A DNA stretch of 59,458 bases, counting the filler. It is 6 parts of 6 records of this genome, joined end to end, with 100 filler letters (N's around TTAATTAATTAA, not from the genome) between each part and the next. Parts side by side here need not be neighbours in the genome. Positions count along the whole stretch, not along the records: positions 31,888 to 39,510 come from SRR31156797_51765; 5 more parts are not named here. The stretch is one strand, 5' to 3'. Positions 1 through 59,458 of this stretch are shown piece after piece. Under the pieces are notes generated by a model. It saw nothing but the letters and a program-made list of their open reading frames with translations, did not search any database and was not told the origin of the DNA. A program made the translations under genes and the position numbers. Positions within the stretch are counted from its first letter, which is position 1. Every line of letters begins with the position of its first letter.

Positions 1-66
1 TAATTCAATAATGTCTTATTTCTTGTGCAAAGATTCAGGAGATACAGGTTTAAAAACCTTGCATCA

Positions 67-171
67 GATATTTCGGTGCGCTGCACCTGAAAATTGAGCC
101 ACAGCGTGGCGTTAATCTTTGTAGGAAAATCAGATAGGATTGAACCGAGAGGTGCAGCGCACCGAAATATC
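67..171. repeat. REP/REPIN-like inverted repeat element
   Basis: Perfect 22-bp inverted arms GATATTTCGGTGCGCTGCACCT (67-88) and AGGTGCAGCGCACCGAAATATC (150-171), with an internal GCCACAGCGTGGC hairpin; intergenic, downstream of the GH5 gene. Confidence 0.7.
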
Positions 172-230
172 CACAATATGAGTTTATCAGCAAGCCCTCT
201 TAGTGATGCTGACAAACACCAAATTATCAT

Positions 231-1322
231 TTAATTCACCGGTGGAACCATAACATCAACTATGTCCCGGATTGGCTCCAAAGTTTCGGCATCCACAACC
301 GGGAAATCGTTCTTGTAGTTCCAGTGTGCCCAGGCAATGTCATTTTCCTCAAAAACAGCAATCCAGTCCCGGTAAACCTTTTGGCGCAATTCCATTGGTG
401 TGGATGGATAGCAGCCAAACTCACCACAGTAAAGCGGCATGTTTCTTTCACTGGCATAATCAATGGCCACCTGAATTTTTTCCCGCATAACTATTTTATC
501 ATAATACTGATTGTGTTCTTCAAGCATCGTTACCACGGCATCATTGTACTGATCGTAATTTGTGCTGTCGGTGGTCAGGCCCGGATAGAACACTTCCCCG
601 TCAAAAGCCTTCATGGGATTCCACCAAACTTTGTAATGTGTAATCAGGAAAGGCTCGTAGAAATGGAAACTCAGGATGATGTTGGTATCGCTTTCAGGGA
701 TTTTTAATTCAGGAAAAGTATAAACCTGCTGCCACCTGTTTGATCCTACCACAATAGTCCTTTCGGGTTCATTTTCCCTGACGGTCTCGATGCCTTTAGC
801 GATCAATTTGTTCCAGTCATCTGAATCATCAGCCACAGCTTCGTTCATCAACTCATAGGCCAGCATATGATTGGGATATTGAGACAATTCATCCGAGAGC
901 TGATCCCAGAAATTCCAGAATTGTTTCTGCGCCTCAGGATCTTCCCAGAGGCGGTCATTGTCGTAGTTAAAATGATGTGAACGCAGCACATGTAAATCCA
1001 CGATCACACGTAAGTCATTGTTGAAAGCCCAGTTGATGGCATTGTGCAACAGTTCAAACGCCTCAGGATGTTTGTTACCCTGTTCATCCCACATTTGTTC
1101 TTCATCGATGGGAATGCGCACATGATCGAAACCCATTTCGGCAATTTTTGCAAAATCATGGGCCTGCATGTATTGCACCCTTTCCTCGCCCCTCACTTCT
1201 GATTGCGACAACCAGTGGCTTGTATTTAACCCGCGGTGGATTTCAAATTTTTCTTTTTCTTCCATGCTGCAACATGATGACGCCATCACTGCAAGTAATA
1301 AAAAATAAACCAACTTTTTCAT
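231..1322 (-). CDS. GH5 family glycoside hydrolase (endo-beta-glucanase/cellodextrinase-like), probable lipoprotein
   Basis: FDHVRIP, YELMNEA (acid/base Glu), FHFYEP, LYCGEFG (nucleophile Glu); signal peptide ending in ASSC. Confidence 0.9.
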   Translation of the reverse strand: MKKLVYFLLLAVMASSCCSMEEKEKFEIHRGLNTSHWLSQSEVRGEERVQYMQAHDFAKIAEMGFDHVRIPIDEEQMWDEQGNKHPEAFELLHNAINWAFNNDLRVIVDLHVLRSHHFNYDNDRLWEDPEAQKQFWNFWDQLSDELSQYPNHMLAYELMNEAVADDSDDWNKLIAKGIETVRENEPERTIVVGSNRWQQVYTFPELKIPESDTNIILSFHFYEPFLITHYKVWWNPMKAFDGEVFYPGLTTDSTNYDQYNDAVVTMLEEHNQYYDKIVMREKIQVAIDYASERNMPLYCGEFGCYPSTPMELRQKVYRDWIAVFEENDIAWAHWNYKNDFPVVDAETLEPIRDIVDVMVPPVN

Positions 1323-1332
1323 TATTCAATTT

Positions 1333-1719
1333 TTAAATCGTTATTTCTATCAGGTTTCCTTCGGGATCGCGGATCACACTTTCGTAATATCCATCACCGG
1401 TGGTCCGGGGTTCTCCTATCACTTCAAATCCCATTTTTTTAATTGCTTTGGTGAGTCTGTTTACCAGCTCTTTATTGCCTACTGAAATTGCTATGTGTGC
1501 CAGCCCAATGGTTTTGTTTCCATTGTTGCCAAAATCTGTATGCCCTTCCTGATGCATAAGTTCCAGCCGTGTGCTATTTTCAAAACTCAGGAAGCAGGAG
1601 GTGAACTTTTTAGCAGGGTTATGATAAATAGGTTCGGGATTTGCACCAAACCAGGCCATATAAAACGCCTTCATTTTTTCCAAATCCTGAACCCAAATCG
1701 CAATGTGAGCCATCCTCAT
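1333..1719 (-). CDS. VOC/glyoxalase family protein
   Basis: HIAIWV...LELM...HIAISV...DPEGNLIE metal-ligand pattern, 128 aa. Confidence 0.85.
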   Translation of the reverse strand: MRMAHIAIWVQDLEKMKAFYMAWFGANPEPIYHNPAKKFTSCFLSFENSTRLELMHQEGHTDFGNNGNKTIGLAHIAISVGNKELVNRLTKAIKKMGFEVIGEPRTTGDGYYESVIRDPEGNLIEITI

Positions 1720-4080
1720 TTATGGAGTAAATGTTAATCCATCACATTTTTTTACCAATTCCATAACATCATCCATCGTAGCCTCGCCGTTGGTTATATA
1801 AGGAAGCTTAATAACAGAATGATCAATCAGGAAATCATTGAACTCAGCCTCGTCCATTGATTTGCCTTCAGGAACAAAACCATCGATCCAGTTGGGAACA
1901 AGCGCTTTCAAGAATTCGCGTGTTTGAGAGTTATCCCAGTATGCCCTGAAAAAAGTATATTCATCAAATTCCAGTGGAACCTCCTGTGTTGATTTGAGCA
2001 CCACTGTTTCGTGTAAACGAATATCCCTTGAAGAGGCTCCTGCAGCGATCACAAATTCGCCGCTTTCGGCAATCCATTGTTCTCTTCGCCCGTCGAAATA
2101 GGAGAAATCCCGGCCTGACAAAGTGAAGGATACCTGTTTTGTTTCACCGGGTTCCATCTCAACTTTCGTAAACTTTTTCAATTCCCTTTCAGGGCGTTGT
2201 AAGGTGCATTTCCGGTCGGTAACATAAAGCTGAACCACCTCTTTTCCTTTGATATCTCCCGTGTTTTTAACTGACAATGAAACGGTAACCACGTCTCTAT
2301 CTGAAAATTCAGTTGCTGAAAGTTTCAGATCAGCATATTCAAATTGGGTATATGAAATTCCGTGCCCAAACGGGAACAGCGGTTCGATCTTTCTTTTATC
2401 GTAATGGCGATAACCCACCAGGATGCGCTCCCCATAAATCACTTCGCCCTGTTCACCCGGGAAGTTAAAAAATGCAGGTGTATCTTCCAGCTTTTCCGGG
2501 AATGTTTCTGCCAGTTTACCTGATGGGTTTACTTTACCAAAAAGCACATCCAGCGTCCCACCGGCCCCGGCCTGTCCGCCAAGCCAGGTTTCCAAAATTG
2601 CAGGAACCTCACTGGCCCACGGCATAGCCACGGCACTTCCGTTTGTTAAAACCACGGCTGTGTTTGGTTGTACCTCAGCAATTTCACTGATCAACTTATT
2701 GTGTGAAGGTGGCAGGTTGATATGTGTTCTGTCGATACCTTCAGATTCATAATGCAATGGGAGACCGGCAAATACCAAAGCGATATCTGCTTTTTCAGCA
2801 ATTTTTACAGCGTCGTCAACCATCGAAAAATCATCATCATCAGTCAGGTTGTAACCCCTGGTGTATTCAATTTTATAATCCCTGCCGTACTCCTTTTCGA
2901 TGAGAGTGAGGATGGCATCCAGTTGTGTTGGTTTTACTTCGGAACTGCCATTGCCCTGGTAGCGGGGGTTTTCAGCGAATTCGCCAATGACAGCAATTTT
3001 TTTGTATTTCTTTTTTGTGAGCGGAAGAACATCCAGATCGTTTTTAAGCAGGGTTGCAGCCTCCGCAGCTACCTGCCTTGCAAACCGGTGATGTGCATCG
3101 GTGTTCTGATCAACACCTTCTTTTTCCAATGCAGTTGCCTTAAAAACAATAGTAAGGATATCACGAACCAGATTATCCAAAACAGCCTCATCCAGGTCAC
3201 CATTTTCAACAGCTTCCACAATCAGCTTATCGTTATAGGTGCTCGCTCCCGGCATCTCGATGTGCATACCTGATTTTACACCCTCTACCCGATTTACAAC
3301 AGCAAACCAGTCGGAGATGACGATACCTTCAAAACCAAACTCATTTTTCAGGACGTCAGTTAATAAATATGGTGATTGCGTTCCATAGATTCCCTGCACA
3401 CGGTTGTAGCAGGCCATCACGGTCCAGGGTTGCGCTTTCTTTACTGCGATTTCAAATGGAGTAAGGTAAATTTCGTGCAGTGTTCGTGTATCCACATCGG
3501 AGTTCATCCACATGCGCATGGTTTCCACGTTGTTGGCCACATAGTGTTTGAGTGAGGTTCCCACACCCTGGCTTTGCACACCGTTGATAAATGCGGCACC
3601 CATTTCACCGGAAAGTACCGGGTCTTCGGAGAAGAATTCGAAATTCCTTCCTCCCAGCACTGAACGTTTGATGTTTACACCGGGGCCAAGCAGCACATTC
3701 ACATCAAGGGCCTGGCATTCCTGCCCAAGTGCCTGACCAACTTCATAGATCAGGTCGGTATCCCAGGTTGCTGCCAGAGCCGAAGCCGTTGGAAAACAGG
3801 TAGCAGGCAGTTGGTCGCCATAACCCGGCAAATTAGTTTTAGGTGCACGCCGCAATCCATGCGGGCCATCTGCAACCCAAATCCAGGGAATGTTGAGCCG
3901 ATCGACAGGTTTAGTGCTCCAATCATCGCGGCCGGAGCAAAGCGATGCTTTTTCTTCGAGCGTAAGCTGAGGAATCAGTTTTTCAACTTGCTGATTAATT
4001 TTTTCCATATCTGCATTTTGAGCATAAATAAAATGAAAAGCAAATAAGATCAAGGTCAGATTAGTAAATTTTCTCATCAT
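1720..4080 (-). CDS. GH3 beta-glucosidase (secreted/periplasmic)
   Basis: DGPHGLR, GRNFEFFSEDP, LKHY, VISDW nucleophile, ESEGIDR, PFGHGISYT, Fn3-like C-terminus; N-terminal signal peptide. Confidence 0.93.
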   Translation of the reverse strand: MMRKFTNLTLILFAFHFIYAQNADMEKINQQVEKLIPQLTLEEKASLCSGRDDWSTKPVDRLNIPWIWVADGPHGLRRAPKTNLPGYGDQLPATCFPTASALAATWDTDLIYEVGQALGQECQALDVNVLLGPGVNIKRSVLGGRNFEFFSEDPVLSGEMGAAFINGVQSQGVGTSLKHYVANNVETMRMWMNSDVDTRTLHEIYLTPFEIAVKKAQPWTVMACYNRVQGIYGTQSPYLLTDVLKNEFGFEGIVISDWFAVVNRVEGVKSGMHIEMPGASTYNDKLIVEAVENGDLDEAVLDNLVRDILTIVFKATALEKEGVDQNTDAHHRFARQVAAEAATLLKNDLDVLPLTKKKYKKIAVIGEFAENPRYQGNGSSEVKPTQLDAILTLIEKEYGRDYKIEYTRGYNLTDDDDFSMVDDAVKIAEKADIALVFAGLPLHYESEGIDRTHINLPPSHNKLISEIAEVQPNTAVVLTNGSAVAMPWASEVPAILETWLGGQAGAGGTLDVLFGKVNPSGKLAETFPEKLEDTPAFFNFPGEQGEVIYGERILVGYRHYDKRKIEPLFPFGHGISYTQFEYADLKLSATEFSDRDVVTVSLSVKNTGDIKGKEVVQLYVTDRKCTLQRPERELKKFTKVEMEPGETKQVSFTLSGRDFSYFDGRREQWIAESGEFVIAAGASSRDIRLHETVVLKSTQEVPLEFDEYTFFRAYWDNSQTREFLKALVPNWIDGFVPEGKSMDEAEFNDFLIDHSVIKLPYITNGEATMDDVMELVKKCDGLTFTP

Positions 4081-4081
4081 G

Positions 4082-6430
4082 TTATAATTTTAGTTTACTT
4101 GGATCATCATAAGTGATTGTTTTTGACATGCTGAATGTATGTTCAAAACCCTCTATTTTCAGGATAAAATCACCCTTTTCGGCAACAAGCCGGTTATTAT
4201 AATTGTAAAAAGCAAAATCCTTTGGAGACAGCACAAAATCTACCGTGGCCGAAGCACCAGGCCCAAGTTCAACCTTGCGAAAACGGCAAAGCCTCTTGTT
4301 ATCCGGAGCTATTGAAGCAACCAGGTCAGCATAGTACAACATCACAACTTCTTTTTCGGTTATCCGGCCGGTGTTTTTCACATCAACCGAAATCTTAATC
4401 TCTTCGCCTGGATTCAGGATATCCTTATCAACAGTAAAATTGCTATATTCAAAGTTGGTATAGCTTAGCCCGGCACCAAACTCATATTGCATGGCCGGGT
4501 GTGAACTGTAATCATAGGCTCCCTGTTTGTTTTCCTGATGTTCGCTGTGTTTATAATCGTAGGTAATCAGATCGTTGGGGTACATCGGATAAGTGTAAGG
4601 TAACCTGCCGGACGGGTTTGCATCGCCAAAGAGGATATCGGCCAGTGCATCGCCGCCATAGTTTGATGGCAGATAGGTCTGGATTACAGCGGCCATCTTT
4701 TCTTCGAATATACTGATAATCCTTGGGCGGCCTTCATTCAGCACCAGTATCACCGGTTTTCCTGTTTCAGCAAGTGCAAGGGCAAGTTGAGCCTGGTTAT
4801 CCGAAATGTATAGATCATTCAGGTCGCCGGGTTTTTCGCAATAACTGTTTTCGCCCAGAAACAGCAGGATGCAATCAATATTTCGCGCAGCCCTAATTGC
4901 TGCAGGGATATCAATATTTTCCTCTTCGTAATATCTCCCGTCCATTTTATAGGAAACACCATCAACATATTTCACATTGCGTTCACCAATTTTTTGTTGG
5001 ATGGCTTCAAGGAAAGTATTGTGTTCTCCGGCAAATTCATCGGCAATGTGCCCCTGCCAGGAATAGGACCAACCCCCGTTCATAGGCCGCATGGTGTTGG
5101 CATTCGGGCCTGCAACCAAAACTTTCACATCTTTTTGTAGTGGAAGTATGTCATCCGTATTCTTCAACAAAGTTATCGATTCCAGGGCAGCTTCAAATGC
5201 CAGGCGTTCAAATTCAGGACTTTTAAATTTGGGATAATCCTTAAGAAAAGTATTTGGCAGCTCAAACAAGCCCAGCTCAAATTTCAGTGTCAAAATTCGA
5301 TTCACAGCTTCATCAATTCTTTCCATCGGCACTTCGCCCTCGTTGACCAATTCGATCAGGTAATCGCAAAATTTGAGGTCATAGGGGACCATCACCATAT
5401 CGATCCCTGCGTTGATACCAATTTTTACAGCCTCTTTGGAAGAAGAAGCAATTTTGTCACGGGAATAAAAGTTTTCAACATCCTTCCAGTCGGTTACTAC
5501 CATGCCCTTAAAGCCCATTTCATTTCTCAGAACTTGGGTAACAAGTTCGTAGTTGGCATGTACCGGTACACCATTGATGATCCCTGAGCTCAACATAATT
5601 GTCCGGGCTCCGGCATCTATCGCAGCCTGAAAGGAGGCGGCATGTTTTTCTTTAAGTGTTCGCACCGAAATTTCCAATGGATTGCGGTCTTTTCCGGAAT
5701 TTGAATTATAAGCCAGAAAATGCTTCAAACAAGCTGCGCCGTGATTTTTATCGATGGCACCTGTTGTTGTTCCCTGCAGTCCGAGTGTGGCTGCGGCACC
5801 CATCTGTCCGGCCAGGTAAACATCTTCGCCAAAGGTTTCCCAAAATCGCGGATCGCGCGGATCACGTCCCATATCCTGAACCGGTGAAAACGTCCATGGG
5901 ATGTTGGATGCCCGCATTTCGTACGCGCTCAATCCATTTAGTTTCCTTACCAGTTCCGGATTGAAAGTTGCTGCCTGCCCGATTTGCTGCGGAAAAAGAG
6001 TGGCTTCAGTAGTATAATTTACGCCATGAATGGCATCAATCCCATAAATTAGCGGGATACCTGTTTCTTCAATCGCCATCTGCTGAAAGTAAGCAACCGT
6101 TTCATTCCACCATTTTGCCGGCCTGGCCCTGCTGTTGACCGTGTTAAGTATTGACCCAACCTTATATTTCCCCAATGCAAGCTGCAGTTTGGCCGTATCA
6201 ATTTCCACAGGTTCATTTTGCTTGCCATCAACTCCATCTTTAATAACCACACCCAGCGTAATCTGGCACATCTGACCTACTTTTTCTTCCAGGGTCATCC
6301 CGGAAAGAATGCTGTCGGCCTTTATCGAGAATGGATTTTCGCGTACAGAAGCCCTGTCATTCTGATTACATGATGTATAGCAGAAAGCTAGTAATGGTAT
6401 TAGTATTAATAAATAATTTTTGTTCTTCAT
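4082..6430 (-). CDS. GH3 beta-glucosidase (BglX-like), probable lipoprotein
   Basis: YGIDAIHG, ETFGED, CLKHF, VVTDW nucleophile, FGAGLSYT; Cys-containing signal peptide. Confidence 0.92.
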   Translation of the reverse strand: MKNKNYLLILIPLLAFCYTSCNQNDRASVRENPFSIKADSILSGMTLEEKVGQMCQITLGVVIKDGVDGKQNEPVEIDTAKLQLALGKYKVGSILNTVNSRARPAKWWNETVAYFQQMAIEETGIPLIYGIDAIHGVNYTTEATLFPQQIGQAATFNPELVRKLNGLSAYEMRASNIPWTFSPVQDMGRDPRDPRFWETFGEDVYLAGQMGAAATLGLQGTTTGAIDKNHGAACLKHFLAYNSNSGKDRNPLEISVRTLKEKHAASFQAAIDAGARTIMLSSGIINGVPVHANYELVTQVLRNEMGFKGMVVTDWKDVENFYSRDKIASSSKEAVKIGINAGIDMVMVPYDLKFCDYLIELVNEGEVPMERIDEAVNRILTLKFELGLFELPNTFLKDYPKFKSPEFERLAFEAALESITLLKNTDDILPLQKDVKVLVAGPNANTMRPMNGGWSYSWQGHIADEFAGEHNTFLEAIQQKIGERNVKYVDGVSYKMDGRYYEEENIDIPAAIRAARNIDCILLFLGENSYCEKPGDLNDLYISDNQAQLALALAETGKPVILVLNEGRPRIISIFEEKMAAVIQTYLPSNYGGDALADILFGDANPSGRLPYTYPMYPNDLITYDYKHSEHQENKQGAYDYSSHPAMQYEFGAGLSYTNFEYSNFTVDKDILNPGEEIKISVDVKNTGRITEKEVVMLYYADLVASIAPDNKRLCRFRKVELGPGASATVDFVLSPKDFAFYNYNNRLVAEKGDFILKIEGFEHTFSMSKTITYDDPSKLKL

Positions 6431-6526
6431 AATTGTTGATGATCTTTACTGAAAGTCCCTCACTATGTATTCAATTCAAAAATAATGGTTTCTCAAATCA
6501 ATCTGATTGTATCAACCTTATTTACA

Positions 6527-6598
6527 GAGACGCGATGTATCGCATCTCAACAGTTAGGTATACTAAACTCTGACAGGGTTTCGAACCCTGTCAGAGTT
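6527..6598. repeat. Two REP-like palindromes between the GH94 and GH3 genes
   Basis: GAGACGCGATGTATCGCATCTC (6527-6548, imperfect) and AACTCTGACAGGGTT-TCG-AACCCTGTCAGAGTT (6566-6598, perfect 15-bp arms). Confidence 0.65.
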
Positions 6599-6610
6599 CC
6601 AGATTGTAAA

Positions 6611-9040
6611 TTATTTCCCACAAAGCACATCCACCGAATAAATCGCGCCTGCAACGGGGCGAGGCAACAAATTACCTTCAATGGTTTCGCCATCGATAGT
6701 AATTCTCAACTTTTCAGCAGTTTTATTGTGGATATTAATATTATAGGTTGCTCCCCTGTATTTCCGCTTTACAGTAATAGATTCCATTCCTTCAGGTAGT
6801 TTAGGATCAATCCGCAACCCTTCATAATCAGGCCTGATGCCGAGAAGATATTGTGAAACTGCATAAAAATTCCAGGCTGCTGTTCCGGTGAGCCAGGAAT
6901 TTTTGGCCTCGCCGGGTTTTTGTGCATCCTTACCTGCAATCATTTGCGAATATACATAAGGTTCTGTTTTATGGATTTCGCTGATCTCTTCCAGGTAAGC
7001 AGGCGCAATTTTTTCATAGTACTCCCATGCCCTTTCATTATTGCCGAGCATAGCCTCCGAAATGATGATCCACGGATTGTTATGGCAGAAAATCCCTGCA
7101 TTTTCCTTGTATCCGGGAGGGTATGTTGTGATCTCACCCAAATTCAGATAGTACTTTGTAAACGGCGGATTGTTGAGGACGAGGCCATATTTGCATGCCA
7201 GATATTTATTTACCGATTCAAGGGCTTTGGCCGCTTTGCCATCATCATGTCCAACACCTGCCATCACGCAAAAACCCTGTGATTCGATAAATATTTTTCC
7301 TTCTGCATTTTCATTGCTGCCAATTTTATTTCCATAATAATCGTAGGCCCTCAGGAACCATTCTCCATCCCAGCCATGTTCATTAATGGCTTGTATCATT
7401 TTATTGATGTGCTCCTGTGCCCTGACTGCCTCTTTTCCCTTGTTGTTCCTTTTACATATTTCAGCGTATTCAGCACCATAAAGCACAAAGAGTCCGGCAA
7501 TCATCAGCGATTCGGCCCAGCCGCCGGTTTTGTTTCCGGTGATCTGGAATGATTCGTCTGGTTCTTCTGAAAAGCAGTTCAGGTTCAGGCAGTCGTTCCA
7601 GTCGGCGCGGCCAATCAAGGGTAAACCGTGAGGCCCCAAATTGTTGATTACATGGTCGAAGGAGCTGGTTAGATGCCCAAAAATGGAAGCTTTTTTCGTT
7701 TCATCATTGTTAAAAGGTGCCACATCATTCAGAATACGAAAGTCACCGGTCTCTTTGATGTAAGCAGAAACCGAGAGGATCAGCCAGAGGGGATCGTCGT
7801 TGAAATTGCCTCCAACTTCAGAATTGCCACGTTTGGTGAGTGGCTGGTATTGATGGTATGCGCTACCATCTTCCATTTGTGTGGAAGCCAGATCGATGAT
7901 GCGTTCTTTGGCTCTTTCGGGAATCATGTGCATTACACCAATCAAATCCTGGTTGGAATCGCGGAATCCCATGCCCCGGCCAATACCTGATTCAAAGTAG
8001 GACGCTGAACGTGAGAACAGATAGGTGATCATACACTGGTACTGATTCCAGGTATTCACCATCCGGTTGAGCTTATCATCTTTGCTGCTGATGTTAAAAT
8101 TTTGCAGCAGCCTGTCCCAGTATATTTTCAATTCGGCGAATGCCTCCTCAACTTTCTCCACGGTATCAAAAGTGGCCACCATTTTTTCAGCAACAGCTTT
8201 GTTGATTACATTTGGAGCGACAAATTTTTGATCCTTCGGATTTTCAGCATAACCCAGCATAAAAATCAGCTGCTTCTCCTCACCCGGTTCAAGCTCGATT
8301 TTAATCTGGTGCGATGCCACCGGTGACCAGCCGTGCGCAACTGAAGATCCAAAACTTCCAGAGGTAACACGCATGGGTGCATCCATCCCGTTGTAAACCC
8401 CCAGAAATTCCTCCCGGTCCGTGTCGAATCCCTGCGCCGGTGCATTGCTGCTATAAAAAGCAAAATGATTCCTGCGCTCACGGTATTCAGTTTTATGGTA
8501 AATCACACCATTTTCTATTTCAATCTCACCGGTAGAGAAATTCCGCTGGAAATTCGTCATATCGGTATGTGCATCCCACAAGCACCATTCAACAAAAGTG
8601 TAGAGTTTGATTTCCTTTTTTTCAACACCCTCATTCTTCAGGCTGAGTTTTTGGATTTCGGCATTAAAATTCAAAGGAATAAAACTCAGCAGGTCAGCGG
8701 ATAAATTATCCTTTTCCCCACTTATCCGGGTATAGCCCATGCCATGCCTGCAGGCATATTCATCCAGCGAAGTTTTGGCAGGTTTCCAGCCCGGCGACCA
8801 GACTGTGCCGCCATCGTTGATATAAAAATACTTTCCGCCATCATCCAGCGGCACATTGTTATACCGGTACCTGGTGAGCCTTCGATACCGGGCATCCTTG
8901 TAAAAACTGTAACCACCACCCGTGTTGGAAACCAGGCTGAAAAAATTGGTGTTTCCCAGGTAGTTTATCCAGGGATACGGTGTTTTGGGTTCGGTAATTA
9001 CGTATTCTCGGTTTTTATCGTCAAAATATCCAAATTTCAT
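6611..9040 (-). CDS. GH94 glycoside phosphorylase, cellobiose phosphorylase-like
   Basis: [26 protein letters not shown]-terminus, [19 protein letters not shown] (catalytic Asp), [22 protein letters not shown]; 809 aa; no signal peptide. Confidence 0.92.
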
Positions 9041-9058
9041 TTTGTTGGGTTTTTGGGT

Positions 9059-10891
9059 TTAATTTTCGGGTAATTTGTTCCACCAGGTAAACTTCAGGAT
9101 TACCGAGGTGAGGATAATTATTATGCCTGTAATGGCTACAGGCCACCATTGCCGGAGGACAATGAACACCGGGATTGCTACCAGGCCTGTTTGCCAGGCT
9201 ATGCCAATGAAAACATTCAGCATGTCCTTTTTAAAATCTTTGTTTTCTCTGAAATCAGGATTCGCGGCAAGCACTTTCTCGCGAACAGGTTTCCAGAAAC
9301 CCCAGGGGCGTACATTCCGATAAAAAGTTTCTAGTGCAATGGCATCAGTAGGAGGTTTGGCAAATGTACCCAGGATACAACCGGTAACAGAAATGGCCAG
9401 CAAGAGTGGGAAATAATAAAGCTCAAGTGTTTCGTGGAAAATCAATGGAAATACCAGGGCTGGTATAAGCCCGGCAACCATTCCCCAAAAATATCCATGC
9501 CCGTTAAACCGCCACCAGTACCATTTCAAGACATTTGAGGCAACATAACTTCCCCAAAGTGCAGATACGATCCACTGCAAGAGGCTGTTTACATCTTTAG
9601 CATAGATACCGATTACGATACTAACCGCAACTACCACAACTCCAACGATATAATTCATGCGTTTCACCCGGTTATTGGGGGCATCGGGTTTCACCTTAAG
9701 GTAAATGTCGTTTACGATGTAGGCTTGCGCTGCATTGAGTGTCCCCGCAAATGTCGACATAAAAGCAGCAAGCAATCCGGCAAGTAATAAACCGGTTAAA
9801 CCAACCGGCACAAACTCTTTGATGGCGGAAGGTAAGATTTGTTCAAAGTCAATCTGCCCTGCTACCAAAAGATTCAGTTCATCGTAGTACAACAAAGCCA
9901 GCACCACAAAACCGGTAATCATAAAATAGCGCACCGGATTGAGCACCGCTGAAACCATTCCACTCATTTTTGCCGCTTCTTTTGGTGATTTTGTGGAGAG
10001 TATCTTTTGCATGTCGTAGTTGGGAGCCGGCCCGGCAGCACTCACCAGGAAACCTTTAAAGAGCATCATCATCATAAAGATGCTAAAGAGAGAAAATCCA
10101 TCCTCAGCAATCTTTCGGTTAACTTCCGGAATAATTGCTGACCAATCCAAATCCAACTGCCAGCCAAACCATGGTGACAGCCATCCTTCGGGAACAAGTA
10201 GATCATTAACAGCCAGCGCATTCATGGCAATAATCCCAATGATGAGTGAAGCAACAGTCATGATCAGGTATTGCAACACGTCAGTCCACACAATACTCAT
10301 CATACCGCCGAGCACAGCATAAAATGTAGCGAAAAGTGTAAATACGAACCCGTAGAGATGCGGAATATACTCAGGAGCGATGATATCAACCGGCAACCCG
10401 GTAAGATTGCATACAAACTCCCAGGGGATGAAGATCAGCATGAATTTCCCCAGCCCGATAAATCCATAAGCAAGGAACCCTAGGCACGAGATCAGCGCAT
10501 ACACCACCACAATGTTGTGTGAGAGCGATGCGCCCTTTCCGGTTCCAAACCGCGTTTTGATCCATTCAGCGCCAGTAGTTACATTGGAGCGCCTTAGCCA
10601 AATGGATAAAAACACCATTAGGAAAATCTGGTTGAAGACCGGCCATAGCCAGGGAATCCATATGCTTTTCAGGCCATAAATAAATCCCAGTGTCACCAGC
10701 CACATGGTTCCGGAAATGTCAAACATTCCTGATGCATTTGAAAGCCCCAGCATGTACCATGGTAACTGGTTACCACCAAGCAGGTAGGATTTCTTGTTTT
10801 TCTGGGCACGTTTTCGCAGAAATGCACCAATAAAAATGGTGGCTGCTAGATATGTGCCAATAATAAGAAAATCGATAAAATGTAGCGTCAT
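9059..10891 (-). CDS. Sodium:solute symporter (SSS family), likely sugar/disaccharide uptake
   Basis: Many hydrophobic helices; SYLLGGNQLPW, WTDVLQY, LLAAFMST, WYWWRFNG. Confidence 0.88.
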   Translation of the reverse strand: MTLHFIDFLIIGTYLAATIFIGAFLRKRAQKNKKSYLLGGNQLPWYMLGLSNASGMFDISGTMWLVTLGFIYGLKSIWIPWLWPVFNQIFLMVFLSIWLRRSNVTTGAEWIKTRFGTGKGASLSHNIVVVYALISCLGFLAYGFIGLGKFMLIFIPWEFVCNLTGLPVDIIAPEYIPHLYGFVFTLFATFYAVLGGMMSIVWTDVLQYLIMTVASLIIGIIAMNALAVNDLLVPEGWLSPWFGWQLDLDWSAIIPEVNRKIAEDGFSLFSIFMMMMLFKGFLVSAAGPAPNYDMQKILSTKSPKEAAKMSGMVSAVLNPVRYFMITGFVVLALLYYDELNLLVAGQIDFEQILPSAIKEFVPVGLTGLLLAGLLAAFMSTFAGTLNAAQAYIVNDIYLKVKPDAPNNRVKRMNYIVGVVVVAVSIVIGIYAKDVNSLLQWIVSALWGSYVASNVLKWYWWRFNGHGYFWGMVAGLIPALVFPLIFHETLELYYFPLLLAISVTGCILGTFAKPPTDAIALETFYRNVRPWGFWKPVREKVLAANPDFRENKDFKKDMLNVFIGIAWQTGLVAIPVFIVLRQWWPVAITGIIIILTSVILKFTWWNKLPEN

Positions 10892-10936
10892 CTGATGAGT
10901 GTTATTTAATACATCTCATCCGGAAAATTAGTTATA

Positions 10937-11671
10937 TCAGATCGAAAAATTGAGTTTCTCTGTTTTGGTGCGTTCGTACACATCCTTACTAAAGATGTAT
11001 TTCTGCGCCGGTTTGTGTGCCACACCACGCTGTTTTTCGTCAAGCGGAATCACATATTTCATTTGCAGCACCTTCTTTCTGAAATTGCGCCTGTCGAATG
11101 TCGTACCCAAAATACATTCATACATGTCCTGCATTTCGCGCACCGTAAATTTTTCAGGTAACAGTTCAAAACCAATGGGCTCCAGCCTGACCTTTATGCG
11201 CAGACGCTCCAGTGCTTTTTCAATAATTTCAGGATGATCAAAACCCAGTTCCGGTAAATTATCCACCGGCCACCAATAGGCCTCCGGGTGCTTCTTGTCC
11301 GGTTTCACTTTTGTACTGTCAACCAAAGATAGATACCCGACCGTAATCACGTGATCGGCAATATCAATATCCACGTTTTCCTTCCAGCACTGATCTTTTT
11401 CACGGGAAAGCCGGTCGGTACTTCCAAAAGTATGAAACTGCTCCATGTAGATACCACTTAGTCCGGTTTTACTTTGTAGTGTTCGCTTGGCCGCCGAATC
11501 CAAATCTTCCCCTTCAAGCACATGATAGCCTGTAAGGGTGTAATCGTCAATCAGTAACTTTCCTGAATCAGGGCATGTAAGTTGCCTTTTGCTCAGCAGC
11601 ACATTCAGCTTTTCGCCATCAAAGCCAAAGATCACACAATCGACCGATAAATTTGGAATAGCTTTTCCCAT
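10937..11671 (-). CDS. NrtR/AraR-family transcriptional repressor (degenerate Nudix domain plus wHTH)
   Basis: SVDCVIFGF, degenerate Nudix box (GEDLDSAAKRTLQSKTGL), QFHTFG, LGFDH, FELLPEKFT, DRRNFRKK wHTH. Confidence 0.9.
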   Translation of the reverse strand: MGKAIPNLSVDCVIFGFDGEKLNVLLSKRQLTCPDSGKLLIDDYTLTGYHVLEGEDLDSAAKRTLQSKTGLSGIYMEQFHTFGSTDRLSREKDQCWKENVDIDIADHVITVGYLSLVDSTKVKPDKKHPEAYWWPVDNLPELGFDHPEIIEKALERLRIKVRLEPIGFELLPEKFTVREMQDMYECILGTTFDRRNFRKKVLQMKYVIPLDEKQRGVAHKPAQKYIFSKDVYERTKTEKLNFSI

Positions 11672-11679
11672 GTTTCTAT

Positions 11680-11696
11680 TGTGTATTTTTTACACA
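11680..11696. promoter_or_regulatory. Candidate NrtR/AraR operator 1 (autoregulatory)
   Basis: Perfect palindrome TGTGTA-TTTTT-TACACA with a GT-N7-AC core, between the minus-strand -7 element and the regulator start codon. Confidence 0.75.
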
Positions 11697-11699
11697 TTG

Positions 11700-11707
11700 C
11701 AAAAATA
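11700..11707 (-). promoter_or_regulatory. Bacteroidota sigma70 -7 element for the regulator/SSS/GH operon
   Basis: Minus strand TATTTTTG matches TAnnTTTG; TTTG candidates upstream at 11723-11733. Confidence 0.6.
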
Positions 11708-11849
11708 GATATTTTATTTTTTCAAAAATCAAATTTCTGTTATTTTTTTTATTGTTGACTATAATTTTCATAAACAGTTGTTTACACACATCATATTATA
11801 GTAGCTATGAAATGATCAATTTTCAGATTTAAATTTTTTTTAATTTTTA

Positions 11850-11879
11850 TTTGGTCATTTAAAAAAAAAATTACTTTTG
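11850..11879 (+). promoter_or_regulatory. Bacteroidota sigma70 promoter for susC/susD
   Basis: TTTG (11850-11853), 18-nt spacer, TACTTTTG (11872-11879). Confidence 0.65.
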
Positions 11880-11881
11880 TA

Positions 11882-11898
11882 AGCGTATTTATTACACT
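11882..11898. promoter_or_regulatory. Candidate NrtR/AraR operator 2 (susC promoter)
   Basis: AGCGTA-TTTAT-TACACT, same geometry as operator 1, immediately downstream of the -7 element. Confidence 0.7.
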
Positions 11899-12047
11899 TT
11901 CTTTTTAATAATGAATATCAAGCACTTCAGCAAACTGTAAATTTTAAATTGTAAATAATACATTTTTGATAGGAAGTTGATCATATCAGAAAACCAAATT
12001 GAGTTTATCAGGTATTAACAATTTACGTTTAATCAAATAACTAACAC

Positions 12048-15000
12048 ATGATGAAAAAGCTTTACACATTATTCAAAGCAAGAACCCAATGGCGAAAGCG
12101 TATGCTTTTATTGGGTTTCATTTTTCTGGGCACCCTCACGGGGATAAACGCCCAGACGGTTTACACCTATTCCGGGACCATAAAAGGTACGAACGGAGAA
12201 ACTATCCCCGGAGTAAATGTTTATGAGGAAGGGACCACCAATGGTACAACAAGTGACATTGATGGTGCTTTTGAACTAACCTCAGCCAATCCAACTACGG
12301 TCCTCACTTTTTCATTTGTCGGGTTTCTACCCAAACAGGTTGAAGCGAAAGCAGGTGAAAAACTTGATGTGGTACTCGAAGAAAATGTGGTTGCACTTCA
12401 GGAAGTGATGGTAATTGGTTATGGCACCAAAAAACGCAGTGAAGTTACCGGAGCCATCTCCAAAGTAGAGGCCAAGCAACTGCAAAGCCTACCGGCATCC
12501 AATGTTGATCAGGCCATTCAGGGCCGTGTTGCAGGTGTTAATGTACTGCCCAGTTCCGGTTCTCCCGGTGCTGCACTAAAAGTAAGAATTCGTGGTACCG
12601 GCACAAACGGTAATTCTGATCCACTCTACATCGTAGATGGAATGCGCACAGGTGATATTTCACGTATCGACCCGTCAGATATCGAATCTGTGGAAATTCT
12701 CAAAGATGCTGCCTCAGCAGCGATTTATGGTGCTGAAGCTGCCAATGGTGTTGTGATGATCACCACCAAAAGCGGCCAAGCCGGTAAAGGCAAAATCAAC
12801 TATAACTTCCAGTATGGTATCCAGACTCCCGGCAAACTCACCGAAGTGATGGACGCCAACCAGTGGACAACATGGATAAACGAAGCCAATGTAGGTGTTA
12901 CAGTTCCAGAAAATCCGGAATACAACACCAACTGGATGGAAGAAATCACCAGCACTGCTCCAATGCAAAAACATTACCTGTCATTCTCAGGAGGAAACGA
13001 CAAGTCAAAATACATGGTTTCTGGCTCATATTTCAACCAGGATGGTATTGTTGGCCAGGATAAATCAAATTACGAAAGGCTAACCCTACGTTTCAACTCA
13101 AGCCACAACATTAAACCCTGGCTGGAAGTGGGTAATAACGTAACTTATGCCAACACAAAACGAGAAGCTGTTGCTGAGGACGATGAATTTAGCGGACTCG
13201 TTGTTGACGCACTTGCAATGGATCCAACAACGCCGGTTACTTATCCAAATGGATATTTACCGGAATTTGGACAAGCTGCTCTTGACGATGGATACACACT
13301 CCTTCAAGATGGCAGCGGAAACTATTATGGCCTTTCAGAGTTTGTAACCGGTGAGGTGGCCAACCCTGTAGCCAAGCTCTCAATTCAAACCGGAGAAACA
13401 ACACAAAACAATCTCTTCGGTAACGTGTATGCTAAGATTAAACCGATCAAAGGTCTGACTTTTACTACACGCGGCGGTATTGATTACACCGAACAACTCT
13501 TCGAAGAATGGTACCCAACCTATTGGTTTTCCGGTGAAAGGAATAACACTACACCGAACACACGCGATAACACCAACTATTGGTACACCTGGGTTTGGGA
13601 AAACTTTGCCAACTACGAAATGGCCTTCGACAAGCACAACATCAACCTTTTGGCCGGTACCTCAGCACAATCATACACCAGCAGATACCTCAACACACTC
13701 TCCGGCCCAATGTTCCAGGAAAATGAAGACTTTGCACAGCACGGTCCTGTTGACGTTGACGGAACCGTTAGCGGCACAAAACAAATGGAAAATCTGAATT
13801 CTTATTTCGGACGCGCGTCGTACAACTATGACGGTAAATACATGTTGGATGTTGCTATTCGTGCGGATGGTTCATCACTCTTTGCTCAAAATAACAAGTG
13901 GGGTTATTTCCCATCTGTTGCTGCAGGCTGGATCATCAGTGAAGAAGATTTCTTCAATTCTGGTGTTGTTGACTTCTTAAAGCTTCGCGCAAGCTGGGGG
14001 CAAAATGGTAGCCTCTCTAACCTTGGTCCCGACCAATTCCGCTCCTTAATTACTACTGCCGGTATTAAATACCCAAAGCCAGGTGGTGGATTTTATACAG
14101 GTGCTGAACCTGAATTACTTGCTAACCCGGAATTGACATGGGAAACCTCCGAACAGATAGATATCGGTTTGGATATGCGCTTCTTTGAGGGCCGCTTAAC
14201 TTTTGCTGCCGACTATTACAACAAAAAAACCATGGACCTGCTCACTCCAGGATCACCTCCGCTTTCAGTAGGTAATAATGCACCTTTCGTTAATGCAGGT
14301 GACGTTACCAACAAAGGCTTTGAATTTGAACTGGGATGGCGCGGTGGCGAAGGTGACTTCCAATACAATGTCGGTGCTAACCTTACCACATTGAATAATG
14401 AAGTTACCTATCTGAACCCACTCCTCGAGCGTGTATCAGGTGCTGGTGTAGGTACAGGCTGGACGGCCACATATTTCGAAGAAGACCAACCCATCTGGTA
14501 CTTCCGTGGATACGAAACCGATGGTATTTTCCAAAACCAGGCACAGATCGATCAGTATGTTGCTGACAATGGCCTTACAGGTTATGCTCCTGTTCCCGGC
14601 GATCCAATCGTCGTAAACACAAACGGTGATGATGTAATTAATGAAGACGACCAGACCTACATCGGCGATCCACATCCTGATATGCTGTTTGGCGCTTACT
14701 TTAACTTCATCTATCGTCAGTGGGATTTAAATCTTTTCCTCCAGGGTACTGTTGGAAACGATATCCTGATGGCCTGGAACCGTACAGACCGTTCTACCTA
14801 TAACCGCCCTGCATTCTTCTTTGAAGATCGCTGGACAGGTGATGGATCAACCAACGACTGGTTCCGTGCAGACCCATCTAACCCTTATGCATACAACAGC
14901 GACCTGATGGTATTTGACGGTAGCTATATGCGCATCAAGCAAATCCAGTTGGGTTATACGTTGCCCAAAAAAGTGCTCAACACGATCAAAGTTGATAATC

Positions 15001-15158
15001 TGAGATTGTATGTTTCGCTCGATGATTATTTCACATTCACCAGCTACCCGGGTATGGATGTTGAAGCAGGTAGTAATGATGATAACAGCCAGGGTGTTGA
15101 CCGTGGAGTATATCCTGTGCCAAAGAAATTTATGATGGGCTTACAAATTTCGTTATAG
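12048..15158 (+). CDS. susC: SusC/RagA family TonB-dependent outer-membrane transporter
   Basis: Signal peptide, CarboxypepD-like N-domain, IGYGT, PLYIVDG, DIESVEILKDAASAAIYG..AANGVVMITTK plug motif, NPELTWE, C-terminal beta strand. Confidence 0.96.
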   Translation: MMKKLYTLFKARTQWRKRMLLLGFIFLGTLTGINAQTVYTYSGTIKGTNGETIPGVNVYEEGTTNGTTSDIDGAFELTSANPTTVLTFSFVGFLPKQVEAKAGEKLDVVLEENVVALQEVMVIGYGTKKRSEVTGAISKVEAKQLQSLPASNVDQAIQGRVAGVNVLPSSGSPGAALKVRIRGTGTNGNSDPLYIVDGMRTGDISRIDPSDIESVEILKDAASAAIYGAEAANGVVMITTKSGQAGKGKINYNFQYGIQTPGKLTEVMDANQWTTWINEANVGVTVPENPEYNTNWMEEITSTAPMQKHYLSFSGGNDKSKYMVSGSYFNQDGIVGQDKSNYERLTLRFNSSHNIKPWLEVGNNVTYANTKREAVAEDDEFSGLVVDALAMDPTTPVTYPNGYLPEFGQAALDDGYTLLQDGSGNYYGLSEFVTGEVANPVAKLSIQTGETTQNNLFGNVYAKIKPIKGLTFTTRGGIDYTEQLFEEWYPTYWFSGERNNTTPNTRDNTNYWYTWVWENFANYEMAFDKHNINLLAGTSAQSYTSRYLNTLSGPMFQENEDFAQHGPVDVDGTVSGTKQMENLNSYFGRASYNYDGKYMLDVAIRADGSSLFAQNNKWGYFPSVAAGWIISEEDFFNSGVVDFLKLRASWGQNGSLSNLGPDQFRSLITTAGIKYPKPGGGFYTGAEPELLANPELTWETSEQIDIGLDMRFFEGRLTFAADYYNKKTMDLLTPGSPPLSVGNNAPFVNAGDVTNKGFEFELGWRGGEGDFQYNVGANLTTLNNEVTYLNPLLERVSGAGVGTGWTATYFEEDQPIWYFRGYETDGIFQNQAQIDQYVADNGLTGYAPVPGDPIVVNTNGDDVINEDDQTYIGDPHPDMLFGAYFNFIYRQWDLNLFLQGTVGNDILMAWNRTDRSTYNRPAFFFEDRWTGDGSTNDWFRADPSNPYAYNSDLMVFDGSYMRIKQIQLGYTLPKKVLNTIKVDNLRLYVSLDDYFTFTSYPGMDVEAGSNDDNSQGVDRGVYPVPKKFMMGLQISL

Positions 15159-15195
15159 CAAATAATCAAAGTTTAAAACTTATAAAATTACAGAT

Positions 15196-16719
15196 ATGAA
15201 TTTCAAACAATTATTTAAGATATGCAGCGCACTCGTGATTATCTTTTCCCTGAGTGCCTGCCAAAAAGACTTCCTGGAAACCGATCCCATGGGAAAAGCT
15301 GCAGTGAGTACTTTTTATAAAACCGACGAAGATGCAACCATGGCCGTTATGGCAACCTACGACATCCTGCAATGGATGTATGCACGCGACTGGAACAGCG
15401 CTTACCTCGTAAAAACATTTCCATCTGATGAATCCATTACAGGTGGTGGTGACGCAGGTGACCAGCCTCCTTACCAGGAACTGGATATTTTTACCTATTC
15501 CGCCGGTAATGTACCAATCCGCTCGGTTTACGAATCCAATTTCTACGGTGTGTATCGCGCCAACCTTGTAATCAACAATGTTATTCCTGAAACCGCTTAC
15601 CGCGAGCAGGTTATTGCTGAGGCCAAATTCCTTCGCGCTTATTTCTATTTCGAATTGGTTTCGATGTTTGGAAGTGTTCCTTTAACACTGGTAGAACTTG
15701 CCCCAAGTGAATATCAACAGCCACCGGCAACTGTTGGTGAAATTTGGGCACAGATAGAATCTGACCTTCAGGATGCCATTGCAGGCCTTCCCGCAAAAAG
15801 CCAGTATGGCGCCGACGACATCATGCGTGCTTCAAAGGGAGCAGCTCAATCATTGCTCGGAAAAGCATACCTGTACCAGGAGAAATGGGCTGATGCCGCA
15901 ACAGTTTTTGATGAGGTAATTGCCTCAGGCGAATACCAGCTTAGTGATGACTACAGTACTTTGTTCCTTGTTGATCAGGAACTGGGTTTGGAATCCATTT
16001 TTGAAGTGATGTATGTTACTACCGAAGGATACGACTGGGGAACATTCCAGTGGGGCGGCAACCGTGCCATGGAAAACAACATCCATTGGCAGCTTTGTGG
16101 CCCACGTGGTGACTATTTCACTTCTGACACAGTGCTAAACCTTATTGGCGGCTGGGGATTTAACTATCCTGAAATGGAGCTTTATGAAGCATTTGTTAAT
16201 GCCGGTGATGAACTTCGTCGTAATTCAACAGTTTGGAGCACAACAGAGCTGGAAGCCAATGGCGGCGGCTGGTCAAATCCCGATGCATGGGGCTGGGATG
16301 GCTGCATCCGCGTAAAATACGGAACCCGTATGAGTGAAACCAGTGGCGATGATGGTGCCGTTCCTGAATTGAATTACGGAACAAACCTCCGCTTGCTGCG
16401 CTATGCCGATGTATTGTTGATGGCTGCCGAAGCAAAACTGAATGCCGGTGATGCTGCAGGTGCACTCACAGAAATCAATAAAGTAAGGGAACGTGCTCAA
16501 CTGGATCTGCTCAACTCTGTTTCCATGGAAGATATCATACTGGAACGTCAGCTTGAGCTGGCCTTTGAAGGTGTACGTTTCCTCGACCTGATCCGCTGGG
16601 GAAAAGCAGCCGAAGTGCTTGGTGCACAAGGGTATGTTGAAGGCAAACACAACCTGTTCCCAATTCCGCAGGATGAGTTGACCAACAACCAGTATATGGT
16701 TCAAAATCCCGGATACTAG
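15196..16719 (+). CDS. susD: SusD/RagB family glycan-binding lipoprotein
   Basis: Lipobox LSAC, EAKFLRAYFYF, RYADVLLMAAEA, ERQLELAFEG.RFLDL.RWG, terminal QNPGY. Confidence 0.96.
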   Translation: MNFKQLFKICSALVIIFSLSACQKDFLETDPMGKAAVSTFYKTDEDATMAVMATYDILQWMYARDWNSAYLVKTFPSDESITGGGDAGDQPPYQELDIFTYSAGNVPIRSVYESNFYGVYRANLVINNVIPETAYREQVIAEAKFLRAYFYFELVSMFGSVPLTLVELAPSEYQQPPATVGEIWAQIESDLQDAIAGLPAKSQYGADDIMRASKGAAQSLLGKAYLYQEKWADAATVFDEVIASGEYQLSDDYSTLFLVDQELGLESIFEVMYVTTEGYDWGTFQWGGNRAMENNIHWQLCGPRGDYFTSDTVLNLIGGWGFNYPEMELYEAFVNAGDELRRNSTVWSTTELEANGGGWSNPDAWGWDGCIRVKYGTRMSETSGDDGAVPELNYGTNLRLLRYADVLLMAAEAKLNAGDAAGALTEINKVRERAQLDLLNSVSMEDIILERQLELAFEGVRFLDLIRWGKAAEVLGAQGYVEGKHNLFPIPQDELTNNQYMVQNPGY

Positions 16720-16794
16720 AACTTGTTAGTTATATATAAAGAACACTACATCTTATGTTGTAGTTTTTAGTTCTCATCATTGAAGTTTTGGATT

Positions 16795-16830
16795 TCGGGC
16801 TGTCGTTAATTCGGCAGCCCGATTTTTATT
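16795..16830 (+). terminator. Intrinsic terminator after susD
   Basis: TCGGGCTGTCG-TTAATT-CGGCAGCCCGA followed by TTTTTATT. Confidence 0.7.
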
Positions 16831-16912
16831 GTTAAAAACATATTAACCAAAAGCAAATATATTATTACTTTTGAAGATGAATTAACCATTTAGATCAACA
16901 AATTTAATCGCT

Positions 16913-17788
16913 ATGAAAAAAAGTTTATTGTTCTCTTTTTTAGGATTTTTATTTGCATTTGCCACCCAGGCCCAGGAAACCGCTTACAACAATTTTGGCG
17001 CCGATCACAACGGCTGGAATTATACCCACACGTCAGGATGGACCATTGCAGGCGAAAATGTTTCATCTCAATATGGTGTTGAGCAGGCCATGGGTTTCGA
17101 AGCCGCTGCCAGTGGTTTTGTAACCGATATCTGGGTAGCCATTTCATACGTACCGCTTAGTGCTCCGGCAGATACCGTAATAATCCGCCTGGTTGAAAAT
17201 CCGGACGGACTACCACCTGATACCACTCATGTTATGGAGGAATGGGTATTATCAGATTTTGAAAACTGGAACCAGTGGAACGAACCCATCCATCTTACCG
17301 GTCATTTCACCTCCTTCATCGAATCCGGAAAATCATACTGGTTATGGGCCATTGCAGCCGAAACGACCTGGACCATGTGGTGCTTCAACGAGGATCCATC
17401 ACTAACCTGTCCTCACACCATACGCAGGGAAGATGAAGAATGGCTCTCCATTTCCAATGAAACTGCAAGCGCTTTCAGGGTTGATGTTGGCTCAGGTGTT
17501 GGCATGGCAGATATTGAAAAAATGTCAGGCATACTTCACCAGAATTATCCAAACCCATTTTCATCAGAGACCAATATTAAATTCTCGATCACAGAACAAT
17601 CAAATGTTACGCTTAAGATTTACGATATTTTTGGTAGTGAGGTTTGTACCCTTTTTGATGGATTCGGCCAGGCAGGAGAAAATAACCTGACTTATGATGC
17701 CCGGAATATTCCGTCCGGAATCTACTTCTGCAGGTTAACTTCAGGAGGGCATGAGATAAGTACCATTAAAATGAACATCATGCACTGA
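16913..17788 (+). CDS. Secreted protein with C-terminal T9SS (Por) sorting domain; N-domain resembles choice-of-anchor R type
   Basis: Signal peptide; C-terminal QNYPNPF...LKIYDIFG...SGIYFCRL; TACTTTTG -7 element at 16866-16873. The N-domain assignment is from memory only. Confidence 0.75.
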   Translation: MKKSLLFSFLGFLFAFATQAQETAYNNFGADHNGWNYTHTSGWTIAGENVSSQYGVEQAMGFEAAASGFVTDIWVAISYVPLSAPADTVIIRLVENPDGLPPDTTHVMEEWVLSDFENWNQWNEPIHLTGHFTSFIESGKSYWLWAIAAETTWTMWCFNEDPSLTCPHTIRREDEEWLSISNETASAFRVDVGSGVGMADIEKMSGILHQNYPNPFSSETNIKFSITEQSNVTLKIYDIFGSEVCTLFDGFGQAGENNLTYDARNIPSGIYFCRLTSGGHEISTIKMNIMH

Positions 17789-17954
17789 TGCCTGTCAGGT
17801 ATTTGAACTAAACTTTCAATCAAATTTCTATACTGGTCAGGGCATGATTTTTTGCATGAGCTACACCTGGTGCTTTTATAAAGCGCCCAGCCTGAAAATA
17901 ACGCTTGCAAAACCGTGTAAAATCCCAATCTTTGCAGGACTTTAGTTTGGGAAA

Positions 17955-18842
17955 ATGAAAACGAAATCACTGCAATCCGATTTACTGCTGCTGCTAACGG
18001 CGATCATCTGGGGGTTTGCCTTTGTGGCACAGCGCGCCGGTATGGAGCATGTTGGGCCATTTACTTTTAACGGGGTCCGCTTTGCACTGGGCAGCCTTTC
18101 GCTCCTGCCCCTGCTCTATTTCAGGAAACGCACCTATGGCAATCCAACCATTATTAAAATGTGGACCAGGGAAACCCTGTTGGCCGGTTTGTTTGCCGGG
18201 CCCGCTTTGTTTATCGCTGCCACTTTTCAACAGGTTGGGATTGTTTATACAACCGCCGGAAAAGCCGGGTTTATCACAGGTTTGTATGTAATTTTTGTCC
18301 CCATCTTCGGAATATTTATTCGGCAAAGTACCCGTATAAATGTCTGGATCGGTGCAGTGGTTGCAGCAACCGGATTATATTTCCTCAGTGTGAACGAACA
18401 ATTCAGGATAGAACTGGGCGATACACTTGTATTGGTAAGTGCATTCTTTTTTGCCATTCATATCCTGGTGATCGGAAAGTTTTCCAGCAGGGTAGAAGCC
18501 GTCCGGTTATCGATCATCCAGTTTACAGCCTGCTCAATTTTCAGCCTTGTCACAGCCGGGTTTACAGAAGAAATTATTCTTTCCGGTATTCTGGATGCTG
18601 CTATTCCGATTTTATATGGCGGGATTTTTTCAGTGGGGATTGCTTATACCCTGCAGGTTGTGGGACAGAAAAACGCACACCCGTCAGCTGCTTCCATCAT
18701 TCTGAGCCTGGAATCCTTGTTTGCCGTGGTTGGCGGCTGGCTGCTACTCAGCGAGCAAATGACGGCCCGTGGCCTGTTTGGCTGTGGATTGATGCTTGGC
18801 GGGATGATTCTGGCGCAGGTCAGGATTAAATATTTGTCGTAG
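17955..18842 (+). CDS. EamA/DMT family transporter
   Basis: IIWGFAFVAQ, two EamA repeats, about 10 TM helices. Confidence 0.9.
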   Translation: MKTKSLQSDLLLLLTAIIWGFAFVAQRAGMEHVGPFTFNGVRFALGSLSLLPLLYFRKRTYGNPTIIKMWTRETLLAGLFAGPALFIAATFQQVGIVYTTAGKAGFITGLYVIFVPIFGIFIRQSTRINVWIGAVVAATGLYFLSVNEQFRIELGDTLVLVSAFFFAIHILVIGKFSSRVEAVRLSIIQFTACSIFSLVTAGFTEEIILSGILDAAIPILYGGIFSVGIAYTLQVVGQKNAHPSAASIILSLESLFAVVGGWLLLSEQMTARGLFGCGLMLGGMILAQVRIKYLS

Positions 18843-18938
18843 CAAATGCTGAGTGGAACATCCAAAAGTTATTAATGATTGCCAATCGTTAGGAAACCAC
18901 ATTCAGTCGAAGACTTTTCTAAATAAAATGGGAGGCGT

Positions 18939-19538
18939 TCATAAGATGATATTACCGACCGAAATTGCACGCGATTCATCAAAATCCAACATGGCATTTA
19001 CCGGCATGAATTTTTGAAACCGGGGGAGATCATACGGGGAAATATCTTTGGCCTCTATCCTGCCCTCGTCCAAAAGCTGCTGCCGTTTTGTTCCTTTTAA
19101 CAGCGGTATTTTTGGGGTGATCCATTTTTCTCCATCATAAAAAAGGATGTTACAATATGAGCTGTCGGTAACCAGGCCGTCTTTTATCAAAAGCACGTCA
19201 TCACAGCTTTCCCGCTTATCAAAATAATGATTGATAACTTTTCTATCGGTAAACTTCAATGAATAATCAAGATCGTCGGCTTCGATGAGTTTTAAGGTTT
19301 GGGTTGATTTTGGGGTGTATGTTAAAAATTCAACTTCCCTGATTTGGGCATCATATTCCACACGGCATTTATACAGGCCTTCTCCAAGGCTTTGTGGCAT
19401 CTTTATTTCATTTTCCAGCTCAAACCCGACCTTCCTGCCAAAGCAAGCCTTTATAGACCGGTTCACCCGTGCCTGGTGATAGTGCAGGTTAAAAAACCTT
19501 CGATGTTCAACTTTTATGCTTTCAAGCAAGCGGCACAT
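18939..19538 (-). CDS. pabC: Aminotransferase class IV / 4-amino-4-deoxychorismate lyase
   Basis: YHQARVNRS, DYSLK (PLP Lys), VTDSSYCN, LLKGTKR; overlaps the 3' end of pabB. Confidence 0.8.
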   Translation of the reverse strand: MCRLLESIKVEHRRFFNLHYHQARVNRSIKACFGRKVGFELENEIKMPQSLGEGLYKCRVEYDAQIREVEFLTYTPKSTQTLKLIEADDLDYSLKFTDRKVINHYFDKRESCDDVLLIKDGLVTDSSYCNILFYDGEKWITPKIPLLKGTKRQQLLDEGRIEAKDISPYDLPRFQKFMPVNAMLDFDESRAISVGNIIL

Positions 19539-20487
19539 AGATTTTTTGGATTAGTTCGTCATACTCCTTTTCCGGGTCACTCATCGATGTAATTCCTCCC
19601 CCACTCTTAAAATACAACAGGCCATTTTCCTTCTCAATAAACCGGATCATTACTGCACTATCCAGATTTTCACCATCGAAATACCCGAAAGTACCTGTAT
19701 AAAAACCACGCTGATAATTCTCGGTTTCCCGGATTATTTCAACAGTTTTCCGTTTGGGAGCACCTGAAATACTGCCGGCCGGCAATAACGTAAGGATTAT
19801 CTCACCCAATTTTTTCCGATAATTTTCGGGCAGCCTGCCCGATATTTCCGAACTCATTTGCAGCAATGCTCCTTTGTGCGTCTTTAATTTGTCGATGTAC
19901 TTAAACCTTTCCACACGAATATCTTCGGCAACCATGGCCAGGTCGTTCCGCACCAAATCCACAATGGTGTTGTGTTCGGCGGATTCTTTAGGATCGTTCA
20001 GCAGGATTTGTTCGGCATTATGAGTTGTTGCATCCAACGTACCTTTCATGGGGCAGGATGAAATAATTCCATCGCGGATTTGCACAAAAGTTTCAGGTGA
20101 AAAAACCACAAACTGATCTTTATAGCAGAGCTTGTATTTCGCAATGCTCTGCTGATAAATATCACGGAGAGAAAAATTTGTTTCTATCCTGCTCCTGAAA
20201 GTCAGGTTCAATAAATATGAATTGCCGTGGTTGATCTCTTTTTTGATATGATGAAATGCCGCCTGGTATTTTTCACATTTTGGCGGATACGCCTCCATCA
20301 AAAAATTTGGGGATACCGATTCATGTTCAGTATCGATGGCCATACCCGGAAGGGAAAAGAAAATATCCGGCGGGAACTCCTCCATCCCAAAAACCTGCGG
20401 ATTCTGTTTATCAAAATCAACAATAAAAAAGAAAGGCTGCCCTTTTATGGCGAAAGCATTTACCTTTGAGGTGAAATTTGTTGACAT
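19522..20487 (-). CDS. pabB: Aminodeoxychorismate synthase component I (short Bacteroidota form)
   Basis: FSPETF, PMKGT, AEHNTIVDLVRNDL, PAGSISGAPK, RGFYTG, DSAVMIR, GGGIT. Confidence 0.88.
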   Translation of the reverse strand: MSTNFTSKVNAFAIKGQPFFFIVDFDKQNPQVFGMEEFPPDIFFSLPGMAIDTEHESVSPNFLMEAYPPKCEKYQAAFHHIKKEINHGNSYLLNLTFRSRIETNFSLRDIYQQSIAKYKLCYKDQFVVFSPETFVQIRDGIISSCPMKGTLDATTHNAEQILLNDPKESAEHNTIVDLVRNDLAMVAEDIRVERFKYIDKLKTHKGALLQMSSEISGRLPENYRKKLGEIILTLLPAGSISGAPKRKTVEIIRETENYQRGFYTGTFGYFDGENLDSAVMIRFIEKENGLLYFKSGGGITSMSDPEKEYDELIQKIYVPLA

Positions 20488-21064
20488 GGTTAATCCGAGA
20501 ATTCTGATATTGGATAATTACGATTCGTTTACCTTCAACCTGGTGAATGTGCTGCGCAAAGTTACAAAACAGTTTGAGGTAAGGAAAAATGATGCTATCG
20601 AATTGGAGGAAGTTAATCAGTTTGATAAAATTCTGTTTTCACCCGGGCCGGATGTACCGAGACAAAATGATTTCATGTGGCAAATTCTTGACCGGTACAA
20701 ATCTTCCAAAAGCATACTCGGCATTTGCCTGGGGTTTCAAAGTATCGGGCTGTATTTCGGTGCGAAGCTCTTTAATTTAAAGACGGTTTATCACGGCCAA
20801 ACCCGAATGATTGATAAACTTGACAAAAGCGAGTACCTGTTCAAAGATGTTCCGTCCCCATTCATTGGCGGGCTATACCACTCCTGGGGGCTTCTTGAAG
20901 ATGATTTTCCGAACGAGCTGGTCATAACAGCAAAATCGATCGAAAACCGGATCATGGCTTTGCGTCACAAATACCTGGACATTCGTGGTGTGCAATTTCA
21001 CCCAGAATCCATCATGACACCTGACGGGGAAACGATGATCAGTAATTGGGTGAAAAATTTGTGA
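20486..21064 (+). CDS. pabA: Glutamine amidotransferase of anthranilate/aminodeoxychorismate synthase (component II)
   Basis: ILILDNYDSFTFNL, SPGP, LGICLG, YHS, GVQFHPES; real start is ATG 20486 (MVNPR), not 20336. Confidence 0.85.
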   Translation: MVNPRILILDNYDSFTFNLVNVLRKVTKQFEVRKNDAIELEEVNQFDKILFSPGPDVPRQNDFMWQILDRYKSSKSILGICLGFQSIGLYFGAKLFNLKTVYHGQTRMIDKLDKSEYLFKDVPSPFIGGLYHSWGLLEDDFPNELVITAKSIENRIMALRHKYLDIRGVQFHPESIMTPDGETMISNWVKNL

Positions 21065-21189
21065 GTCAGGAGTTTTAAGTTTACCTCACCGAATATTGGT
21101 TTTGAGATGAAACTTAAAATAAACTTAATGGTTTTTGTACCTCATCCCTTAATTCTCTGGCTTATATTTGCGGGTTTTGCCACTAAATC

Positions 21190-24117
21190 ATGAGTACACA
21201 GTTTTCACTTCTCATACAGGAGCACAATAAATTCGGACAATTGCTACAACCTTTTCTTATTGAAGACCGGGGAAAGGAGCATTGTTCTATCATCGACCGC
21301 CTTGCGAAGGAGAAGATCCCGTATTATGGTGATACACTTACACAAAAGCAAATCGAAATCATTGAAATCACCAATAAATACAGCGAAAAAAACCTGGCCC
21401 GGCAGTTTTCTTCGAAGCAACTATCGGCCCGGGATTTTGTAAATAAAGTGGAACCTGATTATGTGGACCGGTTTGTGCGACCTTCTATCGAAAAAAACAT
21501 GGCCTCCTGTATTAGCATCGCACGCGATGAAAAAATACCGATCTACTACCGCGAGACAAAAAACGTGGTTTATAAAAGCGATTATGTAAAAATTGAAGAG
21601 ACTCCGGCAGAAATAGTTTTCAACTTCAGGAAACTTCCCGGCGAAACGCAGTATTTTCAAACCATCAGCCACAACGGGCAAAGTATAAACCTTAAGGACC
21701 GTGAAGGCTTTATCGTGACCAATGATCCGTGCTGGCTGATTCTCGATCAAAAGTTGTATCATTTTGAGCAGGATGTGGATGGTAAAAAATTGAAGATGTT
21801 TTTCGACAGAGATTTCATCCTTGTCCCATCCAAACATGAAAAAAAGTATTATTCAACCTTCGTAAAAAATTGCATTTTAAACTATCCTGTAAAAACCGAA
21901 GGCATCGAAATCCGTTTTCCGGAAGTGGAAAAAAAACCGGTCCTGGTGTTGGAATATGATTTTGACGGCTTGCCGGGACTATTCCTGTATTTTGATTACA
22001 ACGACAAAAAAGTGAACCCTCAGGATAAGCAACAAAAGATCATTGCTTACCGGGCGGAAGGTGAGCACCCTGTGTTTGAGCTTATGAACCGGGAAACAGA
22101 ATGGGAAAAAACATCCGCAAAAACCCTGGAGACATTGGGGCTGGCACGAGAACGTGAAAACACCTGGGTGGTGAACAACAGCCATGAAAAATATGATCTG
22201 GTGAATTGGCTTAATCACCATTCAGCTGCCTTAAAATCAGAAGGATTTGTCGTCGGACAGGATACCGGTGATGTCCGGTATTTTACCGAGACTGTGGAAA
22301 TGGCCGTTAAGGTTGCGGAACAAAACGATTGGTTTGATGTTTACGCCATTGCTAAATTTGGCAATGATTTCGAAATTCCCATCATCCAACTCCGCAAGTA
22401 TCTGCTTAACGGCATCCGTGAATTCAGGTTGCCGGATGGCAGGATTGCGATTCTGCCCGAAGACTGGTTCAGCAAATATGCCGACCTGATTTCATTTGGA
22501 GAAAAAAGCAAGGACAAAGTCAGGGTAAAAAGAGTACACATGGATTTGGTAAAACAATCGATGCAACAAACCTTTAAAATTAGCAGATCGTTAATTAACA
22601 ACGGGATTAAAGGTAAAAAAGCCACAAAGTCTGAACTTCCGGCAAACATCAAAGCAAATCTGAGAACATACCAGGAGGAAGGATTCCGCTGGCTTGATTT
22701 CATAAGAAACAGCAAACTGGGAGGCTGCCTTGCTGACGACATGGGCCTCGGAAAAACCCTGCAAACGCTGGCTGTACTTGTAAAACATTTCAACGAACAA
22801 AAGGCTAAAAACCCACAGCCGGCGAAAAAGCAAAATAAAGGACAGATTGATTTATTTTCTGAGATCGAACGAAATGAGTCACACGGTAATCCATCAATGG
22901 TTGTAATGCCCGCGTCATTGATCCATAACTGGCAGGATGAAATCAAAAAGTTTACCCCGCATATCCGTTTTCTCAACTATACAGGCCCTCACCGCCATGA
23001 AGTTTTTAGTAAGATCACGGATGCTGACCTCGTACTCACTACCTATGGAACCATCAGAAATGACTACAAAGAATTTGAAAAAATCCCATTCGATTATATC
23101 ATCCTTGATGAAAGCCAGGTAATTAAAAATCCCACATCAAAAGTGGCAAAAGCCATTTATCGCCTGGATGCCAAGCACCGGCTAACGTTAAGTGGTACGC
23201 CCATCGAAAATTCGCTTACCGACCTTTGGTCGCAAATGCATTTCCTGAACCCGGGTTTACTTGGCGAGCTAAACTTTTTTAAAAGATACTTTGCCACCCC
23301 CATCGAGAAAAATAGCGACGAGGAAAAGCAACAAAAACTTCACCTGCTCATTAAGCCGTTTTTACTGCGACGCACAAAAACCCAGGTGGAAAAAGAATTA
23401 CCGGAACTCAGCGAAGAATATGTTTACTGCGATATGGCCCCCGGCCAGCAGGACCTGTACAATAAAGAAAAGATAAGCGTCAGGAATTATATTCTCGAAA
23501 ACATAGAATTGAATGGTGTGGCGAACTCGGCAATCCTAATGCTTCAGGCGCTTACAAAACTCCGCCAACTGGCAAACCATCCATCTATGACGGAGGAAAC
23601 CTGGGAAAGTGGGTCCGGGAAATTTGATGAGGTGATCCGAAATCTTGAGACCCTGATCAGTGAGGGACACAAAGTGCTGGTGTTTTCATCTTTTGTAAAA
23701 CATCTTGAGATTTTTACAAACTATTTTGACGAAAATAAAATGAAATACTCCCTGCTCACCGGGCAATCGCGAAAACGCGCCATGATCATAAAAGAGTTCC
23801 AGACCGATCCCGAACGGAATGTGTTTTTTATTTCACTCAAAGCTGGTGGAGTCGGACTAAATTTAACGGAAGCTGAGTATGTTTTTATCCTCGACCCCTG
23901 GTGGAATCCACAGGTAGAAAACCAGGCCATCAACCGGGCCCACCGTATCGGGCAAACACGCCACGTTTTTGCCTATCGTTTTATAACCCTGGGAACCATT
24001 GAAGAAAAAATCCTTAAACTTCAACGCCGCAAAGCAGACCTGGCTGATCTGTTCATCCGTTCCGATAATCCGTTGAAAGACATGAACCTGGAGAATATTA
24101 AGGATTTGATTGAGTAA
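21190..24117 (+). CDS. SNF2-family (SWI2/SNF2) ATPase/helicase
   Basis: LADDMGLGKT, ILDESQ, LSGTPIEN, KVLVFS, SLKAGGVGLNL, DPWWNP, RAHRIGQ; TATATTTG -7 element at 21163-21170. Confidence 0.93.
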   Translation: MSTQFSLLIQEHNKFGQLLQPFLIEDRGKEHCSIIDRLAKEKIPYYGDTLTQKQIEIIEITNKYSEKNLARQFSSKQLSARDFVNKVEPDYVDRFVRPSIEKNMASCISIARDEKIPIYYRETKNVVYKSDYVKIEETPAEIVFNFRKLPGETQYFQTISHNGQSINLKDREGFIVTNDPCWLILDQKLYHFEQDVDGKKLKMFFDRDFILVPSKHEKKYYSTFVKNCILNYPVKTEGIEIRFPEVEKKPVLVLEYDFDGLPGLFLYFDYNDKKVNPQDKQQKIIAYRAEGEHPVFELMNRETEWEKTSAKTLETLGLARERENTWVVNNSHEKYDLVNWLNHHSAALKSEGFVVGQDTGDVRYFTETVEMAVKVAEQNDWFDVYAIAKFGNDFEIPIIQLRKYLLNGIREFRLPDGRIAILPEDWFSKYADLISFGEKSKDKVRVKRVHMDLVKQSMQQTFKISRSLINNGIKGKKATKSELPANIKANLRTYQEEGFRWLDFIRNSKLGGCLADDMGLGKTLQTLAVLVKHFNEQKAKNPQPAKKQNKGQIDLFSEIERNESHGNPSMVVMPASLIHNWQDEIKKFTPHIRFLNYTGPHRHEVFSKITDADLVLTTYGTIRNDYKEFEKIPFDYIILDESQVIKNPTSKVAKAIYRLDAKHRLTLSGTPIENSLTDLWSQMHFLNPGLLGELNFFKRYFATPIEKNSDEEKQQKLHLLIKPFLLRRTKTQVEKELPELSEEYVYCDMAPGQQDLYNKEKISVRNYILENIELNGVANSAILMLQALTKLRQLANHPSMTEETWESGSGKFDEVIRNLETLISEGHKVLVFSSFVKHLEIFTNYFDENKMKYSLLTGQSRKRAMIIKEFQTDPERNVFFISLKAGGVGLNLTEAEYVFILDPWWNPQVENQAINRAHRIGQTRHVFAYRFITLGTIEEKILKLQRRKADLADLFIRSDNPLKDMNLENIKDLIE

Positions 24118-24346
24118 ATCGATGGGTTGAATTTAACCAAAATCTTGTAAGGCCTGGCATCTGTTACATCTGAATTTTTTAGACACAAATAAACAGAAGC
24201 ACACACTAAAGTCGTAACGTATGCTACGACCAACTTCGGGCGTTTTTATGGCAATTAACAAAATGCTGTTGCTTTCAAACCGTTTCCTGATTTACCCGAA
24301 ATTCTCCAAAAAAGAATTTTACTTTTGTTAGGTTAAACAGCACCGT

Positions 24347-25408
24347 ATGAAAAACCGGGTTCGATTTTATTTTTCTCTTCTCCTTGTGGTTTTAATCGTC
24401 TTCTCCTGCCGAAAAACGGCCTTTCAGGTGGTTTACCCTTCGCTGAACGATGGCCGTTATGATAGTGAATTTCCCTACCGCAACAGCTCAGAGGAGTTGG
24501 ATAGAATTTCCAAATCAGTAAAAAAATTGTACTGCCTGGTTGAATATGATCGCTACCATTTTAATTTTGAACAACGAATTACGCTTCAGGACCTTAAAGA
24601 AATCAAGCTTCGAAGGACAGCGATAAACAAAGGATTTTTCAGCGAATCGGTACACGGTACAGCTACCATTGTCAAGAATGAAAACAACCGGATTGTTGTT
24701 CTTACCTGTGCGCACATCATTGATTATCCGGATACTATTTATTCGCATTTTCTTGATAATCAAAATAACGAAACTGCAATTTTGGAAAGCGTTTCTGTAA
24801 AAAGGAAGCAAAGCAACTTCATTCGTGAACTTCCCGATAATGGCAATCTTGAAATTATATTTTCAGATAATGAGTTGGATGTTGCATTTCTTGGAAACAC
24901 TTTTGATGAAACCTACAGCTCAGCACATCCGGTTTTTTCATATCCTGTTGGCGAACCCAGGGATTTGGAGTGGGGCAGTTTTGTTTACATCATGGGCTTC
25001 CCGGCCGGCCACCAGATGGTGACACGTGGAATTGTGAGCAACCCAAAGGTGAACAACAAGGGCGAATTCCTGATTGATGCGTTGTTTAACCAGGGAATTA
25101 GTGGTGGAATTGTTCTGGCTATACGCGACGGTGTACCCAATTTTGAATTGATTGGCATTGCCAAATCTGTATCAGCCAATTATAAAAACGTCCTGAAACC
25201 GGTTCACGAAAGCTACCAGGAGATGTATAACCCCAATATCCCATACGAGGACAATTTGTATGTTAAAGTTGAAAAAGACATCAACTATGGGGTAACTTTC
25301 ACCATTTCAATCGGAGAAATCCGCAATCTTTATTACCTCAACCGGGATGAATTTGTTATCCGTGGTGCCAACCTGGACAGTTTTTTCAGCAATTACGGTA
25401 AGAAATAA
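24347..25408 (+). CDS. Trypsin-like serine peptidase (S1) lipoprotein
   Basis: Lipobox VFSC; LTCAH (His), ELDVA (Asp), NQGISGG (Ser). Confidence 0.75.
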   Translation: MKNRVRFYFSLLLVVLIVFSCRKTAFQVVYPSLNDGRYDSEFPYRNSSEELDRISKSVKKLYCLVEYDRYHFNFEQRITLQDLKEIKLRRTAINKGFFSESVHGTATIVKNENNRIVVLTCAHIIDYPDTIYSHFLDNQNNETAILESVSVKRKQSNFIRELPDNGNLEIIFSDNELDVAFLGNTFDETYSSAHPVFSYPVGEPRDLEWGSFVYIMGFPAGHQMVTRGIVSNPKVNNKGEFLIDALFNQGISGGIVLAIRDGVPNFELIGIAKSVSANYKNVLKPVHESYQEMYNPNIPYEDNLYVKVEKDINYGVTFTISIGEIRNLYYLNRDEFVIRGANLDSFFSNYGKK

Positions 25409-25559
25409 CCACCCCGATGTGTGGATAAGGGTGGTTAGGGGTTTTATCTGTTAATGTAAGCTAGTTGATATGCCCTGAAAATAGCCTTTATGTATGGGTT
25501 ACGATCATGCTGTATAAAAAATCAATACTGTCTCACTAAATACAGATTGTTGAAATCAG

Positions 25560-25593
25560 GTTCTTCGCTTCACTTCGTTTCGCTCAGAATGAC
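25560..25593. repeat. REP-like repeat remnant at contig end
   Basis: TTCTTCGCTTCACTTCGTTTCGCTCAGAATGAC resembles a common dispersed intergenic repeat (recalled, not searched); single copy in this window. Confidence 0.4.
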
Positions 25594-25641
25594 ATTTGAA
25601 TAGACAATAATGTGAGGTGGGGGGGGGGGGGGGGGGGGGGG

Positions 25642-25741
25642 NNNNNNNNNNNNNNNNNNNNNNNNNNNNNNNNNNNNNNNNNNNNTTAATTAATTAANNN
25701 NNNNNNNNNNNNNNNNNNNNNNNNNNNNNNNNNNNNNNNNN
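25642..25741. other. Artificial contig spacer 1
   Basis: N44-TTAATTAATTAA-N44; stop codons in all six frames. Confidence 0.98.
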
Positions 25742-25880
25742 GGCCCCTTTTAGGGGCCTTCCTCAGCCGCCAGATCTTTCGGTGGTTACTGATTTCTCAT
25801 GCCCACTCTCCCCCATTCCTTGACAACCCTTGCCACTCCCCGGTAAGCTGCCCCATACCCCAATACCAAAGAGGCTGCAA

Positions 25881-26408
25881 ATGGAAACCGAAAAGCGAGA
25901 CATACTCAAGCCCCTGGTGCATCCAACCGTATTCATTGCCGAAGGCGCCCGTATTTACGGGGACGTGATAATTGATCGGGATTCAAGCATCTGGTTCAAC
26001 GCCGTAATCAGGGGCGACGAAGGCCGGATAAATATAGGCCGGCAGGTGAATGTTCAGGACAATGTCGTCATCCACAGCGACCTTATGGAAGAAGTCCGAA
26101 TAGGAGACCAGGTTACAATAGGCCACGGGTCGGTGCTGCGGAGTTGCCATATCGGGTCAAACGTCATGGTCGGGATGAATTCCACCATCATGACGCATGC
26201 GGAAATCGGGGAAAATTCCATTGTGGGAGCCAATACCCTGGTTCCCTATCACAAGAAATTCCCTCCACGATCAATGATTATGGGTTCGCCGGCCCGGCTG
26301 GTCAGGGAGTTGACCGAAGAAGAAGTCGGTATGAACGTGGTATCCATCAAGGTGTACAAGGATTTGGTCGAGCTTTATTCCAGCGGCAGGATTGTAGGGC
26401 ATAAATAA
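25881..26408 (+). CDS. Gamma-carbonic anhydrase-like / YrdA hexapeptide-repeat protein
   Basis: IWFNAVIRGD, NVQDNVVIH, TIGH; left-handed beta-helix repeats; ATG 25881 preferred as start; TTGACA-18-TAAGCT upstream. Confidence 0.88.
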   Translation: METEKRDILKPLVHPTVFIAEGARIYGDVIIDRDSSIWFNAVIRGDEGRINIGRQVNVQDNVVIHSDLMEEVRIGDQVTIGHGSVLRSCHIGSNVMVGMNSTIMTHAEIGENSIVGANTLVPYHKKFPPRSMIMGSPARLVRELTEEEVGMNVVSIKVYKDLVELYSSGRIVGHK

Positions 26409-26438
26409 AACACCCCGCGGATTATTGCGGGGTTGTTT
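26407..26438. terminator. Probable bidirectional terminator between convergent genes
   Basis: AAAACACCCCGCGG-ATTA-TTGCGGGGTTGTTT. Confidence 0.55.
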
Positions 26439-26452
26439 AATAAGGAATGAAT

Positions 26453-28504
26453 TTAACGCAATACGTTATCGGCATGACCGACGCCGTCGTTATTATTCTT
26501 CCGGTCGCACGTAATCCGGACTTCACGAAGAAGACTGTTAAGGCGATAAGGCTTGGATATAAACCCGGCCGCGCCCGATTCAAGGCAGGTTTTAATCTGT
26601 TCGTCGGCTGAATAACCGCTGGCGATTATTACCTGCGCTCTAGGATCAATGGTCAGAATCCGTCTTAAACAGGCGTGGCCGCCGATGCCGGGCATTCCCA
26701 GGTCCATGATCACCAGGTCTATTTCCCGGCCCATTTCCTCGTATATTTCAAGAGCTCTTTCGCCGCTGTCCGCCAGAAAAGTCTTGTATCCATGCTTCTT
26801 AAGCACTTCGTCGGCAATTTCCAGTACGGAATGTTCATCATCCACCAGCAACAATGTTTCCTGGCCGCCTTCCACTTCGTGGACATGCATATTATGGCCG
26901 GATGTCAAAGCCGCGGTCGATTCGGCCGAAAGCGGCAGATAAATCCTGAACATTGCTCCTTTGCCGGTTATGCTTTCGCAGGTAATGTGGCCCTTATGAG
27001 CCTTGACAATGCCGTAGACCGTGGACAACCCCAATCCCGTGCCCTTGCCCATAACCTTGGTGGTGTAAAAAGGCTCGAAAATATGCTGCAATGCATTTTC
27101 ATCAATACCTTCTCCGGTGTCTGATACGCATAGCAGTGCATACTCTCCCGGATGCAAGTCCGGGTGGGCCTGGCAGAAATCTTCTCCTAAACTTTCTATG
27201 CGAGTGCTGATGGTAAGCCGTCCCCCCCTGGGCATGGCGTCGCGTGAATTAGCCCCCATATTCATGATTATCTGTTCGAGCTGATTTGCATCGCCGTCCA
27301 CAATAATTCTATCCCTGGAAAGATCGGTCTCTATTCTGACCATCTTGGGTATGGTCCGGTCCAGTATTTTAACCGCCCTTATTACTTCCAGGTTCAGGTT
27401 GACGGGTTGAAGCTCGGGCTTGACCTTACGGCTGAAAGTAAGAAGCCTCTGAACCAGGTCCGATGCACGCTCAACAGCAAGATCCGCTTCCACCAAATGA
27501 TTCAAACTGCCGGGATCGAGATTTACCTTCTGTAAAACCAGATGAATATAGCCGGATATCGCCTGCAGGATATTGTTAAAATCATGCGCGATCCCGCTGG
27601 CCAAAGTCCCCACGGCTTCCATTTTCTGGGATTGAAAAAGGTGTTCCTCCAACCGCCTCAGGTCTCGCTCTGCCTGCTTTCGCTCGGTAATATCAATGAT
27701 TGAAGCCATAATTCCAATCTGGTTGGATTTCGTATCCTCTATCAAGGAAGCCGTCAACTCGATCTCGCAAACCACCCCCTCGGAAGGTTCAATTACAAGC
27801 TCGCCCCGATACCCCTTTCGACGCCCCTTTTTTACAGCCTCGATTCCCTCAAGGATTTTTTCGTCCTGCCAGAAGTTTTCAATATTTTTCCCAAGCAGGT
27901 CTTCCGGCGCCTCGCAGCCCCAAAGAGCTATGAAAGCTGGATTTACATACGTGACTAGGCCGTCCAGGTTTGTTAGAACTATGCCGTTTATAGAGGTGTT
28001 GATCGAATATTCCTTTATAAACAGTTCATGCCGCTGACTTTCCAGGGCCGCGGTCAGGGCCTGCCTGAGCTGCTCCTGCTGTTGGAGAATCCGCGTCCGG
28101 TTCTCTTCCATAAAGCCCATGAGAACCGAACAACTGTAAACGGCGCAGACCTCCACGCTTTTATACAAAAGATCGTGGCCGTTTTCTTTCAGATAATCCC
28201 AACAAAACCGTCGCAGCACATCCCCTATGGCCAACACGCTCTTTTCCCCCAATCCCTCGCGGGAATGGGACTCGCCGTGTTTTAGTAGGGCGCTCTCATC
28301 CGGTTCGAGCAGAAAAGCGATAAAACTAGCGGATTCCTGCTCCGCAATCTCCCTGAGACGTCTTGGATGAAGGCCGTGCCGATTTTCAAAAGCCAGCTCC
28401 ATCAACTTAACAGTCAGGCGCTCGATCAGATCCGAACCATGTCCGGAAACTTTCTCATGAATCTCTGTCAGCTCGTCGGAATAAAATCTGTTATTAAGCG
28501 GCAT
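26453..28504 (-). CDS. Hybrid sensor histidine kinase (helical N-domain, PAS, HisKA, HATPase, REC), cytoplasmic
   Basis: PAS (NGIVLTNLDGLVTYVNPAF), GIAHDFNNIL H-box, NSRDAM, DTGEG, PFYTTK, GTGLGL, REC (LVDDE...IMDLGMPG...KP); no TM helix. Confidence 0.93.
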   Translation of the reverse strand: MPLNNRFYSDELTEIHEKVSGHGSDLIERLTVKLMELAFENRHGLHPRRLREIAEQESASFIAFLLEPDESALLKHGESHSREGLGEKSVLAIGDVLRRFCWDYLKENGHDLLYKSVEVCAVYSCSVLMGFMEENRTRILQQQEQLRQALTAALESQRHELFIKEYSINTSINGIVLTNLDGLVTYVNPAFIALWGCEAPEDLLGKNIENFWQDEKILEGIEAVKKGRRKGYRGELVIEPSEGVVCEIELTASLIEDTKSNQIGIMASIIDITERKQAERDLRRLEEHLFQSQKMEAVGTLASGIAHDFNNILQAISGYIHLVLQKVNLDPGSLNHLVEADLAVERASDLVQRLLTFSRKVKPELQPVNLNLEVIRAVKILDRTIPKMVRIETDLSRDRIIVDGDANQLEQIIMNMGANSRDAMPRGGRLTISTRIESLGEDFCQAHPDLHPGEYALLCVSDTGEGIDENALQHIFEPFYTTKVMGKGTGLGLSTVYGIVKAHKGHITCESITGKGAMFRIYLPLSAESTAALTSGHNMHVHEVEGGQETLLLVDDEHSVLEIADEVLKKHGYKTFLADSGERALEIYEEMGREIDLVIMDLGMPGIGGHACLRRILTIDPRAQVIIASGYSADEQIKTCLESGAAGFISKPYRLNSLLREVRITCDRKNNNDGVGHADNVLR

Positions 28505-28763
28505 GAGAAAAACCTTTTCACAATTAAGCGTCCACCCGGAAATCAGGAACTCTTTCCAGGGTCGGGAAAAACTGAAATCATTACCACAGACATTTTCAAG
28601 TTGGTTTTCACGAAACGATTATTAACAACATACCAGTCCGCCGACAGGCAGCCGGACGCATTTTTCGAGGATTAAATTTGGACCCCGACATTTATCCGCC
28701 ATGGGCGGATTCAACCGACGGAACGGAAAGAAGTTGTTATAAACAATCGTTATCAGGCGGACG

Positions 28764-29567
28764 CTACTTAGCCAATATGACGCCATAAAACCCTCGGCCG
28801 CCCCATTCTTCAATCTCTTTTTCCGTGATTTCGCGGCCAACGCCGACCCACTCATCCAAATACATGGGCCCCGGTTCTTCCACACGCCAGGGCTGAGCCA
28901 ACTCAAAGAGCTTTTCCTTGGTGCGAATATAGATGGGCTGACCTATGCCGGCGTAAAAATCAAATACAACCTTAAGCGAATCCGAAGTTTCAGATGCATA
29001 TGCATCCGCATCGCAGATAAAAAGGCGGGACCCCTCTGCGGCCCAGTCATATAGCGTTTTTAATGAATGTTGCATCTGGTCGTCCGTAAGGAAGTAAGCC
29101 ACGCCGTTGATGCCGATGACAACCTGGCGTTCGTCCCCGAACAACTCCTTTGTGGCGCTGGAGTTCAGGACGGTTTCAGGCTTGGCCGCATCCCCCTCAA
29201 GATATTTGACATCGGCGTTGTCGCCCAAAATATCCCTGCCGTATTGAACGGTCACGGGATCGATATCGGAATAGATCACCTTTGACCCCGACGGAGCGAT
29301 CTGGTGAATATGGTCCTGCACAGGCAACCCGGAAGCAAAATCAAGAAACCTGGTGTGCCCCTGTTTGGCCAGGCGCATGGCCGCTTCACCCAGAAACCAG
29401 CGAATAAGACGTAAAGTGTGCGGCATAAAAGGCGCCATCTCCAGAACCTTTTGCGCCGCCTGCCGGTCTACTTCAAAATTATGATGCCCGCCGATTAAAT
29501 AGTCGTAGATCCTTCCCGCGTTGGGGACTGTAGGATCGGCAATGCTTAACGTCTTCTTGTCATTCAT
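28764..29567 (-). CDS. SAM-dependent methyltransferase, DUF574/Methyltransf_19 family
   Basis: PNAGRIYDYLIGGHHNFEVDR family signature, FLDFASGLP motif I, YSDIDP, EPG; RBS AAGAGGAA. Confidence 0.88.
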   Translation of the reverse strand: MNDKKTLSIADPTVPNAGRIYDYLIGGHHNFEVDRQAAQKVLEMAPFMPHTLRLIRWFLGEAAMRLAKQGHTRFLDFASGLPVQDHIHQIAPSGSKVIYSDIDPVTVQYGRDILGDNADVKYLEGDAAKPETVLNSSATKELFGDERQVVIGINGVAYFLTDDQMQHSLKTLYDWAAEGSRLFICDADAYASETSDSLKVVFDFYAGIGQPIYIRTKEKLFELAQPWRVEEPGPMYLDEWVGVGREITEKEIEEWGGRGFYGVILAK

Positions 29568-29667
29568 TTACTATTCCTCTTCTTAGTGAATGTTAGCGTG
29601 AACCCATGAACAATGTACTTATCCCTCTAACCTAATAATCCGGTAACAAAACTGATATTAGATCTAG

Positions 29668-29684
29668 TGCAAAAAAAGCGCCAA
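29668..29684 (-). promoter_or_regulatory. sigma54 (-24/-12) promoter for the methyltransferase gene
   Basis: Minus strand TTGGCGCTTTTTTTGCA: GG-N10-GC with exact spacing, about 100 nt upstream of ATG 29567. Confidence 0.75.
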
Positions 29685-29701
29685 ATATCGCCGAATGTAT
29701 T

Positions 29702-29714
29702 TATCAACGGATTA
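29702..29714 (+). promoter_or_regulatory. Candidate IHF binding site
   Basis: TATCAACGGATTA matches WATCAANNNNTTR exactly, in an AT-rich tract just upstream of the -24 element. Confidence 0.55.
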
Positions 29715-30152
29715 TAGAAATATAATTCAAAAAAATCAATAAATATCACGTACAAGTAGCAATCGCCCGCCGAACGGCAAGGCAGGCTGAAATGTTATCA
29801 TTACAGATGCACTATAAATGTAATATTTTGTAACAGCTTGCATATGCTTAAAATAGACTTGTTCCGCCTATTTTACACTTAACGACGCCCGCCCGGTTTA
29901 TCTTTAAATTTTTGTACGATTTAAACAACTTAAACCGAATATAAACAAACACTTTCCGAGCCCGGTTTCTTAAAAACCAATATGGTGTATATCAAATTTC
30001 CAGAAAGAGCATTCTTGAGATGGCGCCCAAATATGTTATTTCTTAAAAGGGAAGGCCAGTTATTTGGGTTGCATCAAAACCCGGTCAATGTCATAAAAAC
30101 ACCGGGAAGGCATTAGGCCTTACCCGGAAAATTGCCGGACCATGATTGAAAA

Positions 30153-30749
30153 ATGGAAACTTTGGAAAAATATATACGCACTCTGACCAAGGAGGAAATC
30201 AATCAATTACCTCTTAAAAGATACAAGGGGCCGATAAACCTGGTTCGCTCAAAAAAGAAAATGAAATCAGCGATCGATCAGTTGCGCAAAGAATCAATCC
30301 TGGGATTCGACACGGAAACCAAGCCCTCGTTTAAAAAAGGCGTCACCAATATGCCGGCCCTGCTCCAGCTTGCCGGCAGCGAAACGGTTTATCTGTTCCA
30401 GTTGACCAGTATGTCTTTTCCAAAAGAATTGAAGCTTTTGCTGTCCGACCCCGATATCATTAAAACCGGCGTAGCCGTGCGGGATGACATCAAGGGCCTT
30501 AAGGAGATTTCGGAATTTGAAGAAGCCGGATTCATAGACCTTAGTGAAGTTTCCCGTCAATCCGGCATCCCGACCACCGGCCTGAGAACCATGGCCGCCA
30601 ATTTTTTCGGCATAAGGATATCCAAATCCGCGCAGAGTTCCAACTGGGGGCGCAAGGAACTCAAGCCCGCCCAGATTGTATATGCGGCCACGGATGCCTG
30701 GATGAGCCGTAAACTGCATTTATTCTTTCAGGAACTTGGACTTGTCTGA
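30153..30749 (+). CDS. 3'-5' exonuclease (DEDDy, RNase D/WRN-exo-like)
   Basis: LGFDTET (ExoI), LLQLA, VRDD, SNWG...QIVYAATDA (ExoIII). Confidence 0.9.
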   Translation: METLEKYIRTLTKEEINQLPLKRYKGPINLVRSKKKMKSAIDQLRKESILGFDTETKPSFKKGVTNMPALLQLAGSETVYLFQLTSMSFPKELKLLLSDPDIIKTGVAVRDDIKGLKEISEFEEAGFIDLSEVSRQSGIPTTGLRTMAANFFGIRISKSAQSSNWGRKELKPAQIVYAATDAWMSRKLHLFFQELGLV

Positions 30750-30788
30750 CAACTGATCTTTCTTCGATGGGCATGAAAGGGGACCGAA

Positions 30789-31691
30789 ATGCATCAAAAT
30801 CAAACAGCGTCGTTCTCCAGGACAGAACTTGAATTCACCAGCAAAGGAACCAAATGCTCAGCCTGGCTTTATCTTCCCGAAACCGAAGCCAAGCCGCCAG
30901 TCGTGATTATGGCCCACGGGTTTGGGGCTGAAAAAGACTTTGTCCTGCCCGAATATGCAAAACGATTCGCGGCCCGGGGTTTGGCCGTCTTTCTCTTTGA
31001 CTACAGAAATTTCGGTCAAAGCGACGGCCGGCCCAGAAATCTGGTCAATCCCAAACGTCACCTCCAGGACTGGCAAGCCGCCCTCGGTTTTGTGAGAAGT
31101 CTTGAACAGGTCGACGGCCAGCGCATCGGCCTGTGGGGAACCTCTTTCAGCGGCGGCCATGTCATCGTCACCGCGGCCAATGACAAAGGGATTAAAGCCA
31201 TTGTCTCCCAGGTTCCGTTTGTTGACGGCATCGCCTCATTGGGCCTTTACAATACATCCTTTATTATCAAGGCCATGCTCGCCGGCTTCAAAGACCTTTT
31301 CCGTTCGCTCTTTAATAAAGGACCTTACTGCATTCCGGTAGTGGCCGAACCCGGGCGTTTAGCGGTCATGAACGGGGAAGACGCCATGAGCGGGTATCTG
31401 GCCCTTGTTCCGAAAGATTCAAGCTGGAAAAACGAATGCCCGGCCCGAGTATTACTGACTGTCGGCGGGTACAGACCTGTCAGCTACGCCCCGCGGGTCG
31501 CCTGTCCGGCCCAGGTGCTGATTGCCGAAGATGATAATTATATCCCAGCCGCCGCTGTTGAAAAAACAGCCTCTAAAATGCCCCGGGCTGAAATAATCAG
31601 TCGTCCCGTGGGGCATTTCGACGTTTATGCCGGGGATGAATTCGAAATGTCCGTAACAAGGCAGTGCGATTTTTTCATTCAAAATCTGTGA
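30789..31691 (+). CDS. Alpha/beta hydrolase (peptidase S15/AidA-like)
   Basis: MAHGFG, FDYRNFG.S.G, GLWGTSFSGG nucleophile elbow, C-terminal GHF. Confidence 0.88.
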   Translation: MHQNQTASFSRTELEFTSKGTKCSAWLYLPETEAKPPVVIMAHGFGAEKDFVLPEYAKRFAARGLAVFLFDYRNFGQSDGRPRNLVNPKRHLQDWQAALGFVRSLEQVDGQRIGLWGTSFSGGHVIVTAANDKGIKAIVSQVPFVDGIASLGLYNTSFIIKAMLAGFKDLFRSLFNKGPYCIPVVAEPGRLAVMNGEDAMSGYLALVPKDSSWKNECPARVLLTVGGYRPVSYAPRVACPAQVLIAEDDNYIPAAAVEKTASKMPRAEIISRPVGHFDVYAGDEFEMSVTRQCDFFIQNL

Positions 31692-31745
31692 TAAGGCTAG
31701 CGGTTGCTCTTAACGCCCCTGCGTTTCGCGGACAGCCCGTAAAAT

Positions 31746-31775
31746 GAAGCTCCCCGTAGCAAGCTGCGGCGCATC
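31746..31775. repeat. Palindromic repeat/IS200-IS605-like end at contig break
   Basis: GAAGCTCCCCGTAGC-AA-GCTGCGGCGCATC hairpin just before the gap; family assignment recalled, not searched. Confidence 0.35.
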
Positions 31776-31787
31776 AAACGGAAACAT

Positions 31788-31887
31788 NNNNNNNNNNNNN
31801 NNNNNNNNNNNNNNNNNNNNNNNNNNNNNNNTTAATTAATTAANNNNNNNNNNNNNNNNNNNNNNNNNNNNNNNNNNNNNNNNNNNN
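31788..31887. other. Artificial contig spacer 2
   Basis: N44-TTAATTAATTAA-N44. Confidence 0.98.
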
Positions 31888-32055
31888 GCGGACGTCCATG
31901 TCCGCGCGGGGAATCACCGCAAGGCGGCGATAAAATTACCAGGTAATCCTTTAAAGCGGCCGCCCCTACAATTAGGAAGCAAGCTTATACATGTTTTCAA
32001 CATAAAGGAGCACCGACCAATCGGACAATAAATGCAGCGCGTGTTATATTAAACC

Positions 32056-33066
32056 ATGCCTGTATACCTAAAAACAGAAAGCCCGTTATTAAAATCCATA
32101 ACCTTCCTGGCGGTTGTTTTTGCTGTCTTCGGGGCTGCTTATCTCATCTGGTCGCCGGGCGAGCATTTTAGGGACGGGCGGCACGACCTGCGAAAAAACG
32201 GCATATGGATTCAACACGGCTGGCTGGGCCACGACTCCTGGTTTTCAAAATACAACAAGAATAAAAGCCGTTTCCGGGATGCCGATAAAATTAAGAAACT
32301 GGCCGGGCTATTTACCGATCATGGAATAAAATATGTCTTTCCCCATTTGTGTCCCTGCCGAAAAGACGGGACTATAGCGGAGGTCGATCCGGATCAGACA
32401 GAACTTTTTCTGGATCATTTTGAAGGATTCAAAGTCATGCCCTGGATTGGCGGCGTGCTCAACGTCCAATGTTTTCCCGATTCGGCCGAATGGCGAAGCA
32501 ACTTTGTATCGTCGGCCGTCAAACTGATCCACGAACATCCCCGGTTAGGCGGAGTACATGTCAATATCGAGCCCATGCCCACGGGCAACAAGGGCTTTTT
32601 GGTTCTACTGGCGGAACTCAGGAAAGCCATGCCCAAGGATAAGATCCTTTCCCTGGCCGCCTATCCTCCGCCGACACTGTGGCATCCGTTTCCCGAGGTT
32701 CATTGGGAAGAGCGGTATTTCAGGTCGGCGGCGAGTAATGTGGATCAAGTCGCCGTCATGATGTACGACACGGCAATCAGGTTTCGCAAGCCGTATATTA
32801 ATCTGATTTCCGACTGGGCTGGTGAAATAATTACCTGGGCCGAGGGAACACACGTATTGCTCGGGGCGCCCGTGTATGATGACGAGGGCGTCGGATACCA
32901 TTATCCAAAAATAGAAAATCTCGAAAATTTTCTGGCCGGCATTCATGCAGGCCTGGCCGGATTCGACCAAATCCCAAACAACTATGAAGGCGTCGCCATT
33001 TACTGTGAATGGGAAATGGACGACCTGGAATGGTTGTTATTGAAAAGGGAATTTGGGAAAGAATAG
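32056..33066 (+). CDS. Membrane-anchored GH18-like TIM-barrel protein
   Basis: N-terminal TM helix; GGVHVNIEP (degenerate DxxDxDxE), AVMMYD, LGAPVY, GVAIY. Confidence 0.6.
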   Translation: MPVYLKTESPLLKSITFLAVVFAVFGAAYLIWSPGEHFRDGRHDLRKNGIWIQHGWLGHDSWFSKYNKNKSRFRDADKIKKLAGLFTDHGIKYVFPHLCPCRKDGTIAEVDPDQTELFLDHFEGFKVMPWIGGVLNVQCFPDSAEWRSNFVSSAVKLIHEHPRLGGVHVNIEPMPTGNKGFLVLLAELRKAMPKDKILSLAAYPPPTLWHPFPEVHWEERYFRSAASNVDQVAVMMYDTAIRFRKPYINLISDWAGEIITWAEGTHVLLGAPVYDDEGVGYHYPKIENLENFLAGIHAGLAGFDQIPNNYEGVAIYCEWEMDDLEWLLLKREFGKE

Positions 33067-33199
33067 GATAGGCAATGTCGGCCCAGGGGTTTACCTTGCC
33101 AGGCAAATCGGATAGAAAAGAAAGAGCTAGGCGGCCAGGGATCGCGATCGTTTGACATACTAATCCCAAAATTCAGATATAACAGGATAAGAGGCGATT

Positions 33200-34087
33200 A
33201 TGGAAATCAAAACAATAGGCTGGATCGGGACGGGCGTCATGGGCAAGTCCATGTGTTCGCATATAATGAAAGCCGGTTTTACGGTTAATGTTTTTAACAG
33301 GACCAAGGAAAGAGCTGCCGAACTTGTTGATAAAGGCGCCGTTTGGTGCGACACCCCGGCGGAAGTCGGTGAAAAGAGCGACGCCGTGTTTTCAATTGTC
33401 GGTTATCCCAATGACGTGGAAGAAATTATGTTCGGCAAGACAGGTATTTTAACTCATAAACCCAAGTGTTCCTGTATAGTGGATATGACCACGTCGGAAC
33501 CGAGCCTGGCCGGTAAAATATACGACCGGGCCAGGGAGTCGGGAATATCGTCGCTCGACGCCCCGGTATCCGGGGGCGATGTCGGCGCCAGGGATGGGAA
33601 GCTGGCCATAATGGTCGGCGGCGACAGGGCCGCCTTTGACAATGTTCTGCCGTTTTTCAAATTAATGGGTGAAAATATTGCTTATCTTGGCGGACCGGGT
33701 TCAGGTCAGCACACAAAAATGAGCAACCAGATTCTTATTGCTTCCACCATGATCGGCGTAGTGGAATCGCTCTTGTACGGTTACAAGGCCGGCCTGGATA
33801 TTAACGAGGTTATCGATGTTATCGGCAAGGGCGCGGCCAGTTCGTGGTCGATAAACAATCTCGGCCGCAGGATAGCCGGAGGCGATTTTAATCCCGGCTT
33901 CTTTATCAAACACTTTGTCAAGGACATGGGCATCGCCCTGGAAGAAGCAAAAAGAATGAAACTGGCCCTGCCCGGGTTGTCCCTGGCCCATCAGTTTTAT
34001 GTTTCAGCCATGGCCATGGGGTGGGAAAACCTCGGCACTCAGGGGATATATAAGGTTTTTCAGAGAATGAACAATATTGGCGACTAA
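33200..34087 (+). CDS. NAD(P)-dependent beta-hydroxyacid dehydrogenase (3-hydroxyisobutyrate/tartronate semialdehyde reductase family)
   Basis: IGWIGTGVMG Rossmann motif, DAPVSGG, GQHTK.SNQ, F.IKHFVKDM. Confidence 0.92.
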   Translation: MEIKTIGWIGTGVMGKSMCSHIMKAGFTVNVFNRTKERAAELVDKGAVWCDTPAEVGEKSDAVFSIVGYPNDVEEIMFGKTGILTHKPKCSCIVDMTTSEPSLAGKIYDRARESGISSLDAPVSGGDVGARDGKLAIMVGGDRAAFDNVLPFFKLMGENIAYLGGPGSGQHTKMSNQILIASTMIGVVESLLYGYKAGLDINEVIDVIGKGAASSWSINNLGRRIAGGDFNPGFFIKHFVKDMGIALEEAKRMKLALPGLSLAHQFYVSAMAMGWENLGTQGIYKVFQRMNNIGD

Positions 34088-34173
34088 TTCATAAGTTAAA
34101 CCACCCGCTCTACCGGTGGTTACTGATTTTGATAGCGAAGCGGCCTCAAAGCCGCTTCAAAACACACCCGGGT

Positions 34174-34521
34174 TTAATCTTCTACGTATTCCGGGCGCAT
34201 GGGTGTAAAAAATTCTATTACTTCGGCGTCTTCCAGCACTTCCGCGCCATGATATTCATTGGGATCAAAGGTGTATCCGGTTCCGGCCTCGGCCGTGAAT
34301 CCCTGGTCGTCCTTTTTACTGAATCGAACTTTGCCGGAAATAACATAACCGGCCTGCACTGCTTCATGGTTGTGCAGAGGGATTTGCATTCCCGCGGTCA
34401 ATTTGAAATGACAGATCTGCGCCTGGGCATTGTAAGCCAGTGTGGTTCGGACGGCGCCCGGAGGGTTTTCGACTGATTTTGAGGAATCAACAGTTGCAAC
34501 AGGCTTCAATTTGATACTCAT
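34174..34521 (-). CDS. Cupin domain protein (KdgF-like)
   Basis: PLHNHEAVQAGYVISG, PNEYHG, FTPMRPEY. Confidence 0.85.
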   Translation of the reverse strand: MSIKLKPVATVDSSKSVENPPGAVRTTLAYNAQAQICHFKLTAGMQIPLHNHEAVQAGYVISGKVRFSKKDDQGFTAEAGTGYTFDPNEYHGAEVLEDAEVIEFFTPMRPEYVED

Positions 34522-34570
34522 CTTTTTTCCTCCCTTTATTAAACAATCCGCAATTGATCAATTTACAGCA

Positions 34571-35437
34571 TTACATTTTTAAAAGCATATCGTCCAGGTT
34601 GTTTTTTATTCTTAATGCCGTTGAAGGGGCGGCCCGGTATATTCCCAAAGCCGAACGCAGGAAACGGGCAAAGGAAACAGGGATATCCAATTGATGAACG
34701 TATGGACGATTTTCCAATGGAGCGGTTATAACCGGGATTGTCTTTTTTACGAATTGGGTCATTGCCCGCCGGTATTTACTCAAAAATCCCGGATCAAGAA
34801 TATCGGACAGGGTTAAACGGTCCAGCAGCTTTTCAAGGGAATATCCGTCCCGGCCATGGTTAAGCTTTTCATAAAGGTCGGCATATTTATCCCTGTAACT
34901 TAAGCGGTCCAATCCTGCCGGGTCTTCCTCAAACAGGCGTCTTATTATCTTTTCGCCGTACATCAGTAAGTGAAAAGCAGGATTCGTATTGGGGCTTGAA
35001 TATTCAAAAGCATCCAGGCCATGTGTCAGCCGGATAATAAACGATGCTGCTTCGGGATCGAGCTTATCAAAGACGGCCGCTTCCCGGCAGAGTTCACGAC
35101 GGCACTTGGGGCCGTACCCGGTCAGGTCGCGAAGATCCCGCCCCTGGTTTAGGGCGGGATGGAGCAAGCATCCGACCAGTGTTTTTTGACTGCTAAGGAA
35201 GCCGAGCCCCCAACAGGAATCGCCGGGTATCCATTCAGCCTTTTCCAGGTTTTCCTCAAGTCGCAGGGTATTCTCGTCAAGGGTTTTTATCATTTCAGGG
35301 CGATGGTCAATGTGATCGTAATCCGCAGACCTTATGGGCGGGCAGCACCTGAAACAGGAAGCATCGGCGCCGGGGCGGCACAGGCTGGAATAATGACCCG
35401 GGCTTGATTCGTTCCTTATTTCAGTTTTTGCGGCCAT
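34571..35437 (-). CDS. Cys-rich hypothetical protein (YkgJ/CxxCxxCC-like metal or Fe-S cluster domain)
   Basis: C-x7-CxxCC, CWGLGF, GCLLHP, CRRELC (8 Cys in the N-terminal half); start moved to ATG 35437 (MAAKTE) because the longer ORF runs through the atp terminator. Confidence 0.55.
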   Translation of the reverse strand: MAAKTEIRNESSPGHYSSLCRPGADASCFRCCPPIRSADYDHIDHRPEMIKTLDENTLRLEENLEKAEWIPGDSCWGLGFLSSQKTLVGCLLHPALNQGRDLRDLTGYGPKCRRELCREAAVFDKLDPEAASFIIRLTHGLDAFEYSSPNTNPAFHLLMYGEKIIRRLFEEDPAGLDRLSYRDKYADLYEKLNHGRDGYSLEKLLDRLTLSDILDPGFLSKYRRAMTQFVKKTIPVITAPLENRPYVHQLDIPVSFARFLRSALGIYRAAPSTALRIKNNLDDMLLKM

Positions 35438-35461
35438 TTTTCCGTTGTGGTTACGGCGGAT

Positions 35462-35491
35462 AAAAAAACGCGGCCGTATGACCGCGTTTTT
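35462..35491 (-). terminator. Intrinsic terminator closing the Fo operon
   Basis: Minus strand AAAAACGCGGT-CATACG-GCCGCGTTTTTTT, 25 nt after the atpF stop. Confidence 0.8.
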
Positions 35492-35516
35492 ATTGTTATT
35501 CTTTTTTATCAGGCGA

Positions 35517-36104
35517 TCAGGCGGTTTTTGCGTCCGACAGATTATCAAGATAGGATCCGATAATCCTGTCCTGATCCTGCTTGACGATCTGGGTGCGGAT
35601 CAGTTTTTCAGCTTCGTCAATTGTAAGCTGAACAAGTTCCGCCTTAACGTCGTCCCTGGCCTTTTTCAGCCTGGTCTGAGCCAGTTCTTTGGCGTCATTC
35701 ATGATGTGATCGGAATTATTACGCGCGTCTTCGATTATCCGATCCTTGGCCCGCCCGGCTTCTTCCAGGGCCAGCGTTTTAACCTGGCCGATCATGTCCT
35801 CTATCTGGGACAGCTTTTCCTGGGCCGCGTTATATTCCGCTTCCGCTTCCTCAACCATTTTCTTAGTCTGGCTTATCCTGTCTCCGATTTCACCGGACCT
35901 CTGAGCCAGAAAGTCCTTGATCGGCTTTTTTCCCAGCCTGACCACCAGGTAAGCGAGGATGAAAAAGTTAATGAATCTCCAGACCGTGTCCCATATCTTG
36001 CGCCCAGTACTGGGTCCTTCGTCATCGGCCCCGTAGGCGACAATCGGCGCCAGGCCCAGTGTGAGGACAACTACCAGGACTAGAATAATTCGTAGAAACC
36101 TCAT
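35517..36104 (-). CDS. atpF: ATP synthase Fo subunit b (deltaproteobacterial long-leader type)
   Basis: Signal-like leader, WRFINFFIL TM helix, KKPIKDFL..R coiled coil, DQDRII. Confidence 0.9.
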   Translation of the reverse strand: MRFLRIILVLVVVLTLGLAPIVAYGADDEGPSTGRKIWDTVWRFINFFILAYLVVRLGKKPIKDFLAQRSGEIGDRISQTKKMVEEAEAEYNAAQEKLSQIEDMIGQVKTLALEEAGRAKDRIIEDARNNSDHIMNDAKELAQTRLKKARDDVKAELVQLTIDEAEKLIRTQIVKQDQDRIIGSYLDNLSDAKTA

Positions 36105-36529
36105 GTCACTTTCCTGCCCATGACCTTTACGAACACCATATCGACAATGGCGTCCTTGTATTCGCCCATGCTCTCCCGAACCTTCGAGGCCTGTTCTTCC
36201 GCCTCGGCTTGAACCGAAGAGACGTGTTCCTGGGCTTGATTGCGCGCCTGATCGATTATTTCCTTGGCCTGGACCTCGGCTTCGCCTTTAACTTCATCGC
36301 CTTTTTCCGCGGCAGCCTTACGGGCTGTCTGCATTTGCGCTTCAAAGCTCTGAATCTTGCTCTCCGCCTCTTTGCGCAGCGATGTCAGCTTTTCCTTGGC
36401 ATCCGAGATGTGCTTCTCACGTTCTTCGAGAATCCTGAATGTGGGTTTGAACAGAACTCTATTGAGAATCCAGATCAGGATCAGGAAGTTAATCAATTGA
36501 ACCACTAGTGTGGCGTTGATGCTAATCAT
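36101..36529 (-). CDS. atpF: ATP synthase Fo subunit b'
   Basis: MISINATLVVQLINFLILIWILNRVLFKP, coiled coil, KVMGR; 4-nt overlap with subunit b. Confidence 0.9.
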   Translation of the reverse strand: MISINATLVVQLINFLILIWILNRVLFKPTFRILEEREKHISDAKEKLTSLRKEAESKIQSFEAQMQTARKAAAEKGDEVKGEAEVQAKEIIDQARNQAQEHVSSVQAEAEEQASKVRESMGEYKDAIVDMVFVKVMGRKVT

Positions 36530-36578
36530 GCGCCAGTAACTCCGGTTGTTAATGCGGGTAAAAACCCGCAGGCCTAAA

Positions 36579-36827
36579 TTAGACTACAAATATAAGCAGC
36601 AGCGCGACAACGAGGGAATAAATTCCCGTGGACTCGGAAACGGCCTGGCCGACCAGCATGGTCCTGGTCAAAAGACCGGCTTCCCGAGGACTGCGGCCGA
36701 TAGCGGAACAAGCCTGTCCAGCAGCATAACCTTCACCGATTCCTGGTCCAATAGCTCCAAAACCCATTGCCAGACCAGCGCCTAAAAGGGACAACGCCCT
36801 AATGAGGTCAGCACCAGAAATATCCAT
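36579..36827 (-). CDS. atpE: ATP synthase Fo subunit c, single hairpin, Na+-type
   Basis: GxGxGxG (GPGIGEG) with P28/E32 and ESTGIY (E65,S66,T67,Y70); RBS AGGAGG. Confidence 0.95.
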
Positions 36828-36854
36828 GTTACCCTCCTATTTAAGTAAAGACGA

Positions 36855-37826
36855 TTAAATTACGAATATAAGCACCAAGGCAATTACCATGGCGTAAATA
36901 ACTGTTGACTGGGCGACAGCCTGACCGATAAGCATTGTTCTGGTCAAAACGCCGCCGGCTTCTTCATTACGACCGACCCAACGAAGGGTTTCTTCGCCTG
37001 TTATACCATTGCCGAGCCCCGGACCGATTCCGCCGAGCCCCTGGCATAATCCAGCAGCCAGCACGGCCGCTGCCGTGATTATGCTTGCATCCGCGGGAAA
37101 TACCCGGAATATCAGCAATACGCTGACCACAAGACCGAAAATGGATGGGGTTTCCGTAACGGCCTGCCCGACAAGCATCGTTCCGGTAGCCCGGGCCTGC
37201 GCCTGGGGCTGGCGTGCTATTGTTTCACAGGTGGCCCCGGCGATCATTCCCTGACCTATACCGGCCCCGATAGCAGCCAATCCTGTGGAAAAGCCCGCCC
37301 CCAACAGGGCAAAGGCGTTGGGATTGAAAGCCCGGTCGCCGAAATCGAGAAACATCAGCATTAAAGACACGACCAGGGAATAGATGCCCTGGCTCTGGCA
37401 AACAGCCGCGCCAAGAATCATGGTCGTGGTTAATGTGCTTGTGGATGCAGGCTGACGGGCCATGCCTTCGCAAGCCCTGGCCGCCGGGAATCCCGAACCG
37501 ATGCCCGACCCGATAGCCCCGAATCCCATGCAGATGCCGGCGGCGATCAAGGCCACGGCCTTAATCATCTGAGGCGGAAACTGCATGAATATCAGGAGCA
37601 TGGCCACGACCAGGGCGAATATAGCCGTTGATTCGGCTACGGCCTGGCCGATAAGCATGGTTTTTATAGTATCTCCGGCCTTCTCGGGCCTCGAAGCGCA
37701 GGCCTTGTTGGCAAAACCCGCGATGTAACCTTCACCTATGGCCGCCCCGATCGCTCCCAACCCCATGGCCAGGCTTGCGCCGAAATAGCGGGCGCCGGTA
37801 ACCATAACTTCTACATCAAATGCCAT
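36855..37826 (-). CDS. atpE: Quadruplicated ATP synthase c subunit (4 hairpins, 8 TM helices)
   Basis: Four ~80-aa c-subunit repeats with essential-site motifs AESTAIF, CQSQGIY, TETPSIF, AQSTVIY. Confidence 0.92.
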   Translation of the reverse strand: MAFDVEVMVTGARYFGASLAMGLGAIGAAIGEGYIAGFANKACASRPEKAGDTIKTMLIGQAVAESTAIFALVVAMLLIFMQFPPQMIKAVALIAAGICMGFGAIGSGIGSGFPAARACEGMARQPASTSTLTTTMILGAAVCQSQGIYSLVVSLMLMFLDFGDRAFNPNAFALLGAGFSTGLAAIGAGIGQGMIAGATCETIARQPQAQARATGTMLVGQAVTETPSIFGLVVSVLLIFRVFPADASIITAAAVLAAGLCQGLGGIGPGLGNGITGEETLRWVGRNEEAGGVLTRTMLIGQAVAQSTVIYAMVIALVLIFVI

Positions 37827-37843
37827 TAGATGACCCGGGTCCT

Positions 37844-38518
37844 CTACTTGATCTGCACGGAAATGTAGACCAAGGTTAACATGGTGAAAACAAAAGCCTG
37901 AATAGTGCCGACAAACAACCCGAAGAAGGCGTTAAGAAACGGCGGCAGAACAAGACTGTATATCAGATGGCCCACAACGATAATTATGATGCTTCCGCCC
38001 ATGATGTTGCCGTAGAGACGGAATGAGATCGAAACTACCTTGGCAAGCTCTCCGATAATGTTAAGGGGCATCATAAATATGAAGGGCTGAAAATACTGAC
38101 TCAAATAGTCCTTCAAACCCTTAACCTTAATACCCGAATAGTGCGCTATAACAAACCCTAAAAGCCCCAAGCTCAACGGAGTATTGAGGTCCTTGGTCGG
38201 TTCTGAAAAGTAAGGTATGATTCCCCAGATGTTACAGAGCCACAGAAAAAGGAAAAGACCGCAAATCATTGGAAAATACTTGCGGTGGTCTTCAATTTCC
38301 AATGCGTCGTAAACCATGTCGTCGAAAATAGACACAAATAGCTCGGCGACGCTCTGCAAGGGGTTGGGAATCAGCTTGGTCTGCCTTGTGGCCAGAAAAC
38401 CGAACAAGATCAAAACCCCCATGATCATCCAGGTGTTGATCAAGGGAGCCTGATTAAGGGTGATGTCAAGTCCGCCGATAGAAAACTGCCACTGCGGCAT
38501 GTATGTGATTTCTTTCAT
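37844..38518 (-). CDS. atpB: ATP synthase Fo subunit a
   Basis: PTKDLN, PLNIIGE, SISFRLYGN (essential Arg), IQAFVFTML. Confidence 0.95.
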   Translation of the reverse strand: MKEITYMPQWQFSIGGLDITLNQAPLINTWMIMGVLILFGFLATRQTKLIPNPLQSVAELFVSIFDDMVYDALEIEDHRKYFPMICGLFLFLWLCNIWGIIPYFSEPTKDLNTPLSLGLLGFVIAHYSGIKVKGLKDYLSQYFQPFIFMMPLNIIGELAKVVSISFRLYGNIMGGSIIIIVVGHLIYSLVLPPFLNAFFGLFVGTIQAFVFTMLTLVYISVQIK

Positions 38519-38519
38519 T

Positions 38520-38918
38520 TCAGCGCCCTTGTGCGGTCTGGTCGCCCATTAGCCCGTAGCGTTCAATGACCAGACCATAGATGAGAATGGATAACTGTAA
38601 GTTAAAGATGCCGATTGCGGTCCAAATGACGTTAAACTCAGGCAGGCGAAAAGCTGCATACAATGGCAGGGCCATCAAGCCCAGTCGCAGACCGAGCCCC
38701 AAGGCGCTGTGCGCTGTAGCCGATTTGCCTTCTTTACCAAGCCTGTTGGGCGCCTGCCAAGCCATGACAAGGAAGTTGATTAACGAGAAAAAACTTCCCA
38801 GCACAAAACCTTTGGCCGCTGGTTTATATCCAAGCAACAAAGCCCCGCCGCCTACGATTGCGGCGATGACCAGGATTAGTATGATTATAACTTTTTTAAA
38901 TTTTATTAAATCGCCCAT
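38520..38918 (-). CDS. atpI: ATP synthase subunit I (c-ring assembly factor)
   Basis: Four TM helices, GFVLGS..S.INF, position upstream of atpB; start uncertain (ATG 38918 chosen). Confidence 0.75.
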   Translation of the reverse strand: MGDLIKFKKVIIILILVIAAIVGGGALLLGYKPAAKGFVLGSFFSLINFLVMAWQAPNRLGKEGKSATAHSALGLGLRLGLMALPLYAAFRLPEFNVIWTAIGIFNLQLSILIYGLVIERYGLMGDQTAQGR

Positions 38919-38976
38919 AACACAGATACAGAGGAACTCGCCTCCATTTATGTACGCCAGATGTGAAAACAGGAAC

Positions 38977-39005
38977 AAAGTAGTCAAACCAGCGGATTTT
39001 GTCAA
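38977..39005 (-). promoter_or_regulatory. Possible internal sigma70 promoter before atpI
   Basis: TTGACA-17nt-TACTTT on the minus strand. Confidence 0.45.
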
Positions 39006-39025
39006 TAGAAAAGGTTAACCTTTTT

Positions 39026-39283
39026 TTAATCGCCCTTATTTTCCTTGTTTTGGGAGCCTTCGTCCCCTCCGATTTCCATTATCTGCCGGTAAACGGTATA
39101 TCCGCCGCCCACAACCCCCAACAGTATGAAAATAGTAAGAAATATACCTTTTGTACCCAGCCATTTATCAAGGTAATAACCTACGGCGAAACAGAAAACT
39201 ATGCAGCCGGCCATGGTTAATCCCAGTTGGGTAACCAAGGTCATCTGTTCCATTATTTGCTTATATTCCTTACCTTTACGCAA
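39026..39283 (-). CDS. atpZ: AtpZ/AtpI (ATPase gene 1) family protein
   Basis: G...G.YLDKWLGT...F..LG..GG pattern; GGGAGG RBS before the TTG start. Confidence 0.85.
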   Translation of the reverse strand: MRKGKEYKQIMEQMTLVTQLGLTMAGCIVFCFAVGYYLDKWLGTKGIFLTIFILLGVVGGGYTVYRQIMEIGGDEGSQNKENKGD

Positions 39284-39307
39284 TTTAAACGCCTCCCTTA
39301 CTACCTA

Positions 39308-39336
39308 ATTCTAACAACGACCGGGTTCACAGTCAA
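39308..39336 (-). promoter_or_regulatory. sigma70 promoter of the Fo operon
   Basis: TTGACT-17nt-TAGAAT on the minus strand, about 25 nt upstream of atpZ. Confidence 0.7.
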
Positions 39337-39510
39337 TGTCTGCTTTAGTCCGTTAAAAAAGGTACAAAGTAATCCGTCAAATTGCCAAACGTTAAAAGCC
39401 GCCTATTTGTAAACCGAGAAAATCGCCGGATTGAGAAATTGAAAACCCGCCCGAAATTATAAGTGCGAGTTACGGATGAACTTATAGTGGTTCTCAAAAG
39501 TATTTTCCAA

Positions 39511-39610
39511 NNNNNNNNNNNNNNNNNNNNNNNNNNNNNNNNNNNNNNNNNNNNTTAATTAATTAANNNNNNNNNNNNNNNNNNNNNNNNNNNNNNNNNN
39601 NNNNNNNNNN
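39511..39610. other. Artificial contig spacer 3
   Basis: N44-TTAATTAATTAA-N44. Confidence 0.98.
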
Positions 39611-40406
39611 CGATCTCTTCATTGACCTGCATGGTGCCCAACTGTGCGGCAAAGGCGGCACCTGTCCGCCCGGCCATGATGATTCCGGCCATGACGGCTC
39701 CCATGACACGGACCATTGCAATCCCCACCAGGTTGGCCACGTATATCTGAGCACCGAACATCATCAATTGGACCGCCCCCACAAAGGCGAGAATCAGACC
39801 CACCAGCAGGCTGATGAGGGAGACAATGGGAAGGGCTTCAATGCCGCAGTCCTGTATGATCCGGGTCAGATCAGAGCGGCGGAAGCGGGCTTTTCCGGCC
39901 AGGAACCGGGTAAAGGCCGTGAAGGTTTCACCCACAAAGGCGAGTGCTTCCCCCGAGGAGTGAAAAAATGCCATTGATTTGGCACCCACTCGAAAAAGAA
40001 ATGTCTCTTTTCGTGATTTTTTCCGGGCGCCTTCTTTTTCCGGCACTGCCGCCGCGAGATCCAGGAGTTTTCCGGCGCCATCAGGCAGGCCGGTTTTGTC
40101 AATGTCGATACCATATTTTGAAGACAGATCGCTCAACCGGCCAAGGAATATGAGAAGGGCACTGTCCCAGTCCGTAACGCCGGTTGCATTAAAAGCAATT
40201 CCAATGGTGGTGTGCCTAGTCATCTCTTTTTTGACGAGATCGGCTGAAGGACGTTTGTATTTAAGGGTCCAGCTTCCGGAAAGGTTGATCAGAAGCGTTT
40301 TTTTATCAGAACGGTCAAAAGAAAGCGCACAATCCTGTGACTCTGAATCGGTTGTGCCGGCGGTATGGCGGTATGGCTTCATGAAGGTACGATCCGGTGT
40401 ATGCAC
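39611..40406 (-). CDS. mlaE: MlaE family ABC permease with STAS-like N-domain (3'-truncated by gap; start uncertain)
   Basis: DWDSA, ALPIV.L...LVG.ILAF.G..QL..FGA, GRTGAAFAAQLGTMQVNEEI. Confidence 0.88.
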
Positions 40407-40644
40407 AAGTTTAGGTTATACCGACGGAAAATGGAAAGACCAGCCATTCAGACTTTTCCTCGCAATGGGAAAAACAGTTTTAAGCCGGAGACAGGGTATT
40501 GGTACCAAATAATCGCACCTTTATGCAACTTTAATCTTTGTGGATTGTCAGCTTTCTGTTTTCCGGTTGCGCCATTGCGATTGAGACTCAAATGTGCTCT
40601 AATACCGTACCTTCATATATGAAACTTTACACCATGGATGAATA

Positions 40645-41496
40645 ATGAACAGCAACTGGTTTCCCAAACATATGAGGTCGTCGGAAGCACTTCTGCGGAA
40701 AACCTTGAAATCCGCGGATGTCATTTTCGAAATACTGGATGCAAGAATTCCCTTCTGTAGCCGGGATGAGCGCATTGATTCGGTAACGAAAGGAAAACCG
40801 AAGATCGTTGTTTTAAACAAGTGCGATTTGAGTGATGATGAGAGCGACAGAAAATGGGCTGCCCATTATGAAAAAACGAATTCAAAATCCGTGACGGTCA
40901 GCGCGGTTCAAGGCACCGGCGTTAATAGACTCATCAAACTGGCACACGAGATCCTGCATTCCAAGACAAGCAAACTGCATGACCTAAGAGGCCGGAAAAA
41001 GGCTGTTACGGCCATGGTCGTGGGTATCCCAAATGTGGGGAAATCCACCCTTATCAATGCCATTGCAGGGAAGAAAAAAGCCAAAATCGCCAACAAACCG
41101 GGCGTTACAAAGGTCAAACAAAGGGTGACGACCCACAGACGATTGGAACTGTTGGACACGCCGGGGATTCTGTGGCCCAAAGAGAACGAAGACACCTTTG
41201 AAAACCTCGCTCTTATCGGCGCCATAAAGGATGAAGTTCTGGATCTGGAAACCCTTTCCATTTCATTGTTGACCAAGTTGATTGGTCTTGCGCCTGTGAA
41301 TCTGGAGAATCGCTATCAAATCCAGATCCATGACCAATCCCCCCTTGAGATCCTTGAGCGGATTGCCGTGAAAAGGGGTTGTCTCAGGAAAAACAAGAAT
41401 ATCGATTATATGCGCGTATCTCGCATTGTACTGGGTGATTTCAGGAAAGGGAGGTTCGGCAAGATTACCCTGGAGATGCCGGAAGACAACCATTAA
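40645..41496 (+). CDS. rbgA: Ribosome biogenesis GTPase RbgA/YlqF
   Basis: WFPKHM, DARIP, NKCDL, GIPNVGKST, PGVTK, LDTPGILWP (circularly permuted G motifs). Confidence 0.93.
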   Translation: MNSNWFPKHMRSSEALLRKTLKSADVIFEILDARIPFCSRDERIDSVTKGKPKIVVLNKCDLSDDESDRKWAAHYEKTNSKSVTVSAVQGTGVNRLIKLAHEILHSKTSKLHDLRGRKKAVTAMVVGIPNVGKSTLINAIAGKKKAKIANKPGVTKVKQRVTTHRRLELLDTPGILWPKENEDTFENLALIGAIKDEVLDLETLSISLLTKLIGLAPVNLENRYQIQIHDQSPLEILERIAVKRGCLRKNKNIDYMRVSRIVLGDFRKGRFGKITLEMPEDNH

Positions 41497-41539
41497 CTAT
41501 GTTTATGTTCTGTGTGATTCGGGGCAGGGTGGGTGAACT

Positions 41540-42475
41540 TCATGATTTAACGCCGGCCATTACCTTGGCGATATCCTCTTTTTCAAAAAGGTACGGGGTG
41601 GCGCAGTGTTGGCATCTGACTTCCACGGGAAAGGGTCCTTTCTCGACCATGTCCTGCAGATCTGTCTTTGGGAGAAGCCCCAGCATGTTCTCCACCCGGT
41701 CATGGTTGCAGTGACACATGAATTCAATCCTGTGATCCCCTAGAAATTGGGGGTTCAGCCCCTTGAAACTCTTTGAGACCAACGGTACGGGGTCTTCCCC
41801 GTCGGCGAATGCCGTGCCGATGGACGGCAGGTGGGACAACATGGTTTCGAGATTGTCCATAGCCGTTTCGTCGGCACCGGGCATGACCTGCAACATGAGA
41901 CCACCGGCCCCGGTAACATTTCCTTCATGATCAAATTTGATGCTCAGATTAAAGACGGTGGGGGTTTGTTCCGAAGTCAGGTAATAATGGGCCAGGTCTT
42001 TGGCAAGGCTCCCGTATTTGAGTTCCACCTGCCCTGTAAAGGGGTGTTTCGCATCCCGGAATGTTTTGGTTACCGACAGGAAACCCGCCCCGAAAAACGG
42101 GGAAAGGTCGAAATTTTCAAGGGGTTTTTCCATGGGGATGGGAACGTTTTTCAAGTAGCCACGGACTTCACCAAAGGCGTTGGCCTCGGCGAAAAGACCT
42201 TTGATGGGCCCTGAACAATCTATTTTCAGGCCGATCCGTTCATCTCCCTTCAGGCTGGCACACATCAGTAGACTGGCCATATAGGCGTGGCCCAGTACCA
42301 GGGTTTCCAGAATGCCCAGTTGGTGATTGGCCCGCATTTCGTTTGCCATCCGCGTCCCGTGTAAAACGGCCCCTCGGATCATGCCCCCTGAAAGGGTGAA
42401 ATGATAAAGTTTATCTCTGGCGCCGGCCTTCAGTTGCGCTTTCAGATCATTTCCGTAGGGTTGTTTCTTGATCAT
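41540..42475 (-). CDS. hslO: Hsp33 redox-regulated chaperone
   Basis: GPIKG, GEVRGY, YYLTSEQ, AGGLMLQVMPG, C-x-C and CxxC zinc site. Confidence 0.93.
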   Translation of the reverse strand: MIKKQPYGNDLKAQLKAGARDKLYHFTLSGGMIRGAVLHGTRMANEMRANHQLGILETLVLGHAYMASLLMCASLKGDERIGLKIDCSGPIKGLFAEANAFGEVRGYLKNVPIPMEKPLENFDLSPFFGAGFLSVTKTFRDAKHPFTGQVELKYGSLAKDLAHYYLTSEQTPTVFNLSIKFDHEGNVTGAGGLMLQVMPGADETAMDNLETMLSHLPSIGTAFADGEDPVPLVSKSFKGLNPQFLGDHRIEFMCHCNHDRVENMLGLLPKTDLQDMVEKGPFPVEVRCQHCATPYLFEKEDIAKVMAGVKS

Positions 42476-42948
42476 TGATTATTCCTCAGTATTAAAATGC
42501 GCCGCCTGTTTATGGCCTTGCGTGGAAAGCCTCGCTTATTTTTTCGGGAATGTTCCGAAGGTCCGGCTATCCGGCGGTGTAATCGCTGACACCGATTTTC
42601 ACGGTTTAGACATGATTTCGTCGACTACAATAACAGTTTTTATGGGCCAATGCAAACTCTGGGCTGTATCCCGGGAGGATCGTTTGAAGGTTGCCGTTAC
42701 CGGTATGGATCATGAGCGGTGAAACCTGCTGTAAAGGTGTATTGACCCGACCGTTATCCTGAATTCAGCAGTTCGAATTATGCACCCGTCTAACGCAACG
42801 AGCAGGGTGGTCGTTATAACCCCTTCCATACACTGAAACAGCGCGGCTTTTTGTTGATTTTTATTACTCAATTTCATAATCTTACGCCAAAGATGTGGCC
42901 CATAACCGCATATGACAACCTGAAAAAACAAATAGAAGGCGGGGTAAA

Positions 42949-44205
42949 ATGAAGGTTTTAGTGATTGATAATGATCCTGCTATCGGCAAATCATTTAAAG
43001 AACTGCCGATTGATATCGAGGAACTGCAGGCACTCCATAGCGGAGATGCAGCCATAAGAGGGGTAAAAAACGCACTGAAACGGAGAGATCCGTTTGAGTT
43101 GATCGCAATCGATATCGATTTGCCTGATATGGATGGAAGAAAAGTTACACTTGAAATCAGAAAAATCGAGCAGGAATGGTCAATTTCTCGTGAGAAAAGG
43201 GCCTTTGTCATGATGGTGACGGCACAGGCGGATGAGAAATCCGTCAAAACGTCCTTTGCCGCAGGGTGCAACGCATTTATCGTCAAGCCTTTCAAGGTCG
43301 AGACAATCGTGAAGACGCTCGCCAACAGCAGACTCAAATCCAAACTGTCCCGCGATGCCCAAAAAGAGCAAAAATTGGTGAATCCCATCGATATTATTCT
43401 GCGAAGATTGGAAACCGGAAAGCTTCAGATGGCGTCTCTGCCGGATGTAAGCATGAAATTGAATGAAATGGCTAAAAAAGGGCTCGATTTTAAATTGATC
43501 GGCGATCTTATTCGGAAAGATATGGCGATCACCGCAAAGATCATGAGCGTATCCAATTCCGCCTATTATGGTGCCGCTTCAAAAACCAAAACCGTGGACG
43601 AAGCCATATCACGTATCGGTCTTTATGCCACAAAGCAATATGTGGATGCCATATGCAACCGAAAATTATTTGTTACAGACGACAAAAAATATGTGAAGTT
43701 TGCAGAGGCATTGTGGAAACATTCTCTTTACTGCGCCATCGCCTCCCAAGGTGTTGTTAACCTCCTTGAACTTGATCTGAAAGCCGATGCTTTTTCAATC
43801 GGACTGTTGCACGATATCGGTAAAATGTTTCTATTGCAGATGACCTCCGAGTTGGAATCAAAAGAACAGTTGAACGGAAAGATCGACTTGGAGATGCTGT
43901 TCAGTTCATTGGAGAAATATCACAACTCCATCGGGGCGAAAACCCTTAGACAATGGAAATTTTCCAGGGAATACGTTGAAGGCGCGCTGTTTCACGATAA
44001 TTTGGAAAAAAAGGATTCGCCTTCTCAACAGTTGCTGGTGCTTCATTTTGCCAATGCTCTGGCAAAAAGCATGTTAAAAAAGAAGGACGATGACTCGGAT
44101 ACCAATTTAGCCGAGTTGGAATCTGCCCTTCTTCTCAAAATAACACCGGAGATGATTGTTGAAATTAAAAAAAGGATCGAAGCGCAATTGCCCCTTTTCA
44201 GTTGA
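42949..44205 (+). CDS. Response regulator receiver plus HDOD domain protein
   Basis: VLVID, IDIDLPDMDG, VKPF; LP...D.AITAKI.SVSNSAYYG, LWKHS, GLLHDIGK. Confidence 0.88.
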   Translation: MKVLVIDNDPAIGKSFKELPIDIEELQALHSGDAAIRGVKNALKRRDPFELIAIDIDLPDMDGRKVTLEIRKIEQEWSISREKRAFVMMVTAQADEKSVKTSFAAGCNAFIVKPFKVETIVKTLANSRLKSKLSRDAQKEQKLVNPIDIILRRLETGKLQMASLPDVSMKLNEMAKKGLDFKLIGDLIRKDMAITAKIMSVSNSAYYGAASKTKTVDEAISRIGLYATKQYVDAICNRKLFVTDDKKYVKFAEALWKHSLYCAIASQGVVNLLELDLKADAFSIGLLHDIGKMFLLQMTSELESKEQLNGKIDLEMLFSSLEKYHNSIGAKTLRQWKFSREYVEGALFHDNLEKKDSPSQQLLVLHFANALAKSMLKKKDDDSDTNLAELESALLLKITPEMIVEIKKRIEAQLPLFS

Positions 44206-44286
44206 TAAACGCCTCCATTTTGAAGATAAGGGTGTGGGTAAAAACCCCACCCCCCTGCCGGTCTGCATCCCAACGGAATGTTGAGT

Positions 44287-44911
44287 TTAGAAATCCTTCA
44301 GATCGTCATCATCCATTGGGATAATTTCTTCAGGATTGATCTCTGCCTTTCCCGCCGGTGCTGAAAGCGCTTTCATCTTTGTCTTGCCCGCTGTTTTTGG
44401 GCCGGTTCCTTGAATGTTCATTTTTCTCTTCCGACTTCCCCGGTCCGAAGAACTCCCCCCAACCATACCCACCAGTTCGCTCACAAACCCCTGCATCTGT
44501 TCGGCTTGAGCGCTCAACTCTTCAGATGCGCCGGCGGATTCCTCGGCGTTGGCCGCCACCTGTTGCACCACCTTATCCATATCCGCCACCGCCGTGTTAA
44601 TTTCCTCGATCCCCTGGGACTGTTCGTTGGAAGCTGCGGAGATCTCGTCCACCAGACCTCCGACCTTTTGAGCAATCTCTATATTCTCCGTAAAGGCCTC
44701 CTGGGTGGACTGGGTTAACGCATTGCCGTTTTTCACGGCCTTGATGGTGTTTTCGATAAGGTTTGAGGTGTTTTTGGCTGCTTCAGCCGCTCTTATGGCC
44801 AAGTTACGGACTTCGTCGGCCACAACGGCAAATCCTGCTCCCGCTTCTCCCGCCCGGGCGGCCTCCACCGAGGCATTGAGCGCGAGTAGGTTGGTCTGAA
44901 AGGCGATCTCA
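44287..44911 (-). CDS. Methyl-accepting chemotaxis protein, C-terminal fragment (5'-truncated by gap)
   Basis: [34 protein letters not shown] hairpin tip; C-terminal DDDDLKDF. Confidence 0.93.
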
Positions 44912-45011
44912 NNNNNNNNNNNNNNNNNNNNNNNNNNNNNNNNNNNNNNNNNNNNTTAATTAATTAANNNNNNNNNNNNNNNNNNNNNNNNNNNNNNNNN
45001 NNNNNNNNNNN
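44912..45011. other. Artificial contig spacer 4
   Basis: N44-TTAATTAATTAA-N44. Confidence 0.98.
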
Positions 45012-45248
45012 ATCCTTGACCGGGATCTTGCCATCTGCACCCCCCGCCAGTATGCGGAAGACAATGAGATCGTCGTTGCCCTGATCGACCAGGAGGAGGC
45101 CACGGTCAAGCGCTTTTTCCTGCACAAGGACCATATCGAGCTCAAGCCTGAAAACCCGGATTACGCTTCCCAGCGGTACGATTTCGACCAGGTGCTGGTC
45201 CAGGGCAGGGTGGTCGGCATTGTCCGGGGGCCGGAAGGCATTTTGTAG
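45012..45248 (+). CDS. lexA: LexA repressor, C-terminal peptidase S24 fragment (not in ORF track; 5'-truncated by gap)
   Basis: Manual translation ILDRDLAICTPRQYAEDNEIVVALIDQEEATVKRFFLHKDHIELKPENPDY...VLVQGRVVGIVRGPEGIL*; ATVKR carries the catalytic Lys. Confidence 0.85.
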   Translation: MLDRDLAICTPRQYAEDNEIVVALIDQEEATVKRFFLHKDHIELKPENPDYASQRYDFDQVLVQGRVVGIVRGPEGIL

Positions 45249-45254
45249 GAGAAC

Positions 45255-46079
45255 GTGATGGAACAGCGCTTCAACCGTTGCCGGGATGTTCTGGTGGGAA
45301 CCAGCGGATACTCCTATGTGGAGTGGATCGATGCGGGTTTCTATCCCCCGTCCACGTCCCAAAAGGCCATGCTGCCCCTGTACCAGGAGTCGTTCCGGGT
45401 AACGGAACTCAACTACACCTGGTACCAGATGCCCAAGGCCGCGGCGATCGAGCGCATGTGCGCCCGGGTAGCCCCCGGGTTCCGGTTTGCGGTGAAGCTC
45501 ACCCGGACCATGACCCATGAGGTGGTGCCGGACAGGTGGCGGGGGGAGGTGAAGCGCTACAGGGAGGGGCTCGATCCCCTGGTGCGGTCCGGTAAGCTTC
45601 TAACCGTGCTGATCCAGTTTCCCTTCTCCTTTTACCGGTCCGTCGATCATCGCCACTACCTTGCGGCCCTGGTGGAGGAGCTTGCCGGGCTTCCCCTGGC
45701 CGTGGAGTTCCGCCATGATTCCTGGGCCTGCGATCCCGTGTTCGCCGAATTGGAAAAACGGGGGATCACCCTGGTTACAGTGGATATGCCTCCCCTTGCC
45801 CATCTTTTTCCCTGCCTTTCCGTGGTTACCAATCCCGGCCTGGCCTATATGCGCTTCCACGGCAGGAACATCCGGGGCTGGGGATCGGGGTCCATGCAGC
45901 GCCAGTTTGACTACGACTATTCCGATGACGAGTTAGGGGAACGGCTGGAGCGGGTGATCAGGCCCATGGCTGCAAAGGCGGACACCTGTGCGCTTTTTTT
46001 CAATAACCATGTGCGGGGCCAGGCACCGAAAAACGCCCATACCCTCATTTCCATGTTTGGGCCGGCCAAGGACGCGTGA
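45255..46079 (+). CDS. DUF72 (YecE/YunF-like) TIM-barrel protein
   Basis: GTSGYSY..W...FYP, ELNYTWY, QFPFSF, AVEFRH, YMRFHGRN, DYDYS..EL, FFNNH..GQA..NA. Confidence 0.9.
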   Translation: MMEQRFNRCRDVLVGTSGYSYVEWIDAGFYPPSTSQKAMLPLYQESFRVTELNYTWYQMPKAAAIERMCARVAPGFRFAVKLTRTMTHEVVPDRWRGEVKRYREGLDPLVRSGKLLTVLIQFPFSFYRSVDHRHYLAALVEELAGLPLAVEFRHDSWACDPVFAELEKRGITLVTVDMPPLAHLFPCLSVVTNPGLAYMRFHGRNIRGWGSGSMQRQFDYDYSDDELGERLERVIRPMAAKADTCALFFNNHVRGQAPKNAHTLISMFGPAKDA

Positions 46080-47272
46080 TGGAGCGGTCGATCATTCATC
46101 TCAATGTGGCGGATTTTGCCGTTGCCGTGGAGCAGACCCGGAATCCCGGACTCAAGGGCGCGCCCGTGATTATCGCTCCCCCCGGCACCGCCAGGGCCGT
46201 TGTCTATGACATGAGCGAGGAGGCGTTCCAGGAGGGAGTTCAAAAGGGGATGCCCCTTGGACGGGCCTTTCGCCTCAGCCCCCGGGCCACCCTGCTGCCC
46301 CCCTGCCCGAACCTGTACGAACGCGCCATGAAGGCACTGATTTCCAAGTCCCTTGCCTACTCGCCCCGGATCGAATCGGGGAAACGGGACGGCCATCTAT
46401 TTATCGATGCCACCGGCACCAGCCGGATGTTCGGGCCGGCCGTGGATGTTGCCTGGCGCTTGAACCGGGAGATGAAATCCGCCCTGGGGCTTGATCCCAT
46501 ATGGTCTGTTGCCACCAGCAAGCTTGTGGCCAAGGTGGCCACCCGCCTTGCAAAGCCCGTTGGGGAGTACATCGTGGGACCGGGTGAGGAAGCGGCCTTT
46601 CTTGCGCCCCTGCCCCTTGATATCATTCCCGGACTTGGAAGGGAGGACCTGCTGCGCCTCAGGGAGTTCAACCTCTCCAGGGTGTCCGAGCTCAGATCCC
46701 TTGATTTTGCCCAGCTTGAAACCGCCTTTGGCAACAGGGCCGGCGCCGTCTTTGACGCCATCCGGGGGGTGGATGCCGCCCCCGTACCCCGGGCAGCGGA
46801 AAAGGAAGAACGGCTTTCGGCCGACCATGAATTTCCCGAAGACACCAATGATGGGGCCCGCCTGAAACAGGGGGTGCACCTTGTGGTGGCCTCCCTGTGC
46901 CGGAAGCTGCGGCAGCGGGGGCGCCACGGCGCCACCCTGACCCTGGTGCTCACTTACTCCGACGGCATCCGGCGGTATGCAAGGATGCGGCTCAAGCCCG
47001 CCACCGCCAGCGACTTCACCATGTTCCGCCAGTGCACTCCCCTTCTTTACAAGGCCTGGAACCGGCGGATACGCATTCGTCACATGGGGCTTGTGTGTGA
47101 CCGGGCCGTGCCCCCCGACCCCCAGCTGGACCTGTTTGTGGACGACACGGGAAAGAAAAAAGAGGAGCGCCTCGTCAACGCCATGGAGCGGATCCGGGAC
47201 CGATTCGGGGCTTCCTCCGTGGGACCGGGGTTGGCCCTCCAGGCCTCCTGTGGATGTTTGCACGCCAATTGA
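46076..47272 (+). CDS. Y-family DNA polymerase homologue, predicted catalytically inactive (ImuB-like)
   Basis: IIHLNVADFAVAVE in place of HxDMDAFYASVE, no SIDE motif; KLVAKVA, QLDLF clamp motif, MERIRDRFG tail; GTGA overlap with DUF72. Confidence 0.85.
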   Translation: MMERSIIHLNVADFAVAVEQTRNPGLKGAPVIIAPPGTARAVVYDMSEEAFQEGVQKGMPLGRAFRLSPRATLLPPCPNLYERAMKALISKSLAYSPRIESGKRDGHLFIDATGTSRMFGPAVDVAWRLNREMKSALGLDPIWSVATSKLVAKVATRLAKPVGEYIVGPGEEAAFLAPLPLDIIPGLGREDLLRLREFNLSRVSELRSLDFAQLETAFGNRAGAVFDAIRGVDAAPVPRAAEKEERLSADHEFPEDTNDGARLKQGVHLVVASLCRKLRQRGRHGATLTLVLTYSDGIRRYARMRLKPATASDFTMFRQCTPLLYKAWNRRIRIRHMGLVCDRAVPPDPQLDLFVDDTGKKKEERLVNAMERIRDRFGASSVGPGLALQASCGCLHAN

Positions 47273-47332
47273 TATCCCCATTACCTGTTCTCATAACAAC
47301 CGGGCTCAATTCATAAGCGAGAAGCTATAACC

Positions 47333-50329
47333 ATGATCCCCTTGAATGTAAGATCCCACTATTCCCTCATGTGGGGCACTTCTTCCGTGGGTGAGCTGTG
47401 CGCAAAAGCCGGGCAGTTTGGCTATGAACGGCTTGCCCTGACGGACACGGACAACCTCTACGGCATGTGGCCGTTTATCAACGCCTGCAAAAAGGAGGGG
47501 ATAACGCCCGTGATCGGCGTTGAACTCACCGATCCCGTGAAGCCCCGCCGGGCGGTCTGCCTTGTGAAGGACGGCACCGGGTATGCCAACCTTTGCCGTC
47601 TCATCACCCGTCGCCACACCCAGCCGGAGTTTGACCTGACGGCCGACCTGCCCGGGCTTGCCCAGGGGCTTGTGGTGTTGACCAAGGATCCCGGTTCCCT
47701 GGAGGCGTGGTACGGCCAGGGGGTGGATGTTGCCGCCCACCTGCCACGGACGCCCCTGCACAAGGGCCATGATTTGTGCCGGGCGGCGGCAAGGTGCGGG
47801 GTGCCCGTGGTGGCCACGCCGGGAAGCTTTTTCCTGGAGGCCGGTCATTTCAAGCGCCACCTTATGCTCCGGGCCATTGGCCGGCGTACCTCCCTTTCCC
47901 GGCTGTCTCCCCTGGATGTGGGGCCGGAGAACGCCTTTCTGGCATCGCCTGCCGGGTATGGCCAACGGTTTGCCGTTGATCCCGCGGCCATCCGAAACAC
48001 CCGGATGATCGCGGAAAAACTGGCCTTTACCGGCCCCTGTTTTGGCACGGTCATGCCCCCCCTTGAAACCAACGGACCGGAGACGGCCCTGGAGCGGCTC
48101 ACACGGAAAACCCTTGAAGGGGCAGCGAAACGATACGGTGGTTCCCTTTCCGCCAAGGTGCGCCAACGCATTCGGTATGAGCTTGGCATCATTGCCGAGA
48201 AAAACTTTTGCGAATACTTCCTGGTGGTCCAGGAGATCGTGGGCATCAGTCCCAGGACATGTGGTCGGGGGTCGGGGGCCGCCTCCATCGTTGCCTACTG
48301 CCTGGGCATCACTAATGTGTGTCCCGTCAAGCACAACCTCTATTTCGAACGTTTCCTCAACCCGGGTAGAAAAGATGCCCCGGACATTGATATCGATTTT
48401 GCCTGGGACGAGCGGGACCATGTCATTGACACGGTGCTGGAACGGTTCCGGGGCCGCAGCGCCATGGTGTCAAGCCACATCCTGTTCCAGCCGAGGATGG
48501 CGGTACGGGAGGTGGCCCGGGTGTTCGGGCTTCCCGACCGGGAGATCGGAAGGGTGACAAAAGGGTTGCCCTGGTACTGGCGGACCGGGGAGGCGGGCCC
48601 GGATCTCCTTGCCAGCATCCGGGAGCGGCCGGAGTTCAGGGATGTGGATTTTCCGGAGCCCTGGCCTGAAATTTTGTCCCATGCCCGGGCCCTCACGGGA
48701 ACCCCCCGGCATCTTTCCGTGCATCCCGGCGGGGTGGTGATCACCCCCGGTCCCATTGATTCCTATGTGCCCCTCCAGACCGCACCCAAGGGCGTGCCCC
48801 TGATGCAGTGGGAAAAGGAGGGGACCGAACAGGCAGGCCTTGTGAAGATCGATCTTTTGGGCAACCGGAGCCTTGGGGTGGTCCGGGACGCCGTTACCGC
48901 CATTGAAGTGGGCACGGGCGGGTTTCACGGGTTTGACAGGGATCCGGAGGATGACGAAGCCACCCGGGAGACCGTGGCCCGGGGCGACACCATGGGATGT
49001 TTCTACATTGAGAGCCCAGCCATGCGGTTGTTGCAGAAACGGGCGGGAAAAGGGGATTTCCACCATGTGGTGATCCATTCTTCCATTATCCGGCCGGCTG
49101 CCAACGAGTTCATACGGGACTATGTGAAGCGGCTCCGCACCCGGACGTGGGAGCCCATCCACCCCTTGCTGGCAGATGTCCTGGACGACACCTACGGCAT
49201 CATGGTGTACCAGGAGGATGTCTCCAGGGTGGCCGTGGCCATGGCCGGCTTTTCCCACACCGAGGCCGACGCCCTGAGAAAGATTCTCTCCAAAAAGGAG
49301 AAGGAGCAGGTGCTCAACGATTATCGCCTCAAGTTTGAACAGGGGGCTGGGGACCGGGGCGTGTGTCAGGCGGATGTGGCAAAGGTGTGGGAGATGATCA
49401 CAAGCTTCAGCGGGTACTCGTTCTGCAAGCCCCACAGTGCTTCCTATGCCCGGGTCTCCTTCCAGGCGGCCTATCTCAAGACCCACCATCCCGCGGAGTT
49501 CATGGCCGCCGTGATCTCTAACCAGGGCGGATTCTATTCCACCTTTGCCTATGTGTCCGAGGCAAAACGGCTGGGGGTGGCGGTGGTTGCCCCCCATGTC
49601 AACCACAGTGACATTGCCTGGACAGGACGGCGCCGGTCCCTGCGGGTGGGGTTCATGGCCGTGAAGGAGCTGGGTTTCAATATCATGGAAACCATTGTCC
49701 GGGAGCGGCAGCGAAAAAGATTCACCACCATGGCGGATTTTCTGAATAGGGTGGGGCCCAGGGAGAACGAGGCAAGGGCGCTGATCCTGGCCGGTGCCCT
49801 GGACGGTATCGAAGGCGGCGTAGCCCGCTCTTCTTTGCTGTGGGAGGTGGCCTGTTATCAGCGGAGCCGTGAAAAAAAACGTCAGTACAGCCTGTTCGGG
49901 GAGACGGCCCCGGCGGCAAAGCGGCCCGATCTTCCCCCGGACGATCCCCTTACCCTGTTGCGGCAGGAGTATTCAGTCCTCGGTTTTCTCTGCAACTGCC
50001 ATCCCATGGTTCTGTTCGAGCAGGTTTTAAAGGGGGTGAATACGGTCAAGGCCGTGGCCCTCGACCAATTTGTCAACCGGCGGATCACCGTCGCCGGGTG
50101 GCTGATCACCGGCAAGGTGGTCAGGACAAAGCACGGGGAGCCCATGGAGTTTCTCACCTTTGAGGATGAGACCGCCACCATGGAAACCACCTTTTTTCCC
50201 AGGGTCTACGACCGGTTCTGCTATCTTCTGGATTATGGGCGCCCCTATCTGCTCTCGGGAATCGTCCAGAACGATTTGGGGGCGGTGACCCTGTCGGTGG
50301 AGCATGTCAGGAAGCTGTCCCCGGTGTGA
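47333..50329 (+). CDS. dnaE2: Error-prone DNA polymerase III alpha subunit (DnaE2-like)
   Basis: Degenerate PHP domain (NVRSHYS, LALTD), GRGSGAAS, FERFLN, PDIDIDF catalytic Asps, HPGG, KIDLLG, YSFCKPH, OB fold; 998 aa. Confidence 0.9.
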   Translation: MIPLNVRSHYSLMWGTSSVGELCAKAGQFGYERLALTDTDNLYGMWPFINACKKEGITPVIGVELTDPVKPRRAVCLVKDGTGYANLCRLITRRHTQPEFDLTADLPGLAQGLVVLTKDPGSLEAWYGQGVDVAAHLPRTPLHKGHDLCRAAARCGVPVVATPGSFFLEAGHFKRHLMLRAIGRRTSLSRLSPLDVGPENAFLASPAGYGQRFAVDPAAIRNTRMIAEKLAFTGPCFGTVMPPLETNGPETALERLTRKTLEGAAKRYGGSLSAKVRQRIRYELGIIAEKNFCEYFLVVQEIVGISPRTCGRGSGAASIVAYCLGITNVCPVKHNLYFERFLNPGRKDAPDIDIDFAWDERDHVIDTVLERFRGRSAMVSSHILFQPRMAVREVARVFGLPDREIGRVTKGLPWYWRTGEAGPDLLASIRERPEFRDVDFPEPWPEILSHARALTGTPRHLSVHPGGVVITPGPIDSYVPLQTAPKGVPLMQWEKEGTEQAGLVKIDLLGNRSLGVVRDAVTAIEVGTGGFHGFDRDPEDDEATRETVARGDTMGCFYIESPAMRLLQKRAGKGDFHHVVIHSSIIRPAANEFIRDYVKRLRTRTWEPIHPLLADVLDDTYGIMVYQEDVSRVAVAMAGFSHTEADALRKILSKKEKEQVLNDYRLKFEQGAGDRGVCQADVAKVWEMITSFSGYSFCKPHSASYARVSFQAAYLKTHHPAEFMAAVISNQGGFYSTFAYVSEAKRLGVAVVAPHVNHSDIAWTGRRRSLRVGFMAVKELGFNIMETIVRERQRKRFTTMADFLNRVGPRENEARALILAGALDGIEGGVARSSLLWEVACYQRSREKKRQYSLFGETAPAAKRPDLPPDDPLTLLRQEYSVLGFLCNCHPMVLFEQVLKGVNTVKAVALDQFVNRRITVAGWLITGKVVRTKHGEPMEFLTFEDETATMETTFFPRVYDRFCYLLDYGRPYLLSGIVQNDLGAVTLSVEHVRKLSPV

Positions 50330-50331
50330 CT

Positions 50332-50358
50332 GTTCCCGGCCGTGAAAAGCCGGGAACG
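50332..50358. terminator. Stem-loop between the convergent dnaE2 and ABC genes
   Basis: GTTCCCGGC-CGTGAAAA-GCCGGGAAC; weak U-tract. Confidence 0.45.
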
Positions 50359-50372
50359 CTTACAAGGGAAAT

Positions 50373-51368
50373 TTAAAGGGATTTTCCTTCAGGGTACAGG
50401 GCTGTTTCGACATGGACGGGCTTTGATATCAGGCCCTGTTCCAGCATGATGGCTTCGGTCTGTTTCCAGCCCTGGACATCGATGGTGCCAACCTTTGTAC
50501 TGGTTTCGGGAAGAACCAGGTTGCGGGTGGCGTCAAGCTGCTTCTGCCGGAGATCCTCCGGGGTGTCCCGGTTGTATTTCCGGAGCACGGCCAGGGCTTT
50601 TACCCGGTTTCCCGGCTTGAGCGAGGCTTCCCAGCCCGAGAGAAGGGCTTTGGCAAAGGCCTGGACCAATTGGGGGTTGCGTTCCAGGGTCTTTTGCGAT
50701 GTGACAACCGAATTGGCCACAAAGGTGATGCCATGGTCGGCAGGATTGAAGAAGCGCACCGTTTCTCCCTCCCGGCCCAGTTTATCGGCCAGCATGATTC
50801 CCTGGGCATTCCTGTAACAGGGCCAGATATCCACCCGGTCCTGGTAAAAGGGGGTGTAGTCGTAGCGGACGCTGAACAGGGTGACATCTTTTTCCGTAAG
50901 GCCGGCCTGGGCCAGCAGGGTGCGCATGATGGTCTCGTCATTGCCCCCGAAGGTGACCCCCAGGATGCGGCCCTTGAGGTCGGACGGGGTGTTGATCACG
51001 GGCTTTACCCCCCGGTAGATCCACTGGAGGGGATTGACCTGGAAGAGCTGGGCAATGACCACCACCGGGGCGCCCTTTGCCCGGGCCCGGATCACCTGGT
51101 CGGCGGAGGCCACGCCGAATGTCGCATGTCCCAGTTCCAGCTCACGGATGGCGTCCCGTTCGGGGCCGCCCGCCTTGACGTTGACATCGAGGCCCGCCCG
51201 TTTGAAAAAACCGAAGTCCTGGGCGTAGAGGTCTCCCACCACGCTGGTGTTGAACAGCCACTTGAGCCGGTAGTTGAGGGTCTCGCCGCAGTCGGCTGTC
51301 TGCCAGGTCAGGGAGACAAGGAGCAGGGCGGCAATGAGAATGGGTGCAAGTCGGTTAGAGTTCTTCAT
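50373..51368 (-). CDS. ABC transporter substrate-binding protein, NMT1/THI5 family
   Basis: Signal peptide (start ATG 51368), RLKW, GFFKRAGLDVNVKAGG, G.PVV.IA..FQ..P, DLKGR.LG. Confidence 0.85.
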   Translation of the reverse strand: MKNSNRLAPILIAALLLVSLTWQTADCGETLNYRLKWLFNTSVVGDLYAQDFGFFKRAGLDVNVKAGGPERDAIRELELGHATFGVASADQVIRARAKGAPVVVIAQLFQVNPLQWIYRGVKPVINTPSDLKGRILGVTFGGNDETIMRTLLAQAGLTEKDVTLFSVRYDYTPFYQDRVDIWPCYRNAQGIMLADKLGREGETVRFFNPADHGITFVANSVVTSQKTLERNPQLVQAFAKALLSGWEASLKPGNRVKALAVLRKYNRDTPEDLRQKQLDATRNLVLPETSTKVGTIDVQGWKQTEAIMLEQGLISKPVHVETALYPEGKSL

Positions 51369-51519
51369 TTTCGACTCCTTTGGGAAGGATCCAGCCGGAG
51401 GTGACGCGCTTGCCCACACCTTCGAGGATCTCCTGGTAGATGGACAAAAATAGTCCGATGAGAAACAGGGCCGTGAGAATCCTTGACAGATCGCTCTGGT
51501 AGAGGGCGATGCGGATGCT
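51355..51519 (-). CDS. ABC permease C-terminal fragment (SsuC/NitT-like; truncated by gap)
   Basis: Manual translation SIRIALYQSDLSRILTALFLIGLFLSIYQEILEGVG...; overlaps the binding-protein start. Confidence 0.55.
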   Translation of the reverse strand, partial: SIRIALYQSDLSRILTALFLIGLFLSIYQEILEGVGKRVTSGWILPKGVENEEL

Positions 51520-51520
51520 G

Positions 51521-51620
51521 NNNNNNNNNNNNNNNNNNNNNNNNNNNNNNNNNNNNNNNNNNNNTTAATTAATTAANNNNNNNNNNNNNNNNNNNNNNNN
51601 NNNNNNNNNNNNNNNNNNNN
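51521..51620. other. Artificial contig spacer 5
   Basis: N44-TTAATTAATTAA-N44. Confidence 0.98.
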
Positions 51621-51707
51621 TTTTTGTGTCCTTTTATAAAATTACAGGACATTCACGTCCTGTGAGTCACTCGCAATCGAATCAAGCTTTGTTTCTTAAG
51701 GAGTATA

Positions 51708-52262
51708 TCATTTTACGCCTGCGCCCTTTGCCCGGCCAAGTTCAATTCCAGCTTCCAGGGCGACCTGGTTCATCTCCAGAAAGTCCCGGGGAATACGGTC
51801 GGCCAATACTTTTTCAATCGATTCCTTGCTAACCAGGTCCAAGAGGCTGATCAGCGAACCAAGCATGCAGATATTGAAGACCACGGGTTTGCCGATTTTT
51901 TCCATAACAGCGTCGTACATGGGCAGTTCAAAACGTCGGGCGTCCATTTCCTTGTGCGTCTCCACAAAGTGGCTGTCCGTCACCAACAGGCCGCCCGGTC
52001 GCAGAATGGAATAATACTTGTTAAACGCGGCCTGGGTCAGGCAGACCAGGGTATTGGGCTGAATAACCCGTGGGAAGTTAATGTCCGATTCGGAAATTAT
52101 CACGTCCGCCCGGGTTGCTCCCCCCCTGGCTTCCGGGCCGTAAGACTGGGACTGTATTGCATTGAGGTCCTCATATAAAACAGCCGCTTCCGCCAGTATT
52201 ATGGACGCCGTGATCACTCCCTGTCCGCCCGATCCCGAAAAGACTATTCTGTTTCGTTCCAT
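51708..52262 (-). CDS. korC: 2-oxoglutarate/2-oxoacid:ferredoxin oxidoreductase gamma subunit
   Basis: SGSGGQGV, QSYGPEARGG, FNICMLG. Confidence 0.9.
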   Translation of the reverse strand: MERNRIVFSGSGGQGVITASIILAEAAVLYEDLNAIQSQSYGPEARGGATRADVIISESDINFPRVIQPNTLVCLTQAAFNKYYSILRPGGLLVTDSHFVETHKEMDARRFELPMYDAVMEKIGKPVVFNICMLGSLISLLDLVSKESIEKVLADRIPRDFLEMNQVALEAGIELGRAKGAGVK

Positions 52263-52264
52263 GA

Positions 52265-53068
52265 TCAGCGCCCCTTTTGAGCCTTTTCAATAACAAGGTC
52301 GTATTCCTCGCAATATTCCGGCTTTTCCTTTTGCACCAAAACGCCCCGTGGAATAAGATCCGGATTTTCTTCAAGCGCCCGCGATCCGACCGGCGCGGTG
52401 ATATCCTTGAAATTGTTGAGCATGTCCACGGCGTCGCCCGCCTTGTTTTTTCTACCGAAATAAGTCGGACACTGGCTGAATACTTCCACCACCGAGAAGC
52501 CTTTATGCCTGATCGCCTTTTCAATCAGGTCGGCTATTTGCTGGGCATGATAGGTCGTGGTTCGGGCTACGAAAGTCGCGCCCGCGGCCGCGGCCAAATC
52601 CACGACCTGAAAACTTGATTCTATGTTCCCGTAAGGCGCCGTGGTCGCGCCGGTCCCATAACCGGACAGGGGAGAATACTGGCCCCCGGTCATGCCGTAT
52701 ATCCTGTTGTTCATCACCAGGGCGGTAATGTCAATATTGCGGCGGGCCGCGTGGATAAAGTGGTTTCCGCCGATAGAAAGCGAATCCCCATCCCCCATGG
52801 GCGCCAGAAGGGTCAGTTCCGGCCGGCTGAGCTTCACGCCGGTGGCGAAAGCAAGGGCCCTGCCATGGATGGTATGCAGGGTGTGAAAATCGAGGTACCC
52901 GGAAATGCGGGATGAACAACCTATGCCGGAAACCATGACGATGTTGTTCTGATTCAACCCCATGTTTTCCACGGCCCGCAACAGCCCGTTGAGCACGGTG
53001 CCGTGACCGCAGCCCGGACACCAGATGTGCGGAAAAAATCTTTTTCTCAGGTATTTTTTCAGGGTCAT
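52265..53068 (-). CDS. korB: 2-oxoglutarate/2-oxoacid:ferredoxin oxidoreductase beta subunit
   Basis: WCPGCG, SGIGCS, HGRA, GDGD...IGGNH TPP motif, YGMTGGQ. Confidence 0.92.
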   Translation of the reverse strand: MTLKKYLRKRFFPHIWCPGCGHGTVLNGLLRAVENMGLNQNNIVMVSGIGCSSRISGYLDFHTLHTIHGRALAFATGVKLSRPELTLLAPMGDGDSLSIGGNHFIHAARRNIDITALVMNNRIYGMTGGQYSPLSGYGTGATTAPYGNIESSFQVVDLAAAAGATFVARTTTYHAQQIADLIEKAIRHKGFSVVEVFSQCPTYFGRKNKAGDAVDMLNNFKDITAPVGSRALEENPDLIPRGVLVQKEKPEYCEEYDLVIEKAQKGR

Positions 53069-53072
53069 GTTC

Positions 53073-54221
53073 CTACACCCCCTGCCCTTGGATCAGTCTC
53101 AGGATTCTGCGAATATCCGTGTGCGTGATAAATGCGCCGTCAATGCGGTTGGCCAGAAAAACGCGCTCGGGAGCGTCAACCGCTTCCCTGACCGACTTGA
53201 GCACCTGGCCGATATTCATTTCCACGACAACTATGTACTTGGCATTCCGGCATTTTTCTCGAACAATCTGGGCCGGAAACGGCCAGAGGGTCTGCAGCTC
53301 CAACAAACCCAGCAGTTCCCCGCGCCTACGCCGGTTTTCCACCAGGTGCCGCGCGCTGCGCGCCGGCGCTCCATAAGATAAAAGGATGCACTCGGCATCC
53401 TCAAGGTACAACTCCTTGTAACGCGCGATGCGGTTGACATTATTCTCGATCTTGTCAACCAAATGTCTTAACAGGTCGTGAACCACATTCGGGGACTCGG
53501 AAGGAAATCCCCACATGTCGTGATATAAACCGGTCACGTTGTAGCGGTGGACGCCCCCGAAATCGCTCATGGGCAGCCGGCCGTCCTCTCGCGGCAGGTA
53601 TGGATGATAATCCACTCCTTCGGGCACCGACGTCCACAACCGCTCTATCAGGGGGATTTCATCCTTTTCAGGAAGATAGAGCCGCTCCCGGGTGTGGCCG
53701 ACAACTTCATCCAACAGCAAAATTACCGGCGTTCGGTACATCTCGGAAAAATTGAATGCTTCCACGGTTATTTCAAAAACGTCCTGCGCGTTGGATGCCG
53801 TCAAGGCGATAATCGAATGGTCGCCATGGGTGCCGTACCGGGCCTGCATAACATCGCCTTGTGCGGCGTGGGTCGGCAGGCCGGTTGAAGGCCCGCCTCG
53901 CTGGACGTTAACTATAACGCATGGTATCTCGGTCATAACCGCATAACCAAGGGCTTCCTGCATAAGGGAAAATCCAGGGCCGCTCGTAGCGGTCATGGAT
54001 TTGCCGCCTGCCAGGGAAGCTCCGACTATGGCGCACATTGAGGCAATTTCATCTTCCATTTGGATGAATTTGCCGCCTTTTTGAGGCAGACGCACCGAAA
54101 GATGCTCTGCAATCTCGGTTGAAGGCGTAATAGGGTACCCGGCGAAAAAATTAACGCCCGCATACATGGCCCCTTCGACGCAGGCCTCGTTGCCCTGGAT
54201 GAATTTCTTGATTTTACCCAT
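53073..54221 (-). CDS. korA: 2-oxoglutarate/2-oxoacid:ferredoxin oxidoreductase alpha subunit
   Basis: GNEA, GYPITPSTE, QMEDE, TSGPGFSLM, QRGGPSTG, VEMN.GQ; start ATG 54221. Confidence 0.92.
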   Translation of the reverse strand: MGKIKKFIQGNEACVEGAMYAGVNFFAGYPITPSTEIAEHLSVRLPQKGGKFIQMEDEIASMCAIVGASLAGGKSMTATSGPGFSLMQEALGYAVMTEIPCVIVNVQRGGPSTGLPTHAAQGDVMQARYGTHGDHSIIALTASNAQDVFEITVEAFNFSEMYRTPVILLLDEVVGHTRERLYLPEKDEIPLIERLWTSVPEGVDYHPYLPREDGRLPMSDFGGVHRYNVTGLYHDMWGFPSESPNVVHDLLRHLVDKIENNVNRIARYKELYLEDAECILLSYGAPARSARHLVENRRRRGELLGLLELQTLWPFPAQIVREKCRNAKYIVVVEMNIGQVLKSVREAVDAPERVFLANRIDGAFITHTDIRRILRLIQGQGV

Positions 54222-54223
54222 AA

Positions 54224-54433
54224 TCAATCCTTCCCGGAATGAACCTCGACAGCCAGGTCCGGGCATCTGAATTCGCATAGGCGACAGACTATACAGTCCT
54301 CTGGACGAACAGCCTCGGCTTTTTCATGTTCGTCCAATTCAAGAACCTTTTTCGGACAAAGCGCCACGCATATGCCGCAGCCCTTGCACCATTCCTTGTC
54401 GATTACGTGTTCTTCGTACTTTTTCCCGGCCAT
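54224..54433 (-). CDS. korD: 2x[4Fe-4S] ferredoxin, oxidoreductase delta subunit
   Basis: CKGCGICVALCP and CIVCRLCEFRCP. Confidence 0.92.
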   Translation of the reverse strand: MAGKKYEEHVIDKEWCKGCGICVALCPKKVLELDEHEKAEAVRPEDCIVCRLCEFRCPDLAVEVHSGKD

Positions 54434-54479
54434 ACCGCTCCTTTACGGAAAGAGTCGAATGTCGACCAGCCCGATCAGG

Positions 54480-57146
54480 TTATGCGCCCGAAGCCATTTT
54501 TCGCAAAACATACGGCATTATACCGCCCTGTCTGTAATAATCGACTTCTATCGCCGTATTCAGCCTTGCCTCCGCCTTGAACCCGACTTCAGAACCGTCT
54601 GCTTTAACCGCTGTAACCTCAAGCTCCGCCCGCGGGCTGACATTATCAACGCCCTTAATGGTATAGGACTCCGTTCCGTCCAAACCAAGGCTTTCAAAAT
54701 CCTGTCCCTTTTTGAATTGTAAAGGCAGAACCCCCATTCCGACAAGGTTGCTTCGGTGAATTCTTTCAAACGACCTGGCAATGACCGCTTTCACGCCCAA
54801 AAGCGACGTCCCCTTGGCCGCCCAGTCCCTTGAAGAACCGGCCCCGTATTCATTGCCTCCCATAACTATCAGGGGAGTTTTACTCTCCTGGTAAGCCATG
54901 GCCGCTTCATAAACGTACATTTCCACTTCCTCGGGAAACTTGCATGTAAAGCCGCCTTCCCGGCAGCCTTCAAGAAGATTCTTCAGTCTTATATTGCCGA
55001 ATGTCCCTCGCATCATGACTTCGTGATTGCCCCGGCGGGCGCCGTAAGAATTGAACTCGTCGGGCGTTACCGACTTACCCATCAAGTATTCCCCGGCCGG
55101 GCATTCTTTTGAAATGGCCCCTGCCGGCGATATATGGTCCGTGGTGATGGAATCGCCGACAACAACCAATACCCTTGCGCCTTCTATGTCGGACGGGGCT
55201 GTTACATCCATGCTGAAATTGTCGAAGTAAGGAGGATTCTTGATATAGGTGGAATCGGGGTCCCAGGAATAAACCAGGCTCCTTACATCAGGAAGCCCTC
55301 GCCAATACTGGTCTCCTTCATACAATCGCCCATATTCCTCCTCAAAAAATGATCGTTTCACATGCCCGGTTACCAGGCCGGCAATGTCGTCGTCCGACGG
55401 CCAAATGTCGGCCAGATAAACCGGCGATCCGTTCGGATCGATTCCCACGGGTTCGGAGTTCAGATCCACGTCCACCCGCCCGGCCAGGGCGTAGGCGACC
55501 ACCAGCATTGGAGACGCCAAAAAATTGGAGCGGATCTTGGGATGAATTCTGGCTTCGAAATTACGGTTGCCGGAAAGTACGGCTGCTGTATTCAGATTGT
55601 TTTCATCGATGGCCTTTTCCACTGCCGGATGCAAAGGACCGCTGTTGCCGATGCAGGTCATGCATCCGAATCCGGCGGTATGGAATCCCAGTGCTTCCAG
55701 GTACGGCATCAAACCCGCTTCCTGAAGATAACGGAATACAACTCTGGATCCGGGGGCCAGGATTGTCTTGACGTAAGGCGGAGGCCGCAGTCCGGATTTA
55801 ACGGCATTTTTCGCCAGCAAGCCGGCGCCCATCAACACGGTTGGATTGGATGTATTTGTACATGAAGTTATGGACGCGATCACAACCGATCCATCGGTCA
55901 AGTTTGTCGGCGTTCCGTTCAAATCCAGTTCCACGGGCTCCCTTTTTTCTATTTTACACTCCTTTTTTATTTCAGCGAACTTATCCTTCAGCTTGGGAAC
56001 AGGAATGCGGTCTTTCGGCCGGGACGGTCCGGCCAGCGACGGTTCGGCCCTGGAAAGGTCGAATTCAATCACATCCGTGTACACGGGGCTTTCGGAACCG
56101 CTGTAAAAAAGGCTGTTGGCCCGGCAATATACTTCCGTAAGTTCAGCGGCGCGGTCGCGTCCTGTTTCCCTGAGATATTCAATCGTTTTTTCGTCAACCG
56201 GAAACAGACCCAAGGTAGCGCCGTACTCTGGGGCCATGTTGGCTATTGTGGCGCGGTCAGGCAGAGACAGGCCTTGTACGCCCGGCCCTGTGAATTCCAC
56301 GAATTTTTCCACCACGTTATACTGGCGGAGCATTTCCGTAATGCAGAGAACCAGGTCTGTTGCGGTCACGCCCGGAGCGAGGGCGCCGGTCAACCTGACG
56401 CCTATTACTTCAGGCAGAGCCATGTAATACGGCTGCCCGAGCATCACGGCTTCCGCTTCAATGCCGCCGACTCCCCAGCCCATGACTCCCAGGCCGTTGA
56501 TCATGGTCGTATGGGAGTCCAGGCCGACAAAAGTTTCAGGGAAAGCAGTTATTACGCCGTTGTCGCTTTGGGTCATCACCACACCGGACAGGTGTTCGAA
56601 ATTTACCTGATGACATATGCCGGATCCAGGCGGTGCAACCCTTAACATGTTGAAATTATTTTGAGCCCACTTCAACAGCGCATATCGTTCGCTGTTGCGC
56701 TCATATTCTTTTTCAACATTTAAAGCCGCGGCCCCGGCGCACCCGTAATAGTCGGATTGAACCGAATGATCAATGACCAGGTCCACCGGTACAAGCGGGT
56801 TCACAGCACCGGGGTCGCGCCCAAGAAAGACCATTGCTTCGCGCATGGCCGCAAGGTCCACCACGGCCGGCACCCCGGTGAAATCCTGCATCAATACCCG
56901 GGACGGGTGGTACGGGATTTCCACTAATGCCTCATTTGTCTCACTCCACCTGGCCGCATTCACCAGATCAACTTCTGTCACGACGCGCCCGTCAAACTTG
57001 CGCAAAAGATTTTCAACCAATATGCGAATGGAAAAAGGCAGCCGATCAATATCCGCCAAACCCGACTCTTCCAAAAGGCCGATGCGGTGAATCAGGAACT
57101 CCTCTTCCCCAACTTTCAACTTTTCTATAAACTGTTTTCCGTCCAT
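54480..57146 (-). CDS. acnA: Aconitate hydratase A
   Basis: QDFTGVP, IDHSVQ, DSHT, SCTNTSN and CMTCIGNSG Fe-S ligands, TTDHISPAG, GSSRDWAAKG. Confidence 0.95.
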   Translation of the reverse strand: MDGKQFIEKLKVGEEEFLIHRIGLLEESGLADIDRLPFSIRILVENLLRKFDGRVVTEVDLVNAARWSETNEALVEIPYHPSRVLMQDFTGVPAVVDLAAMREAMVFLGRDPGAVNPLVPVDLVIDHSVQSDYYGCAGAAALNVEKEYERNSERYALLKWAQNNFNMLRVAPPGSGICHQVNFEHLSGVVMTQSDNGVITAFPETFVGLDSHTTMINGLGVMGWGVGGIEAEAVMLGQPYYMALPEVIGVRLTGALAPGVTATDLVLCITEMLRQYNVVEKFVEFTGPGVQGLSLPDRATIANMAPEYGATLGLFPVDEKTIEYLRETGRDRAAELTEVYCRANSLFYSGSESPVYTDVIEFDLSRAEPSLAGPSRPKDRIPVPKLKDKFAEIKKECKIEKREPVELDLNGTPTNLTDGSVVIASITSCTNTSNPTVLMGAGLLAKNAVKSGLRPPPYVKTILAPGSRVVFRYLQEAGLMPYLEALGFHTAGFGCMTCIGNSGPLHPAVEKAIDENNLNTAAVLSGNRNFEARIHPKIRSNFLASPMLVVAYALAGRVDVDLNSEPVGIDPNGSPVYLADIWPSDDDIAGLVTGHVKRSFFEEEYGRLYEGDQYWRGLPDVRSLVYSWDPDSTYIKNPPYFDNFSMDVTAPSDIEGARVLVVVGDSITTDHISPAGAISKECPAGEYLMGKSVTPDEFNSYGARRGNHEVMMRGTFGNIRLKNLLEGCREGGFTCKFPEEVEMYVYEAAMAYQESKTPLIVMGGNEYGAGSSRDWAAKGTSLLGVKAVIARSFERIHRSNLVGMGVLPLQFKKGQDFESLGLDGTESYTIKGVDNVSPRAELEVTAVKADGSEVGFKAEARLNTAIEVDYYRQGGIMPYVLRKMASGA

Positions 57147-57153
57147 ATTCCTT

Positions 57154-58707
57154 CTACGCCTTCTGCTCCGAATCTTCTGCTTTAACTTTTGAACGCCTTT
57201 TTAAAGCCAATGCCCATTGCACTACAGGCATGGCCAGGAATCCCAAAGTGATCAGGTTGATGACCAATGTGATCGTACGCTCCCATAAAAAGGCCAGCGA
57301 TCCGTCATAGATCATTAACGACCGCCTGAGATTATCCTCCATCAGCCCCCCGAGTATGAATCCCAATAGTATGGGCGCCATTGGAAAATCCAGCAGCCGC
57401 ACGATCAGGGCAATGGAAGCGATCAGAATCATGGCCTGGATATCGAACGTGTTAAAAGTTATCAGGTACACTCCGATGATTGAGAAAAACAGAATCCCCG
57501 GAATCAGAATATTCTTGGGGACGGCCAGCAGACGTGCAAAATAAGGTATAAGGGGCAGGTTTAAAATCAGCAGAAATATGTTCCCCAGGTACATGGACAT
57601 TATAACCGCCCAAAAAACTTCCGGCCTTTCCACGAACATGCGGGGTCCGGGTTCGATGCCGTAAGCAATAAGCGCCCCCAGCATGACCGCTGTTGTTCCC
57701 GAACCCGGAATACCCAAAGTCAAAAGCGGGATAAAGGAACCTGAACTGGCCGCATTGTTTCCGGTTTCCGGGGCGGCCAGGCCGATAATGCTTCCCTTGC
57801 CGAATTCTTCCTTATCCTCCTGCTTAGCCAGATTTCTTTCCATGCCGTAGGATAGGAACGACCCCAATGTCGCGCCCGCGCCCGGCAGAGCTCCGATAAA
57901 AAAGCCGAGTAGTGAGCTGCGGCCTATTGTCGGTGCGATTTTCTTGAATTCCTTTTTGGTCACTCTAAGGTCGCTGATGCTGCTGATATTCTGCGAATCA
58001 AAGACTCCCGTGGTATCCAGCCTTTTCAGCACCATAATCATGGCCTCGGTGATGGCGAATGTGGCCATGGCCAGCATAACGAAACTGAGACCGTCCAAAA
58101 GGTCCATGCTGCCGAAGGTAAAGCGCTGGACCCCCGAAGTCTGGTCCGTGCCGACGGTTGATAGCATCAATCCCACTATAACCATGAGGAGGGCTTTCAG
58201 GAAGCCGCCCCTCCCGGCAAAAGCGGAAACCGCGGTAAGCCCCATGACCATCAGAGCAAAGTAATCCGACGATTGAAAACTTTTGGCTACATTGGCCATA
58301 ATGGGAGCGCCGAGCATGAGTAGAATTACGGCGATTGTCCCTCCGCTGAATGACGAATAGGCGGCAATGGCCAGGGCCTTGCCCGGCTTGCCTTTTTGAG
58401 CCAGGGGGTATCCGTCAAAGGCAGTGGCGACCGTGGCTGCTTCGCCGGGGGCGTTAATGAGAATGGAACATGTCGATCCCCCGAAAATCGCCCCGTAATA
58501 AACGCCGGCCAAAAGCACCATGCCTGTGGAAGGATCAAGACCGTAGGTTATGGGAATCATAAGGGCGACAGCCGTAATTGGGCCAAGCCCCGGCAGCATG
58601 CCGATGAAACTGCCGACAAAACAGCCCAGCAGCACCACGGCAATATTTATCGGGATCATTGTCGTCTTGATCCCGATCATCATTCCGGTCCAAAGTCCTT
58701 CCCACAT
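57154..58707 (-). CDS. tctA: Tripartite tricarboxylate transporter large permease TctA
   Basis: GMLPGLG, YYGAIFGG, IL.NAPG, DGYPLA, GALPGAG, APETGNN, PLLTLGIPGS. Confidence 0.95.
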   Translation of the reverse strand: MWEGLWTGMMIGIKTTMIPINIAVVLLGCFVGSFIGMLPGLGPITAVALMIPITYGLDPSTGMVLLAGVYYGAIFGGSTCSILINAPGEAATVATAFDGYPLAQKGKPGKALAIAAYSSFSGGTIAVILLMLGAPIMANVAKSFQSSDYFALMVMGLTAVSAFAGRGGFLKALLMVIVGLMLSTVGTDQTSGVQRFTFGSMDLLDGLSFVMLAMATFAITEAMIMVLKRLDTTGVFDSQNISSISDLRVTKKEFKKIAPTIGRSSLLGFFIGALPGAGATLGSFLSYGMERNLAKQEDKEEFGKGSIIGLAAPETGNNAASSGSFIPLLTLGIPGSGTTAVMLGALIAYGIEPGPRMFVERPEVFWAVIMSMYLGNIFLLILNLPLIPYFARLLAVPKNILIPGILFFSIIGVYLITFNTFDIQAMILIASIALIVRLLDFPMAPILLGFILGGLMEDNLRRSLMIYDGSLAFLWERTITLVINLITLGFLAMPVVQWALALKRRSKVKAEDSEQKA

Positions 58708-59189
58708 TATTCTATTACTCCTAAAATGTAAAAAATTTCACCCGGGGCGATATACATGCCCAGCACCTTGTCCAATAGAAGCCAAAGCACCAAAACCAGG
58801 GGGATGGAGGCAAGGAGAATAAGCTTTATGTTTCTCTCGCCGAGAATGATAAAACCGACGATTAGAAAAACAATTGACGATAAAACAAAACCGATCCAGG
58901 GCATGACGAGACTATAGACCGCCATTAAAACCGTCAGCCATATAGCCCTTTTCCAATCCAGCCCGCTGAGCGCCTCCCCCACGCTGACTTCCTCTTCGCC
59001 CTCGAAAGAAGGGAGAATGATAATCAGAAGTGACAGGATAATTCCCGCTATTGACAGCGCATAAGGCATTGTGCGTGCGTTGAGCGCTTCATCCTGGGAT
59101 AAGAATATAAGCGGAATCTTGAAAGCGAGAGCTCCGTATCCCATTGAAAGCGCCAGAAAAAACAAGGCGCCGACCTTTTCCCTTTTCAT
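58707..59189 (-). CDS. tctB: Tripartite tricarboxylate transporter small permease TctB
   Basis: About 4 TM helices, ARTMP, IGFVLS, L...PG ending; start ATG 59189 (MKREK); stop overlaps the tctA start. Confidence 0.88.
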   Translation of the reverse strand: MKREKVGALFFLALSMGYGALAFKIPLIFLSQDEALNARTMPYALSIAGIILSLLIIILPSFEGEEEVSVGEALSGLDWKRAIWLTVLMAVYSLVMPWIGFVLSSIVFLIVGFIILGERNIKLILLASIPLVLVLWLLLDKVLGMYIAPGEIFYILGVIE

Positions 59190-59213
59190 ACCCTTGGCCT
59201 CCAGCGTCAGGGA

Positions 59214-59313
59214 TGCGGTCCTAATATGGACCGCATGTAAAAATGGCTTTAAGGACGGCGCAGTTTCCTTGGTTGAGCCCCCCTTTTTCGGTAAAAAGGA
59301 GGGGCCCTCAACC
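59214..59313. other. Two stem-loops upstream of tctB
   Basis: ATGCGGTCC-TAATAT-GGACCGCAT (59214-59237) and GGTTGAG-CCCCCCTTTTT-CGGT-AAAAAGGAGGGGCC-CTCAACC (59271-59313). Confidence 0.5.
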
Positions 59314-59458
59314 TTGGGCCGTAAAATCAACCTTGTGCGCCGTCCGTATTCATATTGTTATTTAGTGTCTGTTCAGGAATGTGGAATTTTTTCCAAGATC
59401 GAGGAGAGCGAAAATTATAACCGCAGAAATACTTAATTGGTTTTCGCGAAGCGAATAT

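Follow-up and report, generated by a model that had tools for sequence, protein, structure and literature searches.

A methyltransferase gene kept beside a predicted globin-like sensor domain points to an unstudied input to bacterial histidine kinases

Why does a gene encoding a PF04672 methyltransferase lie just upstream of a gene encoding a soluble hybrid histidine kinase with an unannotated N-terminus? The two genes are found in the window (the whole stretch of DNA analysed, 59,458 nt, filler included). A preliminary description had proposed that the methyltransferase and the N-terminal region of the kinase (residues 1-165, here called the N-domain or ND) form a portable module, of a kind that precedes c-di-GMP enzymes in Actinobacteria and that is here rewired to a kinase. 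A conserved portable module was indeed found, but the c-di-GMP rewiring and the actinobacterial link of this methyltransferase were not supported. The features of the locus are as follows.

29711..29739, minus strand: candidate sigma-70-like promoter 5' of the methyltransferase gene, TTGATT-17-TATAAT (10/12 matches, from consensus only)
28764..29567, minus strand: methyltransferase gene, PF04672 (Methyltransf_19/DUF574), ND-linked subfamily, 267 aa (Pfam)
28505..28763, minus strand: spacer of 259 nt from the methyltransferase stop to the kinase start, without a terminator-like site
26453..28504, minus strand: gene for the soluble hybrid histidine kinase with ND, PAS, HisKA, HATPase_c and REC domains, 683 aa (Pfam, NCBIfam and hydropathy)
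28010..28504, minus strand: ND, kinase residues 1-165, globin fold predicted by AlphaFold2, with a stalk helix at residues 110-164
28043..28090, minus strand: stalk motif, kinase residues 139-154, I-L-x-[E/D]-Q-E-x-L-R-x-A-L-x-x-A-L (from conservation)
27674..28003, minus strand: PAS domain, residues 168-277 (PAS_9, 1.2e-11)
27425..27610, minus strand: HisKA phospho-acceptor domain, residues 299-360 (9.5e-08)
26927..27295, minus strand: HATPase_c catalytic domain, residues 404-526 (1.3e-21)
26519..26851, minus strand: REC (receiver) domain, residues 552-662 (5e-24)
26412..26433, no strand assigned: bidirectional terminator-like hairpin (stem of 7-9 pairs with 6 G-C, each strand having a T-rich tail)

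Both open reading frames are present in the layout first described, the methyltransferase gene lying 259 nt upstream of the co-oriented kinase gene, and a search of the spacer (28505-28763) found no terminator-like site, again as described. The hairpin at 26412..26433, 3' of the kinase gene, closes both the two-gene unit and a convergent hexapeptide-transferase gene. The promoter-like site is one of a set of consensus matches whose number in the scan was not above that in shuffled sequence. The predicted RNA structure of the spacer is more stable than that of shuffled sequences (z -2.78; 0 of 200 shuffles fold as well). The spacer has no match in Rfam, is single-copy within the window and was not found at related loci. 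As its length is at the long end of the range (gaps of at least 199 nt occur in 5 of 65 pairs), co-transcription in the window is not certain. The origin from an anaerobic deltaproteobacterium given in the preliminary description is uncertain: the nearest methyltransferases (below) fit it, but SusC/SusD and T9SS-type genes are found in the left part of the window.

The kinase can be classified as a hybrid histidine kinase, with HisKA, HATPase_c and a C-terminal receiver all above the Pfam cut-offs and with an H-box (AHDFNN) and receiver motif (VIMDLGMPG) readable in the translation. Its best NCBIfam alignments, to CckA-like and PRK13557 kinases, are all far below the cut-offs. The protein is predicted to be soluble, as had been claimed: its highest 19-residue hydropathy is 1.27 and there is no membrane-like segment.

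The methyltransferase matches PF04672 with an E-value of 2.5e-41 (142.4 bits, gathering cut-off 26), its residues 11-257 aligning with profile positions 9-263 of 268; this is its sole Pfam match, and the CheR domain was not matched. It aligns with the PDB relatives 2qe6 and 3giw (2e-21). A wider search at E ≤ 1e-10 gave 1025 clusters, with identities of 50-67% among the top 120. The nearest methyltransferases (62-64% identity) come from delta/Thermodesulfobacteriota MAGs. Residues R19, D22, G26-G27, N30, D34, D76, G80-L81-P82, H88, D101 and D103 are conserved across 55 subfamily members and 9 members from a plasmid database, and H29, W57, H86, Y109, Y173 and W227 are invariant specifically in the subfamily. 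Because the SAM-binding and core residues (such as D76, G80, D101 and D103) are retained, the protein is probably active as an enzyme. In a tree it groups with 85 subfamily members, apart from those of the plasmid database. A literature search found no known substrate for any PF04672 member.

The first ~160 aa of the kinase had been called unannotated, and this proved correct: residues 1-165 gave no Pfam match even at E ≤ 10, no N-terminal NCBIfam match, no match to PDB sequences and only chance-level matches in a profile search of the PDB. Nor does any Pfam family cover the ND in its relatives (75 + 65 proteins annotated). The family comprises 221 cluster representatives in which the domain is always N-terminal. 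An exhaustive search listed 150 matches, of which the 75 long proteins (at least 200 aa) were annotated for domains. Downstream modules include PAS, GAF, HisKA, SpoIIE, STAS (the ending of three relatives among the 75) and GGDEF-EAL (one of the 75, protein P0064, with the order GAF-GAF-GGDEF-EAL, so that GAF and not PAS follows the ND), and stand-alone NDs also occur. Across the 75 + 65 annotated proteins, the ND has been joined to different downstream modules several times, in agreement with the portable module first proposed.

The sequence quoted in the preliminary description, GFMEENRTRILQQQEQLRQALTAAL, lies at kinase residues 130-154, and the Q/E-rich helix it singled out is the most conserved stretch of the ND. 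In an alignment of 55 members, Q143 is present in 55, E144 in 52, R147 in 50 and A149 in 53; the 57 stand-alone NDs, which have no output domain, also keep the motif (Q143 95%, A149 95%). The heptad register of the stalk is ambiguous. E144 faces solvent in both plausible registers, and the best register puts the invariant Q143 at a core "a" position. The motif is a candidate methyl-acceptor or dimer-core element.

The AlphaFold2 model of the ND (pLDDT 95.2, pTM 0.87) has six helices in a globin fold, followed by the long C-terminal stalk. All 34 matches listed by Foldseek against the PDB were globins or phycobiliprotein-type globins, although with E-values of only 0.035-0.06 and none at or below 1e-3. 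The closest was the RsbR N-domain 2bnl (TM 0.61/0.76, rmsd 2.9 Å); 5ohf and 2w31 gave TM scores of 0.53-0.56. A conserved proximal histidine is absent from the fourth helix, where, at position 76, 18 of 55 members have H, 9 have R, Q and L occur in 7 each and Y in 4, and no column of this alignment has His above 64%. For this reason, the ND is not a haem sensor as a family. The window's own ND does carry H76 and H80. Based on the model, the ND is an undescribed haem-free globin-fold sensor domain family.

Whether the two genes belong together was judged from 80 genome loci in 72 assemblies, picked by methyltransferase similarity alone as the best 80 of 209 relatives. Six loci with less than 700 nt of DNA after the gene were set aside. 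At 64 of the 74 assessable loci an ND gene lies directly downstream on the same strand (ND E-values 5e-07 to 4e-52), its match starting -6 to +509 nt (median 61) from the methyltransferase stop. Three further loci have an ND-kinase directly upstream and one a convergent ND gene, which leaves six without an ND. Since the loci were chosen by the methyltransferase alone, adjacency in 64 of 74 is far more than chance would give. The pair occurs in at least five phyla (Spirochaetota, Chloroflexota, Thermodesulfobacteriota, Myxococcota and KSB1), at identities of 41-64% for the methyltransferase and 23-43% for the ND, and is found across the whole subfamily tree; the six ND-less copies are scattered within Spirochaetota clades and require five changes. 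No third gene family is conserved among the 80 loci, no other family being common to more than 13. Adjacency is thus conserved in other genomes, and the idea of a portable module is strongly supported.

Finer details of the loci agree. Several pairs overlap by 4 nt (L016/L017, L028, L037, L079), and the frequency of such overlaps suggests matched expression. At eight loci (L010, L022, L058, L066, L072, L073, L078, L080) one methyltransferase gene precedes two ND genes, first a stand-alone ND and then an ND-kinase, which fits an enzyme acting in trans. Tandem arrays of as many as three methyltransferase genes ahead of a single ND gene also occur. A fused methyltransferase-ND protein was sought and none was found, which is weak evidence. 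An independent case of the pairing came from the ND side, where the chimeric gene call P0147 runs from the C-terminus of a methyltransferase (48% identity) into an ND (34% identity). Pairwise distances of the partners correlate with r 0.686, compared to 0.446 +/- 0.028 for shuffles within phyla (0 of 2000 reach the observed value); this shows co-inheritance and not contact. Based on these results, we consider the two genes to be a functionally coupled input module, with a probability of about 0.9.

As to how such a unit might work, our first choice is direct action on the kinase. The PF04672 SAM-dependent methyltransferase would supply the input to the ND, which would relay it down the long conserved stalk helix to PAS-HisKA-HATPase-REC and so set kinase activity. 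The enzyme would dock on the ND and methylate the invariant polar motif ([E/D]142-Q143-E144-x-x-R147-x-A149), by analogy with Bacillus cereus, where the orphan methyltransferase RsbM modifies the hybrid kinase RsbK on its signalling helix. As no esterase is linked, the mark may be one-way or slowly reversed. Conservation of the motif even in stand-alone NDs argues for this mechanism, as does the solvent-facing position of E144. On the other hand, conserved polar motifs exist in signalling helices without any methylation, and the best register would make Q143 a structural polar layer instead of an exposed acceptor. We place direct methylation of the ND at a little below even odds. A broader proposal, that the subfamily consists of dedicated signal-transduction protein methyltransferases which mark the Q-E stalk of a fourth haem-free globin sensor family and provide a CheR-independent, esterase-less kinase input across the five phyla (with SpoIIE, STAS or GGDEF-EAL outputs in relatives), is offered tentatively and is, on balance, unlikely.

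The nearest alternative is that the methyltransferase makes a small-molecule signal and that the ND pocket binds the product or the unmethylated substrate. Possible substrates include aromatic amines, aromatic acids and fatty acids (the last giving methyl esters), and the kinase would report either a metabolite or a membrane-permeant signal that the cell makes itself. Genes for a synthase and its receptor usually lie side by side, as these two do, and the failure to find a fusion also counts in favour of this reading. Globin pockets bind small ligands, and in the ND conserved small or polar residues run along helices 3-5 (F39, N41, R42, P47, G77, A81, G84, R98). The actinobacterial relatives adjoin unrelated types of regulator (HTH and DUF397 genes in 4 of 8 plasmid loci), which is simpler to explain for a family of signal-making enzymes than for one of protein methyltransferases. 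Against this reading, PhcS is a membrane sensor kinase whose signal acts from outside the cell, whereas the window's kinase is soluble and its pair cytoplasmic. In its favour, the available text on 3giw describes an unknown, phenylalanine-like ligand in the structure, and its authors propose PNMT-, HNMT- or COMT-type small-molecule enzymes (PMC2954221, PMC2954220), which also counts against direct methylation. The RsbR N-domain is described as binding a fatty acid (PMC8717448, available text), and PhcB provides a precedent by making methyl 3-hydroxymyristate, which the kinase PhcS senses (PMC8578825, available text). The small-molecule reading leaves unexplained both the frequent gene overlaps and the stalk motif as the best-conserved feature even of stand-alone NDs, and family members differ in the residue that corresponds to the proximal ligand. 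We regard a small-molecule signal as a close rival to direct methylation, although on balance unlikely.

Alternatively, the methyltransferase-fold protein could be a ligand-sensing subunit that responds to SAM/SAH or to its own substrate, binds the ND non-covalently and switches the kinase, in a way that would resemble separately encoded H-NOX proteins with their kinases and, in eukaryotes, the SAM sensor SAMTOR. RsbR-type N-domains are regarded as surfaces for docking or sensing, the six subfamily-specific residues could form a partner surface, and the tight adjacency, overlapping genes and co-divergence of the partners are in keeping with a complex. However, the fully conserved catalytic core argues for turnover rather than mere binding, and loci where one methyltransferase gene serves two ND genes, or three precede one, also count against it. 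In some lineages fusion of a sensor subunit to its partner is common, and the failure to find a fused form is weak evidence against this explanation. We consider it improbable.

Less probable again is the proposal of the preliminary description that the same methyltransferase/ND module precedes PAS-GGDEF-EAL proteins such as RmdA and CdgA in Actinobacteria and that the window holds a rewired copy. P0064 and HD-GYP genes near the pair at 8 of the 80 loci are in its favour. In the available text of PMC6205966, rmdA "appears to be in an operon with vnz33670", its upstream gene, but the product of vnz33670 is not named there. In S. ghanaensis, RmdA (714 aa) and CdgA (649 aa) exceed the length that their named domains would require, by an estimate from the available text of PMC7911125. 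A histidine kinase output is instead the rule: HATPase_c is present in 59 of 65 long ND proteins beside methyltransferases and GGDEF/EAL in 0 of 65, with the single GGDEF-EAL protein among the 75 noted above. Searches by tblastn of 72,556 plasmid records, among them actinobacterial replicons of several megabases that carry as many as 16 copies of DUF574, found nothing with the window's ND; the same records gave nothing with the ND region of P0064. At eight plasmid-borne actinobacterial DUF574 loci, no ND or GGDEF/EAL neighbour was found. In the tree, the actinobacterial methyltransferases are placed opposite the window's enzyme, which is only 25-33% identical to them and belongs to a non-actinobacterial subfamily. 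Finally, that the genes are neighbours by shared ancestry only, as the 259-nt spacer and the six ND-less loci might suggest, is very improbable given that order and overlaps are kept over at least five phyla at such low identities while every other neighbour changes.

Kept together in several phyla, the pair points to an unstudied signalling input. Few sensor kinases take their input from an enzyme encoded by a separate gene, and those few have been studied well (CheR/MCP, RsbM/RsbK, PhcB/PhcS); this pair adds a widespread, unstudied case. It also places in a functional setting, for the first time, a methyltransferase family represented so far by just two structural-genomics entries, defines, from a high-confidence model, a new haem-free globin sensor family, and offers a two-protein system open to direct in vitro tests of methyl transfer, binding, ligand and kinase activity. 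Should stalk methylation prove real, control of bacterial signalling by methylation would have arisen a second time, independently.

Among known systems, CheR writes methyl groups on Glu/Gln pairs of the MCP coiled-coil helix, and the locus resembles it in having a SAM-dependent methyltransferase beside a Glu/Gln-bearing helix of a signalling receptor. It differs from CheR/CheB/MCP in that the enzyme matches only PF04672 and no esterase or other conserved third gene is linked (80 loci). In addition, the MCP is a four-helix bundle while the ND is predicted to be a globin with a stalk, and the stalk motif does not fit the MCP methylation consensus EEXXA(S/T). PhcB/PhcS of Ralstonia is alike in that a methyltransferase makes a signal detected by a sensor histidine kinase (PMC8578825, available text).

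For the ND itself, RsbR and the globin-coupled sensors (AfGcHK, GsGCS, DosC, BpeGReg) likewise have an N-terminal globin of ~150 residues with a long C-terminal helix into the output, and the STAS ending of three ND relatives is as in RsbR. However, the ND has no sequence match to Pfam globin or RsbR models or to PDB chains, and it lacks the conserved proximal His of haem-binding globin-coupled sensors. The accessible parts of the literature on these proteins yielded no methyltransferase pairing. Photoglobin, described as a third non-haem globin family (Schneider et al. 2021; PMC8717448), is similar in being a haem-free globin of prokaryotic signalling proteins that occurs alone or in fusions with PAS, GAF, SpoIIE or HK. 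According to the available text, in which the word methyltransferase is absent, it nearly always occurs fused to, or next to, B12-binding domains, and its helix 3 carries a conserved Asp. An assignment of the ND to Photoglobin was rejected, as there is no B12-binding Pfam match in the 75 + 65 ND proteins and no conserved Asp in residues 47-66 (helix 3).

RsbM/RsbK is the comparison on which the favoured mechanism draws. RsbM is a CheR-like methyltransferase, whereas the window's enzyme belongs to PF04672, and RsbK is a membrane kinase (CHASE3-HAMP-GAF), whereas the window's kinase is soluble with a globin-like ND. RsbM and RsbK share an operon, and RsbM, which lacks an esterase partner, adds its methyl mark to the S-helix of the kinase (PMC4574943, available text). 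Judged by the genes alone, the locus likewise has a methyltransferase encoded with a hybrid (HK and REC) kinase and no esterase. The methylated site, shown for RsbK, would here also be a signalling helix that connects sensor and kinase, and the rsbK-rsbM gene order, with the kinase first, is also seen at loci L046, L047 and L049.

Both open reading frames (ORFs) named in the preliminary description are present, encoding proteins of 267 and 683 aa with a gap of 259 nt between them, and no terminator-like site was found in a scan of this spacer, in keeping with its statement that no clear terminator separates the genes. The unit comprises the following features:

28764..29567 (-): methyltransferase gene, PF04672 (Methyltransf_19), 267 aa, Pfam 2.5e-41
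26453..28504 (-): hybrid kinase gene, 683 aa, 259 nt downstream of the methyltransferase gene; Pfam domains PAS (residues 168-277), HisKA (299-360), HATPase_c (404-526) and REC (552-662)
26412-26433 (both strands): bidirectional hairpin closing the two-gene unit, a terminator-like consensus match
29739-29711 (-): promoter-like site, a consensus match

The terminator- and promoter-like sites are consensus matches only, with site counts no higher than in shuffled sequences. The kinase was found to have no membrane-like segment. Both the methyltransferase and the kinase are single-copy within the window, and the flanking genes (by Pfam, a hexapeptide transferase, a 3'-5' exonuclease, an alpha/beta hydrolase and a trypsin-like protease) are unrelated. 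The spacer (28505-28763, minus strand) is predicted to fold more stably than its shuffles (z -2.78; 0/200) and contains two G+C-rich hairpins. No Rfam match was identified in the spacer or in the upstream region, and the spacer has neither a second copy in the window nor a counterpart in 80 related loci, where the gap between the paired genes is mostly a few to approximately 100 nt.

The N-terminus of the kinase had been described as unannotated and helical. Residues 1-165 (the N-domain) are indeed without a Pfam match, even at E ≤ 10, and are helical in an AlphaFold2 model; no N-terminal NCBIfam match and no PDB chain were found for them. A word-seeded search with these residues returned a single near-identical protein. 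Exhaustive phmmer comparison with 1.84 billion cluster representatives returned 221 proteins at E ≤ 1e-3, 76 of which also pass E ≤ 1e-10. In all 150 of the hits listed, the match starts at or before residue 64. Half of these proteins (75/150) are shorter than 200 aa, and 62 of them span the full domain and end 0-41 residues beyond it. A Pfam scan of the remaining 75 found no family over the N-domain in any of them and showed the domain preceding varied output modules: PAS-HisKA-HATPase-REC; GAF domains, numbering one to five, in some proteins together with a kinase; HisKA, HisKA_2 or HisKA_3 directly; SpoIIE (representative P0103); GAF-STAS (P0080, P0106 and P0129); and, once, GAF-GAF-GGDEF-EAL (P0064). 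On sequence grounds, we consider the N-domain to be a real, undescribed family.

The consensus of this family reads F.N....HPRRL.EIA, then G..LA.EGLG, then LLEGY...RE..IL.EQE.LR.AL. Among 55 N-domains encoded beside a methyltransferase gene, P47, G84 and Q143 are invariant and G77, G130, L140, E144, R147 and A149 are conserved at 90% or more. The best-conserved feature is the polar stalk motif (residues 139-154), and it is also retained in 57 stand-alone N-domains (Q143 95%, A149 95%, E144 81% and R147 68%). In a tree of 78 N-domains, built from an alignment of few columns and with many forks unresolved, the stand-alone state needs six changes, at least three of which are forced by well-supported branches. 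Such repeated changes indicate that the N-domain has been recombined with outputs repeatedly.

AlphaFold2 modelling based on an N-domain alignment (A6) gave a mean pLDDT of 95.2 and a pTM of 0.87. The model contains six helices (residues 9-20, 23-36, 47-66, 70-83, 87-108 and 110-164), the last of which is 55 residues long. When this model was compared to the PDB with Foldseek, the listed matches were solely globins and phycobiliprotein-type globins, including the RsbR N-domain 2bnl (TM 0.61/0.76, rmsd 2.9 Å) and the globin-coupled sensor domains 5ohf, 2w31, 4zva and 6m9a. As the E-values are modest (0.035 upward, none ≤ 1e-3), the likeness to globins is one of fold, with homology not demonstrated. 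From its model, the N-domain is predicted to be a stalked sensor of the globin type. Among the 55 methyltransferase-adjacent N-domains, the residue at position 76, the proximal-like one, is H in 18, R in 9, Q in 7 and L in 7. The window's own N-domain has both H76 and H80, and no His is conserved among the 55, so the N-domain as a family would be a haem-free globin. On the same basis, a haem-sensor function is rejected for the family. A photoglobin, as defined in PMC8717448, is likewise rejected, as helix 3 lacks a conserved Asp and there is no B12-binding partner.

The methyltransferase is a member of a well-populated subfamily: 1025 clusters fall at E ≤ 1e-10, and the 120 best are 50-67% identical to it, 220-270 aa in length and all PF04672. 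An alignment of 32 of these (A3) was used to find related loci: 209 relatives were identified in species-representative genomes and the 80 best, which accession prefixes assign to 72 assemblies, were examined. These loci were picked without reference to the N-domain, and the pairing rate is measured from the side of the methyltransferase subfamily. Partners were located by local HMM searches of six-frame ORFs using profiles of A3 and of an N-domain alignment (A1).

Arrangement of N-domain genes at 80 methyltransferase loci
Less than 700 nt of DNA after the methyltransferase gene: 6/80 (L011, L015, L044, L053, L067, L069)
N-domain gene directly downstream on the same strand: 64/74
N-domain kinase directly upstream: 3/74 (L046, L047, L049)
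N-domain gene convergent: 1/74 (L040)
No N-domain: 6/74 (L034, L035, L036, L043, L050, L051)

The adjacency proposed in the preliminary description is therefore conserved in other genomes, being downstream in 64/74 loci and in another arrangement in 4/74. In the 64 loci, the N-domain match starts -6 to +509 nt past the methyltransferase stop (median 61), and several gene pairs overlap by 4 nt. The corresponding distance in the window is approximately 286 nt, and 5 of 65 pairs lie at 199 nt or more. Eight loci (L010, L022, L058, L066, L072, L073, L078 and L080) carry a triplet of methyltransferase, stand-alone N-domain (approximately 150-160 aa) and N-domain kinase, while in L001, L022 and L058 two or three tandem methyltransferase paralogues precede one N-domain kinase. 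The 65 long N-domain proteins at these loci carry HATPase_c (59), HisKA (48), REC (44), PAS_9 (42) and GAF (13). A dedicated search found no fused methyltransferase-N-domain protein, which is weak evidence; P0147, found from the N-domain side, is a chimeric gene call in which a methyltransferase C-terminus is joined to an N-domain. On contig CAVUXE010000003.1 (L016/L017), two identical methyltransferase genes in opposite orientations are separated by approximately 2 kb. A full N-domain kinase (636 aa) follows one of them and a 295 aa N-domain ORF follows the other; a recent inverted duplication or an artefact of assembly may account for this pair.

Genes beside the methyltransferases lacking an N-domain encode a trigger factor, an oxidoreductase, an ABC permease, small ORFs and a GAF-HD-GYP protein. 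The last of these, upstream of the methyltransferase in L051, has no N-domain, and hhalign detected no hidden N-domain in it or in the L036 small ORF. Following all-against-all clustering of neighbours in the 80 loci, no third family was found in more than 13 loci, and the 13-locus cluster is assumed to be an antisense ORF artefact. A family with DUF3369 and HD-GYP (HD_5) domains occurs at or near the pair in 8/80 loci, and its members are likely c-di-GMP phosphodiesterase response regulators:

L001, 4612-6177: DUF3369 + HD-GYP
L007, 9023-10105: DUF3369 + HD-GYP
L012, 8873-9916: DUF3369 + HD-GYP
L020, 8816-9847: DUF3369 + HD-GYP
L041, 8989-9402: DUF3369 + HD-GYP
L019, L047 and L078: DUF3369 + HD-GYP

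A quick maximum-likelihood tree of 94 methyltransferases separates the 85 subfamily members from nine plasmid-collection members (eight actinobacterial and one from Nostoc) with an SH-aLRT of 94. The six methyltransferases lacking an N-domain are dispersed within Spirochaetota clades and need five changes, which resembles the outcome of secondary loss or of additional copies. The two partners have correlated pairwise distances (r 0.686), with within-phylum shuffles giving 0.446 ± 0.028 and 0/2000 reaching the observed value. The correlation demonstrates joint inheritance of the two genes; it says nothing on protein contact. The N-domain diverges faster than the methyltransferase (mean distance 0.70 versus 0.53; mean column identity 39% versus 57%).

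We conclude, with a probability of about 0.9, that the methyltransferase and the N-domain functionally form a module. How they might communicate can be explained in several ways. The methyltransferase may directly methylate the polar stalk motif of the N-domain, a tentative proposal to which we give slightly less than an even chance. The conserved stalk motif speaks for it, as do the SAM-binding and core residues that the enzyme has retained (D76, G80, D101, D103 and others). Direct methylation also agrees with one enzyme serving several N-domains, weakly with the lack of fusions, and with the RsbM/RsbK precedent in PMC4574943. However, the best heptad register puts Q143 at core position 'a' (0.66 versus 0.47 for 'e'), although E144 is exposed in both registers, and a phenylalanine-like ligand in 3giw (PMC2954221/PMC2954220) also speaks against it. 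That ligand favours a small-molecule product of the methyltransferase sensed by the globin pocket of the N-domain, which we consider somewhat less likely than direct methylation. It would fit the modelled globin fold, the fatty acid that PMC8717448 assigns to RsbR as a ligand, the PhcB/PhcS precedent in PMC8578825 and the varying regulator partners in Actinobacteria. A non-covalent co-sensor complex of the two proteins is improbable, being a poorer fit to the conserved catalytic core and to the gene copy numbers. A CheR-type system is rejected, as the enzyme is of another family and there is no esterase.

The preliminary description had proposed a tie to the N-termini of actinobacterial RmdA and CdgA, which indirect checks do not favour. 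According to PMC6205966, rmdA is apparently in an operon with vnz33670, the product of which is unnamed in that passage; RmdA is a 714 aa PAS-PAC-GGDEF-EAL protein and CdgA is 649 aa according to PMC7911125. GGDEF or EAL was found in 0/65 long N-domain proteins at the methyltransferase loci. When the methyltransferase was searched by tblastn in a collection of 72,556 plasmid records, 75 records matched, 55 of them from Streptomyces and all at less than 60% identity (the 40 matches listed are at 25-33%). Nine loci were fetched, eight actinobacterial (a Nonomuraea record being without annotation) and one from Nostoc. No GGDEF/EAL neighbour appears in their shown annotation, and an unfiltered HMM search at E ≤ 10 detected no N-domain in them. 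Tblastn with the window's N-domain matched nothing in the whole plasmid collection, and P0064 matched there through its GAF/GGDEF/EAL part only.

In 4/8 actinobacterial loci (L083, L084, L085 and L089, from Streptomyces and Embleya plasmids), a convergent helix-turn-helix regulator gene and a DUF397 gene come directly after the methyltransferase gene; L089 additionally has an "ATP-binding protein". This WhiJ/BldB/AbaA-like arrangement is a second, different regulatory context of the same enzyme family. In the Nostoc sp. NIES-3756 plasmid (L082, 5010-6861), a distant PF04672 gene abuts an 82 aa hypothetical gene, after which comes an RpaB-type response regulator gene; no N-domain was detected.

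Elsewhere in the window, the only other signalling protein in the scanned ORFs is a REC-HDOD protein (42949-44205, plus strand), which is not adjacent to the pair. Bacteroidota/FCB-type genes at 12048-17788 encode a SusC-like TonB receptor with CarboxypepD_reg, SusD and a T9SS Por_Secre_tail protein. The GC content is 0.40-0.47 over approximately the first 26 kb, 0.47-0.50 between 26 and 36 kb and 0.61-0.63 between 46 and 50 kb. It is possible that the window is a mosaic or was wrongly joined, and its earlier label as deltaproteobacterial is doubtful. A 323 aa ORF (36855-37826, minus strand) has four ATP-synt_C matches (E 6.6e-61) and adjoins genes for ATP synthase a and I subunits (37844-39005); an F-type c subunit with four hairpins would be unusual. 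In the 0.61-0.63 GC stretch, a 998 aa DnaE-like Pol III alpha (47333-50329, plus strand; PHP, NTPase, finger and HHH_6) may represent a cassette for error-prone polymerization that was acquired.

No study of the function of PF04672 or of its pairing with the N-domain was found in bioRxiv or among the open papers of PubMed Central. Sensor kinases served by a dedicated accessory methyltransferase are a known kind of system; the novelty lies in the family of the enzyme, in the receptor domain and in the pairing of the two.

Follow-up and report, generated by a model that had tools for sequence, protein, structure and literature searches.

We describe an operon for the membrane sector (Fo) of an F-type ATP synthase that is probably an accessory module, lacking an F1 of its own, kept beside the split atp genes of its host and assembling on the single F1 as a Na+-coupled isoform. 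More tentatively, many Desulfobacterales may possess one F1 and two interchangeable motors. "Dead" c hairpins (two of four here, up to five of six in relatives) would hard-wire an ion/ATP ratio below that of any characterised F-type enzyme, and the choice of operon would shift the gear, and perhaps the ion, with F1 untouched.

The window, the 59,458-nt stretch of DNA analysed here, strings six contigs into one pseudomolecule, with linkers of the form N44-TTAATTAATTAA-N44 between them, and the source genome is that of a member of the Desulfobacterota. The operon lies on the minus strand (39336-35457) of a single 7.6-kb contig (SRR31156797_51765, window positions 31888-39510), whose upstream end is 174 nt from the -35 hexamer. 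The statement in the preliminary description that unrelated genes share this contig applies to the downstream genes only, the window otherwise consisting of joined contigs. A second study yielded a matching contig, on which the operon is ~97% identical, with 176 differences and five indels (34128-39500). The parts of the operon are as follows, in the direction of transcription.

39308-39336, minus strand: candidate sigma-70-like promoter, TTGACT-17-TAGAAT, with TG ahead of the -10 (10/12 matches)
39026-39283, minus strand: atpZ, small membrane protein of the ATPase_gene1 family (PF09527, 2.6e-18)
38520-38918, minus strand: atpI, c-ring assembly factor family (PF03899, 2.1e-11)
37844-38518, minus strand: atpB, Fo subunit a, 224 aa (PF00119, 2.3e-51)
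36855-37826, minus strand: atpE4x (c4x), four c hairpins in one polypeptide, 323 aa (four PF00137 stretches, 6.6e-61)
36579-36827, minus strand: atpE, one-hairpin c, 82 aa (PF00137)
36101-36529, minus strand: atpF' (b'), 142 aa (PF00430, 3.2e-15)
35517-36104, minus strand: atpF (b), 195 aa (PF00430, 4.9e-15)
35457-35491, minus strand: intrinsic terminator, 8-bp GC-rich stem, 4-nt loop and U7 run, with a preceding A-run (bidirectional shape)

The promoter, seven genes and terminator 25 nt after atpF that the preliminary description had listed are thus all where it placed them. The promoter is the top-scoring of five promoter-like sites within 34400-39700, a number not above chance; as shuffles give 5.7 +/- 2.7 sites, the match alone is not significant, and it is the position, 25 nt before the atpZ start, that suggests promoter function. 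The start codon of atpZ is a TTG preceded by a GGGAGG Shine-Dalgarno sequence, and 11 of 12 related loci have an atpZ orthologue in front of the operon. The atpI frame is open from a TTG at 39005, and the PF03899 match spans residues 40-134 of this long frame. The alignment with a relative's AtpI begins at an internal Met, and the ATG at 38918 is the likely start. Subunit a has the stator Arg, within SFRLYGNIMGG, and scores 138 bits against TIGR01131 (cut-off, 102.6). The genes are translationally coupled in part, with the atpF' stop and atpF start overlapping by 4 nt. Subunit b has a signal-like leader, a single transmembrane segment and a C-terminal I...D...R[IL]I..YL motif, in which D177 is invariant among all 17 b sequences compared, accessory and canonical. 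Leader, transmembrane segment and motif are common to canonical b, in agreement with the deltaproteobacterial affinity claimed earlier for b and b'; the b' subunit is 29% identical to canonical b' of the closest relative. An a subunit of PF00119 with the stator Arg, PF00137 c subunits with the helix-2 carboxylate and a PF00430 b/b' pair together identify an Fo sector.

Downstream of the atpF stop codon (35519-35517), the terminator hairpin occupies 35491-35464 and is followed by the U7 run. It folds with a minimum free energy of -18.8 kcal/mol (z = -3.1), a value that none of 200 shuffles reaches; six of nine relatives have a terminator-like hairpin no more than 200 nt from the b stop. The predicted transcription unit closes here, after atpF, and does not contain the atpH-A-G-D-C genes of a whole-enzyme operon. 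A tblastn search with a relative's proteins found neither F1 genes nor a second Fo gene in any of the six contigs of the window, as the preliminary description had said of atpH, A, G, D and C. Its generalization that atpH normally comes after atpF goes too far. That reading is supported in part, namely in the counts of F1 and Fo sets (made in relatives), the Na+-type c and the affinity of b and b'.

A closer look at the c subunits shows a rotor gene pair, a multi-hairpin c with carboxylate-less hairpins beside a one-hairpin c, as in rotors of the Acetobacterium woodii type. The helix-2 carboxylate of c4x is retained in hairpins 1 and 3 and replaced by Gln in hairpins 2 and 4 (AESTAIF, CQSQGIY, TETPSIF and AQSTVIY, in order). 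The corresponding loops are SRP, RQP, RQP and RNE, that of the single c is RSP, and the R-x-P loop is found in four of the five hairpins, being absent from c4x hairpin 4 (GRNEEAG). The AF2 model of c4x (pLDDT 94.6) is all helical, with twelve DSSP helix segments that can be read as four helical hairpins, and the nearest solved structure is A. woodii c1, which covers half of c4x. The hairpins are mutually 34-47% identical in amino acids and 60-75% in DNA, as old copies. Because they have diverged, and because the contig from the second study carries the same operon, the fusion is not an assembly artefact. The single c has the complete two-carboxylate Na+ motif (GIGEGY ... SESTGIY), and its best solved matches are A. 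woodii c1 (2.3e-34) and c2 (4.3e-21), Fusobacterium nucleatum (1.4e-20) and I. tartaricus (7.6e-20). These nearest relatives and the E...ESTxxY motif bear out the earlier assignment as a Na+-type c. Going by this ligand motif, which the A. woodii-type rotor shares, the accessory rotor may transport Na+. Among relatives, the fused c has two to six hairpins and one or two carboxylates, the five- and six-hairpin forms mostly retaining one.

To establish how many F1 and Fo sets accompany the module, as the preliminary description had proposed, genes were counted in relatives. The closest complete chromosome (G001, with c4x 82% identical) has one F1 and two Fo sets: by Pfam, canonical atpF'FHAGDC and atpZIBE loci plus the extra atpZ-I-B-E4x-E-F'-F. 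Its alpha and beta genes occur solely at 1.2049-1.2079 Mb, the two other PF00006 matches being FliI and Rho, and it has one gamma, one delta, two a and four b-family genes, of which two adjoin delta and two adjoin the accessory a and c. By comparison with such relatives, this nearest one by c4x included, the source organism probably also has a canonical set and a single F1. Of 28 module-bearing genomes, 26 have more a than gamma genes, made up of 11 of the 13 with related loci and all 15 contiguous ones, where the surplus is exactly one in 13; among module-free genomes of the same order, used as a control, the two numbers are equal in 19 of 20. Two contiguous genomes are odd, one (G078) having no detected gamma and the other (G021) an N-type-like gamma only. 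Extra gamma genes adjoin extra a genes, in N-ATPase-like clusters, and a dedicated second F1 was not found in module-bearing relatives.

These counts bear on a simple operon split, in which the operon would be the only Fo of the organism, while F1, together with any further b genes, would be encoded elsewhere. Such an arrangement would fit the five other contigs of the window, which have no atp genes, and the two exceptions among the 28 genomes, G004 and G013, both incomplete metagenome-assembled genomes (MAGs) with a = gamma = 1, where a multi-hairpin rotor can belong to the sole Fo found. It would also fit a Brocadiia MAG whose only detected Fo is Z-I-a-c3x-c, beside an ordinary b-delta-alpha-gamma-beta-epsilon operon; that module has no b genes and looks like the usual Fo portion of split atp genes. 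Nevertheless, a simple split is very unlikely, given the excess of a over gamma in G001 and in 26 of the 28 genomes. Furthermore, because all nine canonical F1 loci examined have their own b'-b before delta, the b'-b pair of the module would be a surplus stator. Finally, module a shares no more than 31-37% identity with canonical a (34% in the case of G001), whereas canonical a subunits reach 54-57% among themselves.

The module is widespread and stable. Of the sampled genomes, 89 of 151 in the order Desulfobacterales and 28 of 301 in the phylum carry it, and a protein search returned 2538 matches. One cultured carrier is Desulfosarcina cetonica JCM 12296. Gene order is kept in 12 related loci (L001-L012), and the module is flanked in relatives by divergent haem genes and convergent clpB. 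A decaying duplicate, or a functionless passenger recently transferred, is extremely improbable when none of the seven frames is disrupted, either here or in the 12 related loci, and when so many genomes of the order keep the module in a stable chromosomal context. Both indels that separate the two strains within the operon span are intergenic (35501 and 38948, the latter upstream of the ATG start of atpI), and the other three fall in or beside unrelated downstream genes for a cupin and a 288-aa protein. Moreover, the Gln that replaces Glu in dead hairpins is invariant, for example at Q144 in 33 of 33 sequences. What speaks for decay or transfer is the similar set of Desulfococcus oleovorans, which has been explained as a duplication confined to that species or as a possible transfer (PMC4154653).

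Without a linked F1 gene within 10 kb in any of the loci L001-L013, and with a constant excess of Fo over F1 in relatives, the module might instead act independently of F1, say as a gated Na+/H+ conductance or as a rotor for another partner. We give this only a slim chance. In b and b', the soluble helices are still long and the C-terminal motif seen in canonical b is kept, R-x-P is retained in the c loops, and the other PF00006 proteins of G001 are FliI and Rho only. Judging from E. coli Fo, cells avoid an unattached Fo, which leaks.

A further alternative is that the accessory c, and perhaps other subunits, mix into the canonical Fo and tune one ring. The A. woodii ring is indeed built of two kinds of c (PMC9171764, PMC7911925), and canonical c shows 39-43% identity to accessory c, with an RNP loop in common in G001. 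Yet the module brings all of Z, I, a, two c, b' and b as one co-transcribed set, conserved across the order, and mixing has no need of a second a, b and b'. This alternative is unlikely, if somewhat less so than an Fo independent of F1.

We therefore favor an accessory Fo on a shared F1. The module encodes the assembly factors AtpZ and AtpI, the stator channel a, the peripheral stalk b'/b and a two-gene rotor, in which the four-hairpin c has two ion sites and the one-hairpin c a full two-carboxylate Na+ site. Most likely it assembles on the one F1 of the cell (alpha3 beta3 gamma delta epsilon). Features that would let the module meet this shared F1 are retained, the C-terminal motif of accessory b being as in canonical b and the c loops being of the R-x-P type (RSP here, RNP in G001). 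The Brocadiia MAG, where Z-I-a-c3x-c is the sole Fo detected next to an ordinary F1 operon, is a further sign of such competence. The result would be a second, Na+-coupled F1Fo isoform with a hybrid ring, whose dead hairpins, as in A. woodii, would lead to fewer ions being moved per ATP. The enzyme may work in the direction of Na+-driven synthesis or of ATP-driven Na+ export. As the canonical c (Q...ESLxxY) lacks just one ligand of the Na+ motif, a swap of ion may be wrong even if a swap of motor is right. If single-carboxylate five- or six-hairpin forms made up most of a ring, the ion/ATP ratio would be too low for synthesis.

The usual view of rotary ATP synthases gives each organism a single enzyme whose ion/ATP ratio is fixed. 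Were one F1 able to fit either of two Fo sectors, this would hand a new control of energy coupling to bacteria that live close to the thermodynamic limit, marine sulfate reducers among them. Marine sulfate reducers have Na+-coupled sulfate uptake and Rnf in their core genome (PMC5109826, PMC11887813). The family of F-type c subunits with two to six hairpins and one or two carboxylates extends the hybrid-rotor principle of A. woodii beyond the cases solved or assayed, and offers a natural series relating dead rotor positions to synthesis thresholds. Cultured carriers make the idea directly testable.

Several known systems share parts of this arrangement. The c-ring of F. nucleatum (PDB 3ZK1; PMC3692424) has the ion-site residues of the single c, GIGEGYAAG ... 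ESTGIYSLV, but is described as one homomeric ring from one complete operon. The N-ATPases (atpDCQRBEFAG) likewise place a second, Na+-type two-carboxylate c in genomes with canonical F1Fo (Dibrova et al. 2010, PMC2881411). They have their own alpha, beta, gamma, epsilon and atpQ/R, whereas the module has none of these, and several module-bearing genomes also have an N-ATPase. Scored against the "alternate F1F0" models, module subunits fall far below the cut-offs (a, 136 versus 302 bits; c, 67.6 versus 130.85; b, 41 versus 224.7) and the gene order differs, so an N-ATPase identity was rejected. Terminator-closed Fo-only units are normal in split-operon groups, the deltaproteobacteria with atpZIBE and atpF'FHAGDC and the alphaproteobacteria with atpIBEXF and atpHAGDC; the deltaproteobacterial split is seen in G001 and nine other relatives. 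There the Fo unit is the sole one, whereas here it is probably additional and comprises both membrane-sector halves.

The nearest precedent is D. oleovorans, a species of the same order, for which an ectopic, wholly duplicated ATPF0 set (0A-0C-0B'-0B) with F1 unduplicated was reported (Koumandou & Kossida 2014, PMC4154653). As is probable here, an extra a-c-b'-b is present and F1 has no duplicate; the ectopic a and c group with Thermotogae and b with deltaproteobacteria, and the set would appear to be orthologous to the present module. In its passages on this set, that account treats it as a one-species oddity and makes no mention of multi-hairpin c, Na+ motifs, atpZ/atpI, breadth or function.

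The closest sequence and fold match for both c proteins is the Na+ F1Fo of A. woodii and C. aceticum (double-hairpin c1 with c2/c3; PDB 4BEM). Gene order is shared, the operons there running a, multi-hairpin c, single c, with AtpI described as an assembly factor (PMC7911925); so are atpI ahead of these genes, the Na+ motif and Gln replacing Glu in the dead hairpin. In contrast, of the hairpins of the fused c, which number four here and range from two to six in relatives, only one or two carry a carboxylate; helix 1 has Glu, for a two-carboxylate site, instead of Gln; and a b'/b pair takes the place of one b. Chiefly, the module is devoid of H-A-G-D-C and probably serves as an additional Fo, over and above a canonical set.

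Open reading frames, Pfam, a promoter-pattern search and folding bear out the preliminary description of a seven-gene Fo operon with a promoter pattern and a terminator hairpin, and the observation is confirmed. The genes are atpZ (PF09527), atpI (PF03899), atpB, encoding subunit a (PF00119), c4x, c, b', and b, and they are tightly packed, with a gap of 1 nt between atpI and a and an overlap of 4 nt between b' and b.

Features of the accessory operon, all on the minus strand
39336-35457: accessory Fo operon (ORF listing and Pfam, promoter and terminator search)
25 nt ahead of the atpZ TTG start: candidate promoter TTGACT-17-TAGAAT with extended -10 TG (pattern match)
c4x: 323 aa, four PF00137 stretches
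single c: 82 aa (Pfam)
b' and b: PF00430
25 nt after the atpF stop: putative terminator with an 8-bp GC stem, a 4-nt loop and a U7 run

The promoter pattern occurs at chance level (5 sites found versus 5.7 expected). The terminator hairpin folds at -18.8 kcal/mol (z = -3.1), which was equaled in 0/200 shuffles. AtpI likely starts at the ATG at 38918 and not at the TTG at 39005, as a relative's AtpI aligns from that ATG. An Rfam search of the atp contig returned no family.

The window is a pseudomolecule of six contigs, with five N44-TTAATTAATTAA-N44 linkers between them; no atp genes were found in the five contigs other than the atp contig.

Linkers (window positions)
25642-25741
31788-31887
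39511-39610
44912-45011
51521-51620

As GC content is 0.40 to 0.47 across 1-25.6 kb versus 0.61 to 0.63 at 46-50 kb, the bin may mix organisms. Unrelated genes had been placed on the same contig as the operon, which holds downstream of it but not upstream, since the atp contig spans only 31888-39510 and breaks off 174 nt upstream of the promoter, where a short word reaches very high depth. Word depth is ~1200 in the last ~30 nt of this contig (39477-39510) versus ~50 elsewhere, and several contigs of two independent assemblies begin or end there, which points to a short high-copy repeat as the cause of the assembly break just upstream of the promoter.

Genes downstream of the operon
34571-35437, minus strand: 288-aa protein without family, directly after the terminator
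cupin gene
3-hydroxyisobutyrate-dehydrogenase-like gene

The 288-aa protein is Cys-rich (CFRCCPP...) and has no match in either Pfam or NCBIfam. Both of the closest relatives conserve its gene at this position (48% identity at loci L001 and L007), but Desulfobacterales do not; being conserved in those two relatives only and lacking a family match, it is not counted as a component of the system.

The fusion in c4x is genuine. The four hairpins are 34 to 47% identical pairwise and their DNA copies 60 to 75% identical, and the same operon is found on a contig of a different study, from which it differs by 176 substitutions and 5 indels. The indels at 35501 and 38948, within the operon span, are intergenic, and the remaining three fall within or next to the unrelated genes downstream.

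Among solved structures, the best relatives of the single c are A. woodii c1 and c2, F. nucleatum c, and I. tartaricus c. Its GIGEGY...ESTGIYSLV comprises the residues of the F. nucleatum two-carboxylate Na+ site, and E...[ST]ESTGIY is kept in 12/12 Desulfobacterota single-c orthologues. With Q...ESLxxY, the canonical c lacks one ligand of the Na+ rule, applied here as in a recent preprint (10.64898/2026.10.01.756066). The helix-2 site of c4x alternates along the chain, with Glu kept in hairpins 1 and 3 but replaced by Gln in hairpins 2 and 4. The hairpin 2 Gln (Q144) is invariant in 33/33 four-hairpin sequences, and that of hairpin 4 (Q302) is conserved in at least 90%. We read c4x as four helical hairpins, that is, eight predicted transmembrane helices, from a confident AlphaFold model (pLDDT 94.6) that is helical throughout, with twelve helix segments by DSSP. 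The sole solved match to this model at E < 0.001 is A. woodii c1, covering half of it, with V-type proteolipids next.

Helix-2 carboxylate patterns were then scored in the best 120 of the family matches plus the window.

Carboxylate patterns of multi-hairpin c subunits (E, kept; o, lost; number of sequences last)
4x: EoEo, 23
4x: Eooo, 6
5x: Eoooo, 59
5x: EoooE, 14
6x: Eooooo, 15
6x: EooooE, 3
6x: ooEooo, 1

The 5x and 6x subunits (~405 and ~485 aa) thus mostly retain a single helix-2 carboxylate, in 59/73 and 15/19 cases, respectively, among these best matches (P0001-P0120). Motifs such as EE-SQ-SQ-GQ-NQ suggest that they grew as one dead hairpin was duplicated repeatedly.

When c4x was used to scan species-representative genomes, 15 loci were recovered, 12 of them from Desulfobacterota, including Desulfosarcina cetonica JCM 12296. 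Within the reach of their contigs, all 12 show atpZ-I-a-multi-hairpin c-c-b'-b in this order, and no F1 genes lie within 10 kb of the module at loci L001-L013. F1 genes follow downstream in only two of the 15, both distant Planctomycetota with ordinary operons and a single c. The closest relative with a complete chromosome is G001, a Desulfarculia MAG of 4.83 Mb (82% identity in the c4x scan). Here alpha and beta occur only at 1.205-1.208 Mb (PF00006), the other two PF00006 matches being FliI and Rho, and there is one gamma and one delta. Subunit a is present twice, c is encoded both at the accessory locus and at 1.646 Mb, and the four b-family genes form two pairs. With the canonical atpF'-F-H-A-G-D-C and atpZ-I-B-E both confirmed by Pfam, these counts give a single F1 set and two complete Fo sets in G001, the very outcome that the preliminary description had named as support for its proposal of an accessory Na+-type Fo that could dock on an F1 encoded elsewhere.

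We extended the gene counts, after merging split pieces of one gene, to the thirteen genomes that carry L001-L013.

Gamma/a gene counts in the thirteen genomes
1/2: G001, G003, G006, G007, G009
2/3: G002, G011, G012
1/3: G008, the third a belonging to a second canonical-type a-c pair
gamma fragment versus 3 a: G010
0/1: G005
1/1: G004, G013

A second or third gamma, wherever one exists, is low-scoring and has an equally low-scoring a at a distance of a few kb on its contig. This cluster shows, in D. cetonica, the N-ATPase order beta...a-c-b-alpha-gamma; co-location points to N-ATPase-like clusters in the other genomes as well. G008, a MAG, carries its two canonical-type a-c pairs beside the module, at L051 (contig C12) and L052 (contig C9); the a subunits of these pairs are 54 to 57% identical to the canonical a of G001, and the doubling could reflect duplication, strain mixture or contamination.

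A second set comprised fifteen carriers with large contigs, picked among the 89 positive genomes of D. cetonica's order. The number of a genes exceeds that of gamma by one in 13/15 and by two in 2/15, and in none is the difference zero; the two +2 carriers are G078 (two a, no gamma found) and G021 (three a, with only a low-scoring, N-type-like gamma). In a control set, the first 20 genomes listed for that order that lack multi-hairpin c, a equals gamma in 19/20, the exception being G042 (gamma/a 1/2, no multi-hairpin c match).

Accessory and canonical Fo subunits of G001 were compared.

Identity between accessory and canonical subunits in G001
a: 35%
c: 43%
b': 29%
b: 28%

The accessory a subunits form a tight group, 57 to 81% identical to the accessory reference versus 31 to 37% to canonical a. 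PDB matches of a (chloroplast, Bacillus PS3) do not discriminate as to its origin. Accessory and canonical b share a signal-like leader, an NF..L membrane segment, and a C-terminal I...D...[RK]L[IV]..Y[LI], in which one Asp is invariant in 17/17 accessory and canonical b sequences. Each of the canonical F1 loci examined (9/9) opens with a b'-b-delta of its own.

Multi-hairpin c is found at E <= 1e-30 in 89/151 sampled genomes of D. cetonica's order and in 28/301 genomes sampled across the phylum. The phylum sample includes ORFs of ~162 to 163 aa (2 genomes) and ~239 to 246 aa (3 genomes), lengths that fit two and three hairpins, a call made from ORF length. The protein search gave 2538 matches among 7999 scored candidates. 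In Desulfobacterales, the module is flanked by divergent haem-synthesis genes on one side and, in 4/8 loci, by convergent clpB on the other; no mobile-element genes were seen in the flanks examined, and the module sits in a stable chromosomal place. A functional link through neighbors was considered and set aside, the flanks holding haem-synthesis genes, clpB and sensor kinases, and nothing Na+-related. A terminator-like hairpin follows b in 6/9 relatives. Gene order varies in two contiguous genomes, where the multi-hairpin c lies upstream of a (G080:C1:2370839-2374146 and G141:C1:928609-931742).

A Brocadiia (Planctomycetota) MAG, G013, is of note for loci L056 (G013:C167, 3982-6559) and L055. 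It carries atpZ-I-a-c3x-c, with no b genes after it and a single c motif of Q...ESTGVY. This is the sole a gene and Fo found in the MAG, beside an ordinary b-delta-alpha-gamma-beta-epsilon operon, a gene content that hints that multi-hairpin rotors work with a standard F1.

At the level of sequence, the module is a complete Fo gene set and a predicted separate transcription unit; its ion sites are of the Na+ type and its fused rotor subunit is partly dead. Relatives keep it on top of a canonical Fo with only one F1. The evidence from relatives supports reading it as an accessory Fo of the Na+ type that lacks F1 and brings its own stator; its docking on F1 and a swap of coupling ion are hypotheses. 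We propose that the accessory set would assemble as a unit, aided by its own AtpZ and AtpI; AtpI of the A. woodii-type operon is termed an assembly factor in PMC7911925. The accessory b and b' would bind the single delta, and the accessory ring the single gamma and epsilon, yielding a second F1Fo isoform. By analogy with the A. woodii ring of nine single c and one c1 (PMC9171764), the ring probably combines c4x with c and would lose two ion sites per c4x; with the commonest 5x or 6x forms, four or five sites each would be lost. Fewer ions per ATP would, by our own argument from simple thermodynamics, favor either the use of ATP to export Na+ against a steep gradient or synthesis confined to high Na+ motive force. 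We leave the choice between export and synthesis undecided, since enzymes with V-type c were measured to begin synthesis at 87 to 90 mV (PMC9171764). For these bacteria, a Na+ cycle is plausible; Na+/sulfate symporters are present (PMC5109826), and Rnf belongs to the core genome (PMC11887813).

In the available portion of an October 2026 preprint (10.64898/2026.10.01.756066), F-type rings are "predominantly" of single hairpins, and A. woodii alone is named as having a mixed ring. The literature searched, which excludes the 2015 hybrid-rotor review of Brandt & Mueller, held nothing on multi-hairpin F-type c or a shared F1 in Desulfobacterota; nor, the supplements of PMC4154653 aside, did it hold an account of the breadth and ion motifs of the extra Fo. 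The module differs from N-ATPase in that its a, c and b score far below the N-ATPase models of NCBIfam. A precedent is Desulfococcus oleovorans, tabled as "double 0A-0C-0B'-0B" by Koumandou & Kossida (2014; PMC4154653), where, in the portion used here, F1 subunits are not duplicated, the extra a and c cluster with Thermotogae sequences and b with deltaproteobacterial ones, and the duplication is called species-specific or possibly transferred. As the D. oleovorans case matches the mosaic impression of the preliminary description, in which the b subunits look deltaproteobacterial and a and c look like the Firmicutes/Fusobacteria Na+ type, the bare observation is not new.

Follow-up and report, generated by a model that had tools for sequence, protein, structure and literature searches.

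We identified an ATP synthase c subunit with four hairpins, here termed c4, in a window of 59,458 nucleotides (the whole stretch of DNA that was analyzed, filler included). Its source contig, SRR31156797_51765, occupies positions 31888-39510 of the window and has no plasmid match in PLSDB by megablast. Our data suggest, with a probability of about two in three, that c4 is a rotor subunit of a Na+-coupled F/V-hybrid ring, co-assembled with the ordinary one-hairpin c subunit encoded next to it (small c), and that this ring has fewer ion sites than hairpins. A hybrid ring of this type would have a lower Na+/ATP ratio, and c4 therefore probably alters the number of ions used per ATP. Our analysis establishes the architecture of c4, its site residues and their conservation, its operon context and its family. 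We infer that c4 shares a ring with small c, in which it is present in low copy number, that Na+ is the ion coupled and that the gearing is affected; the 11-hairpin ring and the 3.0 ions per ATP given in the original prediction are arithmetic on an assumed stoichiometry. The gene and its four hairpins are located as follows.

36855..37826, minus strand: c4, a 323-residue c subunit with four hairpins; PF00137 in four stretches, E 6.6e-61
37578..37826, minus strand: hairpin 1, residues 1-83; live, two-carboxylate type (E32/E65, S66/T67/F70)
37338..37577, minus strand: hairpin 2, residues 84-163; dead (S111, Q144; S145/Q146/Y149)
37098..37337, minus strand: hairpin 3, residues 164-243; live (Q192/E225, T226/P227/F230)
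36855..37097, minus strand: hairpin 4, residues 244-323 and the stop codon; dead (N273, Q306; S307/T308/Y311)

The original prediction of a 323-residue reading frame with four hairpins at 36855-37826 was borne out, except that the coding strand is the minus strand, the plus-strand reading being full of stops. A Pfam profile search, for which four domains had been expected, gave 202.9 bits with PF00137 (ATP-synt_C; cut-off 24) in four separate stretches, so that the reading frame is not a chance feature. The NCBIfam profile TIGR01260 scored 163.3 against a cut-off of 43.95, and AlphaFold2 (with a 28-sequence alignment) predicted eight long helices with a mean pLDDT of 93.6 and a pTM of 0.90. 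A mis-assembled fusion had been raised as a concern. The Logan contigs of an independent metagenome run from a different study (X2) span 36400-38600 without a break; they differ by 36 substitutions and have no indel. Within c4 the X2 contig has 27 substitutions, 25 of them silent and two that change an amino acid (T53A and I250V), and keeps the same open frame, with no stop between hairpins. Since an independent contig bears the gene and only 2 of 27 substitutions change a residue, c4 is not an assembly artifact. A contig from another run (X1) is identical, but this run may itself have yielded the DNA analyzed here, and it is not counted as independent support.

Alignment of the four hairpins with the 82-residue small c, numbered at the positions equivalent to 32, 65, 66, 67 and 70 of I. 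tartaricus, confirmed every site residue listed in the original prediction, including the alternation at positions 65 (E-Q-E-Q) and 70 (F-Y-F-Y). In the same alignment, small c has E/E/S/T/Y. Among 28 four-hairpin homologs (63-90% identity to c4), E65, F70, Q144, T226, P227, F230, Q306, S307, T308 and Y311 are invariant. Hairpin 2 has S-P..F in place of S-Q..Y in 5 of the 22 homologs with E225. Mean identity across 16 orthologs is 0.69-0.73 at each of the four hairpin positions, so that dead hairpins are conserved like live ones. Judged from the invariant site residues and the 25 silent substitutions among the 27 in X2, the residue pattern of c4 is under selection and not decaying, as had been proposed. 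It does make c4 an atypical F-type subunit c, because only hairpins 1 and 3 have the carboxylate, as Glu, in the middle of helix 2, where hairpins 2 and 4 have Gln.

We envisage that the ion sites would lie at hairpin interfaces, with the carboxylate (position 65) and the helix-1 ligand (position 32) contributed by one hairpin, and positions 66, 67 and 70 by the preceding hairpin in the chain. Hairpin 1 (E32/E65) would then form a live site with the S/T/Y of whichever subunit precedes c4 in the ring, and hairpin 3 (Q192/E225) would form one with S145/Q146/Y149 of hairpin 2. At the interfaces of hairpins 1 and 2 and of hairpins 3 and 4, where Gln is present instead of Glu and Tyr70 is lost, no ion would be bound. 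In the ring, S307/T308/Y311 of hairpin 4 would complete the ion site of whichever subunit comes next. Most likely, a low copy number of c4 together with many copies of small c (E/E/S/T/Y) would make up an F/V-hybrid ring, as in A. woodii.

Structure prediction is consistent with this arrangement. A predicted complex of c4 with small c had an ipSAE of 0.67, with 0.00 for the best of three controls; of 80 solved complexes, 58 attain the ipSAE mark applied here, as do 2 of 110 mismatched pairs. The prediction runs agreed in at least 97% of contacts, with a partner pLDDT of at least 85. Small c is predicted to dock on hairpin 4 (c4 residues 248-323), with residues 306-309 and 311 of c4 touching the stretch of small c that bears E32 and E65. 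The score measures likeness, not binding, and may reflect model memory, because similar c-rings have already been solved.

The genes around c4 form an F-type Fo module in the order atpZ-atpI-atpB-c4-c-atpF'-atpF, which places c4, as expected for an F-type subunit c, in an atp cluster beside a and b (Z-I-a-c4-c-b'-b).

39026..39283, minus strand: small membrane protein resembling AtpZ, encoded at the head of the module; PF09527 (ATPase_gene1), E 2.6e-18
38520..39005, minus strand: atpI, assembly factor; PF03899 (ATP-synt_I), E 2.1e-11; the start given here uses TTG, and the actual one may be further in
37844..38518, minus strand: atpB, Fo subunit a, the paralog type that accompanies multi-hairpin c; PF00119, E 2.3e-51
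36833..36838, minus strand: Shine-Dalgarno sequence AGGAGG of the small c gene, read in the sequence
36579..36827, minus strand: small c, ordinary one-hairpin c subunit, 82 aa, E32/E65/S66/T67/Y70; PF00137, E 1.3e-17
36101..36529, minus strand: atpF', subunit b'; PF00430, E 3.2e-15
35517..36104, minus strand: atpF, subunit b, last gene of the module; PF00430, E 4.9e-15

The small c gene begins 27 nt downstream of c4, and its motif is invariant in 10 of 10 orthologs. In all 12 complete loci of a genome scan, the multi-hairpin gene is followed immediately by one for a one-hairpin c, and the same is true of the genomes G046 and G024. The Shine-Dalgarno site of the c4 gene is weak. In all 12 loci small c has a GGAGG, and the mean duplex energy is -10.5 kcal/mol for small c versus -4.5 for the multi-hairpin gene, values that are only a proxy for the protein ratio and were computed with a consensus anti-Shine-Dalgarno string. 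AtpB shares 81% and 65% identity with the a subunits of the c4 modules of G001 and G046, respectively, but only 34-37% with the canonical a subunits of these two genomes. No F1 genes are present on the contig, either after atpF or elsewhere, and the next reading frame after atpF (34571-35548) has no Pfam family match. We infer from relatives that the module would meet an F1: in G046, a single operon (Z-I-a-c4-c-b'-b-delta-alpha-gamma-beta-epsilon) holds the only gamma of the genome. All genome-level statements made here refer to relatives (G001, G002, G003, G024, G046 and others) and not to the genome from which c4 comes.

The closest known counterpart of c4 is the A. woodii c1 subunit, which is its best match in the PDB by both sequence and fold (4bem_J; phmmer E 3.4e-23, Foldseek E 2.1e-07), in line with the likeness originally noted to a c1 that precedes a normal Na+-type c. 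In our alignment, hairpin 1 of c1 has Q/E/T/S/F and hairpin 2 has Q/Q/T/T/Y, the same logic of E..F and Q..Y. PMC7911925 describes c1 as a live hairpin 1 and a dead hairpin 2, with a reduced Na+/ATP ratio. Like the c1 subunits of the Na+ F1Fo F/V-hybrid rotors of A. woodii and Clostridium aceticum, c4 has several hairpins and is encoded between atpB and a one-hairpin Na+-type atpE. It also shares with A. woodii c1 the Gln in place of the carboxylate in some hairpins, and the Phe70 of live and Tyr70 of dead hairpins. In architecture and gene order, c4 has these marks of a c1-type subunit: more than one hairpin (four), Gln in at least one (Q144 and Q306), and a position upstream of a one-hairpin c with the Na+ motif. 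However, c4 has four hairpins, two live and two dead, whereas c1 has two, one with Gln. Hairpin 1 of c4 and small c have the two-carboxylate motif E32+E65 instead of the Q32 of the A. woodii type. Unlike in A. woodii, the module of the c4 lineage includes separate b' and b genes and is not adjacent to the F1 genes, and carriers have a second, canonical a/c set. The carriers are Thermodesulfobacteriota, whereas c1 of the A. woodii type is found in acetogenic Firmicutes.

The site residues themselves resemble those of Fusobacterium nucleatum, whose c subunit (3zk1) has the same motif as small c in the PDB alignment (11 residues, then, further on, ESTGIY). According to PMC3692424, the ligands of Na+ in that ring are Glu32 and Glu65 and, "from the adjacent c-subunit," Ser66 and the carbonyl of Val63; Glu65 accepts hydrogen bonds with Tyr70 and Ser66, and a water is held by Thr67. 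E32, E65, S66 and T67 are shared between the F. nucleatum c11 ring and both small c and hairpin 1 of c4, and Y70 is shared with small c as well. The F. nucleatum ring differs from what we propose for c4 in that it is homomeric, with one-hairpin subunits and all sites live.

V/A-type proteolipids, such as Enterococcus hirae NtpK, have two hairpins per chain and one carboxylate. These proteins (E. hirae NtpK, 2bl2, and eukaryotic subunit c) are fold matches of c4 in Foldseek, with a TMt of approximately 0.8, and NtpK aligns best to hairpins 2 and 3, a dead hairpin followed by a live one. Assignment of c4 as a V/A-type proteolipid K/c was rejected on profile scores (NF004913, 139.4 against a cut-off of 211; NF011483, 91.4 against 188), and a V/A-type operon was rejected with F-type a, b, b', AtpI and AtpZ as neighbors. 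The N-ATPase operon order is atpDCQRBEFAG, and no beta or epsilon gene, as this order would need, is present upstream in the c4 module. An N-ATPase subunit c was likewise rejected. c4 exceeds the TIGR03322 cut-off (165.8 versus 130.85) only because the four repeats add up; small c alone scores 67.6, and the a subunit scores 136.1 against 302.1 on TIGR03306. Fused hairpins with a varied number of live sites are also a property of archaeal multi-hairpin K subunits, which have three hairpins in Methanocaldococcus and 13 in Methanopyrus and are mentioned in a preprint (10.64898/2026.10.01.756066). Those subunits belong to A-type enzymes of archaea, whereas c4 belongs to a bacterial F-type Fo.

c4 is one member of a widespread and apparently undescribed family of multi-hairpin c subunits in sulfate-reducing bacteria. 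These F-type c subunits have three to six hairpins, and of the 301 genomes sampled from the phylum, 29 gave a multi-hairpin match. The hairpins of members with three, four, five and six of them correspond to one another as orthologs at each position, a pattern more easily explained by insertion into a ring of fixed size than by a series of different homomeric rings. The expectation that the E/Q and F/Y alternation would be conserved held for E65, Q144 and Q306 and for F70, F230 and Y311 in the 28 homologs, but strict alternation is not a family trait, with EQQQ, EQEE, EQQE, EQQQQ and EQQQQQ also found at position 65. EQQQQ is present in 59 of 73 five-hairpin proteins and EQQQQQ in 15 of 19 six-hairpin proteins, and in giant relatives such as P0245 (1139 aa) no hairpin lacks a carboxylate. 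As in the original prediction, which knew of no characterized bacterial F-type c subunit with four hairpins, our full-text literature search found no description of one with more than two, though an earlier mention, for example in reviews or supplements, is possible. PMC13343851 notes only "two to four atpE copies" for Desulfatiglandales in the passages covered, and A. woodii is the sole bacterium named in those of the preprint cited above.

It had also been proposed that Tyr is kept only in hairpins that could complete a live neighboring site. Across 328 proteins, Tyr70 precedes a Gln hairpin in only 1 of 661 internal pairs, compared to 67 of 223 for a carboxylate hairpin. A smaller set gave 31 of 41 with Glu65 and 0 of 432 with Gln65, and no such association for the opposite pairing of Tyr70 and position 65. 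The same rule is seen in other architectures: EQEE/FYYY (D. cetonica), EQQE/FFYY and EQQQE/FFFYY. Phe precedes the carboxylate hairpin in 138 of 223 pairs, so Tyr is not required for a live site. The proposal therefore stands in one direction, but it is not significant once ancestry is corrected for: an independent-pairs test, underpowered with few independent changes, was not significant on any of three trees. On these trees Tyr changed 2, 3 and 10 times, in the same way as Glu in approximately 1.3, 2.0 and 1.7 pairs and oppositely in 0, 0 and 0.1.

Regarding origin, hairpins 1 and 3 and hairpins 2 and 4 had been expected to pair in a phylogeny, as for a duplicated c1. They do not pair in our hairpin tree (87 rows, 79 columns, built by a quick method), in which the deep forks are open and two divergent EQQQ proteins and some two-hairpin rows form long branches, so that a duplicated c1 is no more than a possible origin. 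The mean identities, 0.41 for hairpins 1 and 3 and 0.44 for 2 and 4 versus 0.37-0.40 for other pairs, lean slightly toward such a duplication. In the same tree, which does not include A. woodii, hairpin 1 clusters with its counterpart in two-hairpin EQ/FY proteins (SH-aLRT 83), and hairpin 4 clusters with hairpin 2 of these proteins and with small c (SH-aLRT 92).

How such a rotor is used could be read differently. The subunit might function as we propose, but in an enzyme that is mainly an ATP-driven Na+ export pump, with ATP synthesis carried out via the canonical a/c set; dead sites would lower the Na+/ATP ratio and let a steeper gradient be built. Two a subunits but one gamma are present in 23 of 31 carrier genomes, the two a subunits are old paralogs (34-37% identical), and G001 has a canonical atpZ-I-B-E set (c motif Q/E/S/L/Y) besides its c4 module. 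Four or five consecutive dead hairpins, as in EQQQQ and EQQQQQ relatives, would create a long arc without an ion-driven step, which might be explained more readily if the motor is driven from F1. Nevertheless, each dead hairpin of c4 is flanked by live ones, and the multi-hairpin gene is within the only complete F1Fo operon in G046 and G024. In addition, the hybrid enzyme of the A. woodii type works as an ATP synthase according to PMC7911925, and ATP synthesis by an enzyme with a V-type c has been reported (PMC9171764). We consider the export pump unlikely. For the genomes with two a subunits and one gamma, we also consider unlikely an enzyme like that of Chloroflexus, in which a single ring has two a subunits, because PMC12002316 ties that architecture to a shortened delta, whereas delta of G001 and G046 matches the full OSCP profile.

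Other readings concern the ring itself. V/A-type rings consist of multi-hairpin subunits alone, a precedent for V-type-like rings of c4 only (for example three copies, with 12 hairpins and 6 sites), with small c in separate rings or used under other conditions. V-type proteolipids are the Foldseek matches after A. woodii c1, and the S/T/Y of hairpin 4 could equally complete hairpin 1 of another c4. Rings of c4 alone are improbable, however, given that small c adjoins in every complete locus examined (12 of 12 and two more), that a weak Shine-Dalgarno site at the multi-hairpin gene and a strong one at small c recur in 12 of 12 loci, and that the positional orthology of the three- to six-hairpin members suits insertion into a fixed-size ring. 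We give a similarly low weight to a ring that is H+-coupled or promiscuous despite its Na+-type motif. Ion specificity is not certain from sequence, hairpin 3 has Pro at position 67, and S-P..F replaces the usual hairpin 2 residues in 5 of the 22 homologs with E225, but all five F. nucleatum Na+-site residues are found in small c, and the interface of hairpins 2 and 3 of c4 offers Q192, E225, S145, Q146 and Y149. A tandem duplication in decay, or an assembly artifact, without a role in the ring is a very unlikely explanation of c4 indeed: half of its carboxylates have been lost, but the X2 contig keeps the frame with 25 of 27 substitutions silent, the dead hairpins of 16 orthologs are conserved like the live ones (0.69-0.73), and this architecture is seen again in 29 of the 301 genomes sampled. 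A Na+-coupled hybrid ring of c4 and small c thus remains the reading we favor.

A broader model is more speculative, and we regard it as possible but doubtful. Thermodesulfobacteriota and some other anaerobic phyla may have a rotor "gearbox," a family of c subunits with three to six hairpins, from one to nearly all of them live, that has grown by duplication of dead hairpins and sets Na+/ATP for each lineage, together with two interchangeable membrane cartridges (a Na+-type a with the hybrid c-ring, and a canonical a with c) for a single F1 head. If this is true, two ATP synthases that differ in gearing or in coupling could operate in a single cell.

Normally, how many ions an ATP synthase uses per ATP depends only on the count of identical c subunits in its ring. 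To our knowledge, the A. woodii hybrid ring, with one dead site, has so far been the sole exception among bacterial F-type enzymes. The family documented here has one to five silenced sites per subunit and is found in approximately one-tenth of the species sampled from a major phylum that comprises sulfate reducers and syntrophs. It raises the questions of how few sites a working rotor needs, whether synthesis can occur with long dead arcs, and how two Fo sets could work with one F1, which are directly testable in a cultured carrier, Desulfosarcina cetonica JCM 12296. In general, these observations suggest that gear tuning by dead hairpins is a common evolutionary route in energy-limited anaerobes.

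The gene for the four-hairpin c subunit (c4) is a minus-strand ORF of 323 aa (36855-37826), and the plus-strand reading of the same interval is full of stops. The protein contains four separate PF00137 (ATP-synt_C) stretches (Pfam, E 6.6e-61), the number expected in the original prediction. Its neighbourhood is an F-type membrane-sector cluster in which every gene is on the minus strand, with no F1 gene after atpF on the atp contig (31888-39510).

Membrane-sector cluster and contig spacers in the window
39026-39283, minus strand, atpZ-like
38520-39005, minus strand, atpI
37844-38518, minus strand, atpB (subunit a)
36855-37826, minus strand, c4, four PF00137 stretches
36579-36827, minus strand, ordinary small c, 82 aa
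36101-36529, minus strand, atpF'
35517-36104, minus strand, atpF
25642-25741, 31788-31887, 39511-39610, 44912-45011 and 51521-51620, artificial spacers, N44-TTAATTAATTAA-N44

These spacers join the window's contigs, at least six in number; window order does not imply linkage of genes across them, and ORFs that reach into them, such as 39555-40406, are cut genes. A 325-aa ORF (34571-35548, minus strand) comes immediately after atpF and shares 32 nt with the end of that gene; it matched no Pfam family, has a Cys-rich stretch near its N-terminal third, and is kept at the same place in the relative G001 (51% identity over 276 aa). The first contig (window 1-18842) carries GH5, two GH3, GH94, a sodium:solute symporter, a SusC-like TonB receptor, SusD and a T9SS sorting-tail protein, a combination typical of Bacteroidota and not of sulfate reducers. 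It is possible that the bin holds more than one organism, or that the atp contig comes from another genome than the contig holding window 1-18842.

Aligning the four hairpins with the adjoining one-hairpin small c gave the ion-site residues, and every residue and number originally predicted for the c4 hairpins was correct. We call a hairpin live if it has a carboxylate at position 65 and dead if it has Gln.

Residues at I. tartaricus-equivalent positions 32/65/66/67/70
Hairpin 1: E/E/S/T/F
Hairpin 2: S/Q/S/Q/Y
Hairpin 3: Q/E/T/P/F
Hairpin 4: N/Q/S/T/Y
Small c: E/E/S/T/Y

In an alignment from the PDB search, the small c motif is the same as that of the Fusobacterium nucleatum c subunit (3zk1, ESTGIY). 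In that ring, Na+ is coordinated by Glu32, Glu65, and Ser66 and the Val63 carbonyl of the adjacent c subunit, while Glu65 accepts hydrogen bonds from Tyr70 and Ser66, and Thr67 holds a water (PMC3692424). AlphaFold2 modeled c4 from a 28-row alignment as eight long helices (pLDDT 93.6, pTM 0.90).

c4 is neither an artefact nor a decaying gene. Logan contigs of sequencing run X2, which belongs to a different study from run X1, the possible source of this DNA, span 36400-38600 uninterrupted, with 36 substitutions but without indels; 27 of the substitutions fall within c4, where two alter the protein (T53A, I250V) and no stop arises. Among 16 close orthologues conservation is equal across the four hairpin positions (mean identity 0.69-0.73 each), and E65, F70, Q144, T226, P227, F230, Q306, S307, T308 and Y311 are invariant in 28 four-hairpin homologues that are 63-90% identical to the window protein.

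The gene has many relatives, named simply 'ATP synthase F0 subunit C' in public databases. A word-indexed search with c4 found 2538 proteins at E<=1e-3 among 7999 candidates scored, and an exhaustive search of 1.84 billion cluster representatives found 2008, 385 and 90 at E<=1e-3, 1e-10 and 1e-30. The closest relative is a Desulfarculia MAG by title (phylum Thermodesulfobacteriota), and in an even sample of 301 genomes of that phylum 29 had a match at E<=1e-25, spanning at least 310 of the 323 residues in 17. Among the best 120 of the 2538 matches, lengths cluster around 323, 405 and 485 aa. Cut into hairpins together with the window protein, using an HMM of its own hairpins, these proteins comprise 29 four-hairpin proteins (window included), 73 with five and 19 with six. 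Position 65 reads EQEQ in 23, EQQQ in five and EQNQ in one of the four-hairpin proteins; EQQQQ in 59 and EQQQE in 14 of the five-hairpin proteins; and EQQQQQ in 15, EQQQQE in three and QQEQQQ in one of the six-hairpin proteins. Most five- and six-hairpin relatives thus keep a single carboxylate (among P0006-P0120; L010:5995-7458). In rotors with EQQQQ or EQQQQQ subunits, four or five successive hairpins would pass subunit a ion-free. By position, hairpin 1 of c4 is orthologous to the first hairpin of the longer proteins, hairpin 3 to the last but one and hairpin 4 to the last and, because the extra hairpins resemble hairpin 2, we conclude that the longer forms arose by duplication of a dead hairpin.

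Searching with hairpins 3 and 4 alone yielded 317 shorter relatives, many of them three-hairpin proteins of about 240 aa, with source names including Desulfocarbo indianensis, Desulfacinum hydrothermale, Cloacimonadota, Margulisiibacteriota and Auribacterota. A MAG titled Candidatus Brocadiia (Planctomycetota, outside Thermodesulfobacteriota; L013) likewise encodes a c of three hairpins, after which comes a Q32-bearing small c. Giant c-subunit proteins also occur (P0245, 1139 aa; P0312, 1042 aa; P0260, 968 aa; P0338, 784 aa; P0302, 631 aa), in which 7 to 12 or more hairpins were detected, with Glu65 and Tyr70 in nearly all. A cultured carrier, Desulfosarcina cetonica JCM 12296, encodes a four-hairpin c with 57% identity (L003:6001-6975) that reads E-Q-E-E with F-Y-Y-Y, giving three live sites and one dead; its genome also has an N-ATPase-like cluster on contig C67. 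Other loci read E-Q-Q-E or E-Q-Q-Q at position 65. The alternation of E/Q and F/Y is therefore a trait of the window's sub-lineage and not of the family.

What holds more widely is a relation between neighboring hairpins. Among internal pairs in the first 121 multi-hairpin proteins, Tyr70 precedes a Gln65 hairpin in 0 of 432 (Phe in 392, Leu in 40) and a Glu65 hairpin in 31 of 41; no such Tyr/Glu pattern appeared when each hairpin was matched with its successor. Extending the count to 328 proteins put Tyr ahead of Gln in 1 of 661 pairs, while a carboxylate is preceded by Tyr in 67 and by Phe in 138 of 223, so the rule runs one way: as read from these residues, Tyr70 is lost wherever the next hairpin is predicted to be dead, and a putatively live hairpin can do without a preceding Tyr70. 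Chains almost always end in an x-Q-S-T-Y hairpin, and they begin with E-E-S-x-F, consistent with a ring where the final hairpin of one subunit would complete the site of the next. The order E..F then Q..Y is also that of the two-hairpin c1 of the Acetobacterium woodii Na+ F1Fo ATP synthase. These sequences are related, and trees made with the site columns left out show 2, 3 and 10 changes of Tyr in the four-, five- and three-hairpin classes; independent-pair tests of Tyr against Glu reached no significance with so few changes, and the few informative pairs lay in the expected direction.

In all 12 complete loci of the genome scan (a thirteenth is cut by a contig end), the next gene downstream of the multi-hairpin gene encodes a one-hairpin c; the relatives G046 and G024 show this order as well. 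The E32/E65/S66/T67/Y70 motif of small c is invariant in 10/10 aligned orthologues. At all 12 loci a GGAGG Shine-Dalgarno at normal spacing precedes the small c gene (mean duplex energy -10.5 kcal/mol), stronger in every case than the weak one of the multi-hairpin gene (-4.5), which suggests that each multi-hairpin chain may be accompanied by many small c subunits, as the A. woodii ring has them. Complex prediction for c4 and small c gave an ipSAE of 0.67 (best control 0.00), a level that 58 of 80 solved complexes attained, as against 2 of 110 mismatched pairs, with contacts agreeing at least 97% between runs and partner pLDDT at least 85. The model places small c against hairpin 4, with c4 residues 306-309 and 311 contacting small c in the region where E32 and E65 lie. 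Such a prediction speaks to likeness, not binding, and its pass may be memory of solved homologous c-rings. As to ring size, the proposed 11 hairpins, 9 sites and 3.0 Na+/ATP are one possibility among several, and we found no support for those numbers in particular.

Relatives indicate where such a module sits. G001 is a complete chromosome of 4.83 Mb, and its c4 shares 82% identity with that of the window. It has a single F1 operon (b'-b-delta-alpha-gamma-beta-epsilon), a canonical atpZ-I-B-E set apart from it, and a c4 module with its own b'/b (L029, L030, L031), the last syntenic with the window contig from the 325-aa ORF through atpZ. In G046 (L035, L037) a four-hairpin gene (EQQQ) is part of one complete operon, Z-I-a-c4-c-b'-b-delta-alpha-gamma-beta-epsilon; G024 (L036, L038) has this layout with a three-hairpin gene, and each has an additional separate canonical a-c pair. 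The canonical c subunits of these three genomes (L030:4155-4520, L037:2140-2499, L038:3284-3625) read Q/E/S/L/Y, Na+-like without Thr67, and have a long hydrophobic, signal-peptide-like N-terminal extension. A bactofilin gene lies just upstream of the F1-containing operon in G001 and G046. Among 31 carrier genomes, subunit a (PF00119) has two matches in 26 and three in 5, and gamma (PF00231) one in 25, two in 5 (in one of these, apparently a single gene split over two contigs) and none in 1; exactly two a and one gamma are found in 23 of the 31, many of which are draft MAGs. The a subunit of the multi-hairpin module is a distinct paralogue, 65-81% identical among modules and 34-37% to canonical a. 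The simplest reading would be that one F1 is served by two different a/c sets.

The best solved relative of c4 is A. woodii c1 (4bem_J; phmmer E 3.4e-23, residues 153-321). By Foldseek (E 2.1e-07) the TM-score is 0.81 on the target and only 0.46 on the query, and no solved chain covers all four hairpins. V-type proteolipids are the next structure matches, NtpK aligning best to hairpins 2 and 3; V-type K and N-ATPase models do not fit c4. We would class c4 as a variant of the hybrid-rotor subunit of A. woodii type: it shares the logic of c1 but has more hairpins and a two-carboxylate site, and it comes from another phylum and has another genomic arrangement. Full-text searches turned up no description of a bacterial F-type c subunit with more than two hairpins, though reviews or supplements may contain an earlier listing. 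In the portions available, a 2026 Desulfatiglandales paper mentions only multiple atpE copies (PMC13343851), and a 2026 preprint on rotary ATPase evolution cites A. woodii as the sole bacterium (10.64898/2026.10.01.756066). The core of the original prediction, a hybrid-rotor subunit whose live and dead sites are under selection, is supported, and its derivation from a duplicated c1 is not. c4 is one member of a large, varied and apparently unstudied family, which makes the finding more interesting as biology and less singular as a gene.
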